A stretch of 46,480 bases of DNA from positions 1 through 46,480 of the forward strand of contig JAFGSQ010000042.1 of NCBI GenBank assembly GCA_016934535.1. Reading direction: 5' to 3'. A program made the translations under genes and the position numbers. Under the pieces are notes generated by a model. It was given only the letters and a program-made list of their open reading frames with translations. It was not told the origin of the DNA and did not search any database. Position 1 is the stretch's first letter; each line of letters opens with the position of its first letter. Origin of the DNA: a candidate division WOR-3 bacterium. GTDB lineage: Bacteria > SDB-A. Shown here in pieces: positions 1 to 46,480 of the stretch.

Positions 1-870
1 ACTTTTCCCTTTCAGGGCGTATTCTATGTCGAGAACGCTTACGTGCTTCAGTTTTTTAAAAGCAGTCAGCATATCTCCTCTCAATGGAGGATGCGCAAGC
101 GAAGCAAAGACATTGAGAGGGATGGTGTAAACAAGTTTTTCGTAGGAAATTTCGCGTTTTTCAGTTTTAATTGTTTTATCTTTGTAAAATATCTTGACTA
201 TTTTTTCGCCTGAACAGGCAGAAAAGAGTTTTTCAGACAAAGTTGCGGGAAGTAATCCAATACCGCCTTCAGGGTAGAAAAATTCGCTGTTGTAGCCGAT
301 TCCGTTTTTTTCATTTTTGAAGATGAAAGGCCTCAGAACCTGGTCTTCTTCGACTTTTGGGACAAATCTTCCGGTCCAGTCCGGAGCCAGCATCGACAAA
401 TCAGTCGTCCATAGCTTGTGATTGTAAGGATTGAAAAAATACTCGCAGATCACGTCCCCGAAAAGACTTCTGAATAATTCATCTGTAGTCCTGTATTTCT
501 TTTTTTTCACTCTTTTGAGAAATGACGTCAATGCCTGATAGGCTTCCTTCGGTTCGAGATGAGCAAGATTGGCTTGAAAAGGATAAGGGATCATTCTTGA
601 AGAATGCAAAATAAATGCTTTTCTGTCATGTTTTAAAAGCTTTAAATTCAGACCTTCAACAAATTTTCGGACATCTTTTCTCGAAAAATGCAGTAGGTGA
701 CCCGTGTAGTCGAATATGTAATCTTTATATCTCTCGGATCTGCACAGCCCTCCGAAATTCATTTCTTTTTCGACGAGTATGTAAGGGATGTTTTTTTTCT
801 GTAAAAAAAACGCCGCCGTCAAACCCGAAAGTCCTCCTCCGGCTATTGCGACGTTTGTTTTTTCAGTCAA
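1..870 (-). CDS. FAD-dependent oxidoreductase, UDP-galactopyranose mutase/HemY-like family (3' end beyond window edge)
   Basis: Not in the ORF track. Manual translation from TTG at 870 (GGAGG upstream): MTEKTNVAIAGGGLSGLTAA (GxGxxG), GGLCRS, FDYTGHLLH, PYPFQAN, PYNHKLW, GYNSEFFYPEGGIG. No stop codon seen in the segments translated. Confidence 0.8.
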   Translation of the reverse strand, partial: MTEKTNVAIAGGGLSGLTAAFFLQKKNIPYILVEKEMNFGGLCRSERYKDYIFDYTGHLLHFSRKDVRKFVEGLNLKLLKHDRKAFILHSSRMIPYPFQANLAHLEPKEAYQALTSFLKRVKKKKYRTTDELFRSLFGDVICEYFFNPYNHKLWTTDLSMLAPDWTGRFVPKVEEDQVLRPFIFKNEKNGIGYNSEFFYPEGGIGLLPATLSEKLFSACSGEKIVKIFYKDKTIKTEKREISYEKLVYTIPLNVFASLAHPPLRGDMLTAFKKLKHVSVLDIEYALKGKS

Positions 871-871
871 T

Positions 872-1876
872 TCAGACCTCCGTTTTCAGAAGATAAATAC
901 CGAACACGACGCTCAATAAAATGAAAATCAGCGCCGCTGTGATCGAAACAGGAGGACTGACAAAAACAAGGCACAGGGAAACTGCCGCCGTGAGAATTGC
1001 TGCAAAAGAAACAAATACGAGGATTTTAGTGTCAGAAAAACCTTTCTTTCTCATTCTGAGCGCGAAATGATCGGGAGATCCAAGATAGAACGGTTTTTTT
1101 TTCGCAATCCTTATAAGGACTACGTAAGCGAGGTCGAAAAGCGGAACGAACAGAATGAACAATGGTGTAAAAATACCGGCGCTGTAATTATAACTGTAGC
1201 TTACTCTCATCGAAAGAGCTCCAATAATCAAACCAATGAGCATACTTCCCGCGTCACCGAGGAAAATGACAGCTTTTGGTTTGTTGTATCTTAAAAATCC
1301 CAAAAGAGCTCCGCATAATATGAGAGCCAAAGATGCCACCTGATAATCCGATTCTGCAAACGCAAAAAAGGCTATGAGCAAAGCTGCAAAAAAAGCGGTG
1401 AGAGAGCACATTCCGTCGAGTATATCTATTATATTATAGGCGTTCATGCAAGTGAGAAGCCAGAATACTGTCAAAGGAAAGTTTATCCACCAGGGCAAAC
1501 TGACAACTTCAATCATTATTCCGGATTTGACGACGGTCAAAGCGGCGAATATCTGTCCGGCAAGTTTTACCGAAGGCTTTAGCGCCTGCAGATCGTCGAG
1601 GATGCCGACGATTACAATTATGCTTGCGGCGAGCAATAATCCGAGAACCATGTTGTCAAAAAAGAGAAACGCCGAGGCAGATATCAGAATTGAAGCAAAA
1701 ATCGATATTCCACCGAGATACGGTGTCGGTATTCCGTGTTTTTTCAATTTTTCGTCTGGTTTGTCGACAATTCCGAAATACAAAGCTGCACGCCGGGCTA
1801 CAGGCGTCGTATACAGGCATAGAAAAACTGAAACCAAAAAGCTTGCGGCTAAAGTAATTTTCTCATTGAACAACAA
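872..1876 (-). CDS. WecA/TagO/MraY-family polyprenyl-phosphate HexNAc-1-phosphate transferase (GT4)
   Basis: Multi-TM protein with TPYLGG, GILDD, NAYNIIDILDG and FLGDAGS motifs. Confidence 0.9.
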   Translation of the reverse strand: MLFNEKITLAASFLVSVFLCLYTTPVARRAALYFGIVDKPDEKLKKHGIPTPYLGGISIFASILISASAFLFFDNMVLGLLLAASIIVIVGILDDLQALKPSVKLAGQIFAALTVVKSGIMIEVVSLPWWINFPLTVFWLLTCMNAYNIIDILDGMCSLTAFFAALLIAFFAFAESDYQVASLALILCGALLGFLRYNKPKAVIFLGDAGSMLIGLIIGALSMRVSYSYNYSAGIFTPLFILFVPLFDLAYVVLIRIAKKKPFYLGSPDHFALRMRKKGFSDTKILVFVSFAAILTAAVSLCLVFVSPPVSITAALIFILLSVVFGIYLLKTEV

Positions 1877-3929
1877 GCCTGAGTCTCCTCAATGAATCTT
1901 CCGCGCCGGGAGATAATTCTATTGCTTCAATCTGCCGGAAATATTCCGTCAGGCTTTCTCCCAATTTGTTACCTGCTAAAAAAGAAGCGTACGCCAGGAT
2001 GAAGTCCTCGCTTTCAAAATACAAAGGAATAATCCTTTTTACAAACGATTCAGCACTCTCCTTGTATCCCCTGTCGAAAAGCCTTTGAGCCACCGGTACG
2101 GCGTATCTGAAATCACTGACAAAATATGTGTCCTGAATGTTGGAACTATGTGAAAGTAAACTGTCTAAATTCCATAAAACAGCAGCATCATCTCCAACTA
2201 TATTCAGTCTGTATGCCATCTCGAAAACAGCAATGGATCGCGGTTCCAACTCAAATGCTTTTTTTATCAATTCGACCTTTTTGAATCCGTCTTTTTCATA
2301 TCGCGCGAGATTCAGCAAATTAAATGCATTGTTCGGTTCGAGTTTCGCGAGTTCTCCGGAAACAAAATATGATTGATCAAAATCTCCCGCCTTTTCAGAA
2401 ATGACAAGAGTTCTTTTCCACCTCCTGTAATCCCTTTCGAGCATCGAGGACCTGAGAGAATGTTTGAACGCTTTTTGAAGCCAAAGAGTGTTTTTTGATC
2501 TGATCCAGTAATATTCGTAAATATAGCTTTTCAGATAATCAATGTCGGGATTCAAAGGATCTATGTAAGACACGGCTGACAGGGCAACTTGGGCTGAAAT
2601 TACCCTGTCCGTGTTCCCTGATTCTATGTCACGGACTATTTTTGTGTATACTAGTTCCGATACAAAGGCTCCGAGAACCCACAATACATATAAAGTCAAA
2701 ATTGCCACTGTCCATCTTTTTATTTTCAATCCGGATTTTCCTGCCAGTTTGATTTCTTTTCTCGGCAGGGAAATACCTATCATAATTGCCCCAAGATATT
2801 CTCCCAAAGGCGGATAGAACACTGTGTCGAAGGCACATACGAGAAGAAACCAAAAAACTATGTAAGTTGAATATTCGGTTTTATTTTCTTTCAAAGGCGT
2901 TCTGAAAGAGCTTTTTGCGGCTCTGATGATAATGAGCGTCAGAAATATTGCCGCTGGTATTCCTGCTTCGACAGCTGTTTCGAGGAAGTTGTTGTGAGCG
3001 TATTCTGCGCATTTGCCGTATCTGAAAATCTGGAAGTTTTGCGGAAAATTTTTCAGAAGTGCTGCAAATTGAAAAGATCCCGGTCCAAACCCAAAAAAAG
3101 GTTTCATCGCTATAAGCTGAATGCTCTGTTTCCATATCAGAAGTCGTGTCATATGATAAGGATCTCCCCCGAGAATATCTCTTCCTCCGAATTTTTTTAA
3201 AACAATAAGAACGGCAATCACAAGGCCAATCCCGGCCATTATAATTCCCGTCCTTTTTAACCAGCTTCTACTCATAAAAGCCAGAGGAAACAATAAAAAA
3301 ACCACGACCCTTGATCCGGAAAGTACAAGTGCCGTCGATATCATAAAAACAGGCAAAAAGAGAACAAACAATTCATTTTTCGTTCGAAGATTTCTGTTTT
3401 TGAAGAAAAGATGTACAGAAGCTATAAGGCACGCTCCAAGAAAGTGAGAATAGAAATTTGAATAAGTACCGAAAGTTCCCGCCGCCCTCGAAGTCATACC
3501 CGTTGCGAACTGAATAATTCCCAAGGCTGCCTGCGCTGATCCGAAGACGGTCAAAAATATCTGAAACGCGCCGGTTTTCAGTTTATCTTTAAGGAATTGG
3601 TTGGCCAAAAATATCAACCCGAAAAAAGCCAACCATTCTCTCCATCTCTCGGCGCTTCCGTAAGGCGTGTCTGAAAGCCACGCCGATATCAGAGACCACA
3701 AAGCGAGAACGCCTAAAATCAGCATATACTTTGATCTGTACAGAACGAAATTTTTGTTTACGTAGTAGTAAACGTAGAATCCGAAAAGCGCCACGGAAGT
3801 TATTTCAAGAGTCAACGGACCGAACGCATGAACGCTTCCGTTGAAAACCGAGAGAATTATTAAAAAAAAGAAAACGACAGAGTTCAGAAGTATTTCAAAT
3901 TTCTTTTCTTTTTTTTCAATCAAAGCCAT
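1863..3929 (-). CDS. O-antigen ligase / O-oligosaccharyltransferase (Wzy_C) family membrane protein with TPR-like C-terminus
   Basis: Many TM segments, RAAGTFG..SN, SGSR, RLLIWKQS, GFGPGSF and YAHNNFLE..VEAG; helical TPR-like tail. Confidence 0.85.
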   Translation of the reverse strand: MALIEKKEKKFEILLNSVVFFFLIILSVFNGSVHAFGPLTLEITSVALFGFYVYYYVNKNFVLYRSKYMLILGVLALWSLISAWLSDTPYGSAERWREWLAFFGLIFLANQFLKDKLKTGAFQIFLTVFGSAQAALGIIQFATGMTSRAAGTFGTYSNFYSHFLGACLIASVHLFFKNRNLRTKNELFVLFLPVFMISTALVLSGSRVVVFLLFPLAFMSRSWLKRTGIIMAGIGLVIAVLIVLKKFGGRDILGGDPYHMTRLLIWKQSIQLIAMKPFFGFGPGSFQFAALLKNFPQNFQIFRYGKCAEYAHNNFLETAVEAGIPAAIFLTLIIIRAAKSSFRTPLKENKTEYSTYIVFWFLLVCAFDTVFYPPLGEYLGAIMIGISLPRKEIKLAGKSGLKIKRWTVAILTLYVLWVLGAFVSELVYTKIVRDIESGNTDRVISAQVALSAVSYIDPLNPDIDYLKSYIYEYYWIRSKNTLWLQKAFKHSLRSSMLERDYRRWKRTLVISEKAGDFDQSYFVSGELAKLEPNNAFNLLNLARYEKDGFKKVELIKKAFELEPRSIAVFEMAYRLNIVGDDAAVLWNLDSLLSHSSNIQDTYFVSDFRYAVPVAQRLFDRGYKESAESFVKRIIPLYFESEDFILAYASFLAGNKLGESLTEYFRQIEAIELSPGAEDSLRRLRLVVQ

Positions 3930-5232
3930 ATTTTTTCATCTTTCTGTAAAGCGTGGAAACGTCAATTCCGAGAACGCTTGCAGCTCTGTTCTTATTATCT
4001 TTGCACAATTTCAGCGTTTTTTGAATGGCTTCTCTCTCAATATCATCGAGAGAACCGAAACCGTAATTTTCCTTTCCAGCTTCCTCGCTGAAATCACCAA
4101 GGTTTATCGTCTCTCCGTCCGATAGAATGACTGCTTTTTCAATGAAGTTCTCAAGTTCCCTGATATTGCCTTTCCATGGTCTGGAAAGAAGGAATCTCTC
4201 GGATTCCGAAGAAAGTTTTCTTTTCAATCCGTGCTTTCTCGAGAAGTAACCGACAAAATATTCGGCAATCGGAATTATATCTTCTCTTCTCGACCTGAGC
4301 GGCGGGATTTCAACACTGACGACGTTGATCCTGTAGTAGAGATCTTCTCTGAATTTCTTGGCGTCCAGAAGCTTTTTCAAGTCTCTGTTTGTCGCCGCAA
4401 TAATTCTGACATCTATTTTCAGAGATGATGTGGATCCTATCGGATTTATTTCTTTCTCCTGAATGGCTCTGAGTACCTTGACTTGCGTTGAAACAGGAAT
4501 TTCTCCTATTTCATCCAGAAACAGCGTTCCTCCGTCGGCTATTTTGAATAAACCGTCCTTATCGGCGTGAGCACTTGTAAAAGATCCTTTTTTGTGCCCA
4601 AAAAGCTCGCTTTCAAGAAGAGTTTCCGGTATGGCGGCGCAATTGACGGTAACCATGGGTTTATTTCTTCGGACGCTCCATTGATGTATTAGTTTCGCTA
4701 TCATTTCCTTGCCCGTTCCTGTTTCACCGCTGAGTGTTATTGTTACGTCGGTGGGGGCGACCTTTTTTAGTTTTTCGATTATTGAAAATAGTCCGGAATC
4801 AAGCCCGATTATTTTTTTATTGCCGTCGAAAAAGAGATTTCTGAAATACTGCGCTTCTCTCTGAATGGAGTATTTTTCAATGGTTTTTCTCACTCTGGCT
4901 ATGAGTTCACTGACGTCAAAAGGTTTCATAAGATAATCGTCCGCTCCGAATCTTAGCGCCTGGACTGCCGATTCGATAGAGGCGTAAGCCGTAAGCAGAA
5001 TAAATCCGGTGTTCGGAGAATTCTTTTTAACCGTCTCAAGAACGTCTATTCCGCTTTTTTGAGGCATTTTTATATCGCTTATCACTATATCAAAATTCTC
5101 GTTTTCGATCATTGAAATTGCCGACGAGCCGGAATCGCACTCGACAGTCTGAAAACCTTCCTGTGACAAGGCCATTGAAATTACTTTAAGAAGACCTTTT
5201 TCGTCGTCTACAATGAGAATTTTCTTGTTCAA
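3916..5232 (-). CDS. pilR: Sigma54-dependent response regulator (receiver, AAA+, Fis HTH), PilR-like
   Basis: VDDE/SDIKMP/KPF receiver, GETGTGKE Walker A, ESELFGH, FLDEIGE, C-terminal STLYRK HTH; follows pilC and a sensor kinase. Confidence 0.8.
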
Positions 5233-6809
5233 TGTCCCTGCCTCTCCTCATAACTGTCGAACATCAGAAAAAATTCAGAACCTTTTCCTTCTTCCGATTC
5301 TACTCTGACTTCCCATCCGTGCATAGCAGCTATCTTTTTTACTATCGAGAGTCCGAGCCCGTTTCCTTCGTCCGATTCAGTGAAGAAAGGATTAAAAATT
5401 TTTGACAACACCTGCGGTCTTATCCCGGTACCCCTGTCCTTAACTGAAAGAACGAGTTTTTCTCCTGCTTTTTTTACCCTAACTTCAATGCTTTTTTTCC
5501 CACTGTCCTTGACAGCTTTATACGCATTGCTCATCAAATTGAAAAGAACCTGTTTAAGCTGGTTTTTATCCGCGAAGACTCTGACGTCAGGGGGGCATAG
5601 CATCGTCTCTATTTCCAAATCTTCTTTCGCCATCGAAAAAGCCTTGACAGCGTCATTGACCACATCCCTGAGGCATACAGTTTTCTTTTTGGGATCAGGA
5701 AGCCTTGAAAATGAAAGAAAGTCTTCTATCAAATTGTTGATTCTGTCAATTTCGTTTTTCGCTATTCGTGCGACATCTTTTCCGCTGTTTTCGATGTTCT
5801 TGGAGAGTAAATCTATAGAAACCCTTATTGAAGCGAGAGGATTTCTCAATTCGTGGGCTATGTTCGCACTCATTTCCCCTATTAGCGCCATTTGATTTAT
5901 CTCGTTAAGCTTTTTGTCTTTTTCCAGGATGTCAGTAATGTCATGCAAGACCATTATTCTTCCAATTACTTTCTCTTTTTGATCTTTTACTTCGTTCAGA
6001 TCGCATTTCAAATTTCTTTTTTTCCCGTCGAGACCTATTAAATCAATTGAAACCGTTTTATCTTCGAACCATCGTTTCGCCTTTTCGGGAATTGTGTCGC
6101 CGGGAGCGAGCATTCCTATACCCGAGAACATAATAAATGAAGGATTCACGAAAACGGTTTCAAAAGAACTGTTGACAGTAAGCAATCCTTCCCTCATTGA
6201 CCTCAGTATGTCGTCCGTAGTGTGCCTGACGTATTCGAGTTGCCTGGTCTTGGCCGCCGATTTTTCTTCCATCCACACGGACATTGCTGTTATTATTGCC
6301 GAAGAAAGCAATGCGTATAATAGTTGCATGACATACACATTCGATTCAGTGTCTTTGGTCGATGTTTTCTGCAGAAAGCTTAGTTTTCCATCAATAAAGT
6401 AATAAACACCCCGACTCTGAAGCACCAAAATAACGACATAAAAAGCCATCGTTACAGCCAGGGACGTCCAAGCTGCCTTCGCGCCCTTTTTCATTGTGAA
6501 CACGAGTATAATAAGAAAATAAAGCATGTAGAGACTGCTGTCCGTGCCTCCGGACATGACAATGACGGCAGAAGCAGTGATGGCGTCAAGGACAATATTG
6601 AATAACCATACCTGACGGAGCTTTTTTGAAGCGTACAGCTCCGCGAGACTGTTGAAAGATGATATAAATGTTATGAAAGAAATATTTAACGGAGCGGAGC
6701 CGTCAAAAGGCAGAGACACAATCAGAGATATCAGGAAAAAAAAGAAAGGGCGATAGAAAGCTACCGCCTCTTCCCGCAAGCGAAATCTGGGAATTCCTGA
6801 GTTTTTCAA
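5229..6809 (-). CDS. pilS: Membrane sensor histidine kinase (TM bundle, PAS, HisKA, HATPase), PilS-like
   Basis: AHELRNPL H-box, NLMSNA N-box, DRGTG, GNGLGL; ATGA overlap with the regulator; pilC-pilS-pilR order. Confidence 0.75.
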   Translation of the reverse strand: MKNSGIPRFRLREEAVAFYRPFFFFLISLIVSLPFDGSAPLNISFITFISSFNSLAELYASKKLRQVWLFNIVLDAITASAVIVMSGGTDSSLYMLYFLIILVFTMKKGAKAAWTSLAVTMAFYVVILVLQSRGVYYFIDGKLSFLQKTSTKDTESNVYVMQLLYALLSSAIITAMSVWMEEKSAAKTRQLEYVRHTTDDILRSMREGLLTVNSSFETVFVNPSFIMFSGIGMLAPGDTIPEKAKRWFEDKTVSIDLIGLDGKKRNLKCDLNEVKDQKEKVIGRIMVLHDITDILEKDKKLNEINQMALIGEMSANIAHELRNPLASIRVSIDLLSKNIENSGKDVARIAKNEIDRINNLIEDFLSFSRLPDPKKKTVCLRDVVNDAVKAFSMAKEDLEIETMLCPPDVRVFADKNQLKQVLFNLMSNAYKAVKDSGKKSIEVRVKKAGEKLVLSVKDRGTGIRPQVLSKIFNPFFTESDEGNGLGLSIVKKIAAMHGWEVRVESEEGKGSEFFLMFDSYEERQGH

Positions 6810-6817
6810 GAAATTTA

Positions 6818-8041
6818 TTAGCCCGCGTGCTCCATGAAAGTCGACGCCATCGTGAAAATGGGCAGATACATAGCGACGACGAGACCTCCTATTACGACAC
6901 CGAGAACAATCATGATTATTGGCTCAAGAGCGGCCGTGAGGTTTTCCACTGCCTGATCAACTTCCTGGTCGTAGAAATCGGCGACTTTTGACAGCATAAC
7001 ATCCAACTGTCCGCTCTGTTCTCCTATTCTCACCATCTGAATAACCATCGGAGGGAATATTTTCTCTCTCGCGAGTGGTCCTGAAATGTCTTCTCCTTCG
7101 CTGATGGATGTTCTTGCGGCGTAAATAGCATTTTCTACAAGAGAATTCCCCGCTGTCTTGGCAGTTATTTCGAGCGAATCGAGAATAGCGACACCGCTTG
7201 ACAGAAGAGTCGAAAGAGTTCTCGAAAATCTCGCTATGGAAGATTTTCTGATAAGCGGTCCGAACACAGGGACAAGCAGCATTACTTTGTCTTTAATCAA
7301 CAATCCTTTCTTGGTTCTAACACCAAGTTTGTATCCGACTATAATACCGGCTATTACGATCAAAAACAGTACAAAATTTCCTCTCAGTACGTTTGAAATC
7401 ATCATTACTATCTGCGTCGGTAAAGGAAGATCCGCTCCAAGACCCTCGAACATAGACTTGAATGTCGGAAGAACGAACACGAGAATCGTCGCAACAGCTA
7501 AAATGGTCACTATTGTTATCATTGTCGGATAGATCATGGCGCCTCTGATTTTTGCCATCAATGCCGCGGATTTTTCCAGGTAAGTGGCAAGCCTTAAGAG
7601 GATGGTGTCGAGAGCACCGCCCTTTTCGCCGGCTTCGACCATGTTCACGTAAAGATCGGAAAAAAATCTTTTGTGCTTTCTCATAGCCTCGGCGAGAGTC
7701 GTTCCTCCTTCGACGTCCCCGGAAAGTTCTTTTAGCACCTTTTTGAAACCCGCGTTCTCTTCCTGTTCGTTTAATATCTCAAGACATCTCATCAAAGGAA
7801 GACCCGCATTTATCATGGTCGCAAATTGTCTCGTGAAAGCCGCCATTTCTTTGGTTCCGATACCAGTCGTAAGCTGGACTTCTTTCATCCTGTTGTAGAG
7901 AGTGTCTTTTCTCTTTATGGTGATCGGAGTTATTTTTTTCGATCTGAGCTGAATTTTGGCGTCCTGTATCGAGGAGGCAGTGAGTTCTCCAGACTCCTCA
8001 CTACCGTCGCTTCTAACACCTTTAAACACGAAGACAGCCAT
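6818..8041 (-). CDS. pilC: Type IV pilus inner-membrane platform protein PilC (GspF family)
   Basis: FTRQFATMINAGLPL, AGEKGGALD, AMIYP, GEQSGQLD, EPI..., AMYLPIF. Confidence 0.95.
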   Translation of the reverse strand: MAVFVFKGVRSDGSEESGELTASSIQDAKIQLRSKKITPITIKRKDTLYNRMKEVQLTTGIGTKEMAAFTRQFATMINAGLPLMRCLEILNEQEENAGFKKVLKELSGDVEGGTTLAEAMRKHKRFFSDLYVNMVEAGEKGGALDTILLRLATYLEKSAALMAKIRGAMIYPTMITIVTILAVATILVFVLPTFKSMFEGLGADLPLPTQIVMMISNVLRGNFVLFLIVIAGIIVGYKLGVRTKKGLLIKDKVMLLVPVFGPLIRKSSIARFSRTLSTLLSSGVAILDSLEITAKTAGNSLVENAIYAARTSISEGEDISGPLAREKIFPPMVIQMVRIGEQSGQLDVMLSKVADFYDQEVDQAVENLTAALEPIIMIVLGVVIGGLVVAMYLPIFTMASTFMEHAG

Positions 8042-8059
8042 GGAAACCTCCTGACTATT

Positions 8060-9139
8060 TTATTTCTTTGTTTTTCTGAAATCTTCCATCATTCTCTCGA
8101 GTTCCTCCGGATTCCTCGAGTTGGCAAAAGCCTGATCAAGATTAATATCCTTTTTCGACCAGCGGTCGAGAAGGCATTCGTTCATTGTCATCATTCCGAA
8201 TTTCTTTCCGGCCTGCATGAAATTGTAAATCTGATGGATTTTATCCTCTCTTATCAAAGCCGAGACCGCCGGCGTGATTACTAGTATTTCCATGGTCAGC
8301 GCTCTGCCTCCTTTGATTTTCGGGATCAAAGCTTGTGTAAGCACCGCTCTGAGAACAAAAGCGAGCTGGGACCTGACCTGAGACTGTCTGTTTGTCGGAA
8401 AAATATCTATAATTCTGTTAATGCTTTCTACCGCCGAATTCGTGTGAAGCGTACCGAAGGTCAAGTGTCCTGTTTCTGCTATAGTGAGTGCCGCTTCAGT
8501 TGTTTCGAGGTCTCTCATCTCGCCGACCATGACTACATCGGGGTCCTGTCTGAGGACGTATTTCAAAGCCGAAGTAAAGGATTTGGTGTCCGACCCGACC
8601 TGCCTTTGATTGACTATGCACGTTCTGTGCTGAAAAGTGTATTCGATAGGATCTTCGACGGTCACTATGTGTTTTTTCTTTTCCATGTTTATTTTATTTA
8701 TGAGAGCCGCTAGAGTTGTAGACTTGCCGCTACCCGTCGGACCGGTAACAAGGACGAGACCTTTTGCATAATTTGCCCATTCCGCAACTATCCTCGGCAG
8801 GCCGAGTTTGTCGAAAGACAGTATTTCGAAAGGGATTGTCCTTATGGCCATTGATACGTTGCCTCTCTGAAGGAATGCGTTGGCTCTGAATCTGCTTACT
8901 CCGGGTATTCCGAAACTCAGATCCAGTTCGTGTTCGTTTTCGAATTTCTTCTTCTGTTCGTCGTTGAGAATGGAATAAACAAGGGCTTGAGCGCTGTCAG
9001 GAGACAGTTTAGGATATTGTGAAGGCAGTATGTCGCCGTCTATCCTGAATACAGGAGGAGAGCCCACGGTCAAATGAAGGTCCGATGCTTTTCTTTCCAC
9101 CATTTCCCTGAGCAGATTTTCTATGCTTATAGTCGCCAT
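8060..9139 (-). CDS. pilT: Type IV pilus retraction ATPase PilT
   Basis: ASDLHL, GPTGSGKSTT, EDPIE, LRQDPDVVMVGEMRD, AETGHL..TLHT, AIRNLIRE-like AVSALIRE. Confidence 0.95.
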   Translation of the reverse strand: MATISIENLLREMVERKASDLHLTVGSPPVFRIDGDILPSQYPKLSPDSAQALVYSILNDEQKKKFENEHELDLSFGIPGVSRFRANAFLQRGNVSMAIRTIPFEILSFDKLGLPRIVAEWANYAKGLVLVTGPTGSGKSTTLAALINKINMEKKKHIVTVEDPIEYTFQHRTCIVNQRQVGSDTKSFTSALKYVLRQDPDVVMVGEMRDLETTEAALTIAETGHLTFGTLHTNSAVESINRIIDIFPTNRQSQVRSQLAFVLRAVLTQALIPKIKGGRALTMEILVITPAVSALIREDKIHQIYNFMQAGKKFGMMTMNECLLDRWSKKDINLDQAFANSRNPEELERMMEDFRKTKK

Positions 9140-9150
9140 GTTTCCTCCTG

Positions 9151-10842
9151 TTACAGCGAAGATGTTTCGCGAATCATTTCTTCAAGGGTCGTCAGCCCTT
9201 TTTTTACCTTGTCGAGCGCGTCGTTTCTCATGGACACCATGCCTTCTTCTTCCGCAGCTCTCTTCAACGCCGTCGAAGATTCGTTGTCGACGACCATTTG
9301 CCTGAGTTTCTTTGAAATCGGCATAACCTCTGTTATGGCGACCCTCCCTTTATATCCTGTGTTGTTGCAAGTCCCGCACCCTCTTCCTTTGTAGAACACG
9401 GAATTTTTTATCTCTTCCTCGGACAGGCCTACTTCCACCAAAAATTTTTCCGGATAAACAAAAGGCGCCTTGCAGTTCGAACATATCTTTCTCACGAGCC
9501 TCTGGGCTTGAATCAGATTCAAAGACGCCGCGACCAGAAAAGGTTTCACCCCCATGTCGACAAGCCTGTTCACCGTAGACGGAGCGTCGTTAGTGTGAAT
9601 GGTCGAAAGGACCAGCTGTCCTGCAAGAGCGGCCCTGATGGCGATTTCCCCTGTTTCGGTGTCCCTTATTTCTCCTACCATTACGATGTCAGGAGCGTGC
9701 CTGAGGATCGATCTTAAAGCGCTCGGGAAATCAAAACCTATATCGGCGTTAATTGGGACCTGGTTTATTCCTCTGAGGTTATACTCAACGGGATCTTCTA
9801 CCGTTAGTATCTGAATGTTTGGTCTGTTAAGCCTGCTCAGAGCTGAATAAAGAGTCGTTGATTTTCCGCTTCCCGTAGGCCCCGTAATCAGAATAATTCC
9901 GTAGGGTCTTTCGAGGGAGTCTTCGAAATATTTTCTGGATTTTTCAGAAAAACCGAGGTCTTTCAAATCCACCATAAGGCTGCTTTTGTCAAGTATTCTC
10001 ATCACTATCTTTTCGCCTATAACCGTTGGAATGACACTTACCCTGAGGTCTATGTCTCTTCCTCTGAAACGCCATTGTATCCTGCCGTCCTGGGGTTTGA
10101 AATGTTCGGAAATGTCCATTTTTGAAAGTATCTTCACTCTTTGAATTATGGCGAGACTGAATTTTCCGGGGGCGTCGACGACTTCCTGCAAAACGCCGTC
10201 AATTCTCATCCTCACTCTCTGTCTTTTACCAATGAATTCAATGTGTATATCACTGGCCTTTCTCGCAACCGCGTCGTCAATTATGTATTTGACGAAATCG
10301 GCGGCCTGAGAAGACGTACCGAAAGACACTTCTTCTTCGTATTCTTCCTCTACCTGCAGATCTCCTCTGTCTTTTTCGGTTGTCGCCTGGCTTTCCATCG
10401 CAACCAATCCTCCTCCGTGCAGAGGATAATACTTTTCCAGATATTTTTGCATCTGGCTGTCGCGTACGTAACATCTTTCCGGATTCAGTCCCGTAAGGAA
10501 ACTGACTTCGGCGAAAGCTTCTTCGTCGAGAGGATTGACCATTCCTAGAACAAGCGATTTTCCCTTTCTTTGAACAGGGAATATCCTGTACTTATTCGCT
10601 ATTTCAGGTTTGATAAGCTCGAGTACAACGGGATCAGGATTCTGTTCGGTGAGATCTATAGCTTTAAAATTGTAGTCTTTTGCGAAAAAAGACATCAATC
10701 TCTGTTCGGAGATGTGGCCGCTTTTAATTAAAACCGCTATATCCGAATCACCGGTTTCGTTCCTTTTTTCTTCGACCGCGTTAATCTGGCTTTTCGTTAT
10801 CAGTCTCGCGTTCAACAGTGCGTTCAAAAGTTCCTTGGCCAT
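9151..10842 (-). CDS. pilB: Type IV pilus assembly ATPase PilB, second copy (degenerate MshEN N-terminus)
   Basis: ASDIHIE, PQDGRI, GPTGSGKSTT, EDPVEY, GEIRD, CSNC...CGTC Zn motif. Confidence 0.9.
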   Translation of the reverse strand: MAKELLNALLNARLITKSQINAVEEKRNETGDSDIAVLIKSGHISEQRLMSFFAKDYNFKAIDLTEQNPDPVVLELIKPEIANKYRIFPVQRKGKSLVLGMVNPLDEEAFAEVSFLTGLNPERCYVRDSQMQKYLEKYYPLHGGGLVAMESQATTEKDRGDLQVEEEYEEEVSFGTSSQAADFVKYIIDDAVARKASDIHIEFIGKRQRVRMRIDGVLQEVVDAPGKFSLAIIQRVKILSKMDISEHFKPQDGRIQWRFRGRDIDLRVSVIPTVIGEKIVMRILDKSSLMVDLKDLGFSEKSRKYFEDSLERPYGIILITGPTGSGKSTTLYSALSRLNRPNIQILTVEDPVEYNLRGINQVPINADIGFDFPSALRSILRHAPDIVMVGEIRDTETGEIAIRAALAGQLVLSTIHTNDAPSTVNRLVDMGVKPFLVAASLNLIQAQRLVRKICSNCKAPFVYPEKFLVEVGLSEEEIKNSVFYKGRGCGTCNNTGYKGRVAITEVMPISKKLRQMVVDNESSTALKRAAEEEGMVSMRNDALDKVKKGLTTLEEMIRETSSL

Positions 10843-12551
10843 CAGAGCTCCGCCGTTTCTTTTATGACTTCTTCGATGTCTGTTTCCTGCCCCATGACCG
10901 ACATGAAACCGTGTTCTCTCAAAGTCAGCATCCCTTCTTCAACTGCCGTTTTGTTCAGTTCGTCAGTCGTAGCCCTGCTGAGAACCAGTTCTTTCAGCCT
11001 GGGAGACATATACATCACCTCAAAAATGGCTTTTCTTCCCGCGTAGCCTGTTTTTTGGCACATTTCACAGCCTACTCCCTTGAAAAGCGCGACTTGGCTG
11101 AATCTTGTCGGATCGACTCCAACCTCCTTGAGCACCTGCTCGGAAATTCTTATTTGCCTGCGGCAGTGAGGACAGGTCTTTTTTATAAGTCTTTGAGCGA
11201 CCACGAGAGTGAGCGTTGAAGCGATTAGAAACGGTTCGACTCCCATATCTATAAGTCTCGTCACTGTCGCCGCCGCAGTATTGCTGTGGACTGAAGACAT
11301 GACAAGATGACCTGTCAGAGACGCTCTGACAGCTATTTCGGCGGTTTCTCTGTCCCTTATTTCTCCCACCATTATCACGTTCGGGTCCTGTCTCAAATAA
11401 GCCCTGAGAGCCAAAGCGAAAGTCAGTCCCGCCGACTGGCTCATCTGAACCTGATTTATTCCCTGAAGTATATACTCGACGGGGTCTTCTGCTGTTGTTA
11501 TGTTTATTTCGACGCTGTTTATTTCTGTCATCCCGGCATACAATGTCGTGGTCTTCCCGCATCCGCTTGGTCCGCTTACGATGATTATTCCATAAGGATT
11601 ATGTATGGCTTTTTTGAAATACTCAAATCCCCTCATGTCCATTCCGAGTTCGTCTATCTTGAAGCTGACGTTTGATTTATCCAGCACTCTGACTGCGATT
11701 TTCTCTCCGAAAATTGTCGGGATCACCGCCATCCTGAAATCGACCAGCCTGCTCCCTGATTTCATTGTCAATCTTCCGTCCTGTGGTCTTCTTCTCTCGT
11801 CCGGTTTCATGCCTCCTAAAAGTTTTATGTACGTTGTTATGCTCTGCCCCAGGGCAAAGTTGGGGGATGCAATCTCGTGAAGAAGTCCGTCAATTCTGAA
11901 ACGGACACGCAGTTCTTTTTCATACGGTTCTATGTGAAAGTCTGAACATTTTTTGTCAACAGCCATTTTCAGCATTTTTGAAACAAACTGCTGGGCGGGC
12001 GCTTTTGATTCGCTTTCGAGCCTGTCGAGATCCATTATGCCTTTGCCGATTTCCACCGAATCTGCACCTTGAAGTATGTCCGCGTCGTCGACAACTTCTA
12101 CTGTCGAAGTAACCACGTCGAGGGCTCCCTGAACCTTATAATATTTGCTCAACGCATTCAAAACGGCTATTTCAGCCGCGACGACAGGTTCTATCTCATA
12201 TCCGAGTCCAAACCTGACGGCTTCAATAGCACCTTGATCGAACGGATTGACCATTGCTATCCTCAGTGTTTTCCCCACCCTGGAAATTGGTATCATCTGA
12301 TGTTTCAAAGCCATGTTCGCGGGGACCAGTTTAATAATGTTCCTGTCCAGATTGAGAATGCCTATCTCGATACCCGGTACGTGAAGTTTTTTTCCGAGAG
12401 TCTGCACAAGTTGTGCTTCTTTAATATAACCGAGGTGTATAAGAATACTACCCAATCTGCCAGTGCCCCTTCGCTGCTGTTCCACGAGGGCCTTATCAAG
12501 CTGATCTTTTGTAATCAGCTTTTCAGTTACAAGAATTTCGCCAATTTTCAT
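10842..12551 (-). CDS. pilB: Type IV pilus assembly ATPase PilB, first copy (intact MshEN-like N-terminus)
   Basis: KIGEILV..RLGSILIHLG N-terminus, SDFHIEP, GPSGCGKTTT, LRQDPN..GEIRD, CPHC...CEMC. Confidence 0.9.
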   Translation of the reverse strand: MKIGEILVTEKLITKDQLDKALVEQQRRGTGRLGSILIHLGYIKEAQLVQTLGKKLHVPGIEIGILNLDRNIIKLVPANMALKHQMIPISRVGKTLRIAMVNPFDQGAIEAVRFGLGYEIEPVVAAEIAVLNALSKYYKVQGALDVVTSTVEVVDDADILQGADSVEIGKGIMDLDRLESESKAPAQQFVSKMLKMAVDKKCSDFHIEPYEKELRVRFRIDGLLHEIASPNFALGQSITTYIKLLGGMKPDERRRPQDGRLTMKSGSRLVDFRMAVIPTIFGEKIAVRVLDKSNVSFKIDELGMDMRGFEYFKKAIHNPYGIIIVSGPSGCGKTTTLYAGMTEINSVEINITTAEDPVEYILQGINQVQMSQSAGLTFALALRAYLRQDPNVIMVGEIRDRETAEIAVRASLTGHLVMSSVHSNTAAATVTRLIDMGVEPFLIASTLTLVVAQRLIKKTCPHCRRQIRISEQVLKEVGVDPTRFSQVALFKGVGCEMCQKTGYAGRKAIFEVMYMSPRLKELVLSRATTDELNKTAVEEGMLTLREHGFMSVMGQETDIEEVIKETAEL

Positions 12552-12573
12552 AAATATCTTTTACCGATAAAAA

Positions 12574-12602
12574 ATTATTAAATGCTGTTCTTGTTTTGTC
12601 AA
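12574..12602 (-). promoter_or_regulatory. Putative sigma70 promoter of the pil operon
   Basis: Minus strand TTGACA (12602-12597), N17, AATAAT (12579-12574), ending 22 nt before the pilB ATG. Confidence 0.5.
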
Positions 12603-12657
12603 TTAAATTGATCGTGATCAGACATTTTTTGTCTTTTACACATTGGCTTTAAAAAGT

Positions 12658-13155
12658 TCAAAGAGTTATTAAACTTTCAATTTTTGAATACTTCGCGGGT
12701 CCAATACCCCTGACGTTCTGTATGTCCTGTTTTCTCGAGAACGGACCGTGCTCGTTTCTGTAATCAATTATTCTTTGTGCAATAACCGGACCTATTCCGG
12801 GAAGTGTTTCGAGCATTCTGGCGTCAGAGGAGTTTATGTTCACTGTTGCAAGAGGAGCGCTCTGATTTTCACGAGCTTCCGGAATGCTCTCTTGTTCTCC
12901 GGACATGACAGACGTTAAAACAGTGTCTACAGGCAAACAAGATGAATCGACAATCGTGTCTCTAAAACAGATCTCCTGTAAAAAAGCTGTTTTCTCCTGC
13001 AGAAAAATAAAAGCAGAACTCCCATTTTCGTGTTCGCTTATGAATTCTAGCCGGCTTTTTCTTTTTTCCCTTATCATCAAGCCGAATATCCCTATTGAAA
13101 AAACGATCAAAAGGCAGCAAAGTAGAGCCAGTTCATCCTTAGACAGTGATTCCAT
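12658..13155 (-). CDS. comEA: ComEA-family helix-hairpin-helix DNA-binding/uptake protein
   Basis: N-terminal TM, then VNINS..LETLPGIGPVIAQRIIDYR..GPF..VRGIG. ATG at 13155 preferred over the TTG at 13185. Confidence 0.85.
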   Translation of the reverse strand: MESLSKDELALLCCLLIVFSIGIFGLMIREKRKSRLEFISEHENGSSAFIFLQEKTAFLQEICFRDTIVDSSCLPVDTVLTSVMSGEQESIPEARENQSAPLATVNINSSDARMLETLPGIGPVIAQRIIDYRNEHGPFSRKQDIQNVRGIGPAKYSKIESLITL

Positions 13156-13711
13156 ACTTTTCAGCCATAGAAATAAACAAAGCAAGCGGAAATCCTACTA
13201 CGTTATCGACAAATCCTTTTACACAGTCAATCATGAAACTGCCAAGCCCCTGTATCGCGTAACCTCCTGCTTTTCCGTACCATTCTCCGCTATCAAGATA
13301 CAATCTAATGTCTTTTTCAGTCAACTGTTTGAAATGAACCCAGGTAACCGACACTTCAGTTGTGTAATCGTTTTCGTATCCGCAAGTTACAGCTGTTGTT
13401 ACGGTGTGAAAGATTCCGGAAAGTCTTTCGAGATGGCTTTTCGCCAGGGTCCGGTTTTCAGGTTTTACCAGGATTTCATCATTCAGAGAAACGACAGTAT
13501 CTGCGCTGACAATAAACACATCTTTCCCGCATTTATTAACGGCATCATTAAACTTTGTTTCAGATATCCGGCGCGCGTATCTTTCCGGATTTTCGTTTTT
13601 AAACGGAGTCTCGTCTACATTGGGGATTAATTCAGAAAAATCAGCATTTATAGCTTTAAGAAAAAAACTCCGCCTGCTTGAGGCGGAGGCTAAACATATT
13701 TTCTCCCGCAC
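13139..13711 (-). CDS. maf: Maf-family nucleoside triphosphate pyrophosphatase (YhdE-like)
   Basis: LASASSRR, VDE, ADTVV, KP, KAGGYAIQG, NVVGFP. Confidence 0.92.
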   Translation of the reverse strand: MREKICLASASSRRSFFLKAINADFSELIPNVDETPFKNENPERYARRISETKFNDAVNKCGKDVFIVSADTVVSLNDEILVKPENRTLAKSHLERLSGIFHTVTTAVTCGYENDYTTEVSVTWVHFKQLTEKDIRLYLDSGEWYGKAGGYAIQGLGSFMIDCVKGFVDNVVGFPLALFISMAEKYGITV

Positions 13712-13719
13712 CGATCCTT

Positions 13720-14004
13720 TTATTTTTTCGTCTTGTCAACCATTGTCTTCAGTGATGAAGAAGGAGAGAAATGAGGAACTTTTTTCGCTTTGATTTTAAT
13801 TACTTGCTGAGTCTGGGGATTTCTTCCTTTACGCGCTTTTCTGTTTTTCACTCCAAAAGTGCCGAATCCCACCAATGTCACTTTCTTGCCTTTTTTCAGA
13901 GAGTCTTGAACGGCGCCGATAAAACTTTCAAGAGCTTTCTGAGACTGCGTTTTTGTCAATTTTGTTTCGGCAGCAATTCTATCTATCAATTCGCCTTTGT
14001 TCAT
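13720..14004 (-). CDS. hup: Histone-like DNA-binding protein HU
   Basis: MNKGELI..., GFGTF, RKGRNPQT; GGAGG RBS. Confidence 0.95.
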   Translation of the reverse strand: MNKGELIDRIAAETKLTKTQSQKALESFIGAVQDSLKKGKKVTLVGFGTFGVKNRKARKGRNPQTQQVIKIKAKKVPHFSPSSSLKTMVDKTKK

Positions 14005-14118
14005 TCTACCAACCTCCCTTTAAGGTTTGTTGACTGTTTATCAATAATCACAGAACCACAAAACATTGTATTTGTCAATGTTTTTTATACACTATTTAAT
14101 AAATTTTTGGAATTAATA

Positions 14119-16179
14119 CTATATACGGGGTACAAAAAAGCTGACCATGCTTCTCATAATTTTGACGTCCTGAATCGATTTTATTCTGACAGTGAACGAA
14201 TAATTCCATGCATCACCAAACTTCTGCCAGGTAAAAAAGGCTTCCCAGCAATGGAGATCCCTGTAAACACTAAGTGATTGATTGACCATGCTGTTTTTTT
14301 CTATATCCCATCTCGCGCTGTAAGTAACCTTCCAGTTGTCAGTAGGATCGAAACCGGCTGTGAACCAGACCTGCTGGTTTTTCGAAAATCTGTCCTTCGA
14401 GTATGAATACGAAGCGATAAAGTTCCACGGATGGCTTTTGTCGTCAAAATAATAACTGCTCGCGATATCTCCCGAAAAATACGCCGTCAGATAGTAAGAC
14501 GAAAACAACCTTTCGAATGTGTAAGGATCATATAACCACCTACAAGATATAGTAAATTTTTCTGAAAATCTGCTGTTGAGAGAAAGCGAAAGATCGGAAA
14601 ATTGCTTTTCGTCTTTTTCAAAATCGTAGTTTATGGAAGTTCCCAGCGAAAATAATTCGTATTTTCTGGGCACTTCTCCGCTCTGCCATTTCATCTGAAA
14701 AGACTGCTGAAGAGAAAAATTCATTCTCGACACTGTATTCCCTACGGAAAACTGATACGTTGTATCTCCGAAGGTTCCCGAAACGGCTGGCGGAGAATAT
14801 GTGTATGAGACGGCTGGATTCAATACATGTCTTATCCTTTTGAGCGATCCAGCGCTCCAGTCAGTCAAACCGTAAATAAAAGTCGAAACGGACACGGTAG
14901 AAGACCAGGCTCTTGTGTACAAATATGAACTGCTGGTGTCTGATTTTCGGACCCAGGCGTTTCCGTTTACACTCGGATTTAAGTTGAAAAAGCCGAAAAT
15001 TTTCACGGGATTCTGCAAACCGGCGCTCATGCTTACTTCATCAGTCCTGAATGAACCCGCGGTGTCGCTTTCCACGGTTCTCAAGTATCTTCCGGAATTC
15101 GAAAAATACAGATTCACAGGGTCTATACCTGAAAATATTCTTTTTGAAAAAACGGTGTATGTCATTTCAGGCATTCTGTAAAACACCTTGTCCGCAAGCA
15201 AATCCTCTGTTCTGAGCAACAACATCTGACCTGTCAGCAATTTCCAGTTTTTTGAAACGGACAGATAAGACGAAGTTTGTTTGTTGAGATCTACCAGAAC
15301 ATCCGTGCCGTAATCGATTCTATACCTCTTGTCGCTTTGCCAGTCAGCTCTGGCAAGTATCTGGGTGGTTGAATTCCATTTATGAAAATGATTTCCTTCA
15401 ATTCTCCACCTTTCGATTCCTGTGTCCGTTTCCCTGATGTATGCAAAACCAAAATTTCCGGAGAGATAAGGATTGACAAGATATATTCCGGAGACATTGA
15501 ATCTCGCACCTTTTTTTTCCATTATGTCTACTGAAAAAGTAGCGTCAGAATAGTCGTTGATTGCCCAGAAGTACGCAATGTTTTTTACGTACCGTCCTTC
15601 CGTGGAACTGTTCCCGACGTTTGGAAAAAGGAATCCGCTGTACCTTCCTCTTTTTATGGGGAAAAACCACCAGGGCAGTGCAAAAACGGGAACGTCGCCT
15701 ATGAAAAGAACGACGGGTTCAGCGATGAGCATTCCGTTTTGCTCCACGACCATCGCTCTTCCCCAAAAGTGATAATGCGGTTCTTCTTCGTCGCATGTGG
15801 TGAATGTCCCCCTTGAAACGAACCACAGGTCCCCTTTTACCTGCCAAACAGTGTCCCCCGTGAAAAAACCTTCCGTTATGGCTGTTCTTCCAGCGTCTAC
15901 TATACCGTATTTGGTATCTATGTTGAAAATCATGTGTTCTCCGGATAGTTCCTGATCTTTTTGTATAATCCTCATGCTGCCAATGACTTCAACGATTTTC
16001 TCTTCCGGGTAAAAAATAATTGTGTCTCCGTAAAGCTTTATGTCTCCGTATTCCACGTAAGCTGAATCACAAAGAATGACTTTTTTCGAAAGCCAGTCGT
16101 ACAGCATTTTTCCGCAGGAATAGTTGACGATTGTTGCTTGGCCTGAAAGCCCGAAAAACAGCAGAATAACCGCGATCAC
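14119..16179 (-). CDS. lptD: Putative LPS-assembly outer-membrane protein LptD
   Basis: Signal peptide, OstA-like N-terminus, FTTCD...PHY, PVFALP, RYSGFLFP, beta-strand-rich body, RDLHCWE near the C-terminus. Confidence 0.8.
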   Translation of the reverse strand: MIAVILLFFGLSGQATIVNYSCGKMLYDWLSKKVILCDSAYVEYGDIKLYGDTIIFYPEEKIVEVIGSMRIIQKDQELSGEHMIFNIDTKYGIVDAGRTAITEGFFTGDTVWQVKGDLWFVSRGTFTTCDEEEPHYHFWGRAMVVEQNGMLIAEPVVLFIGDVPVFALPWWFFPIKRGRYSGFLFPNVGNSSTEGRYVKNIAYFWAINDYSDATFSVDIMEKKGARFNVSGIYLVNPYLSGNFGFAYIRETDTGIERWRIEGNHFHKWNSTTQILARADWQSDKRYRIDYGTDVLVDLNKQTSSYLSVSKNWKLLTGQMLLLRTEDLLADKVFYRMPEMTYTVFSKRIFSGIDPVNLYFSNSGRYLRTVESDTAGSFRTDEVSMSAGLQNPVKIFGFFNLNPSVNGNAWVRKSDTSSSYLYTRAWSSTVSVSTFIYGLTDWSAGSLKRIRHVLNPAVSYTYSPPAVSGTFGDTTYQFSVGNTVSRMNFSLQQSFQMKWQSGEVPRKYELFSLGTSINYDFEKDEKQFSDLSLSLNSRFSEKFTISCRWLYDPYTFERLFSSYYLTAYFSGDIASSYYFDDKSHPWNFIASYSYSKDRFSKNQQVWFTAGFDPTDNWKVTYSARWDIEKNSMVNQSLSVYRDLHCWEAFFTWQKFGDAWNYSFTVRIKSIQDVKIMRSMVSFFVPRI

Positions 16180-17504
16180 TTCAATCCGTGTCCCTTCATT
16201 TTCTCTCTGAGTGTGTTCCTGTGAATTTTTAAGATGTCTGCTGCTTTCTGAAAGTTTCCGGATGTGACAGCGAGAATTCTCTCTATGTGTTTTTTTTCAA
16301 CAGCCTCGAGCGATAAATCTTCCGTTTCTTTTGCAAACGAAAAATCCGAAACATTTATGACGTTTTCTCTCGCTAAAACAAAAGCTCTTTGAATGGTGTT
16401 TTCCAGCTCTCTGATGTTTCCCTGCCATTGACAGGTTATCAGTTTTTTTTCAGCTTCCCACGAAAGTTGCAATCCTTTTTTTTCGGGAATTTTTTCCGAG
16501 AGATTTTTCATAATTCTCTTTGCAAGAGGAATAATGTCTTCTCTCCTGTCTCTGAGCGGAGGTATTTCTATGTTGACTACGTTGAGCCTGTAAAACAAAT
16601 CTTCTCTGAACCTGCCGTTTTTCATTTCTGAAATCAGATCTTTATTCGTCGCGGCTATTATTCTTACATCAGCTTCAATGGTCTTCTCCCCTCCCAGTTT
16701 TTCGTATGTCTTTTCCGACAAGAACCTCAGCAGCTTGACCTGTATCGTGGGCGTGATGTCCCCGATTTCATCCAAAAAAAGAGATCCTCCTTCGGCAAGT
16801 TCCAATCTGCCTTTTCTCGAAGTTACGGCACCGGTGTATGCTCCTTTCTCTGCTCCGAACAATTCCGCCTCGAGAAGCGTTTCCGGAATTGCCGAACAAT
16901 TAACCGCAATGAAAGGATTCTCCTTTCTCGAAGAAGTTTTGTGTATGGCTCTCGCTACGACCTCTTTTCCCACGCCGCTTTCGCCGGTCAGGAGGACTGA
17001 TATGTTATAGTTAGCCACACGCGATACCAGGGAAAGTACTTCCTTCATCTCTCTGCTTTGCGCAACTATAGGGTGTTCGGAAAATTCTTCCACATACATG
17101 TCCTGTAGAATTCTGCTTTCCCTTATAATCTCAAGCTCTTTCAGTGCTTTCTTAACCAGTTCGGTTAATTCTCCAAGTTTTATAGGTTTTGTCATATAAT
17201 AATACGCGCCGTATTTCATCGCCGTGACAGCACTGTCTATGTTCCCGTAAGCAGTTATAAGAACTACAGGTATTTCAGGGTTTGTCCTACGGCAGTGTTC
17301 GAGAATGGAAAGACCATCTTTGCCGCCCCCGAGTTTTTGATCCGTAATTACCATGTCTACGAGAGAGCCATCGAAAAGCGCTTTCGCTTCGTCGAATCCA
17401 GCAGCGGCCAGAGCTTCGTATCCTTCCTTGGTGAGAGCACCTGCGAGAAGATCTCTTTGATCTTTTTCATCGTCAACGACGAGCAGTTTAAATGTTTTTT
17501 TCAC
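16176..17504 (-). CDS. Sigma54-dependent response regulator (AtoC/ZraR/NtrC family)
   Basis: VVDDE, TDQKL, GESGVGKE, GAYTGA, FLDEIGD, HRNTL HTH. Start is probably GTG 17504 or ATG 17519 rather than 17561. Confidence 0.88.
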   Translation of the reverse strand: MKKTFKLLVVDDEKDQRDLLAGALTKEGYEALAAAGFDEAKALFDGSLVDMVITDQKLGGGKDGLSILEHCRRTNPEIPVVLITAYGNIDSAVTAMKYGAYYYMTKPIKLGELTELVKKALKELEIIRESRILQDMYVEEFSEHPIVAQSREMKEVLSLVSRVANYNISVLLTGESGVGKEVVARAIHKTSSRKENPFIAVNCSAIPETLLEAELFGAEKGAYTGAVTSRKGRLELAEGGSLFLDEIGDITPTIQVKLLRFLSEKTYEKLGGEKTIEADVRIIAATNKDLISEMKNGRFREDLFYRLNVVNIEIPPLRDRREDIIPLAKRIMKNLSEKIPEKKGLQLSWEAEKKLITCQWQGNIRELENTIQRAFVLARENVINVSDFSFAKETEDLSLEAVEKKHIERILAVTSGNFQKAADILKIHRNTLREKMKGHGLK

Positions 17505-19506
17505 CGGTGCTCTTCTCATTTTTAGACAGAGTGAACTTGAACACGGCTCCATTATCCGCAAAAGATTCCAAACAGATATTTCCTTCGTATTCTTCGACTA
17601 TCTTTTTAACTATGTAAAGACCGAGGCCGGTACCGGATGGAGAAGTTGTAAAATAGGGTTCGAATACACTTCCCGAATGTATCTCCTTTATCCCCTGTCC
17701 GTCGTCTTTAAATTCTACATCGAGGAATTTTCCTCTGTCTTGTAAAGACACAAAAATATTTCTCGCTCCGGCTTTTACCGAATTATCTATCATGTTGTCG
17801 AACAGTCTGTAAAAGTCGGTTTTATCACCGTAAATAATTATTTCATCCGAATCGCTCGATACTTCTATCGATACAAGACCGTGTATTTTTTTCAAATCTG
17901 ACAATACTTGCAGGACATCGACAGGCATACCAGAAGATTTCGCGGTTTTTGCGAACATCAGGAGATTTCCCAGTTTTCTTTCGAGTGTGCCGACTGCAGA
18001 TGAAAGCATGGACAGAACTGATTTTCTTTCGTCATCCTCGCCGAGTTCGAGTTCCATTTCAAGCCTTTGGGCAGCAATTGATACAGCGTTGAGAGGATTC
18101 CTGAGCTCGTGTGCTATCGTCGAGGTCATTTGAGAAATGTCTTTTAATTTTTCCTTTTCTGTTTCCAGTTCTTTTTCAATTTTAAAATATCTGAAATCTT
18201 TGAGCAGGGACACGGTTCCTATTATTTCGTCCCGATTTCTCAATATAACTGTGTCAAGTAAAAATTCATCTCTTTTTCCGGAAGGCAGAGTTATGTTGAC
18301 GAGAAGGTCTTTTATTTCTCTCTCTGTTTCTGAAGTTCTGCCAATAAAAAGCTCGTCTTCCTTGAAGTAATCCCCGTATTTGATTTTTCTTACGTCTTTA
18401 TTGCCGAACCCGAATAAATTCCGTCCGTATTCATTGACCCTGATGAATTTTCGGTCTCTATTAACGATGAATATACCGTAGTTGGCCGAATCCACAAGTT
18501 TGCTTGTGACACTTTCGGCTGAATGAAGCTCCTTTCTAACGGAAAAATATCTTAAGCCGAAAACAGAAGCAATTATCGAAAAAAACACCGTGAGCCATAA
18601 AAACACAAACATGAGCAAAATCCGCTGTCGGTATTCCGATATTATTTTTTTGTAGTCGTCAAGATAAATCCCTATTCTGATAACGCCTTTAGGAACTCCC
18701 TCGTAACTCAGCGGGGAAACGACTTCATAAATGTTTTTTCCTCTGAAATCCATCTCGCGGACTTTTGCTCTTTGTATTCGAACGACGGAAAGCAAAGTAG
18801 AGTCATCTTCGATTTTCGACAATTGCGATATTCTCCCCGACGCTGAAATTATTCCTTCGAAACCCTGCACTGCGACGTATGCAAATCCGGGAGAAGTCCC
18901 GACGTCCTTTACCAGCTTTGACACCGAAGCGTATGTCATAACCGAAGCCACGAAAGATTCATCAAGATAAACAACTACGGCTCCGTTGTTTTCTGTTCTC
19001 ACTGCCGCCAGCTTATAGCTTCTGAAAGGAATTCCGATGATTGAATCGGATCTTTCGGTCGACCAGATTATTATTTCATTTCTTCTGGCACTCGTCAGGA
19101 ATTTCAATCCGGGATAATAAGGTATTTCCAAATTCTCTGAAGATGATGCTATTACCCTGCCGGAGCTGTCTAGAACATCTATCCTTGCAAAGTGGTTTTC
19201 GAGAGCCAGGCTTTTCAACTGACCTCCTGTAATTTCCGGATATCGAGCGATCATGTGAGCCGAAGATAGAGCGGACAGTTTCAAAAGCTTCTCCTGAAGC
19301 TGGCCCGAAGAATACAACTGTTGAATGCTTTGATTGTATGCTTCTGAAAGAGCAAGCAGTTCCTTCTCTGTCATCGAAAGAATGGCTTTTTCGCCGTTTT
19401 CCATAAGCATCATGGAAAACCAGAACATCAAAAATGACACGGGCACAAGAATAATGAGAAGCAGGACATACAAAGGAAAAGCTGAGATATTTTTCTTAAT
19501 TGTCAA
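17488..19506 (-). CDS. Sensor histidine kinase with large periplasmic domain and PAS (ZraS/AtoS-like)
   Basis: Two TM helices flanking about 270 aa, PAS-like region, AHELRNPL, NMIDNS, DDGQG, GTGLGL. Confidence 0.88.
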   Translation of the reverse strand: MTIKKNISAFPLYVLLLIILVPVSFLMFWFSMMLMENGEKAILSMTEKELLALSEAYNQSIQQLYSSGQLQEKLLKLSALSSAHMIARYPEITGGQLKSLALENHFARIDVLDSSGRVIASSSENLEIPYYPGLKFLTSARRNEIIIWSTERSDSIIGIPFRSYKLAAVRTENNGAVVVYLDESFVASVMTYASVSKLVKDVGTSPGFAYVAVQGFEGIISASGRISQLSKIEDDSTLLSVVRIQRAKVREMDFRGKNIYEVVSPLSYEGVPKGVIRIGIYLDDYKKIISEYRQRILLMFVFLWLTVFFSIIASVFGLRYFSVRKELHSAESVTSKLVDSANYGIFIVNRDRKFIRVNEYGRNLFGFGNKDVRKIKYGDYFKEDELFIGRTSETEREIKDLLVNITLPSGKRDEFLLDTVILRNRDEIIGTVSLLKDFRYFKIEKELETEKEKLKDISQMTSTIAHELRNPLNAVSIAAQRLEMELELGEDDERKSVLSMLSSAVGTLERKLGNLLMFAKTAKSSGMPVDVLQVLSDLKKIHGLVSIEVSSDSDEIIIYGDKTDFYRLFDNMIDNSVKAGARNIFVSLQDRGKFLDVEFKDDGQGIKEIHSGSVFEPYFTTSPSGTGLGLYIVKKIVEEYEGNICLESFADNGAVFKFTLSKNEKSTGEKNI

Positions 19507-19594
19507 GTGCTTCCTTCTTCCGCAAATTTTGAATCGTCAAATGTTTATTGAACAGCGCGTTTACATTTTCCGGCATTCAATATACCATATATTT

Positions 19595-19876
19595 ATGATC
19601 TATCGAAGCCCGAAACAACCATGCGTGTCAATTACAATTCTTTTTATAATCTGCGCGGCGGCTTTAATTTTCGGTTTTTTTTCAGGAAAAATATTTTATT
19701 CGAAAAATAAAACACCCGAGCAATACGGTGACACCTTGCACTCTCTGCTCGTAAGAATAACCGTTCTTGAAGACAGCCTGGACAACACACTTTGGCATTT
19801 TAACAATTTGAAGAAATTCAGGGATTCTGTTATACCTGAAACAAACTTTCAGGATTCCTCAGATCAGGTATTCTGA
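19595..19876 (+). CDS. Small hypothetical single-pass membrane protein (93 aa)
   Basis: Non-overlapping 3' part of ORF 19334-19876, starting at ATG 19595. Hydrophobic ITILFIICAAALIFGFF followed by a coiled-coil-like stretch; TTTACA-N17-TACCAT just upstream. Confidence 0.55.
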   Translation: MIYRSPKQPCVSITILFIICAAALIFGFFSGKIFYSKNKTPEQYGDTLHSLLVRITVLEDSLDNTLWHFNNLKKFRDSVIPETNFQDSSDQVF

Positions 19877-21130
19877 TACGTCCTCTCCAATATCATTTCT
19901 CATCCACTTCCCATCGAATTCGATCTTCCCGGCTTGGTCATACGCTATGTTTTTAGCTTCGTCAACTGTTTCGCCTTTCCCTCGAACCGTGAATACACGC
20001 CCGCCTGACGTGAAAAGACCGTTTTCTCTTTTTTGAACTCCGGCGAAAAATACTGAAGAATCACGGTGTAATACATCCTCGAGTCCTCCGATTTTCTTTC
20101 CTGTTTCCGGATTTTCAGGATAACCCCGCGAAGCCAAAACAACTGAGACCGCTTTTTTTCCGGATACACTCAAAGAATTTTCGGCGCTTCCTCTTGCGCA
20201 CGAGTATAGCATTTCAAAAAGTCCTTCCTCGACTGTTCCCAGAGACGACTGAGTTTCGGGGTCTCCGAATCTGCAGTTAAACTCGAGCACATAAATCTTT
20301 TCCTGCGATATGATAGCACCGGCAAAAATCAAACCTCTGTATTCTATTCCCGAGTTTCTCAAATAATCAAGAAGCGGCTCGGCAATGGTCTGTTTGGCTT
20401 TTTCTTCATAAAATGAACCAACAGGTGAAACCGAACCCATTCCGCCGGTATTTGGTCCGAAGTTGCCGTCAAATGCTTTTTTATAATCATGCGCAGGAGG
20501 CAGGCATACTGATTTTTCCCCGTCCGTTGCAAAAAAATACGAAACTTCAAATCCCTGAATAAACTCTTCGATCACAAGTTTCTTTCCGGCGTCGCCGAGT
20601 AATTTTCCGGAGATCATTTCTTTGCCTGCCGAAAGAGCTTCGGAATATTCCCTGCAAATAAACACCCCTTTACCCTGAGCAAGTCCACTCGCTTTTACAA
20701 CGTAAGGAGGTTTCATCTCGTTTAGCCGCTTTTCCAGCTCGTATTCAGAAGTGACTTCATACCATTTTGCCGTTGGTATTCCGGTTTCTTTCATGATTCT
20801 TTTCGCGAAAGATTTGTCCGATTCAATACCGGCGCCATTTTTACCGGGGCCGAAAACGCAATAACCTGAATTCCTAAGAAAATCTGAAACTCCTTCTGCA
20901 AGCGGGTCTTCCGGGCCTACGACTATCAGATCCGGATTAACCAGAGCAGCGGCGGAAAGAATACTTTTGAAGTCTTTTATGTCGGACGCGACATTGACGC
21001 AACTCTTCTCCGTACCGGGATTGCCCGGCAGGCAAAAAACCGCCGATACGTCTCGATCAGCTTTGAGAGCTTCGGCGATGGCGTGTTCTCTTGCGCCTTT
21101 GCCTATTATGGCGACTTTTCTCCCTGTCAT
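19859..21130 (-). CDS. purD: Phosphoribosylamine-glycine ligase
   Basis: GKGAREHA, PGNPG, GPEDPL, KASGLAQGKGV, GPNTGGMG, LEFNCRFGDPETQ, TSGGRV. Confidence 0.95.
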   Translation of the reverse strand: MTGRKVAIIGKGAREHAIAEALKADRDVSAVFCLPGNPGTEKSCVNVASDIKDFKSILSAAALVNPDLIVVGPEDPLAEGVSDFLRNSGYCVFGPGKNGAGIESDKSFAKRIMKETGIPTAKWYEVTSEYELEKRLNEMKPPYVVKASGLAQGKGVFICREYSEALSAGKEMISGKLLGDAGKKLVIEEFIQGFEVSYFFATDGEKSVCLPPAHDYKKAFDGNFGPNTGGMGSVSPVGSFYEEKAKQTIAEPLLDYLRNSGIEYRGLIFAGAIISQEKIYVLEFNCRFGDPETQSSLGTVEEGLFEMLYSCARGSAENSLSVSGKKAVSVVLASRGYPENPETGKKIGGLEDVLHRDSSVFFAGVQKRENGLFTSGGRVFTVRGKGETVDEAKNIAYDQAGKIEFDGKWMRNDIGEDVSEYLI

Positions 21131-21131
21131 A

Positions 21132-22934
21132 TCAGTCCTCGCTTTCCAGAGAAAGAACGCTCATGAAGGCTTCCTGAGGTATTTCGATTTTTCCGAATTT
21201 TTTCATTCTTCGTTTTCCCTCTTTTTGCTTTTCGAGCAGTTTTCGTTTTCTGGTTATATCACCTCCGTAGCATTTAGCAGTTACATCTTTTCTCATTGGT
21301 TTTAAAGTCTCACGAGCAATCACTTTTCCGTTCACTGCTCCCTGTATGGCTATTTCGTAAAGTTGTCTCGGAATGGCCTTCTTAAGCCTGATGCAAATCC
21401 TTCTCGCTGTCTGATATGCTTCGTCGCTTTGAACGATGACCGAAAGCGCGTCTATCGGATCATTGTTTATCAAAAAATCCAACTTCGTCATTTTCGCCGT
21501 TGAAAATCCGGTCCATTCGTAATCGAGAGAGGCGTATCCCTTCGTTGAAGATTTCAAAAGATCATGAAAATCGACTATCACGCTTGACAATGGCATTTCA
21601 TAATCTATTCTGACGTGGTTCTGCGTGAGATATTCAATTTTGCGCTGAGTCCCTCTTTTCTCGTGACAGATCTTAATGATGTTGCCGAGGTACTGTGATG
21701 GCGCATGAACAGACACTTTGGCAATGGGCTCTTCAATCAATTCAATTTCTGAAGGAGGCGGAAGATCTGAAGGAGAATTCACTTCCGAAACTTCACCGTT
21801 TTTCAGAGTCACTCTGTAGGGAACTGTAGGAGCCGTCACGACCAATTCCATATCGAATTCCCTTTCCAGTCTTTCCTGCACTATATCCATGTGCAGGAGA
21901 CCGAGAAAACCAGCTCTGAAGCCCATGCCAAGCGCGAACGATTTTTCCGGAGAAAAGACTATTGCCGAATCGTTTATCGAAAGCCTTTCCAGGCTTTCTT
22001 TGAGCTCTCTGTATTTGTCGTTGGTCGAAGGGTAAAGTCCCGCATAGACCATTGGTTTCGATTTCCTGAAACCCGGAAGAAGTCCAACCTCGCATCCCGA
22101 TAATGTCATTGTGTCGCCTATGTTGACGTCCTGAAGAGAGCGTATTCCAGCGGAAACGAAACCTACTTCACCGCACGCGAGTTTTTTTGTTTCGTGGATT
22201 CCGGGGGAAAAATACCCCAAATGCTGAACGTCGTATTCCTTACCTGCGCCGACGAGTTTTATCCTGTCACCCGCCTTCAATTCTCCGGAAACGATTTTGA
22301 CGAAAAGCACCGCTCCCCAGAATTCGTCGTAATAACTGTCGTAAACGAGAGAAGTCAATAGTGATTTAATATTTTTCTTTGGAGGCGGGACGAGTTTTAT
22401 TATGGATTCAATGAGTTCAGGTATTCCAAGACCCGTCTTAGCGCTTACTGCGACAGCATTTTCTGTGTCAAGCCCGAGATATTCTTCTATTTCAAACCTG
22501 GCTTTTTCTGTATCAGCCGACGGCAGGTCAATCTTGTTTATAACCGGAATTATTTCCAGACCCTGATCAAGTGCAAGATACGCGTTGCTCACGGTCTGAG
22601 CCTGAACTCCCTGGGTCGCGTCGACGACGAGAAGGGCTCCCTCGCAGGCGGATATGGATCTTGAGACTTCGTAAGAAAAATCTACGTGCCCGGGAGTGTC
22701 TATGAGATTCAGCTGATACTCGTGCCCGTCCAAAGCTTTATATTTCATTCTGACGTTGTGAGATTTTATTGTTATCCCTCTTTCTTTTTCGAGGTCCATT
22801 TTATCCAGATACTGTTCCAATTTTATTCTCTTCGGGATGGTTTCCGTTTGCTCCAGAAGCCTGTCTGCCAGTGTTGATTTACCGTGATCTATGTGCGCAA
22901 TGATGCAAAAATTTCTGATTTTATCCTTGACCAT
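21132..22934 (-). CDS. lepA: Translation elongation factor 4 (LepA)
   Basis: IRNFCIIAHIDHGKSTLADR, DTPGHVDF, NKID, KCYGGDITRKRKLLEKQKEGK. Confidence 0.98.
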   Translation of the reverse strand: MVKDKIRNFCIIAHIDHGKSTLADRLLEQTETIPKRIKLEQYLDKMDLEKERGITIKSHNVRMKYKALDGHEYQLNLIDTPGHVDFSYEVSRSISACEGALLVVDATQGVQAQTVSNAYLALDQGLEIIPVINKIDLPSADTEKARFEIEEYLGLDTENAVAVSAKTGLGIPELIESIIKLVPPPKKNIKSLLTSLVYDSYYDEFWGAVLFVKIVSGELKAGDRIKLVGAGKEYDVQHLGYFSPGIHETKKLACGEVGFVSAGIRSLQDVNIGDTMTLSGCEVGLLPGFRKSKPMVYAGLYPSTNDKYRELKESLERLSINDSAIVFSPEKSFALGMGFRAGFLGLLHMDIVQERLEREFDMELVVTAPTVPYRVTLKNGEVSEVNSPSDLPPPSEIELIEEPIAKVSVHAPSQYLGNIIKICHEKRGTQRKIEYLTQNHVRIDYEMPLSSVIVDFHDLLKSSTKGYASLDYEWTGFSTAKMTKLDFLINNDPIDALSVIVQSDEAYQTARRICIRLKKAIPRQLYEIAIQGAVNGKVIARETLKPMRKDVTAKCYGGDITRKRKLLEKQKEGKRRMKKFGKIEIPQEAFMSVLSLESED

Positions 22935-23127
22935 GCATGTATCTATAACGACAGTCAGATGTTTGTCAATCTAAGATTTAACTTCCATATTTTCCGGATT
23001 GCCGAAAACCGCGATTTAGAAATATTATAAAACTGAACAAATACTTTGAAAACGTTTACAAATTTCTTTCTTCGTGATTAAATAAACATTGTTGATAAAG
23101 CTTTTAAATAACGCAAAAGGGGCTTCA

Positions 23128-24522
23128 ATGCGCAAAATATTTTCGAGAGCATTGTTGTGCGCTGTTTTAACGGCGACATGCTGTACTACTTACCGACAGA
23201 CATCTGATACCAGCCAATACACTGCTACCGAGGATAACGTCCTATACGTAGAATCGGTTTCAGCTGACACTCTCGCTTCAATAATGCTGACTATAGCCGA
23301 AGAGCAGTTCACGCAGGCTAACGAGGCTCTCAAAAGCTCGAACTACATACTCGCACACCAGATAGCAAACGACGGTATGAGATACCTTCTCGACATACCA
23401 ATAGAAGACGTTCAGGACCCGTTTCTTGTGAGCAGATATAACATCAACCTCCGAAGGCTTTCTTCCGCTCAGATCAGGGCGGCAAACTCACTTTGGGGTT
23501 ACCCGGTAATTGAGACAACAGACCACTTGTTGATTCCCATTGACATAGACGCGTCCGACAGACTCAAACAGGCTCTAAACTACTGGACTAACACAAGCGC
23601 AGGCAGAAACACTTTGATAGCATGTCTGAGAAAAAGCGGGAAATATCTTCCTCTGATAGAAGAGGTTCTTGAAGACTACAATCTCCCGCACGACATCGCT
23701 TTTCTCCCGATTATCGAAAGCGGATACAGCCCGGGAGCTGTTTCTCCGGCTTCTGCTGTCGGTATTTGGCAGTTCATCCCGGGAACAGCCCGCAATTTCG
23801 GCCTTTCTATAAACAATTACGTGGACGAAAGAAGGGACCCTTACAAATCATCGATAGCCGCAGCGAGATACCTTTCATCTCTGTACGAGAGATTCGGAGA
23901 CTGGAAACTCGCTTTCGCCGCTTACAACTGCGGAGAAGGAACAGTCGAAAGAGCCATCAACAACGCGGGAACAAACGATTTCTGGAAACTGTCCCTCCCC
24001 AACGAGACAATGACATACGTTCCCTGGGCTCTCGCCGTCATGCTCGTTGCACGAGAACCCGAGTTATACGGCATGTCCATCAATTACGAAGACCCGATGG
24101 AATATGACACCGTTCATCTCAACGGCCCTGTCGATCTTTCGGTCATAGCCAACTCGACTGCTTCAACAAAGGAAAAAATAAAGGAACTCAACCCTCACAT
24201 TCTTCAATCCTTCACGCCGCCCGGAGAATATCCGTTCGTCCTCAAAATTCCTTCAGGCACGAGAGAAGTTTTCAGGACTAGTTTCGATGTGCTTCCTGAT
24301 TCTCTCAAATATCTTTCAAACACTCAGATAACGGTTCAAACCGCACCTGTCACCCCGACGGTTGTCTGGAGATCATACACGGTCAGATCGGGTGACACTC
24401 TTTCGAGAATAGCCAGAAGATTAGGAGTCGCCGTTGAAGACCTCAAGCGCTGGAATCCCAACGATGCGGGAGGAAGATACCTTCAGATAGGCGCTTCTTT
24501 GCGATATCAGATAAGAAGATAA
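23128..24522 (+). CDS. MltD-like lytic murein transglycosylase (SLT + LysM), probable lipoprotein
   Basis: IIESGY, AVGIWQFIPGTA, DERRDP, AAYNCGEG, ETMTYVP; LysM YTVRSGDTLSRIA; LTATC lipobox-like motif. ATG 23128 preferred. Confidence 0.88.
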   Translation: MRKIFSRALLCAVLTATCCTTYRQTSDTSQYTATEDNVLYVESVSADTLASIMLTIAEEQFTQANEALKSSNYILAHQIANDGMRYLLDIPIEDVQDPFLVSRYNINLRRLSSAQIRAANSLWGYPVIETTDHLLIPIDIDASDRLKQALNYWTNTSAGRNTLIACLRKSGKYLPLIEEVLEDYNLPHDIAFLPIIESGYSPGAVSPASAVGIWQFIPGTARNFGLSINNYVDERRDPYKSSIAAARYLSSLYERFGDWKLAFAAYNCGEGTVERAINNAGTNDFWKLSLPNETMTYVPWALAVMLVAREPELYGMSINYEDPMEYDTVHLNGPVDLSVIANSTASTKEKIKELNPHILQSFTPPGEYPFVLKIPSGTREVFRTSFDVLPDSLKYLSNTQITVQTAPVTPTVVWRSYTVRSGDTLSRIARRLGVAVEDLKRWNPNDAGGRYLQIGASLRYQIRR

Positions 24523-24540
24523 TTTCACTCAGGAGGAAAG

Positions 24541-26031
24541 ATGAGAAAGGTTTTGCTAATCGCAGTATTGCTGGCGGGTGTTTTAATCCTTCACACGGGA
24601 TGCACAAAAAAACCTCAGATGGGACAGATTGAACTTGCGACTCTTGTCCCTTCAGACATTCCGATGTTTATTTACGCCGATCTGCAAAAAATAAACGCGG
24701 ACGCAATTTTTACAAAAGTATTCAAAGACAAAACGGAAGATTTCGATTACGAGGAATTCAAGCAAAACGGCTTCGATCCGAACGGAAAAATCGGTATGAT
24801 AATGCTCGATGTTTCCATCACTCCTCAGGAAAACGGTTCGGTTCCCACGTTTGCCGTATTTGTCCCTTCCTCAAATCCGGAAGGTCTTCTCAAATATATA
24901 ATTGACATGGCGAAAAAGGACGGCGAACCGACAATTACGGAAGACGGCGATTTCACTATTGTTAAAGACGAAGACGACGAAGTTTATTTTTCCGTTTACC
25001 AGAGCTTCGTAGTCATAGGCATGGGTGAAAAAATAAAAGACCTCATGAAACAGGTCAAAGAGACTAAACCCGAAAATTCTCTCGCCACGAGCCCAAATTT
25101 CCTGGAATCATACACTTCAATCGGAATGTCCTCCCCCGCTTTGTACGCTTACATAGGCGGAAGCTTTTACGAAGTACTTGAGAAGAGCATCAAAGAAAGC
25201 ATGGACACTCTTGATGAAAACACAAGAGCTCTGTTCGACATGCCCGAAATTGAATACGCGGTAGTAGGCGGCGACATTGAGCAGAAAAGAATAGTTCTTA
25301 AATCTTACGCAAAATACGGAGAAGACATTACGAACCATCCCATGGTCTCGTTGTATCTTTCAGATCTGCCTCAGGGAGTCAGCTCCCTGAACGATATCAA
25401 CGGAGAAATAACTCTTTACATGAGGCTCGTCATGAACTTTATGTCTCTCAAGCAGTTTATTTCTCCCTACATGGGAGACGAGATTGATTTCTCCCAGATC
25501 GGAATGACTGAAGACGAATTCTGGGGAATGCTGAGAGGCGACATTCAGTTAATGATCGGCAATCTTAACATGACCGCACCCGAAGCGGGAGCGATCGTAG
25601 GCCTCAACAATAAAGAAGCACTTATAAAAGTCATGACAATAGCTGTTGCCGGAGCCGGCGGTGCTTTAAAAGGCCAGAACGATTCCTACACTTACACTCA
25701 GGGCGAGAACAAAATAGACATTAACATCAGCGAGTCTGAAGTCGTCGCTCTCATGAACATGCAGTCTTTCTCCGGAACGGGCGTCTCGCTCAGGGAAAAA
25801 CTTGAAGAGTCGGGAATAGAGAATCCCGATCAGTATCCGGTCATTATATACGTTGACGCGCAAAAAATTCTCCCCATGCTCAGAATGTTTTCGCCTGAGA
25901 TAGGACAGAAATTTTCATTCGTGGGAACAATTGCTTCGGCGAGTAAAGTCGAGGAGACTACTTCGACCGGAATTTTTATAGTCAACGGATCCGGCGAAAA
26001 CATACTGGAAGATATTTTATCTTCTTTCTGA
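24541..26031 (+). CDS. Uncharacterised lipoprotein (possibly DUF3352-like)
   Basis: AGGAGG RBS, signal peptide ending LHTGC, acidic alpha/beta body with no catalytic motif recognised. Confidence 0.7.
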   Translation: MRKVLLIAVLLAGVLILHTGCTKKPQMGQIELATLVPSDIPMFIYADLQKINADAIFTKVFKDKTEDFDYEEFKQNGFDPNGKIGMIMLDVSITPQENGSVPTFAVFVPSSNPEGLLKYIIDMAKKDGEPTITEDGDFTIVKDEDDEVYFSVYQSFVVIGMGEKIKDLMKQVKETKPENSLATSPNFLESYTSIGMSSPALYAYIGGSFYEVLEKSIKESMDTLDENTRALFDMPEIEYAVVGGDIEQKRIVLKSYAKYGEDITNHPMVSLYLSDLPQGVSSLNDINGEITLYMRLVMNFMSLKQFISPYMGDEIDFSQIGMTEDEFWGMLRGDIQLMIGNLNMTAPEAGAIVGLNNKEALIKVMTIAVAGAGGALKGQNDSYTYTQGENKIDINISESEVVALMNMQSFSGTGVSLREKLEESGIENPDQYPVIIYVDAQKILPMLRMFSPEIGQKFSFVGTIASASKVEETTSTGIFIVNGSGENILEDILSSF

Positions 26032-26044
26032 AAACGGCTGATTG

Positions 26045-26071
26045 AAAAGGCGGGATTCCATCCCGCCTTTT
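26045..26071. terminator. Bidirectional intrinsic terminator
   Basis: AAAAGGCGGGAT-tcc-ATCCCGCCTTTT perfect 12-bp inverted repeat with T-tracts on both strands, between convergent genes. Confidence 0.88.
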
Positions 26072-26081
26072 CTTGACCTGA

Positions 26082-27085
26082 TTAAACAGATTTTATCCAT
26101 TCTCCCGTTCTGATTTTTTCGGAATCAATGAACAACGATTCGGGAAAATTACTGTCTATGAATTTTTTCAGTATACCGTATTCTCTGAAGGGTCCTCTGT
26201 CGCAATATATAATTTTTTTAGAAAATCCCATTTTCTTCAGATAATACAACTCCGAGACTATTCCGTAGCCCGGCTTTGTAATAACGCAGTCAGCTGAAAG
26301 AAGAATATCGGGAAAAGGAATTCTCGCCGTGGATACAATATAAACATTTTCAGAAATTCTCCTGTCTTCAAAGCCTGGTACAAAAACCGAAACGTCTTTC
26401 TAAAAAAATCCAAGCTTTTGATGGCGTCAAATCCGCCAAAAGTGAAAACGACTGCTTTTTGCCCCTCATTTAAACCGAGAACAGCTCTCGCTTCCCTCTC
26501 GCTGGAGAAAGACGGTTTTCTGCAGACAAGGCCGGTTTTATAAATTTTTCCAAACATTTCAAAACCGCCCGAGAATGGCAAAAGATAAGCTCCGTCAGCC
26601 AGAATGTACTGATTTTTAAAAAAATAATTCAATTTTTCAAAACGAGTGTCGTAATTCTCAAAACCTTCCATTATCCAATCCCAAGTGAAATTTCCCACTA
26701 CCCAGACGGGTATATTCAATCTCCTCGCCGTCGTCACGGGAAGGGGAGAAACATCAGAAAAAACTGCAGAAACTTTTTTTTCAGAAAGGAATTCAGCCTC
26801 TCTTTCAACAAGATCGGAGTATTTTTCTATAAAATCAGCGTTTTCATCTAAAGTCTTTCCAATATCAATCTCGAGTGCATTTTTCTGCGCCACTCCGGAG
26901 TCAATTATACAGGTTCTGTAAGATGCGGCTTTTATTCCGCCAAACCCCAGAAATTCCGCTGTTTCCGGTGAATGACCACTGACTATATGAGTTTCAAATC
27001 CGCTAAAATTTCTGATTATTTCAAAACTTCGGGTCATGTGTCCGAAACCGTGAGCCGAAATATAATAAGCGACAATTCTCTTCAT
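26082..27085 (-). pseudogene. GT-B glycosyltransferase-like protein (L-arabinokinase N-terminal domain-like), frameshifted near 26394-26400
   Basis: N-terminal YISAHGFGHMTRS and NFTWDWI lie in ORF 26258-27085. The conserved tail FPDILLSADCVITKPGYGIVSE...DRGPFREY lies in the -1 frame, ending at TAA 26082. Confidence 0.75.
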
Positions 27086-29130
27086 CGTGTCAAATCTACA
27101 AACAGCATTTCTATGTCCGAAAGACCTGCCGAATCCTTAGACCAAGAATTCAGAGCCGAGAAAACATCTTCGCTGAAAACTTCGAGCGAAAAAGACGAAG
27201 CCCCGCCAAGTATTTCAACCAATCTGGCTTCGCCGAGTTTTTCGTACCTTATGTTTCTCAATTCCATGATTTCAGAAGTGCATGCAAAAAGCAATTTGCC
27301 CTCTGTCCGCTTTTCTTCCGAATATTTTTCCACTCCCTTTTTGTCAATTAAATAAACTGCTCTGCAATTACCTGCGTATATTTCGGTTTTTTCGGAATCA
27401 AACATCACGACAAATGACTCGGTTACGTTCAAACCTGTCATCCCAGAAACAGCGACATTCAGGTCCGATCCGTTTTGTTTTTCATAAACGAAGTGAAAAG
27501 TCAGAAGATTGACAAGTTTCAGCCAGTCTCTTGCGTCGTTTTTCCAATCGGCGAAACCGGCAAATATCCGCCCATTTCTGTTGAGGCAAAAAACCGTGTT
27601 GTTTCCTGTGTTGTCTCCAGTAATACTTTTAATCCTGATGTTCTTGTCACTGCATTTTTTCAAACTGGCGATAACTTCTCTTTTTGAATTTTTGTACTCT
27701 TCAGACCTGACTGATTTTTCAATTCCTTCAATTCTGACAAAAGAAGCAATGAGTCCTGAAATCCTTTTTGAAAATCCGACAAGTTCTTCTGTAAAACTTT
27801 TTTCCAGAGGCCCTGCCGGTTTATTGCCTATCGCCATTGCAGCGAGGTCCCAGCCCGAGAAAAACGGCAGCATCCAAAAACCTTTTTTTCTTGATATATT
27901 GAGCATGTCTTCAACGCACACGTTCTTGAATCCGAAGCTTGTTTCCTCATCAAAGACTATCAATTTTCCTGAGCTTTCGATGAAATTCACTAATCCGTCT
28001 TTTCTGTTTCCATCAAAGCCGTCCGGATAAACTCGTTCACCACTATCGGATGCATTCACGAAGAATGATTTGTCTTTTCGAACGTATACGCTGCATTCTG
28101 AACAGTTCAATGCTTTCTTCAGGTTTTCTGACAATTTTTCAGCAAATTCATTTGTACTTTCACTGCCGTTTATGCTTCTTTCAAAATCCAGTAAATGTTT
28201 CAGTCTCTTTTTAGGATTTTTGTATAGCGCAGAGAAAAAAAGTGCGTAAAAATACCTGAAACTCCATGAAAAGATCAGAGCGCCAAGCATACCGAATATG
28301 AAAAACCTTGCCTTGCCCGTAAAAGTAAAACAAACGGGTAGAACGGCAAAAAAACAAAAAACTGCAGAAGACGACAATAAAGACAGAAGTATAACAGCTA
28401 TCTTTCTTGAAGGGGTTTCTTTCAAAACAGGAAAAAAATCCTCATACAAAAAAAGAGCCATTGGTGCAGTCGCGGCTAAAAAGGTCGCTTCGGGAAAAAG
28501 CAGCACTGAAAGAAACAGCCCGATTAAGGATAAAAACGCTCCGACAAGAAAATGCTCGCCCTTTCTTCTGATCCCGACACTTTCGCTTTTTCGAACGGAA
28601 TCTGCCGCCGAAAAAACAAGAAAAATCACTGAAACCGAAGAAAGGAATATTAATGCCGTCTTGAGAGATGAAACGGTTGTATTTTCAGCAATCCAGACTG
28701 TCAGCAAAAAAGACAAAAAAGAGAGGGGAGGAAATAAATACAGCAGTCTCAGCAATATATAACCCGATTTTCTGTAAAAAGGCTTTTCTTCCGGAAAGAC
28801 GAAAGCGAGATGGATTACCAGGGTCGGGATCAAAGACAGAGCAGCCCCTTCCAAAACAACAGTTCCGGATATCATGCCTGCGAACAGGAAAGAGAAGACA
28901 ATGCCCAAAAAACAAACGAGAAAAGAGTGTTTAGGCAAATTGATTTTCTTAAAATTTGAAAATAGAATCAGAAAAGACAGAAAAACAGAAGCCGCGTAAA
29001 CATATAACGATCCAAGCCGGAAATATCCGAAAAACAGGGAAGCGGATAATAGCAGAGTCGCGGCTAAAAGTGACGAAGCGGCCAGAACGCTGATGACACT
29101 CCTGTATTCTTTTTGTCTTGAACCTTTCAT
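27082..29130 (-). CDS. Multi-pass membrane protein with GAF-like domain and degenerate SpoIIE/PP2C-like C-terminal domain
   Basis: About 300 aa hydrophobic N-terminus, GAF-like middle (LKKALNCSECSVYV...MAIGNK...FTEE), tail EKLGEARLVEIL...SDIEMLFV. Confidence 0.6.
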   Translation of the reverse strand: MKGSRQKEYRSVISVLAASSLLAATLLLSASLFFGYFRLGSLYVYAASVFLSFLILFSNFKKINLPKHSFLVCFLGIVFSFLFAGMISGTVVLEGAALSLIPTLVIHLAFVFPEEKPFYRKSGYILLRLLYLFPPLSFLSFLLTVWIAENTTVSSLKTALIFLSSVSVIFLVFSAADSVRKSESVGIRRKGEHFLVGAFLSLIGLFLSVLLFPEATFLAATAPMALFLYEDFFPVLKETPSRKIAVILLSLLSSSAVFCFFAVLPVCFTFTGKARFFIFGMLGALIFSWSFRYFYALFFSALYKNPKKRLKHLLDFERSINGSESTNEFAEKLSENLKKALNCSECSVYVRKDKSFFVNASDSGERVYPDGFDGNRKDGLVNFIESSGKLIVFDEETSFGFKNVCVEDMLNISRKKGFWMLPFFSGWDLAAMAIGNKPAGPLEKSFTEELVGFSKRISGLIASFVRIEGIEKSVRSEEYKNSKREVIASLKKCSDKNIRIKSITGDNTGNNTVFCLNRNGRIFAGFADWKNDARDWLKLVNLLTFHFVYEKQNGSDLNVAVSGMTGLNVTESFVVMFDSEKTEIYAGNCRAVYLIDKKGVEKYSEEKRTEGKLLFACTSEIMELRNIRYEKLGEARLVEILGGASSFSLEVFSEDVFSALNSWSKDSAGLSDIEMLFVDLTR

Positions 29131-31206
29131 TTATCCTCCGCACTCCTCGCATCCGCCGGCGTATTCCGAATCGACTGTTTTGAGTCTGCATGATTTGTCT
29201 TTAGGCTTCATGAGAACCTGATTGTTTTTACTGCCGTCTCTGTATATTGTTATTCCTTTGCAACCAAATTCGTAAGCGTTCAGGTAAACTTCCTCCACTT
29301 GTTTATGTGTCGCGGTGCTCGGAAAATTAACCGTTTTACTGACGGCATTGTCCGTATATTTCTGAAATGCTGCCTGTATTCTGACGTGCCAAATGGGTTC
29401 AATATCATGCGCCGTTTTAAAAACATTTTTTAATTTTTCGGGGATATTTTTCATTTCTTTAAGCTTTATCCCTTCTCCAATAGCTGATATGACAGCCCTT
29501 TTGTCAATTCCTTCTCTGTCAAGCGCGTCGTTGAGCAATCCATTTACTTCCAAAAAATGCGTTCCGTCCAAAACGTTTCTTATAAAAACGAGATCAAAAC
29601 ACGGTTCGATGCCGCTCGCAGTTGCGGCAATTATGCTTATTGATCCTGTGGGGGCTATCGTCGTCAATGTGGCGTTTCGTCTCGGTTTTTCATTTCTTTC
29701 AGCCATTACACTTAGGCTGTAATTGGGAAAAGTTCCTTTTTCTGCTGCAATATCCTTAGAAGCCAGGTCCGCTTCAGTTTGGATGAATTTCATGACTTCT
29801 TCCGCTTTTTTCTCTGCGGCCAAAGAGTCGTACGGTACTCCGAGCAAAATCAGAAAATCGGCAAAACCCATCACACCAAGACCGATTTTTCTGTTTTTTT
29901 TGACAGTTTCTTCTATCAGAGGCAGAGGATATCGGGACACGTCTATAACGTTGTCAAGAAACCTCACGGACGTTGCGACAGTTTCTTTTAATGAATCCCA
30001 GTCCACCTGATTGTTTTTTACGAATTTAGAAAGGTTAATGGAACCGAGATTGCATGCCTCGTTGGGAAGAAGCGGTTGTTCTCCGCATGGATTTGTCGCT
30101 TCGATCAAACCAAGATTTTTCATTGTATGAAGTGAATTAATCCTGTCTATGAAAATGACTCCGGGATCTCCGCTTTCCCAGGCTTTTGAAACGATAAGCT
30201 GAAAAATCTCATTGGCATCCGCTTTAGCCGTCTCTCTGCCATTTTTGGGATTTATCTGAGAATAACTTTTTTTCTGGCGCACTGCTTTGAGGAAATTGTC
30301 TGTCAACGCAACTGAAATGTTGAAGTTTGTAAATTGACCTTCGCTTACTTTTGATGTGATGAACGAAGCTATATCTGGATGGTCAACTTTGAGAACACCC
30401 ATGTTCGCTCCCCTTCTTTTTCCTCCCTGTTTTATAACTTCAGTAGCGATGTCGAAAACCCTCATGAAGGAAACGGGACCGGAAGCTATACCGCCAGTAG
30501 ACCTGACTTCATCGTTTGCGGGTCTGAGCCTCGAAAACGAAAAACCGGTTCCGCCGCCTGTCTTGTGTATCAAGGCGGCATATTTTACTGCATCAAAAAT
30601 ACCTTCTATGGAATCTTCTACCGGTATGACGAAACAAGCCGCAAGCTGAGGGAAATCTGTTCCGGCATTCATCAATGTCGGCGAATTCGGAAGAAAAAAG
30701 CCTTCGTTCATATTTCTAAAAAATTCTTCTTTCCAGTAATCAGCCTTTTTATCAGAAAAAAATTTTTCGGCAGAAGAGACACATTCCGAAACTCTTTCGA
30801 ACATCTCTTTTGGAGATTCAATGACGTTCCCCTCTATATCCTTCAGCAAATAACGCGATCTGAGAACTTCCAACGCATTTAGAGGAAGTTTGGCCTCGTC
30901 TTTTTCTACACCGAAAATCACCTTTTTAGCCGTTCTCAGTGCAGCGTGCTCCTGTCTGTAGAGAATGTACGCTTTAGCGACTTCGAAATAATCCTGTTTC
31001 ATCAGTTCGTTTTCGACAATGTCCTGAACTTTTTCTATGTCAATTTCTGTTTCTTCTCTTTTTTCGATTTCCTTAATGACATTATCCGTGACAATTTTGA
31101 CCGGAACAGGATCCAATCCCTTGGCTGAAAAGGCTTTGGAAACCGCTTTTTCAATTTTAGATTTATCGAAATCGACTATTTGTCCGGATCTTTTTTTTAC
31201 TTTCAT
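29131..31206 (-). CDS. nrdJ: Class II (adenosylcobalamin-dependent) ribonucleotide reductase with N-terminal ATP cone
   Basis: VKKRSG ATP cone, PNSPTLMNAG, ACFV, GGGTG, TNPCGEQPL, CNLGSINL, TIAPTGSIS, C-terminal CEEC; no class I beta-subunit gene nearby. Confidence 0.9.
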   Translation of the reverse strand: MKVKKRSGQIVDFDKSKIEKAVSKAFSAKGLDPVPVKIVTDNVIKEIEKREETEIDIEKVQDIVENELMKQDYFEVAKAYILYRQEHAALRTAKKVIFGVEKDEAKLPLNALEVLRSRYLLKDIEGNVIESPKEMFERVSECVSSAEKFFSDKKADYWKEEFFRNMNEGFFLPNSPTLMNAGTDFPQLAACFVIPVEDSIEGIFDAVKYAALIHKTGGGTGFSFSRLRPANDEVRSTGGIASGPVSFMRVFDIATEVIKQGGKRRGANMGVLKVDHPDIASFITSKVSEGQFTNFNISVALTDNFLKAVRQKKSYSQINPKNGRETAKADANEIFQLIVSKAWESGDPGVIFIDRINSLHTMKNLGLIEATNPCGEQPLLPNEACNLGSINLSKFVKNNQVDWDSLKETVATSVRFLDNVIDVSRYPLPLIEETVKKNRKIGLGVMGFADFLILLGVPYDSLAAEKKAEEVMKFIQTEADLASKDIAAEKGTFPNYSLSVMAERNEKPRRNATLTTIAPTGSISIIAATASGIEPCFDLVFIRNVLDGTHFLEVNGLLNDALDREGIDKRAVISAIGEGIKLKEMKNIPEKLKNVFKTAHDIEPIWHVRIQAAFQKYTDNAVSKTVNFPSTATHKQVEEVYLNAYEFGCKGITIYRDGSKNNQVLMKPKDKSCRLKTVDSEYAGGCEECGG

Positions 31207-31898
31207 ATAAATCCTCTCGAATTGACTCGCGCAAACCGCGACCTTGCAATTTTTATCATTTTTTCGACGATTTCATAATCGTGGGGTTTCAAGTTTTTAA
31301 ATTCGGGATCGAGTGTCTTGTCAGGGACAAATTGCTGCAAAACCAAATCCCTGTCGCCGCCGAGGATTGAACTGATTTTGTTCATGTCTTCTTCCTCGAC
31401 CAGACCCGGCACTACAGTTGTTCTCAATTCATAACAGATACCGGCGGCGTCGAGAGTCTTAACTATTTCTAATATGCCGTCGAAATTGAAGCCGGCATTA
31501 ACTGCCTTAAAATATTTTTCGGGCGAGCTTTTTACGTCAATAGACACAAAATCAACGCACTTCATCTCAGCTATTCCGGCAATCATACCTGGATTTGAAC
31601 CATTGGTGTCCAGTTTGACAGCGAAATGATTTCGTTTGAGAAGCACCATGAAATCAATTAAATCATCATGAATTGTCGGTTCACCGCCGGAGACGACAAC
31701 CGAATCTATTAGTTTTTTTCTTTTTTTGAGTGTCTCTATGATTTCATCGACCGTCTCGACGCCTTCTTTTTTTATAGCGACAAGCTCAGAATTGTGACAA
31801 AAAGGGCACCTGCAGTTGCAGCCCTGCGTGAATAAGACCGAACTTATCCTGCCGGGATAATCAATGGAAGAAAACGGAAGAAAACCTCCTATTATCAT
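31203..31898 (-). CDS. nrdG: Anaerobic RNR activating enzyme (radical SAM)
   Basis: DYPG, CNCRCPFCHN (CxxxCxxC), SGGEPT, KLDTNG; adjacent to nrdD. Confidence 0.92.
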   Translation of the reverse strand: MIIGGFLPFSSIDYPGRISSVLFTQGCNCRCPFCHNSELVAIKKEGVETVDEIIETLKKRKKLIDSVVVSGGEPTIHDDLIDFMVLLKRNHFAVKLDTNGSNPGMIAGIAEMKCVDFVSIDVKSSPEKYFKAVNAGFNFDGILEIVKTLDAAGICYELRTTVVPGLVEEEDMNKISSILGGDRDLVLQQFVPDKTLDPEFKNLKPHDYEIVEKMIKIARSRFARVNSRGFI

Positions 31899-31916
31899 CT
31901 GCGAGCTTCAATTTAA

Positions 31917-34052
31917 TCAGACGACTGCGGCCGCAAACTTCACTGCTTCTCTCTGGAAAATCTGATCGTTTTGGCGATGAGTATCTTTTTGAATAATGTA
32001 GGTTTTTCTCTGAGCAAATTCTTCTTTCTTGCCTTTGTTCCAGTTTTTGACAGGCCTGTAATATCCCACCACTCTGCTGTATATTTCAGTCTCTCTGCCG
32101 CATTTAGGACAGGTTGCAACGCTTCCTTTGATATATCCATCGTCGGGACACACCGAAAAAGTCGGGGAAATCGTGAAATACGGAAGGGTGTATCCGTACG
32201 CGACTCTTTTGACAACATTTTTTATGCAAGTGCTCTCTGCGCTTTCGCCTAGGAATATGTGAAGTACGGTTCCTCCCGTGTACTTTGCCTGTAACTCTTC
32301 CTGATGCTCGAGGACTTTGAATACGTCGTCCGAGTAACCGACGGGAAGAAGGCTGGAGTTTGTGTAATACGGATTGTTTTCTCCGCAGGCTATTATGTTT
32401 CTGAACAGCTTTTTGTCCATTTTTGAGAGCCTGTACGAAGCGCCTTCCGCTGGAGTGGCTTCCAGGTTGTAAAGGTGTCCGGTTTCCTGCTGATATTTTA
32501 TTAGTTTTTCTCTCATGAAATCAAGCGTCTTCTTGGCAAACGCTTTTCCTTTAGGTGTCGAAATATCTTCGTCAGGACCGAAAAAGTTTATTACGGATTC
32601 GTTTACTCCGACCAGGCCGATTGTTGAGAAATGATTTGCCAGAGATCCAAGATATATCTTACTGTAAGGAAACAATCCCATATCCATGTTTTTCTGAACA
32701 ATTTTCCTCTTAATTTCCAAGCTGTCTCTTGCAATGTCCATTACTGCCGAAAGCCTTCTGAAAAATTCGTTTTCGTCTGAAGAGAGATATCCGATTCTCG
32801 GCATGTTTATGGTGACGACTCCTATGGATCCAGTCTGCTCACCGCTTCCGAAAAGACCTCCTGTTTTATTTTTCAGTTCTCTGATGTCGAGCTGAAGACG
32901 GCAGCACATCGATCTGACGTCGGAGGGTTTCAGAGAACTGTTAACAAAATTCTGAAAATAAGGAATGCCGTACTTCGCGGTCAGTTCAAAAAGAAGCTCC
33001 ACGTTTTCGCCTTCCCAGTTGAAATCTTTTGTTATGTTGTAAGTAGGTATTGGAAATGTAAAAATTCTTCCCGTCGAGTCTCCTTCCATCATGACTTCAA
33101 TGAAGGCTTTGTTTATCATGTCCATTTCTTTCTGAAAATCGCCGTAGACGAAATCTGTAAATTCAGTCCCTATTTGAACCGGTTGATTTTTCAGATCGGG
33201 AGGAACCACCCAGTCAAAAGTCAGATTAGTGAAAGGAGTCTGTCCTCCCCATCTTGAAGCGACATTGAGGTTGAAGACAAAAGACTGAATTGCCTGTTTG
33301 ACCTGTCTGTAATCGAGATTGTCTATACGCACATAGGGGGCGAGATAGGTGTCGAAAGAATTAAAAGCCTGCGCTCCCGCCCATTCATTTTGAGCCGTAC
33401 CCAAAAAATTGACTATCTGGCCAAGCGCAGAGAGCAGATGCTTAGGAGGTTCTGCAGAAACTTTGGCGGGAACTCCTCCGAATCCGTTTGTCAAAAGGCT
33501 CCTTATAGACCATCCGGCACAGTAGCCGGCTATACCCATAGAAAGATCATGAATGTGTAAGTCGCCGTGTCGGTGGGCGTAAGCTATCTCAGGGGGATAG
33601 ATTTTGTTCAATGAATAATTGGCAACGACACTTCCGGCTGCGTGCAAAAGAAGGCCGGAGAAAGAATAATCAGAGTTTGAATTTTCCTTGACTCTCCAGT
33701 CGCTTTGCAAAACATAACTGTCCAAAGTTTCAACCACGTCCAGAAGGGATTTTCTCACGTCTCTTATACTTTTATGCTGTTCTCTGTACAGAATGTATGC
33801 TTTTGCCGCATCGTATTCATTGTGCTCGAAAAGCTTTCTTTCTACTATGTCTTGAGTTTCTTCGACTTCAGGATAGTACAGGTTTTCAGATGTTCGCAGG
33901 ATTTCAAATGTCTCGAAGGCGATTTTCCGGACTTTTTCTTCGTTTTGGGTTCCAACCGCATCGAGAGCTTTTCTAACCGCATCTTCGATTCTCTGGATGT
34001 CGAACGGTACTATTCTGCCGTCTCTTTTTTTCATACAGCTCATTTCTCTCAT
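31917..34052 (-). CDS. nrdD: Class III anaerobic ribonucleoside-triphosphate reductase with ATP cone
   Basis: KKRDGR ATP cone, HIHDL, YCAGW, RSMCCRL, EATPAE, glycyl-radical motif YSRVVGYY. Confidence 0.93.
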   Translation of the reverse strand: MREMSCMKKRDGRIVPFDIQRIEDAVRKALDAVGTQNEEKVRKIAFETFEILRTSENLYYPEVEETQDIVERKLFEHNEYDAAKAYILYREQHKSIRDVRKSLLDVVETLDSYVLQSDWRVKENSNSDYSFSGLLLHAAGSVVANYSLNKIYPPEIAYAHRHGDLHIHDLSMGIAGYCAGWSIRSLLTNGFGGVPAKVSAEPPKHLLSALGQIVNFLGTAQNEWAGAQAFNSFDTYLAPYVRIDNLDYRQVKQAIQSFVFNLNVASRWGGQTPFTNLTFDWVVPPDLKNQPVQIGTEFTDFVYGDFQKEMDMINKAFIEVMMEGDSTGRIFTFPIPTYNITKDFNWEGENVELLFELTAKYGIPYFQNFVNSSLKPSDVRSMCCRLQLDIRELKNKTGGLFGSGEQTGSIGVVTINMPRIGYLSSDENEFFRRLSAVMDIARDSLEIKRKIVQKNMDMGLFPYSKIYLGSLANHFSTIGLVGVNESVINFFGPDEDISTPKGKAFAKKTLDFMREKLIKYQQETGHLYNLEATPAEGASYRLSKMDKKLFRNIIACGENNPYYTNSSLLPVGYSDDVFKVLEHQEELQAKYTGGTVLHIFLGESAESTCIKNVVKRVAYGYTLPYFTISPTFSVCPDDGYIKGSVATCPKCGRETEIYSRVVGYYRPVKNWNKGKKEEFAQRKTYIIQKDTHRQNDQIFQREAVKFAAAVV

Positions 34053-34517
34053 CTACTTCTTACCTCCGTCGTCGAACATCTTTTTGAGCTCTTTCAGGAA
34101 CTCTTCTTTATCTTTGAATTGTCTGTACACTGATGCAAATCTGACGTAGGAAACTTCATCGAGGTTTTTCAGAGCTCTGATGACTTTTTCTCCGATTTCT
34201 TTCGAGGGTACCTCGACTTTGGAAAGTGTGTACACGTCAGTCTCAATGTCGTCGACAATTTTTTCTATCTGCTCTCTCGATATCGGTCTCTTTTTACAAG
34301 CCAGTTCAATCCCTTCAAGGAGCTTTTCTCTGCTGAACGGTTCCCTTCTGTCGTCTTTTTTTACTATCATGAGTGGAACTTTCTCAACGTATTCATAGGT
34401 GGTAAATCTTTTAGAACAAATCGTGCATTCCCGTCTTCTCCGCACGGAGTGTCCTTCTTTGCTGGGCCTCGAATCGACAACTTTATTGTCTTCACTACCA
34501 CAAAACGGACACCTCAT
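34053..34517 (-). CDS. nrdR: Transcriptional repressor NrdR
   Basis: MRCPFC..VVDSR..RRRREC..C..RFTTYE, ATP cone, YVRFASVYR. Confidence 0.97.
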   Translation of the reverse strand: MRCPFCGSEDNKVVDSRPSKEGHSVRRRRECTICSKRFTTYEYVEKVPLMIVKKDDRREPFSREKLLEGIELACKKRPISREQIEKIVDDIETDVYTLSKVEVPSKEIGEKVIRALKNLDEVSYVRFASVYRQFKDKEEFLKELKKMFDDGGKK

Positions 34518-34541
34518 ATTGCCTCCTGTGAATTGATCCAG

Positions 34542-34557
34542 AAGCTATATTTTGTGG
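34542..34557. promoter_or_regulatory. NrdR box overlapping the putative -10 of the nrdR promoter
   Basis: aagCtAtATtTtGtgg matches all strongly conserved positions of the acaCwAtATaTwGtgt consensus. Minus-strand TTGACA at 34577-34572, N17, CAAAAT (34554-34549). Confidence 0.8.
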
Positions 34558-34668
34558 TATCAAATAGATTTTGTCAAGGGATTGTATAAAATATTTCTAT
34601 TTTTTTTCTTAGGCTATAAAGCCCGCTGTTGCGATTTTTAGAAAAATACATTAAAGCTTTACTTTAAT

Positions 34669-35802
34669 TTAGTAGGTTTGCGCAGGAGAAATTCCATTCA
34701 ACGCAAGATTTGCAGCGTCCTTCAAGGCTTTCATCTCGTCTCCCCCAGGAATGCAATAGAACGGAGCCATCCATTCTATCCTTTCTCTTATAAAATCGAC
34801 TATGAACCCGCAGTAGGCAATTCCTCCGGTAAAAATAATCGCGTCCGGCTTTTTACAGAGAACCCCGCAAAGAGAGCCGACCTCTTTGCATATCTGATAA
34901 GCCATGGCTTCTATGACTTCCCTTGCTTTTTCTTCTGTTATGTCATAGTTTATCTGAGCTCTTTCCGAAGCAGTCAATGTTTTTCCATCAACAAATTTTT
35001 CGAGAATAATAAGATCCGAAGTTCCGAGATAGGCTACAAGTCCGCCTCTTCCCTTGATTTTCAGTTTGATTTCCTGATGGCTGTATTTTCCAGAAAAGCA
35101 CATTTTAGCAAGTCCCCCGGAAGGAACTCCTCCGCTCCTCTGAGGAGTGAATGGTCCGTCTCCGTCCAGTGCGTTGTTTACGTCCACGACTTTTCCTTTT
35201 CTGTGAAGTCCTATGGACAGACCGCCACCGCCATGAACTATTATCAAATCGAGTTCTTCGTAGGGTTTTCCGATTTTATCGGCAACAATCCTCCCCACTC
35301 TCCTCTGATTCAGTGCGTGAAAAATAGAAAGGCGTGGATTCTCGGGCATTCCGGAATACCTCGCCCATTTCCACATCTCGTCGACAACGACCGGATCGGC
35401 TATGAAAGCGTCAATTTTTTTTTTAGAAGTTTCAAAAACCTTATCTGCCAAAGCTTTGGAGAGGATACCACCTAGATTTGACGGGTGCTCTCCGTTGAGG
35501 CCGTTTTTAAGGTCTTCTATCATCTTATCGTTGACAAGATATGTCCCTCCCTGTATCGGTCTCAAAAGACCTCCCCTTCCGATGACAGCGTCAATTGTGC
35601 TTAAGTCGATTTTCTTTTCATCGAGAGTTTTGAGTATCAGATCCATCCTCATCTCGAATTGTGATATTACGGTTTTGGATTCGTAAGGTTTCATATGTTC
35701 CGCTGAATACCTTGTCACCGCGTGAAATGTTTCTTTATCACCCTCAAAATAACTGAGTTCGTCGCTGGTGGATCCCGGATTTATTACCAACACTCTGTAC
35801 AT
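34669..35802 (-). CDS. buk: Butyrate kinase family (ASKHA) protein with atypical phosphate loop
   Basis: INPGSTS, GRGGLL, HPSNLG, DPVVVDE, FHALNQ, DVNNALDGDGPF, AMAYQ, TGGIA. Confidence 0.85.
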   Translation of the reverse strand: MYRVLVINPGSTSDELSYFEGDKETFHAVTRYSAEHMKPYESKTVISQFEMRMDLILKTLDEKKIDLSTIDAVIGRGGLLRPIQGGTYLVNDKMIEDLKNGLNGEHPSNLGGILSKALADKVFETSKKKIDAFIADPVVVDEMWKWARYSGMPENPRLSIFHALNQRRVGRIVADKIGKPYEELDLIIVHGGGGLSIGLHRKGKVVDVNNALDGDGPFTPQRSGGVPSGGLAKMCFSGKYSHQEIKLKIKGRGGLVAYLGTSDLIILEKFVDGKTLTASERAQINYDITEEKAREVIEAMAYQICKEVGSLCGVLCKKPDAIIFTGGIAYCGFIVDFIRERIEWMAPFYCIPGGDEMKALKDAANLALNGISPAQTY

Positions 35803-35838
35803 CTTTTCTCTCCTCGAATGTATGTTGCCGTCAAATAA

Positions 35839-36591
35839 TCAAAAAAGTCCTTCGTAGGTTATTTCCATGCATCGGGATATTTCCGACCATCTGGTTCCGG
35901 ACGCACCATTTTCGGTAATGTTTATAAAGTAAAAAGCCACGCTTAAATCCATTGACGCCCAGACTTTGGCACCGGCATTCAGGTATCCCCTTCCTTCCCC
36001 GAATATTCCGTCTTTTTCCATGTCGTTCAGCGCGAATCTGTAATCTGCCAGCACTTCAACAATGTTTTCAAAACATACCTGTCCGCCAAGGAAGACATCG
36101 ACAGGGTTCTCTGTGCTGTCGGCATCTGGTTCAAAAGAGAATCCGGCGTGAAGTCCGGCGTAGTCAAAAACGTCAAAAGCCTTGCTTCCTACCAGATAAA
36201 ATTCGAGCGGCTTTCTGTAAAATCTGCTGTAAGACCTGTCATAGGAACCGTATCCGTAAGAGCTGTAACCTATTGCTATCGCAGGAAAAAATATGTTCTC
36301 CTCTATCATTCTGAAACGTGCTTCTATGAAGGGGTAAGGGTTCCAATCGGGATCTCCTTCTCCTATTATATTACCTCCGCCGTAGCCGAGAAGCACATAA
36401 AATCTGTTGATAAAAGATACACCGGTGTATCCTGTCAGCCTTCCTCCCGGATCTTGCCTGAGATCGAATACATATCCTCCGTGCGGCGGCACGCCGGCCG
36501 TCGGGATTTCTATTACTTTCAAAGGCTGGAAATCGGCATAAAATATCTTTGAAACAGTCAACAATATAACCGCGGTCAGTGTTTTCTTCAT
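35839..36591 (-). CDS. Putative outer-membrane beta-barrel protein (YjbH-domain-like)
   Basis: Signal peptide, PTAG motif, alternating aromatic/Gly strands, C-terminal Phe (ITYEGLF). Confidence 0.6.
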   Translation of the reverse strand: MKKTLTAVILLTVSKIFYADFQPLKVIEIPTAGVPPHGGYVFDLRQDPGGRLTGYTGVSFINRFYVLLGYGGGNIIGEGDPDWNPYPFIEARFRMIEENIFFPAIAIGYSSYGYGSYDRSYSRFYRKPLEFYLVGSKAFDVFDYAGLHAGFSFEPDADSTENPVDVFLGGQVCFENIVEVLADYRFALNDMEKDGIFGEGRGYLNAGAKVWASMDLSVAFYFINITENGASGTRWSEISRCMEITYEGLF

Positions 36592-36600
36592 AGCAACCCC

Positions 36601-39600
36601 CTAATAGCTGATTTCAGCCACATATTTGACTTTGCCTCCGTATTCGATAATACTCTCTATCTCGCTAACAAGAGATTTGTCGAAACAGACGCCCAAGTCG
36701 CTTTTTAGTTTGATTCTCCTGTTCCTTTCTTTAATCAGAAAAAACACTTTGTATTCTCCCGAATGAAGATCTATCGCATCTTTTATGTCTTTCAGCACCT
36801 GGTCTCTTACTTCGCCTTCCTTCAGTTCTATTTCCAGGCTTTTTATACATTCCGACAAAGCCTCGTCGACAACCCTTATTTCGTCGGCGTAAAGAATTCT
36901 GTTTCCATCGACGTTCTTCAATTCGCCTTTGACGGCCAAAAGTTTACCTACATGTTTGTTAATCCAGTTTTTAGGTTCTTTGCTCATTTTATCGCTTAAG
37001 AATACATCGAGTTTAGTGTTTTTTTCTTCGAGAGTCAGATTGACACCTTCCTTTACATTTTCGGCTTTCATCAACAATCCGGCAACGAAACACCCGTTGT
37101 TGCCGTTTCTGATGAAATCCCCCAATCCGTATAATCCCCGGAAACTTATGAATTTTTTGTATTCGTCCAAGGGATGAACATCGAAACTGAAACCGAATGC
37201 TTCGTTCTCCGCCTCAAGTTTTTCTTTATAAGTCCAGGCGCTTCCTGTCATTTTGTCTTTGTCAATGTCAATGAGCTCATTTTCGCTGAAAAGCGCCATC
37301 TGACCCATGAGGATCTGTTTTTTTTTCGAAGAAGCTCTTTCAAAACCCTCCTCTATTGAGTCGAGCAGTTTCTTTCTGTCAAGATTTATCTCGTCGAAAG
37401 CTCCTGCTTTCACGAGAAACTCGACGGTTCTTTTTGTCGCCGAGTTGAAACTTATTCTGCCGAGGAAATCATCGAAGCTTTTAAACGATCCGCTTTTTTC
37501 CCTTTCAGAGACAATTTCGTGAGCAGCTTTTTCACCGACGTTTTTTATCGCTCCGAGAGCGTATCGCACTCCTTTTTTCTCGACCAGAAAATTTACCCCC
37601 GAATGATTTACGGAAGGAGGAAATATTTTTATCTTTAATCGCCTCGCTTCATCAATGAATTCGGCTATTTTATCGGTGTTTGAAATTTCAGTGGTCAGTG
37701 TAGCCGCAAGAAATTCAACTGGAAAATGCGTTTTCATATAAGCAGTATAATACGCGAGAAAAGCGTAACCGGCTCCGTGCGATTTGTTGAAACCATAACC
37801 GGCGAATGGTTCTATCATTTCCCATATACCCTGAGCTGTCTTAGCGTTGATAGATCTTTCCTGCGCTCCTTTCAAAAAGTTCTCTTTTTCGCTTTCCATC
37901 ACTTCTCTCTTTTTTTTACCCATGGCTCTTCGGAGGATGTCTGCTTTTCCAAGATTGTAACCGGCCACAGCACTTGTGATCTGCATGACCTGTTCCTGGT
38001 AGATAGGTATTCCGTAAGTTTCTTCCAGAATGTCTTTGAGGGATTCGTGTAAATAGTCCGATTTTTCCTTTTTGTTTTTCCTTGCAATGAATTTGTCTAT
38101 GTGATCCATCGGACCCGGCCTGTATAGAGATATAATTGCTATTATTTCCTGAAGTGATTTCGGCTTCAGCTGAACGCACAGATTTTTCATTCCCCTTGAT
38201 TCAAGCTGGAAAATGCCTTTTGTCTCACCCGAAGAAAGAAGTTGAAACGTTCTTTTATCGTCGAGAGGGAGTGTTTCGACGTCGACGGTTTCTCCCCTCG
38301 TTTCGCTGACGAGCTCAACCGTTCTCTCAATGGCAGTGAGAGCGGTCAAGCCGAGTATGTCGACTTTAATAAGGCCGACATCGGTTATCGAATCCATGTC
38401 GAACTGGCAGACGATCTGTCCGAACTTGTCTTTCCTGAGAGGAACAAAATCTGTAAGGTTGCCTGGAGCTATTATAAAACCGGCCGCGTGAATTCCAGGT
38501 TGTCTTTTCAACCCTTCAAGTTTAGAGGCAATCTGAATGAGTCTTTCAAGCCTTTTGTCTGAATCCACTTTGTCCTTGAAGCCGCTCTGATTGCCTGAAT
38601 AAATCCACTCGACATCGGAACGAGGATCATCCGAAGGTTTGTCTATGAAATACGTCTCCGGCATTTTCGATGAAAGCTCATCAATCTCCTTGGGAGTCAA
38701 ACCCAGGACTTTCGCAACGTCTCTTACCACCTGTCTCGCGCCAAGGCTCGCGGCAGTGCCAATGTAACAGACAGCGTCCTCCCCGAATCTCCTGACCATA
38801 TATTCTATAACCATGTTACGTTTGTCGTCGGCAAAATCCAGATCTATGTCGGGGGCCGTTATCCTTTCCGGGTTTAAAAACCTTTCGAACAGAAGACCGT
38901 AATTCATCGGATTTATCGTCACTATATCGAGGCAGTAAAGGACCATGCTTCCGACGGCTGATCCCCTTCCGGGGCCGACGCTGATTTTCATTTTTTTAGC
39001 TTCTCTTACAATATCGGCAATTATGAGGAAATATCCTGCATACCCTGTTTGTGAAATCACATCGAGCTCAGCTGTTATTCTTTTTCCTGCTTCATCGGGA
39101 ACTCCGGATAGAAATCTTTTTTTAGCGCCTTCCCAAGTCAGGTGTTTCAGAAATTCCATCGGGGTGTCAAACCCTTCGGGAATTTTAAAGTCAGGCAGTC
39201 TCGGTGAGTCAGGATACAGTTTCATCTCAAAGTGACATTTTTCCGCTATTTTTACCGTGTTTTCAAGCGCTTCAGGATACTCTTTGAACAATTCGTACAT
39301 TTCTTCCTGTGTCCTGAAATATATGCCCTTGGGACTCGTCAGTCTGTCTTTGTCCTCAAATGTCTTTTTTGTGTTAACGCAAAGAAGAGCTTCGTGAGCA
39401 AGATGATCTTCCTTATCCAGGAAGTGTATATCGTTCGTCGCCACTATACCGACACCGGTTTTTTTAGCCAGTTCGACTTGCGATCTGTTCAGGAATTCGT
39501 TTTCAGAAATCCCTATGTCCATTAATTCAAGAAAAAAATCACCTTTGAAAATCTCAGAATAGATTCCAGCGAATTTCATCGCCCCGGTCTCGTCGCCGGC

Positions 39601-40044
39601 CAGAATTCTTCTCGGAATTTCTCCGCTCATGCATCCTCCGAGAGCTATCAGACCTTCCGAATACTTTTCGAGAATTTCAGTATCAATTCTCGCTCTGCCC
39701 CAGTAATATCCGTCGAGGAAGCCTATGGAAGAAAGTTTGACGAGGTTTCTGTATCCCTGTTCGTTTCTGCACAAAAGAGTCAGGTGTCTGAATTCGGAAA
39801 TTCTGCTCTTAGCGGACACGCCTCCGGGGTCAACGTAGGATTCCATTCCAATTATGGGCTTTATTCCTTCCTTCTTGCACGTCTTGTAGAATTCCACGGC
39901 TCCGGACATGTTGCCGTGATCCGTTATGGCTATCGCTTTCATTTTCAAAGCAGACGCCTTCTTCACCAGTTTTTTTATTGAAATAGCTCCGTCGAGAAAA
40001 CTGTAATCTGAATGAACATGAAGATGAACAAAGTCTTTTGCCAT
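36601..40044 (-). CDS. dnaE: DNA polymerase III alpha subunit
   Basis: FVHLHVHSDYS PHP domain, GPGRGSA, FERFLNPER, PDIDLDF, GFNKSH, clamp-binding-like QMALF. Confidence 0.97.
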   Translation of the reverse strand: MAKDFVHLHVHSDYSFLDGAISIKKLVKKASALKMKAIAITDHGNMSGAVEFYKTCKKEGIKPIIGMESYVDPGGVSAKSRISEFRHLTLLCRNEQGYRNLVKLSSIGFLDGYYWGRARIDTEILEKYSEGLIALGGCMSGEIPRRILAGDETGAMKFAGIYSEIFKGDFFLELMDIGISENEFLNRSQVELAKKTGVGIVATNDIHFLDKEDHLAHEALLCVNTKKTFEDKDRLTSPKGIYFRTQEEMYELFKEYPEALENTVKIAEKCHFEMKLYPDSPRLPDFKIPEGFDTPMEFLKHLTWEGAKKRFLSGVPDEAGKRITAELDVISQTGYAGYFLIIADIVREAKKMKISVGPGRGSAVGSMVLYCLDIVTINPMNYGLLFERFLNPERITAPDIDLDFADDKRNMVIEYMVRRFGEDAVCYIGTAASLGARQVVRDVAKVLGLTPKEIDELSSKMPETYFIDKPSDDPRSDVEWIYSGNQSGFKDKVDSDKRLERLIQIASKLEGLKRQPGIHAAGFIIAPGNLTDFVPLRKDKFGQIVCQFDMDSITDVGLIKVDILGLTALTAIERTVELVSETRGETVDVETLPLDDKRTFQLLSSGETKGIFQLESRGMKNLCVQLKPKSLQEIIAIISLYRPGPMDHIDKFIARKNKKEKSDYLHESLKDILEETYGIPIYQEQVMQITSAVAGYNLGKADILRRAMGKKKREVMESEKENFLKGAQERSINAKTAQGIWEMIEPFAGYGFNKSHGAGYAFLAYYTAYMKTHFPVEFLAATLTTEISNTDKIAEFIDEARRLKIKIFPPSVNHSGVNFLVEKKGVRYALGAIKNVGEKAAHEIVSEREKSGSFKSFDDFLGRISFNSATKRTVEFLVKAGAFDEINLDRKKLLDSIEEGFERASSKKKQILMGQMALFSENELIDIDKDKMTGSAWTYKEKLEAENEAFGFSFDVHPLDEYKKFISFRGLYGLGDFIRNGNNGCFVAGLLMKAENVKEGVNLTLEEKNTKLDVFLSDKMSKEPKNWINKHVGKLLAVKGELKNVDGNRILYADEIRVVDEALSECIKSLEIELKEGEVRDQVLKDIKDAIDLHSGEYKVFFLIKERNRRIKLKSDLGVCFDKSLVSEIESIIEYGGKVKYVAEISY

Positions 40045-40878
40045 TTATTGTTCTTTCTTTTTCACTCTCAATTTGATTATCTTTTGTCTTGTAGCATCAA
40101 TAACTTCGAATTCGAGATTGCCGTCGGAAAATTTTTCACCTTTTTTGGGTATTTTTTCCTGTTTGTCGAGAACGAATCCCCCTACTGTGTTGTAATCTTC
40201 TGATTCGAGATTTAAGTTCAGCAGATCATTGAAATCGGAGAATTCCATCCGCGCGTTCACAAGATAAGAACCGTCCTCCTCCACAGAGAAATCTTCCTCT
40301 TCCTGTTCCCTCGTGTCTTCTATCTCCCCAATTATCTCTTCAACAAGGTCTTCAAGGGTCACAATTCCGCAGACCCCGCCGTATTCATCGACCACCATGG
40401 CAATTGAAAGATGCCTTTCCTGAAGGTCTTTTATTGTTTCCAGAACCGTTTTACTTTCCGGAATAAAATGAGGCAGACATGCAAAATCTATCGCTTTGTA
40501 AGGAGTTTCAAGAATTTCGTGCAGAAAAGGTATGACATCTTTTATTTTCAATATGCCCACTACGTCGTCAATGGTGTCCCCGTAAAGGGGTATTTTGCCG
40601 AAACGGTGAAGTGTGTACGCTTCTATTATTTCGTCTATTCCTGCCGTCGCAGGCAGAAAAACAGTTTCAACTCTCGGCACCATGATTTCCTCGACTCTTG
40701 TGCTCGTCAGATACATTACGCCCTTCAGAATGTCGGCCTCGGCTTCCGATATGATACCTGATTCTTTCCCTTTGTTTATTACGGTTTCGGCTTCTTTTTC
40801 CTTGTTTTCTTTTCTGTTCTTTATCAGTTCTCTAATAAATTCAATTATTTTTTTTCGTTTATTTGATTCTCCGTTCAT
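40045..40878 (-). CDS. corC: CBS-pair + CorC_HlyC domain protein (no DUF21 membrane domain)
   Basis: IMVPR, VVDEYGG..GIVTLEDLVEEIIGEI, YNTVGGFV. Confidence 0.8.
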   Translation of the reverse strand: MNGESNKRKKIIEFIRELIKNRKENKEKEAETVINKGKESGIISEAEADILKGVMYLTSTRVEEIMVPRVETVFLPATAGIDEIIEAYTLHRFGKIPLYGDTIDDVVGILKIKDVIPFLHEILETPYKAIDFACLPHFIPESKTVLETIKDLQERHLSIAMVVDEYGGVCGIVTLEDLVEEIIGEIEDTREQEEEDFSVEEDGSYLVNARMEFSDFNDLLNLNLESEDYNTVGGFVLDKQEKIPKKGEKFSDGNLEFEVIDATRQKIIKLRVKKKEQ

Positions 40879-41552
40879 GTCTCGGTCCCTTTTTCATCCT
40901 CTCTTATTTTTATGTTTTTTCTGGGCGTGATTATGCCCCCTGAAACAACCACTCTGATCCCCTCCTCAATAGTCAGTTCTGTCATCTTTATTTCCTCCTC
41001 GGGAAGCAGGAGATAAAAACCTGAAGTCGGATTCGGCGTCGTGGGCACAAACACCGACCCGAGATTTGTTTTTTTTCCGTCTTCGGAACATTTTTCAACC
41101 CACGATTTAGTGTTGGTCAAAAATCCTAACGACCAGCATCCCGTTCTGGGATATTCTATCATGACAACTTTCTGAAAAGCTCTTTTGTCGAGAAAAAATG
41201 TTTCGGTAAGCTCTTTCACTCCGTTGTAAATAATCTTTATGAGCGGCAGTTTTGTCATGAGGGCATTAGTCCATCTGATTAAAATCTTGCCTATGAATGT
41301 TCTCGCGACGACTCCGGTTATAAATATAAATGCGACCAGTAATATAAAACCCATCAGGTCCTCGACCAATCTGGGAAAAGGAAGATACCTTGCGAAAGGT
41401 TCCAATACAGTCCCGCCAATCTCGATGATGAACTTGAACACGAAAACAGTCAGACCTATCGGAAGAAGAGTCACCACTCCCGTAATAAAAATATTCCTGA
41501 TTTTGGCTTTAAATCCATGCCTGGAACGAGGCAATCCGTCTCGATCGTCCAT
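40875..41552 (-). CDS. DUF502-family membrane protein
   Basis: FITGVVTLLPI.LT, IEYPR.G.W.LGF.T, VFVPTTPNPTSGF, VVSGG. Confidence 0.85.
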   Translation of the reverse strand: MDDRDGLPRSRHGFKAKIRNIFITGVVTLLPIGLTVFVFKFIIEIGGTVLEPFARYLPFPRLVEDLMGFILLVAFIFITGVVARTFIGKILIRWTNALMTKLPLIKIIYNGVKELTETFFLDKRAFQKVVMIEYPRTGCWSLGFLTNTKSWVEKCSEDGKKTNLGSVFVPTTPNPTSGFYLLLPEEEIKMTELTIEEGIRVVVSGGIITPRKNIKIREDEKGTET

Positions 41553-41556
41553 GACT

Positions 41557-42174
41557 TTATTTCAAAATGCGGAGCCAGTCGTGCATCAAAAAATAAAACC
41601 TTCCTATCAACAGGGATATTCTTGCCATCACAGTGTATCCGAATGACGCACCGAATGTGATCATAAGAAAAATCATACCTGTTCTCGCTCCCGCTCTGAA
41701 AAGCCATTTATGCTCTATGGAGAAAAAGAAATAGAAAAGACCTGTGGCCGTACCGACGAGAAGAAGTATCTCGCCTGCGGAAGAAAATAAGTTTCCGTTC
41801 CACAGCGGGACAATGGCTGAATAAACCTGTTCGTAAAGATTCGATTTCAGAAACGTAACGAAGCCGTAGCCGGCTCCTATTCCGACAACAAAAGCAATTG
41901 AGATGTGAGAAAACCACCTTGTTTTATCAAAAAGCTGAAGGATAATGAACAGAGAAAGGGCTGCGGGAAATACGTAAAGAAGATTTCCTCCCCTGAGAGG
42001 CATTATCAGATTTGGAACCACGACGTCGTGCCAGCCCTGAACCAGCAAGTAGCCCGCTGATACTCCGACGTAGATCGATTCGGCAATTTTGTAAAAAACG
42101 TTGTCTTTGTACAAAAAACTGAATATCGCGAGAGTCAGAAAACCCGCGATCCAGATCCCAACCGTCTCAGTCAA
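41557..42174 (-). CDS. Conserved hypothetical polytopic membrane protein (cassette gene 4)
   Basis: TTG start overlapping the upstream stop; about 6 hydrophobic segments; SFLYKDN motif; three GxxxGY motifs. Confidence 0.8.
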   Translation of the reverse strand: MTETVGIWIAGFLTLAIFSFLYKDNVFYKIAESIYVGVSAGYLLVQGWHDVVVPNLIMPLRGGNLLYVFPAALSLFIILQLFDKTRWFSHISIAFVVGIGAGYGFVTFLKSNLYEQVYSAIVPLWNGNLFSSAGEILLLVGTATGLFYFFFSIEHKWLFRAGARTGMIFLMITFGASFGYTVMARISLLIGRFYFLMHDWLRILK

Positions 42175-43003
42175 TTTTTTTCCCTCTCTTCTGTATGAAA
42201 TAAATTACGTTGCCGAATAAAATAAAAGCTATTATGCATATATGCGCTATCGACTGCGCGTCCATTCCGCTCGACGCCATGCCGGGACTATCGAGAAGCT
42301 GTTCGTAATCCGCCGCTCCTGCCATCCCTCCGATTAGACCGATAAGTTGACCCGAATTGAAATACGGAGAATACGCCGGCGCGCTGACCGCTGTGCAACC
42401 GGCTATAATATTTTTTCCGTATTTATCCTTGCCTATCTGAACCCAACCAATCACACCGGGATCTCCGGCCGACAATGTAACTATCACGGCGATTTTGTCG
42501 AGATTGAAATTGACTTCTTTAAGGACCTCAATGTCTTTTGTGCTTCTGCCCGTCAAATCTCTGGGACACGTTTTTTTTATGTCTCCAGCAATATTGTCAA
42601 TCGCGACAACTCCCCCCGACTTATATCCCAGGTTGACGAAATTTATCCACCGTTCCTTGTCGTATTTTAGCGCCGCTTCATTGAGCGCGTTTTCCGCGAA
42701 TCTCACTCCCTGGGGCCACAGGGCGACCGTTATGACGTTAACGTTTTTTGAAAATGCATGCTCAATAATCGATTTACCCATAGGATATAATTCAGGCGCT
42801 GCGGCAGGATCAAAATCGAAGGAAACAAGTATGATAGAATTTTCGGGCAGGCTGTCTATGAAAGCGAAGGAAGAATAAACCGCCTTGGAATCCTCCTTGT
42901 CGACAATTATCGGTATCCGGAGAGGAAAGAGAAGCGGAACAACTACAGCGAGCGCTATGAAAAGAAATATTATCCTTCTGTCAAGTTCGAATATTTTCTT
43001 CAA
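42167..43003 (-). CDS. Conserved hypothetical membrane-anchored alpha/beta protein (cassette gene 3), probable distant paralogue of the DUF6754-like domain
   Basis: N- and C-terminal TM helices; NLGYKSG, GCTAVSAP, SGQLIGLIGGMAGAADYE, MDAQS. Confidence 0.8.
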   Translation of the reverse strand: MKKIFELDRRIIFLFIALAVVVPLLFPLRIPIIVDKEDSKAVYSSFAFIDSLPENSIILVSFDFDPAAAPELYPMGKSIIEHAFSKNVNVITVALWPQGVRFAENALNEAALKYDKERWINFVNLGYKSGGVVAIDNIAGDIKKTCPRDLTGRSTKDIEVLKEVNFNLDKIAVIVTLSAGDPGVIGWVQIGKDKYGKNIIAGCTAVSAPAYSPYFNSGQLIGLIGGMAGAADYEQLLDSPGMASSGMDAQSIAHICIIAFILFGNVIYFIQKRGKKID

Positions 43004-43614
43004 TTCAGGTATGACCTTTCAATGCCGAATATTATCCTCAGTGACGTAGCTATAACGCCCAGAGCGGCGCCGATCATTATTGCTCTCTGCCCAGCAGTGT
43101 TTGGAATTTCCATTATCCAGGCCTGCGCCGCCGGAAGATACGAAAAAATTATTTTTCCTATGGGTACCCTTCCGAGCATAACTATTATCGCTGCTGTCAG
43201 CAGGAGGCCTGCTTCGAGATTCCTCGCTCTGAATGCGCGAAAAGACGCCGATGCGACAAAAAAAGCAAGAAGAGAGAACATCGTCGCATTCAACGGAGTG
43301 TAAAAATGCCTGAAAATAAAATCAAACGCCGAGCCTTCCTCCATACCTCCTCCCCATCCTGCAAATACGGTGACTAGAAGCGTGAAAATAATGACGGCGG
43401 AATAAAACCAACCCCTCCTCTTTTTCATCATCTTCAGGAAATTCACTTTCAGAAGGTTCAAAATCCCCAATATCATTGCAAAGACCGCGACGACCATGTA
43501 CCAATTCTTGAGAGTGTTGGCCGCCTCTCCAACCGGGTAACGAGGAACGAAAAACGACGCGATTATAATCATCCCGCTGACGAATGTTATTGCGAGCGGT
43601 ACGTATCTTTTCAT
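43000..43614 (-). CDS. Conserved hypothetical polytopic membrane protein (cassette gene 2)
   Basis: About 6 hydrophobic segments; TMFSLLAFFVASASFRAFR and GQRAIMIG..LG...SLRIIFGIER; ATGA overlap with the next gene. Confidence 0.8.
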   Translation of the reverse strand: MKRYVPLAITFVSGMIIIASFFVPRYPVGEAANTLKNWYMVVAVFAMILGILNLLKVNFLKMMKKRRGWFYSAVIIFTLLVTVFAGWGGGMEEGSAFDFIFRHFYTPLNATMFSLLAFFVASASFRAFRARNLEAGLLLTAAIIVMLGRVPIGKIIFSYLPAAQAWIMEIPNTAGQRAIMIGAALGVIATSLRIIFGIERSYLN

Positions 43615-43632
43615 GTTAAAAAACCGCCTTTG

Positions 43633-44940
43633 TTATCCCGTAAAAAAAATATTTTTAATAATATTTACCCCGAACGAAGCGAGAATACTGCCTGCGACGA
43701 TAGCCGCTATTGCGGCGGCTTTTCCGAAATCCTGCGCCTTCAGACTTCCGATCAAGTGAGGATCGTTCGACATGTAGGCGCTGGCGGCGAAAAATTCTTC
43801 GCCGATTAAAGTGTAGTCGCAAGCCGCAACAAAAAAGGGCAGTTGTGAAGGGTCGGCGGTCCCCGATATCTGTATGGCTCCAATTGAATGTCCGGTTTCA
43901 GCCAATATCAGGGATTCGGCATAAAAATGACCCATAAGAAAAACAGTGGCCGGTTTCTCTCTGACCATTATTCCGTCAACCGCGGCCGCGTATCCGAATT
44001 GATCACCGGTAAGATAGAAAACCGAATTTTCATCGTAGGAGTCCGGTCTACCTTCCTGAATGTATGCCTGTCTGACTATTTCTTTTGCCGTGTTGTAAGC
44101 TACAGGGGCGATGGAAGGAACAGACAATTTGCTCTCATAATTAGCCACTCTTCTTGCGACTCTGCCGAGAATTATCATTCCCGCAATGGTTTGAACATCA
44201 TCCATGTCCATTATACCTGGGATGAACAACACATCCTTACCCATCTCGGTGGCTCTGCCGATGGCTTCGTCGACGGCATCAATTCCGCTCAGTTTTCTTA
44301 TGAAATACTTCTTTCCTCTGCCGGCGCTTCTTATGAAAAAAATGAGAAAAAAAGTAAATATAAGGCTTCCAGCAAACATCGAAATGCTCGACTTGGAAAA
44401 CCACGGTTTGTAATAGCTCATTTTTTCAGATTCGGCAGAAGTCAGGTTATGGTGTCCGTCAAAACAAGCAATAGCAAAATAACTGTATTTTTTTCCTTCG
44501 AGAATGTCTTCGTCTGCGTAAAGAGACGAATCCATCTTTAAAGAAACCGTGTCATTTCCGCACACTTTAAAAAGCATGACACTGTCGGGATAGATCCATT
44601 CTCTTCTGCCGTCTTTCACTGGGGGAAGTTCTGTGTAAATTCCCGTGCTGTCCAAACCGAATATCCCGTATGATATCTCAAACCTGAAAGTGCCGCTTTG
44701 TTCCGAAGAAAACTTCGCGGTTTCTATCTTGATTACTGAAGGAAAATTCCTCAAACAAAGTGTGTCGTCATAAAAAGGGATTTCAGTGATCCCGTCAGTT
44801 TCCTCTTCTTCCCGCGCCTCCTGAGAAGCTGAAACAGCAGTTTCCCGTTGAGCTGGAACGATTATTTTTGAAACAAAAAATGAAACTGCCGACGACAACA
44901 AAAAAAGGAACAGCAATAAAACGCCTATTGTTTTCGACAT
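43633..44940 (-). CDS. Membrane protein with FN3-like extracytoplasmic region and C-terminal DUF6754-like domain (cassette gene 1)
   Basis: N-terminal hydrophobic segment, YADEDILEGKKYSYFAIA (FN3-like), TM, then IRKLSGIDAVDEAIGRATEMG...LIGEEFFAASAY...SLKAQD. Family name recalled from the motif, not searched. Confidence 0.75.
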   Translation of the reverse strand: MSKTIGVLLLFLFLLSSAVSFFVSKIIVPAQRETAVSASQEAREEEETDGITEIPFYDDTLCLRNFPSVIKIETAKFSSEQSGTFRFEISYGIFGLDSTGIYTELPPVKDGRREWIYPDSVMLFKVCGNDTVSLKMDSSLYADEDILEGKKYSYFAIACFDGHHNLTSAESEKMSYYKPWFSKSSISMFAGSLIFTFFLIFFIRSAGRGKKYFIRKLSGIDAVDEAIGRATEMGKDVLFIPGIMDMDDVQTIAGMIILGRVARRVANYESKLSVPSIAPVAYNTAKEIVRQAYIQEGRPDSYDENSVFYLTGDQFGYAAAVDGIMVREKPATVFLMGHFYAESLILAETGHSIGAIQISGTADPSQLPFFVAACDYTLIGEEFFAASAYMSNDPHLIGSLKAQDFGKAAAIAAIVAGSILASFGVNIIKNIFFTG

Positions 44941-44948
44941 ATAAAATT

Positions 44949-44977
44949 AGAATATTTTAAAACAAATCCACAGTCAA
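44949..44977 (-). promoter_or_regulatory. Putative sigma70 promoter heading the four-gene cassette (near-leaderless)
   Basis: TTGACT (44977-44972), N17, TATTCT (44954-44949), 8 nt before the ATG; no Shine-Dalgarno. Confidence 0.55.
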
Positions 44978-45063
44978 GCAATTAATTGACCGGCTTCACA
45001 AGACCACGATTCTCAGATAATTAAATGTCGGCAGATTTTTATACTCTTATTCTTCAGTCTCGC

Positions 45064-46401
45064 CTATTGTGTGTCCTTTGAATGCTTTCTGTAGAAAACC
45101 TCGAGAAAATGATGGCATTGCTGAGGCCTGTAAAGCCCGTTCATAATTGCCTTTGCCATGTGTTCGCACGACATGTAACCGCACGCGGCGCAGTTTTTTA
45201 TGTCTTCTTCGGTGAATTTTTCCATTTCCTCGTACAGAGCCTTTATCCCGTCTTCGTCCGGGTCTTCTAGTGTTTTGTAATTCTCGGATTTGTCCGTGTA
45301 TTTTCTCGAAAAATCTACGTCATTCATGTCTTCGAGTATTTTCTGGAGTTTTGAAAGAGCGTCCGGGTCAGGATAATTCTCTTTTTGCTGTTTTTCGAGC
45401 CTTTCACTCTGCAGTTTCAGTATCTCGTCTGTCGTCCTTTCGTCGTAATTCGTCCCCGTGCCTCTGTTGCAGCCGTGAAGACAGTTCAGTATGTCGACGA
45501 GAATTACGTCGCATTTTTTATCTTTTATTTCTTTTTCGAGCTCCTCGAAAAATTCCTCGTAAATTTCCTTGCCTTCCGTCCTTCTCACCTGATGCATTTT
45601 AAGCGGCACGTTATATCTTTTGAATGTCTCAAAAAGGCCTCCGGGCTGTGAATACAGAATACCTCTCTCCGCTTCCATCGGTCCGTCAAAATCCGTCGCG
45701 GGAAATTTTGAAAGATCGATTCCGTTTTTCTCCAGATATTTTTTAAGATTGGTTATTGTGACATTGTATGTTATCTGGCCCTTCGTGTTCGGGTCCTGAA
45801 ATTCGCGGCTTTTTGCTATGCAGGGGCTTATGAAGGCATGTTTCATTCCAGGGTGTTTTTTGTGGACCCATGCTGAAATGTCCATAACAGGACTGCCTGT
45901 CGGGGCTAAATAGGGTAAAAGTTCCGGTTTGTATATCTCTATAAAACTCACCACGGCAGGGCAGGGTTGAGCTATGACAGGTGTTTTAGCTCCCGCCTGT
46001 ATGGCTTTCAAATACTGATACGTTGTTATTTCGGCGCCGAAAGAGACGTCGAAGTTCATCTTGACACCAATCGATTTGAGCCAGCCCAAAAGATTCTTGA
46101 GCTGTCCCGGGAAATTTACGTCTACAGCTGGCGCTACGAGAGCGGCAATGTTCTCGCCTTTTTTCAGGTCTTCTATGAATCTTTCCGTGTCATCAACTAT
46201 GATTCTCGCATCGTGAGTACATGCTCTGACACAGTTCCCACAGCCAATGCAGAGATCGTGATTTACGGTGATGCCTTTCTCCAGGTCGGAAGCGTCGTTG
46301 CAATACTTGACCGGGCACACCTGAATGCAAACGTGACATTGAACGCACTTCTCACTGTCTACATCTACGACAGTCGGCAGGTGAAATTTCATCTCCGGCA
46401 T
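45064..46401 (-). CDS. [FeFe]-hydrogenase-like protein, putative sensory group C/D type (2x[4Fe-4S], H-domain, C-terminal FeS motif)
   Basis: CVQCHVCIQVCP and CIGCGNCVRAC; P1 AQPCPA, P2 SPCIAKSRE, P3 ILNCLHGC; Cx2Cx4Cx16C. GGAGG favours ATG 46401 over 46413. Confidence 0.82.
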   Translation of the reverse strand: MPEMKFHLPTVVDVDSEKCVQCHVCIQVCPVKYCNDASDLEKGITVNHDLCIGCGNCVRACTHDARIIVDDTERFIEDLKKGENIAALVAPAVDVNFPGQLKNLLGWLKSIGVKMNFDVSFGAEITTYQYLKAIQAGAKTPVIAQPCPAVVSFIEIYKPELLPYLAPTGSPVMDISAWVHKKHPGMKHAFISPCIAKSREFQDPNTKGQITYNVTITNLKKYLEKNGIDLSKFPATDFDGPMEAERGILYSQPGGLFETFKRYNVPLKMHQVRRTEGKEIYEEFFEELEKEIKDKKCDVILVDILNCLHGCNRGTGTNYDERTTDEILKLQSERLEKQQKENYPDPDALSKLQKILEDMNDVDFSRKYTDKSENYKTLEDPDEDGIKALYEEMEKFTEEDIKNCAACGYMSCEHMAKAIMNGLYRPQQCHHFLEVFYRKHSKDTQ

Positions 46402-46431
46402 TGCATCCTCCATTTTTATTCTTATAAAATA

Positions 46432-46480
46432 TCAAAAACCTTCCCTCAGATCATCGTCTATGCTTTTACCGAGTATTTCC
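46432..46480 (-). CDS. 3' end of an upstream gene (partial, ...EILGKSIDDDLREGF*)
   Basis: Open frame from the window edge to TGA at 46434-46432; too short to identify. Confidence 0.3.
   Translation of the reverse strand, partial: EILGKSIDDDLREGF

Follow-up and report, generated by a model that had tools for sequence, protein, structure and literature searches.

A four-gene DUF6754 inner-membrane module that co-occurs with an actin-fold ATPase: a probable part of a novel type of envelope machine

The window analyzed here, the whole stretch of 46,480 nucleotides from a candidate division WOR-3 bacterium (contig JAFGSQ010000042.1), carries on its minus strand a run of four genes that had been singled out by a sequence-only reading and is borne out by the list of open reading frames (ORFs): gene 1 (43633..44940, 435 aa), gene 2 (43000..43614, 204 aa), gene 3 (42167..43003, 278 aa), and gene 4 (41557..42174, 205 aa). 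An 18-nt gap separates genes 1 and 2, genes 2 and 3 overlap by 4 nt, and genes 3 and 4 by 8 nt. The tight coupling claimed for these genes holds within the cassette, but it runs on past gene 4: the ORF of a DUF502 membrane protein (40875..41552, minus strand, family match) starts 4 nt beyond the gene 4 stop and overlaps by 4 nt with that of a CBS + CorC_HlyC domain protein (40045..40878, minus strand, family match), which is abutted by dnaE. A sequence scan found no terminator-like site downstream of gene 4, and the DUF502 gene is a lineage-specific neighbor that is probably co-transcribed with the cassette. Among 74 loci, the gene 4–DUF502 order is shared only by L008, which also has the CBS/CorC gene, likewise a lineage-specific neighbor. 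As for the promoter that the cassette was thought to possess, a sigma-70-like site (TTGACT, 17 nt, TATTCT; 44949..44977, minus strand; 9/12 match) does lie in the 123-nt intergenic stretch preceding gene 1 and is a plausible candidate start of the transcription unit, but such matches are not enriched (17 found vs 14.7 ± 3.9 in shuffles).

The family is not unnamed, as had been supposed. Gene 1 matches Pfam PF20539 (DUF6754) over residues 179–432 with an E-value of 7.3e-116 and 386.2 bits (gathering cut-off 27), and its DUF6754 domain, delimited by conservation and modeled secondary structure (43720..44328, minus strand, aa 205–407), shows 47–71% identity across phyla. Genes 2–4 had no match in Pfam, NCBIfam, or PDB sequences, and in these same searches no characterized transporter family was matched, as the sequence-only reading had anticipated. 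For gene 2 the ESM Atlas returned only unnamed clusters, and for the DUF6754 domain no similar protein with a name. None of the four proteins matches the MotA_ExbB family, the Walker A subunit expected of an ABC transporter is absent from all four, and similarity to an ABC membrane-domain family is confined to a weak TMD0_ABC match in 15 of 70 gene 2 family members (best E 9e-5), with none in the window protein. DUF6754 is universal among the 6 genomes from the phylum of the window and the 208 genomes from that of genome G006, cassettes often number about five per genome, and the gene 3 family, for which there is no family model, comprises 5426 representatives at 50% identity. A literature search found no publication on DUF6754, PF20539, or PF13941.

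AlphaFold models and family-averaged transmembrane (TM) segments agree with the architecture originally proposed, i.e., membrane-anchored alpha/beta proteins for genes 1 and 3 and about six TM segments for genes 2 and 4. In the models, gene 1 consists of a signal/anchor TM segment, an ecto-region, a TM segment, the alpha/beta DUF6754 domain, and a C-terminal TM segment, and gene 3 of an alpha/beta domain between two TM segments. Both alpha/beta domains are Rossmann-like with six beta-alpha units and were modeled with pLDDT >90 (gene 1, residues 190–430, with low confidence at residues 27–140; gene 3, pLDDT 93 and pTM 0.88). Topology was predicted from positive-inside counts of lysine and arginine (K+R) averaged family-wide. 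With 7.1 K+R beside the membrane the DUF6754 domain is predicted to be cytoplasmic, low K+R flanks suggest that the ecto-region of gene 1 faces outward, and the Rossmann-like domain of gene 3, both short tails of which are rich in K+R, is predicted to be extracytoplasmic. Gene 2 has six family-averaged TM segments with the N-terminus predicted inside and, between TM4 and TM5, a cytoplasmic loop that is conserved and rich in arginine. The approximately six TM segments of gene 4 are weaker than those of gene 2, their orientation is ambiguous from K+R counts, and the conserved residues lie mainly in loops and in the C-terminal segment. Regular-expression searches of the four window proteins for Walker A, CxxC, CxxCH, and GxGxxG found none, which agrees with the absence of visible cofactor and Walker motifs noted in the sequence-only reading. 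In the family alignments, the TM cores of genes 1–4 lack a conserved D or E, and those of genes 2 and 4 also lack a conserved K, R, or H. The FN3-like region ascribed to gene 1 (44386..44856, minus strand, aa 29–185) is upheld by the family profile, which matches titin FN3 with an E-value of 1e-20, but it is only half visible in the window copy, which aligns to the family HMM from residue 133 onward only and in which the profile and the model point to a degenerate FN3-like module.

Fold comparisons of the two alpha/beta domains gave flat lists of generic Rossmann folds that offer no functional clue. Among the matches listed, the best reached Z 10.2 for the gene 1 domain and Z 10.6 for that of gene 3 (MT0777, 1kjn), Foldseek searches of the gene 1 and gene 3 models against the PDB yielded generic Rossmann matches alone (TM-scores 0.15–0.35), and neither B12-binding domains nor ClpP/S49 folds were found among the best 50 structural matches listed. 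The proposed A-B-A'-B' layout holds for the architecture but not for the sequences, as no relation is detectable within either pair. Pseudo-symmetry in the sense of paralogy was not substantiated, with hhalign probabilities of 3.7% for genes 1 and 3 and 0.6% for genes 2 and 4 (alignments of 86–106 sequences) and BLASTP E-values of 1.3 and 0.058, respectively, and K+R counts place the Rossmann-like domains of genes 1 and 3 on opposite membrane faces. These two modeled domains may still have a distant common origin, because their secondary-structure order is equal and 12 PDB chains are common to both top-50 fold lists.

The four genes form a unit that is passed on and duplicated together, with occasional fusions, and the strict co-occurrence on which the idea of a four-subunit complex depended was found. 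Genes 2, 3, and 4 follow gene 1 in order for 92 of 96 testable DUF6754 genes at 74 loci from many phyla (113 genes were found, of which 17 with less than 2.6 kb downstream were dropped), and HMMs derived from the other loci give the window genes 2, 3, and 4 scores of 280, 345, and 256 bits. Three complete cassettes are present at 9 loci, and in each of the four families 26 of the 27 proteins have as their closest relative from any other locus a protein at the corresponding place in the array; together with a tree, this shows that tandem cassettes are duplicated as whole units. Natural fusions of genes 3 and 4 occur in three representatives (P0171, P0185, and P0254). Complex prediction with the DUF6754 part of gene 1 and genes 2, 3, and 4 scored 0.66, compared with 0.00 and 0.00 in partner-replaced controls and 0.68 with gene 3 replaced, which counts neither for nor against binding. 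Peptidases or amino-acid fermentation genes, which had been put forward as recurring neighbors, were not found as such in the 74 loci. Besides the MutL/u375 pair described below, the commonest non-family neighbor cluster occurs at 11 of the 74, and the others (sulfatase, SDR, DHQ synthase, and MotA/ExbB), which look like a reflection of lineage synteny, at no more than 7 each.

Variation between cassettes is concentrated in added domains. A set of 691 long DUF6754 proteins have FN3, PQQ-propeller, or RHS domains N-terminal to the DUF6754 domain, FG-GAP propellers are inserted into a predicted outward loop of gene 2 relatives, and gene 3 relatives have CARDB or HEAT inserts. Subunits 1, 2, and 3 thus accept variable modules at predicted outward positions, and the predicted cytoplasmic DUF6754 domain is nearly constant.

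The cassettes are further associated with a MutL/GlmL-type ATPase of about 600 aa that matches the whole PF13941 profile (E 7e-130), lies nearest to the hydantoinase branch (with weak matches to PF01968 and PF05378), and has both ASKHA phosphate-binding motifs invariant or nearly so in its alignment. The glutamate mutase (MutL) family is assigned to the actin superfamily in PMC5597319. In the loci and own-genome contigs examined, the ATPase gene is followed by a conserved partner gene, u375, for a 375-aa protein that matches no family; PDB profile searches with genes 2, 3, and 4, u375, and MutL gave nothing significant. The pair lies directly upstream of cassettes in several phyla, and mutL-u375-g1-g2-g3-g4 operons are found on two contigs of the window genome (C38 and C49) and at many other loci. 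Among 251 genomes of one phylum, 62 have both DUF6754 and MutL, 3 only DUF6754, 6 only MutL, and 180 neither, that is, the ATPase occurs in 62/65 carriers vs 6/186 non-carriers, counts taken among related genomes that are not independent of one another. All four further carrier genomes also have MutL, even where it is unlinked. Presence/absence tests in the window's phylum and in the phylum of G006 were uninformative because every genome was positive.

The module's genome-wide co-occurrence with this actin-fold ATPase, together with the position of the ATPase gene directly upstream of other cassettes in the same genome, makes it doubtful that the complex is ATP-independent, as had been inferred. 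The window cassette has no MutL or u375 neighbor, and only 5 of the 23 loci having at least 5 kb on both sides have the pair within 5 kb. None of the pairs in the window genome, i.e., those on C38 and C49 and a divergent one surrounded by housekeeping genes on C32, adjoins the window cassette, and a 100%-complete genome of the window's genus (G002) has a window-type cassette, with MutL represented only by a distant paralogue and u375 unmatched. A role of MutL as glutamate mutase helper in the window genome was rejected, since this 100%-complete genome has 0 matches to GlmE (PF06368).

Because the module is accompanied by an actin-fold ATPase and bears exchangeable outward-facing binding domains, it is probably part of an envelope machine of a novel type. 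The explanation that we favor, at slightly less than even confidence, is that the four genes are one copy of a conserved DUF6754 inner-membrane module, a hetero-oligomeric membrane adaptor that links a cytoplasmic ATPase to interchangeable extracytoplasmic binding domains. It would be composed of two bitopic subunits, each with a Rossmann-like domain between two helices that would point toward the cytoplasm in subunit 1 and outward in subunit 3, and of two polytopic subunits. The ATPase pair would dock onto the DUF6754 domain and, in subunits 2 and 4, onto the conserved cytoplasmic loops, ATP-driven movements would, by analogy, pass via the membrane helices to the subunit 1 ecto-domain and the outward domain of subunit 3, and these would act on the envelope or on an external ligand. 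Such a mode of action would be analogous to mechanotransmission systems rather than to a classical ion-coupled transporter, and a single ATPase may serve several paralogous modules. A more far-reaching proposal, which we make only tentatively, is that the DUF6754 module and the MutL-type/u375 pair constitute an unrecognized class of ATP-powered envelope machine, in which one actin-fold ATPase drives several interchangeable four-protein modules, each with its own outward binding domain (FN3, beta-propeller, or CARDB), that this is a core envelope function in several mostly uncultured phyla, and that the Pfam "MutL" proteins are mainly the engine of this system and not glutamate mutase helpers.

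Several other explanations can be weighed against the adaptor. The complex could be a secondary transporter or gated channel that works independently of ATP, with a pathway formed by subunits 2 and 4 and with the Rossmann-like domains as RCK/KTN-like regulatory or substrate-binding domains. The two polytopic subunits of about six TM segments each, the missing Walker motif, the KTN/RCK and TrkA domains among the fold matches of both domains (Z 9.0–9.5), and the window and G002 cassettes without an adjacent ATPase all fit, but dozens of unrelated Rossmann folds score as high as the RCK matches, a GxGxxG motif is lacking, and no transporter family in Pfam is matched consistently, the best being the weak TMD0_ABC hit in 15/70 gene 2 members. 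The strong genome-level co-occurrence with an ATPase also speaks against such a transporter, as do the large propeller, FN3, and CARDB modules, which are uncommon on small-solute carriers, and the TM cores of genes 2 and 4, devoid of conserved charge, argue weakly against ion-coupled mechanisms; on balance we consider it unlikely. It is likewise improbable that the cassette encodes a membrane-bound enzyme complex of envelope biogenesis, e.g., for the synthesis or modification of glycans or lipid-linked polymers, with DUF6754 as the catalytic ligand-binding Rossmann domain. Conserved residues do occupy the C-terminal beta-strand ends, the site of ligand binding in Rossmann enzymes, N-domains of GT-B enzymes, among them LpxB (Z 10.2) and MurG (Z 9.4), rank high among the fold matches, and universality in whole phyla is what a core envelope function would show. 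These matches, however, are no higher than the generic background, a single Rossmann domain is only half a GT-B fold, no glycosyltransferase or other enzyme family was detected by sequence, and the variable ecto-domains and the ATPase partner would be left unexplained.

A sensor-like variable outside combined with a constant inside, in several paralogous copies per genome, would also suit a transmembrane receptor or signaling complex, in which the ecto-domains sense ligands and DUF6754 relays the signal to cytoplasmic partners. Yet no kinase, cyclase, HAMP, receiver, or DNA-binding domain is present in, or recurrently beside, the cassettes, and four dedicated subunits and universality in whole phyla would be unusual for sensors, so that we give this reading little credence. 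That the four proteins are merely co-regulated without assembling, with the MutL link a case of phylogenetic hitch-hiking, draws on the fact that co-occurrence was counted among related genomes. The fixed gene order across many phyla, the unit-wise duplication and parallel divergence of all four families, the g3-g4 fusions, and the mutL and u375 genes directly upstream of cassettes in several phyla make it very unlikely.

Independent of the choice among these explanations, a four-protein membrane unit without assigned function or solved relative, with 50–60% identity between phyla, occurs in all genomes sampled from at least two phyla, and it marks a large annotation blind spot in uncultured lineages such as the Zixibacteria, Fermentibacteria, Cloacimonadota, Poribacteria, and Planctomycetota. 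Should the module be part of a machine driven by an actin-fold ATPase, bacterial envelope biology would gain a new principle of energy coupling, and the main role of the Pfam MutL family would have to be re-assigned.

Comparison with known systems shows both resemblances and clear differences. Trk/Ktr likewise combine a Rossmann-like domain with polytopic subunits, and KtrC, KtrA, and TrkA are fold matches at Z ~9, but genes 1 and 3 lack GxGxx[GA], no TrkH/KtrB match was found, and the domains of the DUF6754 module are helix-anchored at both ends, with one predicted outward; the RCK/KTN matches (Z 9.0–9.5) are tied with SDRs, sirtuins, and GT-B enzymes. Domain III of the transhydrogenase PntAB (4j16_C, Z 9.2; 4o9u_B, Z 8.9) falls within the same flat list for the DUF6754 domain, and gene 1 has no Pfam PNT match. 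The stators MotAB, ExbBD, TolQR, and GldLM are distinguished by a conserved membrane-embedded acidic residue that, like a MotA_ExbB match, is absent from genes 1–4. PF13941 takes its name from GlmL/MutL of coenzyme-B12 glutamate mutase operons, which is of the same family as the partner ATPase; unlike in those operons, mutL is here followed by the 375-aa familyless gene and then by DUF6754 cassettes, without GlmE.

In PilM-PilN-PilO and MreB-MreC-MreD, a cytoplasmic actin-superfamily protein works with bitopic or polytopic inner-membrane partners that have periplasmic domains. The DUF6754 module shares this pairing of an actin-superfamily protein with small membrane proteins but not the sequences of the PilN, PilO, MreC, or MreD families, and we know of no filament formed by MutL-type proteins. 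FtsEX and MacB/LolCDE (type VII ABC systems) operate by mechanotransmission, in which a cytoplasmic ATPase, transmitter helices, and outward domains work on envelope targets. The logic proposed for the DUF6754 module is alike, a resemblance of concept only, given that there is no ABC ATPase, Walker A motif, or FtsX/MacB family match and that the partner is of the actin-fold (ASKHA) type. Compared with other DUF6754 (PF20539) cassettes, which are catalogued in Pfam without a function, the window copy has a degenerate FN3 region and sits apart from the ATPase genes, but it shares with them the usual g1-g2-g3-g4 order.

The four genes, here g1 to g4, lie on the minus strand at 41557-44940, as the sequence-only reading had described, and are open reading frames of 435 aa (g1, 43633-44940), 204 aa (g2, 43000-43614), 278 aa (g3, 42167-43003) and 205 aa (g4, 41557-42174). 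All are co-directional, with junctions, in order, of an 18-nt gap, a 4-nt overlap and an 8-nt overlap. Residues 179-432 of g1 match the Pfam family DUF6754 (PF20539, E 7.3e-116), and g2, g3 and g4 match no family in Pfam or NCBIfam. A motif search found no Walker A, CxxC, CxxCH or GxGxxG motif in the four proteins. As to the promoter proposed for the genes, a single sigma-70-like match (44977-44949) falls inside the 123-nt gap upstream of g1, but shuffled sequence gives similar numbers of such sites (17 found vs 14.7 ± 3.9 in shuffles).

The coupling runs on past g4, where no terminator-like site was found. Genes for a DUF502 protein and a CBS/CorC_HlyC protein without TM segments (40045-41552, minus strand) are translationally coupled to g4 and dnaE: DUF502 starts 4 nt downstream of g4 and shares a 4-nt overlap with the CBS/CorC gene, which dnaE abuts in turn. 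This operon partnership is unusual and was seen only in the window's lineage and at L008, the closest orthologous locus, which was the only one of the 74 loci examined to share the downstream order. Directly upstream of the cassette (45064-46413, minus strand), a 449-aa [FeFe]-hydrogenase-like protein is encoded that carries two ferredoxin-type 4Fe-4S motifs and a C-terminal putative Fe-S domain (PF04060); its Fe_hyd_lg_C domain scores far under the NCBIfam cut-offs, and the protein is possibly a hydrogenase relative of sensory or non-catalytic type. L008 has this neighbour too; the locus is 71% identical, keeps the synteny and is labelled 'uncultured Desulfuromonadaceae'. This label may be a mis-assignment; the phylum of the window's genome comprises only six species genomes.

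Across genomes, g1 to g4 are conserved and inherited together as a membrane unit of four genes. With an alignment of the five DUF6754 paralogues from the window's own genome (G000) as query, a scan of one genome per species gave at least 596 pattern matches; 582 were confirmed among the matches listed, and 74 distinct loci were kept. Their MAG labels include Zixibacteria, Stahlbacteria, Fermentibacteria/Aegiribacteria, Cloacimonadota, Ignavibacteria, Poribacteria, Coatesbacteria, Eisenbacteria, Gemmatimonadetes, Planctomycetes, Armatimonadota and Bacillota, among others. All loci were then annotated with HMMs for g1 to g4, built from 106, 106, 100 and 86 length-filtered ORFs, respectively. Gene order could be tested for the 96 of 113 g1 genes with at least 2.6 kb of downstream sequence, and in 92 of these g2, g3 and g4 follow in order, so that the expected co-occurrence elsewhere is borne out. 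In the remaining four cases the second cassette is truncated (L024), g1 is split (L039), an FN3 protein matches the FN3 part only (L067), or DUF6754 stands alone in a fusion with Peptidase_S49 (L030). The last of these, a rare variant on a Zixibacteria chromosome (L030 9548-11935), encodes 795 aa with DUF6754 at residues 171-419 and a C-terminal, SppA-type Peptidase_S49 at 582-731, has no g2-g4 genes nearby and could be a hint of proteolytic output.

Cassettes often stand in tandem arrays of two to four. Nine loci have exactly three complete cassettes; there, in every one of the four families, 26 of 27 proteins find their closest relative from another locus at the corresponding array position, and the DUF6754 tree contains the same position-specific clades. 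Duplication of whole cassettes is therefore ancient, and the component genes have since diverged in parallel. A g3 profile search against 1.84 billion representatives returned 5426 matches at E <= 1e-3 (1482 at E <= 1e-30), the best 150 of which include three g3-g4 fusions (P0171, P0185 and P0254).

The same sequence-only reading had cast the cassette as a pseudo-symmetric A-B-A'-B' arrangement, but comparison did not demonstrate paralogy: BLASTP detected no similarity within the g1/g3 or the g2/g4 pair, and the profile-profile probabilities were 3.7% and 0.6%, respectively. What g1 and g3 do share is fold class and architecture, as seen in AlphaFold models computed from 70-sequence alignments (random samples of 106 g1 and 100 g3 sequences after removal of identicals). 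The g3 model has a pLDDT of 93.0 and a pTM of 0.88, and the g1 model exceeds a pLDDT of 90 for residues 190-430 but is weak at residues 27-140. In both alpha/beta domains the elements follow one order, namely a TM segment, a helix, six beta-alpha units and a last helix leading into a C-terminal TM segment, and their top-50 fold lists have 12 chains in common. Foldseek returned only generic Rossmann matches for either model. The wider structural search gave flat lists, headed for the g1 domain by LpxB (Z 10.2), followed by PGK and sirtuins, with MT0777 (1kjn, 9.8), KtrC (9.5), MurG (9.4) and transhydrogenase dIII (9.2) further down, and for the g3 domain by 1kjn (10.6), followed by SDRs, KtrA (9.4) and TrkA (9.2).

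Topology was assessed from family-wide positive-inside counts. The DUF6754 domain of g1 carries 7.1 K+R within 15 residues of the membrane vs 1.9 for the ecto-region and is predicted to be cytoplasmic, while the g3 domain is placed outside because both short g3 tails carry 3.3-3.8 K+R. Six TM segments and an inside N-terminus are predicted for g2, and about six weaker segments of ambiguous orientation for g4. An asparagine in the second TM segment of g3 (N265) is invariant.

DUF6754 domains of different phyla are 47-71% identical, with many invariant columns, and the domain also occurs in 691 proteins of 763-2175 aa. In the 120 of these that were listed, PF20539 is preceded by FN3 (PF00041), PQQ-like propellers (PF13360, PF13570, PF01011), RHS (PF05593), PF25059 or PF16656. 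The N-terminal part of the g1 family profile itself matches titin FN3 (E 1e-20); in the window's g1 the module aligns only in its last part, from residue 133. Some g3 relatives have inserts near position 115 (CARDB in P0169, HEAT repeats in P0228), and the g2 relatives at L016 and L047 carry an FG-GAP propeller of about 390 aa in a loop predicted to face outward; both insert sites are consistent with the predicted topology. The cytoplasmic Rossmann-like domain thus stays constant, and the modules at the predicted outward-facing positions vary.

At the genome level, the cassette is associated with a MutL/GlmL-type actin-fold ATPase (MutL, PF13941) and, where linked, with its 375-aa partner protein of no family (u375). 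The 2.23-Mb G000 has five PF20539 matches, and two of its contigs, C38 and C49, both have the order MutL, u375, g1, g2, g3, g4 and a second DUF6754 gene, with MutL matching PF13941 at E 7e-130 and 1e-117, respectively. This second full gene (g1', L006 6356-7507 and L007 422-1573) lacks its own g2-g4 set, unless it is served by a strongly divergent fourth cassette that directly follows the regular one on C38 (L006 7948-11015; 372, 211, 246 and 226 aa). The divergent cassette has the same TM architecture and weak HMM scores of 6e-18 (g1), 4e-5 (g4) and 0.005 (g3), with none for g2; it matches no Pfam family at E 0.001, PF20539 included, which hints at a wider superfamily beyond PF20539 detection. 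The 7882-bp C49 is collinear with C38 47-7503 at 79% nucleotide identity. As the sister genomes G003 and G004 show only one such locus apiece, C49 may stem from an old duplication or have been co-binned (bin contamination 3.9%), and G000 may truly have fewer than five copies.

MutL and u375 average 66-69% identity across phyla, the ASKHA phosphate motifs of MutL are invariant or nearly so, and a profile search found no PDB sequence relative of either protein. Adjacency is common, not the rule: where the array is flanked by at least 5 kb on either side (23 loci), mutL or u375 lies within 5 kb in 5, and a full-length MutL match was found in each of four carrier genomes, two of which have it unlinked. 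In a sample of 251 genomes drawn from the phylum of G008, DUF6754 occurs in 65 and PF13941 (E <= 1e-20) in 68, with 62 having both, three DUF6754 only, six MutL only and 180 neither; the Fisher p of 9e-48 makes the link look stronger than it is, as the sample consists of relatives, many of them incomplete. With MutL present in 62 of 65 carriers, the ATP-independence that had been proposed probably does not hold. PMC5597319 counts the glutamate mutase family within the actin superfamily; a role as glutamate mutase helper is ruled out for MutL in G000, where GlmE was not found. In the 100%-complete G002, a congener, the window-type cassette is the only one, u375 has no match and MutL is represented by a distant paralogue alone, which counts against a strict dependence of the cassette on MutL/u375. 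That paralogue resembles a divergent pair on C32 of G000 (L082 8164-11573), in which a MutL-like protein (716 aa, PF13941 at 2e-38) and a u375-like protein (420 aa) sit among the housekeeping genes argS, recO and purC. This type is seemingly the sole one retained by G002, and so may act for solo cassettes like that of the window.

We tentatively favour, at slightly under an even chance, a four-protein adaptor that would dock the ATPase pair and relay ATP-driven motion outward. The g1-g4 proteins would assemble, and the pair would bind the DUF6754 domain together with conserved cytoplasmic loops of g2 and g4; the motion would then pass to the outward-facing domains, acting on some envelope or external ligand, and one ATPase might serve several modules. 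In g2 and g4, the polar residues that are conserved sit in loops (in g2, for example, the arginine-rich one between TM4 and TM5), and the family alignments contain no conserved D, E, K, R or H in the TM cores of either protein; an ATP-independent transporter or channel appears unlikely beside the MutL co-occurrence. We regard a membrane enzyme complex as equally improbable. A receptor would also place variable modules outside, and we consider it less probable again. That the proteins form no complex at all is very improbable, as gene order, unit-wise duplication and the g3-g4 fusions, all read from sequence, argue for a physical complex.

DUF6754 occurs throughout the window's own small phylum (six of six genomes) and the phylum of G006 (208 of 208, most with 4-6 matches), and in none of 14 well-known control genomes. 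ESM Atlas look-ups returned unnamed clusters only, and literature searches on DUF6754, PF20539, PF13941 and MutL-like proteins retrieved nothing relevant. The earlier interpretation thus stands as to a unit and an uncharacterised system, but not as to pseudo-symmetric paralogy, nor probably as to ATP-independence. As no characterised system has such a composition, we class the cassette system as categorically new.

Follow-up and report, generated by a model that had tools for sequence, protein, structure and literature searches.

Subunits A and C of a DUF6754 membrane cassette from a candidate division WOR-3 bacterium are alike in build, predicted to face opposite sides of the membrane and not detectably related in sequence

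The window, i.e., the whole stretch of 46,480 nucleotides that was analysed, carries a cassette of four genes on its minus strand. Gene 1 (subunit A; 43633..44940) is an open reading frame of 435 residues, and gene 2 (subunit B; 43000..43614) encodes a protein of 204 residues with approximately six membrane helices. Gene 3 (subunit C; 42167..43003) and gene 4 (subunit D; 41557..42174) both start with TTG and encode 278 and 205 residues, respectively, the latter protein again with approximately six membrane helices. The stop of gene 2 and the start of gene 3 overlap by 4 bases, and genes 3 and 4 overlap by 8 bases. The cassette is flanked by a hydrogenase-like gene on one side and by DUF502, CorC and dnaE genes on the other.

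The Pfam search indicated that gene 1 belongs to the family PF20539 (DUF6754), which it matched over residues 179–432 with an E-value of 7.3e-116 and 386.2 bits (cut-off 27), covering profile positions 4–257 of 257. The protein consists, in order, of an N-terminal signal/anchor helix, a predicted exported Fn3 domain (residues ~63–180; 44401..44754, minus strand; predicted to be non-cytoplasmic), a membrane helix, the Rossmann-like DUF6754 domain and a C-terminal membrane helix. In the DUF6754 part (43645..44406, minus strand), the membrane helix at residues ~183–207 is followed by the K/R-rich stretch RSAGRGKKYFIRK, the alpha/beta domain and a hydrophobic helix at residues ~405–428. Subunit C is built of a short K/R-rich N-tail, a membrane helix (residues 9–25), a Rossmann-like domain (~40–236), a second membrane helix (242–277) and a K/R-rich C-tail. 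The build common to subunits A and C is therefore a membrane helix, an alpha/beta domain of ~200 residues and another membrane helix. No Pfam match of gene 3 was obtained at E-values up to 1, and genes 2 and 4 fell into no Pfam or NCBIfam family.

The order A-B-C-D on one strand was complete in 77 of the 80 loci from other species. The other three loci begin inside the cassette (one of them, L021, has a length of 1569 bases), and we think that they are cut by contig ends. In 59 loci, the available sequence upstream of gene 1 was longer than 1500 bases; 48 of these had a MutL-like gene, and in 45 a gene encoding 375 residues lay directly upstream of gene 1. PF13941 was found above the cut-off in all five distant genomes carrying the cassette. 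In the genome studied here, a PF13941 member (608 residues, 434 bits) and the 375-residue gene adjoin a second cassette on another contig (C38), while neither a MutL/GlmL-type gene nor the 375-residue gene stands alongside the cassette of the window. The profile search with gene 3 returned 5289 cluster representatives at 50% identity, and 568 stretches of a species-representative genome collection encode a relative of gene 3. No paper on DUF6754, PF20539 or PF13941 was found in the literature searches. The copy in the window is one member of a four-gene cassette that is catalogued in Pfam and uncharacterised.

According to the original prediction, genes 1 and 3 are distant paralogues, a claim based on seven colinear blocks aligned by eye. 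All seven block pairs were found at their places and are indeed colinear: residues 236–242, 272–292, 307–313, 357–362, 367–370, 377–389 and 398–419 of gene 1 stand opposite residues 57–63, 90–110, 125–131, 199–204, 212–215, 222–233 and 245–266 of gene 3. The offset between the two proteins is 179–182 in the first half and 153–158 in the second, a change that would fit one insertion of ~25 residues in gene 3. The ungapped identities within these hand-picked blocks amounted to 21 of 79 positions. The best colinear piece in a BLASTP comparison of the two proteins had an E-value of 1.6. When the DUF6754 part was aligned to gene 3 with BLOSUM62, the score was reached by 100 of 400 full shuffles in the local mode and by 61 of 400 in the end-free global mode, and the corresponding numbers for shuffles within 10-residue windows were 123 and 95 of 400, with z values of 0.5–1.1 in these tests. 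In the local mode, the reversed gene 3 even scored higher than the true one (40 vs 38). The similarity of the blocks is not above chance, and the comparisons show that chance yields such blocks between two Rossmann-like beta-alpha domains that have hydrophobic anchors.

The same two proteins were compared by HMM-HMM alignment using hhalign. The colinear profile-profile alignment that reproduces the blocks had a P value of 0.16 and a probability of 0.36%, and a non-colinear match of a helix plus K/R residues had a probability of 1.4%. When both profiles were widened by a divergent paralogous cassette, these values became 0.058 and 0.9% for the colinear alignment and 1.8% for the non-colinear one. 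The control pairs, composed of unrelated cassette subunits, had P values of 0.015–0.5, the lowest being that of the B–D pair. The genome also has a third, very divergent cassette, whose cognate subunits (21–24% identity) served as the positive control and were detected with probabilities of 96.6, 95.5, 42.5 and 96.5%, and all 24 non-cognate pairs of this comparison stayed at or below 2.7%. In a search over the 4566 ORFs of its own genome, the gene 1 HMM placed gene 3 at rank 84 (E 55), and the gene 3 HMM placed the best gene 1 copy at rank 364. The prediction of distant paralogy is thus not supported: genes 1 and 3 aligned no better than unrelated pairs in a comparison that recovered the third-cassette cognates, and A and C are not detectably related in sequence.

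Four comparisons of A-type with C-type subunits resulted in P values of 0.037, 0.2, 0.065 and 0.017. Their combination was dropped, since these tests depend on one another and since, in two of the four best alignments, the N-terminal anchor of one protein stands opposite the C-terminal anchor of the other, i.e., at a non-equivalent position. The bridging profiles were shallow, with 7 sequences each, because few loci of the divergent gene 3 type were found (the metagenome scan added one further locus, L089) and the phylum set comprised 6 genomes. Strand beta4 is followed by a G-[DE]-P-G-V motif in both the divergent A type and gene 3, a likeness that was put down to chance; the motif was left unaligned by hhalign and is absent from the canonical gene 1. 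The possibility that B and D form a second pair of duplicates was also rejected, as their alignment was non-colinear with probabilities of 0.5–3%.

In the first half of the domain, the hand-picked blocks coincide with helices and strands that are predicted alike for both proteins. Over residues 208–336 of gene 1, the best colinear profile alignment agrees with the secondary structure, which was predicted independently, at 71 of 102 positions, while shifted registers reached at most 61%. The order of the elements agrees between the two proteins (TM, alpha0, beta1, alpha1, beta2, alpha2), and both domains are modelled as Rossmann-like in the well-modelled part, which is the first half. It should be noted that residues 337–388, the most conserved stretch of gene 1, had a pLDDT below 50 in the AF2 model, that the second half of this model is unreliable, and that the model has no strands where the colinear alignment needs beta5 and beta6. 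The Rossmann-like fold is a generic and very common one. The Foldseek search with the gene 1 model returned only Fn3 domains and weak rows, and among the matches listed by the VIA-align wide search, which were mostly Fn3, the DUF6754 domain was represented by one row, 1tq8. In the ESM Atlas, gene 3 retrieved only its own family, and the DUF6754 part found no usable match with PF20539 left out. The PDB profile searches with genes 2, 3 and 4 gave nothing beyond chance rows.

A rival reading is an ancient paralogy, in which a gene encoding helix, domain and helix would have been duplicated, one copy flipped through a change of its K/R bias, and the two diverged beyond detection. The rare doubly anchored build, common to two genes of one operon, and the colinear alignment of predicted elements from TM to alpha2 speak for it. 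So do the decrease of the colinear P value from 0.16 to 0.058 with widened profiles, the lowish values of all four A-type versus C-type comparisons and the divergent pair d1–d3, which aligned colinearly over 133 columns with a P value of 0.017. The faster evolution of gene 3, whose copies within this genome are 30% identical as compared with 52% for gene 1, would make a lost signal plausible. However, none of the tests was significant, and the control pair B–D reached a P value of 0.015. The best alignment of d1 with gene 3 pairs beta3-alpha3 with beta2-alpha2, one beta-alpha unit off the register of the hand-picked blocks, which indicates that beta-alpha units match easily. Beta5 and beta6 are missing from the gene 1 model, and a domain of 200 residues on the opposite face would require export, a large step for a duplicate. 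We consider common descent of genes 1 and 3 unlikely.

Quite unlikely, in our estimate, is a bolder version, according to which A and C would derive from one such helix-domain-helix gene, would be inserted in opposite directions around a pseudo-two-fold axis in the membrane plane, and would carry the same Rossmann-like domain on both faces, so that the antiparallel pair would provide the coupling frame for membrane machines of a new class, driven by an actin-fold ATPase. If true, such mirror-image duplicates would be an unusual way of building a trans-membrane coupling device. The idea of mirror duplicates is unproven, and a generic resemblance is most likely.

The charged stretches on which the predicted topology was based were confirmed: gene 1 has RSAGRGKKYFIRK after its second membrane helix, and in gene 3 KK..RR precedes the first helix and KRGKK follows the last one. 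Among 64 relatives of gene 1, the number of K+R within 15 residues of the membrane was 6.5 on the side of the domain, as against 0.8 on that of Fn3 and 0.4 for the C-tail. The Fn3 domain of gene 1 comes after a signal-like helix. In 82 relatives of gene 3, the two tails had 7.0 K+R in 18 residues, whereas the domain side had 3.5 in 30 residues, and the D-R-R ahead of the first helix was invariant. In one relative of gene 3 (P0285), the domain contains an inserted CARDB domain (29.2 bits; cut-off 22.7), and HEAT repeats are inserted in another (P0320). The domain of gene 1 is placed in the cytoplasm because of the charge bias of its family and the exported Fn3 domain, and that of gene 3 is placed outside because of its charged tails and the CARDB insert in one relative. 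As predicted from the family K/R counts, the exported Fn3 domain and this CARDB insert, the two domains probably lie on opposite sides of the membrane, and this part of the original prediction is supported at the level of sequence-based prediction.

Alternatively, both globular domains could share one face of the membrane, e.g., with the gene 3 domain in the cytoplasm and its K/R tails outside or at the membrane surface. The K/R bias of gene 3 is only moderate, as the flanks of its domain still contain 3.5 K+R, and HEAT repeats, such as those inserted in one of its relatives, are more usual in the cytoplasm. Nevertheless, both tails are K/R-rich over the 82 relatives with an invariant D-R-R, the CARDB insert speaks for an outer location, and the two signs around the helix of gene 1, an exported Fn3 domain ahead of it and 6.5 K+R behind it, agree. 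A shared side is, in our judgement, very unlikely.

The opposite faces had also been interpreted as the inverted-repeat hallmark of alternating-access transporters. The part common to A and C is a soluble domain, and no transporter family was matched by any of the four cassette proteins in the Pfam, NCBIfam or PDB profile searches. Known inverted repeats are recognisably alike bundles of membrane helices, not soluble domains; A and C have two membrane helices each around the domain. Although opposite orientations are predicted and both membrane-bound proteins share an operon with two polytopic ones, it is hardly credible that A and C are the antiparallel halves of such a transporter, as they contribute only two membrane helices each, the supposed repeat is unable to line a membrane pathway, no likeness to any transporter family was seen in these searches, and B and D, which probably form the membrane core, are mutually unrelated (probability 0.5–3%).

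The reading that we prefer, with a probability of approximately 0.62, is that genes 1 and 3 encode subunits A and C of a DUF6754 inner-membrane complex A-B-C-D, which are alike in build, not detectably related in sequence and predicted to face opposite sides. Subunit A would have an exported Fn3 domain and a cytoplasmic Rossmann-like domain that is very conserved, and subunit C would hold a faster-evolving, insert-tolerant Rossmann-like domain outside, with B and D as the putative membrane core. Gene linkage suggests that the cytoplasmic domain of A may couple the complex to the MutL/GlmL-type actin-fold ATPase and to the 375-residue partner. As the genes for these two lie on another contig, the cassette of the window is read as an extra copy, which may borrow both proteins from there. 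Outside the cytoplasm, subunit C and the Fn3 domain might handle a substrate or a partner. The whole system could then be a trans-membrane machine that uses ATP for transport or for mechanical coupling; judged by gene linkage, it is a putative machine, not a proven transporter.

The two-sided architecture, i.e., a cytoplasmic domain that is conserved, an outer one that is variable (both locations predicted) and the linkage to an ATPase, appears solid and offers targets for topology and structure work. Since the cassette is widespread and strongly conserved and no paper on it was found, it marks a real gap in the knowledge of the cell envelope in Nitrospira, WOR-3, Zixibacteria, Latescibacteria, Cloacimonadota and others.

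Rossmann-like three-layer alpha/beta domains, such as MT0777 (1kjn), short-chain dehydrogenases, KTN/RCK and the universal stress protein 1tq8, have only the fold class in common with the domains of A and C. The identity to Rossmann-like structures was 5–17% (16% for 1tq8), and the structural matches formed a flat list of many unrelated families, which indicates that nothing beyond the fold class is shared. To our knowledge, known members of this class have no membrane helix at both ends.

Fluc/CrcB (PMC3755343), the EmrE/SMR pairs, RnfA/RnfE and NqrD/NqrE are antiparallel paralogues or dual-topology membrane proteins. Genes 1 and 3 resemble them as neighbours in one operon whose K/R bias predicts opposite orientations. 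In those families, the two partners are small, evidently homologous proteins that lie almost entirely within the membrane, whereas homology between genes 1 and 3 was not detected and most of either protein is made up by its soluble domain of ~200 residues. The MutL/GlmL family PF13941, which is actin-fold ASKHA ATPase-like, lies outside the window, and linkage alone suggests its role in the cassette. DUF6754 cassettes elsewhere mostly occur with the MutL-like and 375-residue genes, while the copy in the window has neither of its own; its gene 1 matches the full length of the family, and genes 2–4 follow in the usual order.

The four genes of the DUF6754 membrane cassette lie tightly spaced on the minus strand: gene 1 (subunit A; 43633–44940, 435 aa), gene 2 (subunit B; 43000–43614, 204 aa), gene 3 (subunit C; 42167–43003, 278 aa) and gene 4 (subunit D; 41557–42174, 205 aa), the last two with TTG starts. 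Genes 2 and 3 overlap by 4 bases and genes 3 and 4 by 8 bases. Gene 1 matched the entire profile of Pfam DUF6754 (PF20539, E 7.3e-116), and no family was found for genes 2, 3 and 4 in Pfam or NCBIfam. Close relatives are annotated as belonging to candidate division WOR-3 bacteria.

The original prediction placed the domains of genes 1 and 3 on opposite faces of the membrane, and the charged stretches that it named beside the membrane helices of both proteins are indeed present. Gene 1 begins with a signal-like helix, after which comes an Fn3 domain, and on these grounds its N-terminal part is predicted to lie outside. Among 64 gene 1 relatives, 6.5 Lys + Arg were counted in the 15 membrane-proximal residues on each side of the conserved domain, but 0.8 on the Fn3 side and 0.4 in the C-tail, so that two independent signs concur for this protein. 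The tails of gene 3 are the richer parts across 82 relatives, with 3.7 Lys + Arg in 10 residues of the N-tail, where D-R-R is invariant, and 3.3 in 8 residues of the C-tail, while the domain-side flanks are poorer (3.5 in 30 residues).

Some gene 3 relatives carry large inserts of up to about 550 residues, all in a single loop near residue 114. A Pfam scan covered 11 of the 22 long relatives. The insert of P0285 matches CARDB, a cell-surface type of domain (29.2 bits, cut-off 22.7), whereas the HEAT repeats in the insert of P0320 are less telling and lean the opposite way. One long relative gave a DUF2249 match below the threshold (20 bits, cut-off 29.5), and the remaining eight of the 11 matched no Pfam family. 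The large-insert or otherwise unusual relatives singled out were P0255, P0285, P0292, P0320 and P0388; P0255 has two gene 3 domains in tandem and P0388 is a fusion of genes 3 and 4. The opposite-sides reading is better supported because of the Lys + Arg bias in both families, the placement of Fn3 in gene 1 and the CARDB insert. From these sequence features, we predict that genes 1 and 3 are oppositely oriented, with a probability of about 0.75–0.8.

It had further been proposed that genes 1 and 3 are distant paralogues, on the basis of seven colinear block pairs picked by eye. All seven were found in place, with offsets of 179–182 in the first half and 153–158 in the second, and 21 of their 79 ungapped positions are identical. 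The best colinear piece in BLASTP (E 1.6) corresponds to the C-terminal part of this alignment. Aligned with gene 3 under BLOSUM62, the DUF6754 part of gene 1 scored 38 in local and 20 in end-free global mode. These scores were equalled or exceeded by 100 and 61, respectively, of 400 full shuffles of gene 3, and by 123 and 95 of 400 shuffles in 10-residue windows, which preserve the hydrophobicity profile; the reversed gene 3 scored 40 in local mode, compared with 38 for the true one. The block pattern is real, yet no better than chance.

Two sets of alignments were used for profile comparison. One, drawn from the protein database, comprised 118 DUF6754 domains and 120 relatives of gene 3; the other came from 80 loci in other species and comprised 64 sequences of gene 1, 73 of gene 2, 82 of gene 3 and 79 of gene 4 (gene 4 of L059 and L068 was excluded from alignment A6). 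The HMM–HMM alignment of gene 1 with gene 3 by hhalign reached a top probability of 1.4–3.2%, like unrelated pairs. The top locus-derived match set the N-terminal anchor of gene 1 and its K/R stretch against the anchor and K/R tail at the C-terminal end of gene 3, which are non-equivalent positions. The colinear alignment, which recovers the seven blocks almost exactly, came as the second alternative (P 0.16, probability 0.36%), with scores similar to those of the unrelated pairs 1 and 4 (P 0.079), 2 and 4 (P 0.12) and 3 and 4 (P 0.15). In a search of the organism's own genome (4566 ORFs of 80 aa or longer), gene 3 came 84th with the gene 1 HMM (E 55); with the gene 3 HMM, the highest-placed gene 1 copy came 364th, and the gene 1 of the window was missing from the list.

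A positive control was provided by contig C38 (L081) of the same genome. It carries a MutL/GlmL-like gene (38–1861), a gene of 375 aa (1868–2992), a second cassette (2998–6347), an extra gene 1 copy (6356–7507) and a very divergent third cassette (7948–11015), whose subunits are 21–24% identical to those of the window. Contig C49 (L082) duplicates the first part of this stretch at 79% DNA identity and could represent a genuine paralogous locus or related-strain DNA in the bin (contamination 3.9%). All six genomes in the phylum set have the divergent gene 3 type, as does one locus from metagenomes. Two genes come after the divergent cassette, at 11012–12715: one for a lipoate/biotin ligase-like protein (LplA-B_cat, E 4e-23) and one of the DUF4388 type; the other loci extending that far (L084–L086 and L089) have an ORF with a similar start at this place.

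Although the control profiles were shallow (5–7 sequences each), hhalign recognised every divergent–canonical cognate pair, with probabilities of 96.6% (E 5.9e-10), 95.5% (E 1.5e-08), 42.5% (E 2.6e-4) and 96.5% (E 8e-10) for gene types 1–4, while all 24 non-cognate pairs stayed at or below 2.7%. The top one, divergent 1 with divergent 3 (133 colinear columns), had P 0.017, which fits the expectation for the smallest of 24 null P values. In the highest-scoring alignment of divergent 1 with gene 3, which contains a neat W-x-x-G-V..E.A match, beta3-alpha3 of one lies on beta2-alpha2 of the other; this is one unit off the by-eye register and illustrates the ease with which beta-alpha units in domains of this kind find chance matches. 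When the canonical and divergent families were merged, the colinear alignment of genes 1 and 3 improved no further than P 0.058 (probability 0.9%), and the control pair 2 and 4 reached P 0.015.

The model of gene 1 (pLDDT 68.8) is weaker than that of gene 3; it is fair at the Fn3 domain (63–180) and residues about 220–336, and its pLDDT falls below 50 at residues 337–388, where the family is most conserved. In the merged-profile colinear alignment, the DSSP states of the two models are the same at 71 of 102 positions (gene 1 residues 208–336), compared with at most 61% in shifted registers. As the elements TM, alpha0, beta1, alpha1, beta2 and alpha2 are in register, the modelled proteins have a common build and share the first half, if not more, of a Rossmann-like domain; past alpha2 the agreement breaks down. 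With BLASTP, shuffles, hhalign and own-genome HMM ranks all at background, while divergent cognates were detected, paralogy of genes 1 and 3 is unproven and, in our judgement, unlikely.

The order 1-2-3-4 is kept in 77 of the 80 loci, which come from Nitrospira, Zixibacteria, Latescibacteria, Cloacimonadota, Stahlbacteria, TA06, Eisenbacteria, Binatia and others. In two Nitrospirota loci (L059, 5713–6495, and L068, 5841–6593), the second half of the gene 4 frame departs from the family, which looks like a frameshift or assembly error. Directly upstream of the second cassette lies the MutL/GlmL-type actin-fold gene (PF13941), accompanied by the gene of the 375-residue soluble protein, which has no family match. 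PF13941 scored above the cut-off in five of five distant genomes bearing the cassette. In 59 loci, the DNA before gene 1 exceeds 1500 bases; the 375-residue gene lies directly upstream in 45 of them, and a MutL-like gene is present in 48. The window's cassette has neither and is therefore regarded as a satellite copy. Between within-genome copies, gene 1 is the slowest-evolving subunit (52% identity) and gene 3 the fastest (30%).

The genes around the window's cassette are also on the minus strand. Gene 4 is followed by a DUF502 gene (40875–41552), a CBS/CorC_HlyC gene (40045–40878; the best NCBIfam rows, GldE and CorC, are both below cut-off) and dnaE (36601–40044), with no gap or overlap longer than 4 bases in this run (36601–41552). 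On the upstream side of gene 1, the product of a gene at 45064–46413 is 449 aa long; it contains two 4Fe-4S motifs and matches the iron-only-hydrogenase large-subunit domain (E 8.6e-36). Its 144 bits are far under the 450 needed for true [FeFe] hydrogenases by the NCBIfam cut-offs, so that the protein may be sensory or hydrogenase-like. The combination of hydrogenase-like gene, DUF502 and CorC is shared by only one of the 80 related loci, L001, the closest relative among the matches listed.

In the working that we propose, subunits B and D would form the membrane core, the ATPase pair would act on the conserved cytoplasmic domain of A, and the variable outer domain of C, together with the Fn3 domain of A, would handle something outside the cytoplasm. 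Transport would be a possible function. Literature searches found no paper on DUF6754, PF20539 or PF13941, and nothing relevant on GlmL with fibronectin type III was among the matches listed; the cassette is an interesting, still uncharacterised system. The suggestion of an inverted-repeat alternating-access transporter received no support, as the supposed repeat is a soluble domain and Pfam, NCBIfam and PDB profile searches linked none of the four proteins to a transporter family; in the known transporters of this kind, the inverted repeats are bundles of membrane helices, not soluble domains. Known antiparallel pairs, such as Fluc, SMR pairs and RnfA/E, are almost wholly membrane-embedded and their partners are recognisably homologous, whereas genes 1 and 3 show no detectable homology but do have the opposite charge bias of such pairs.
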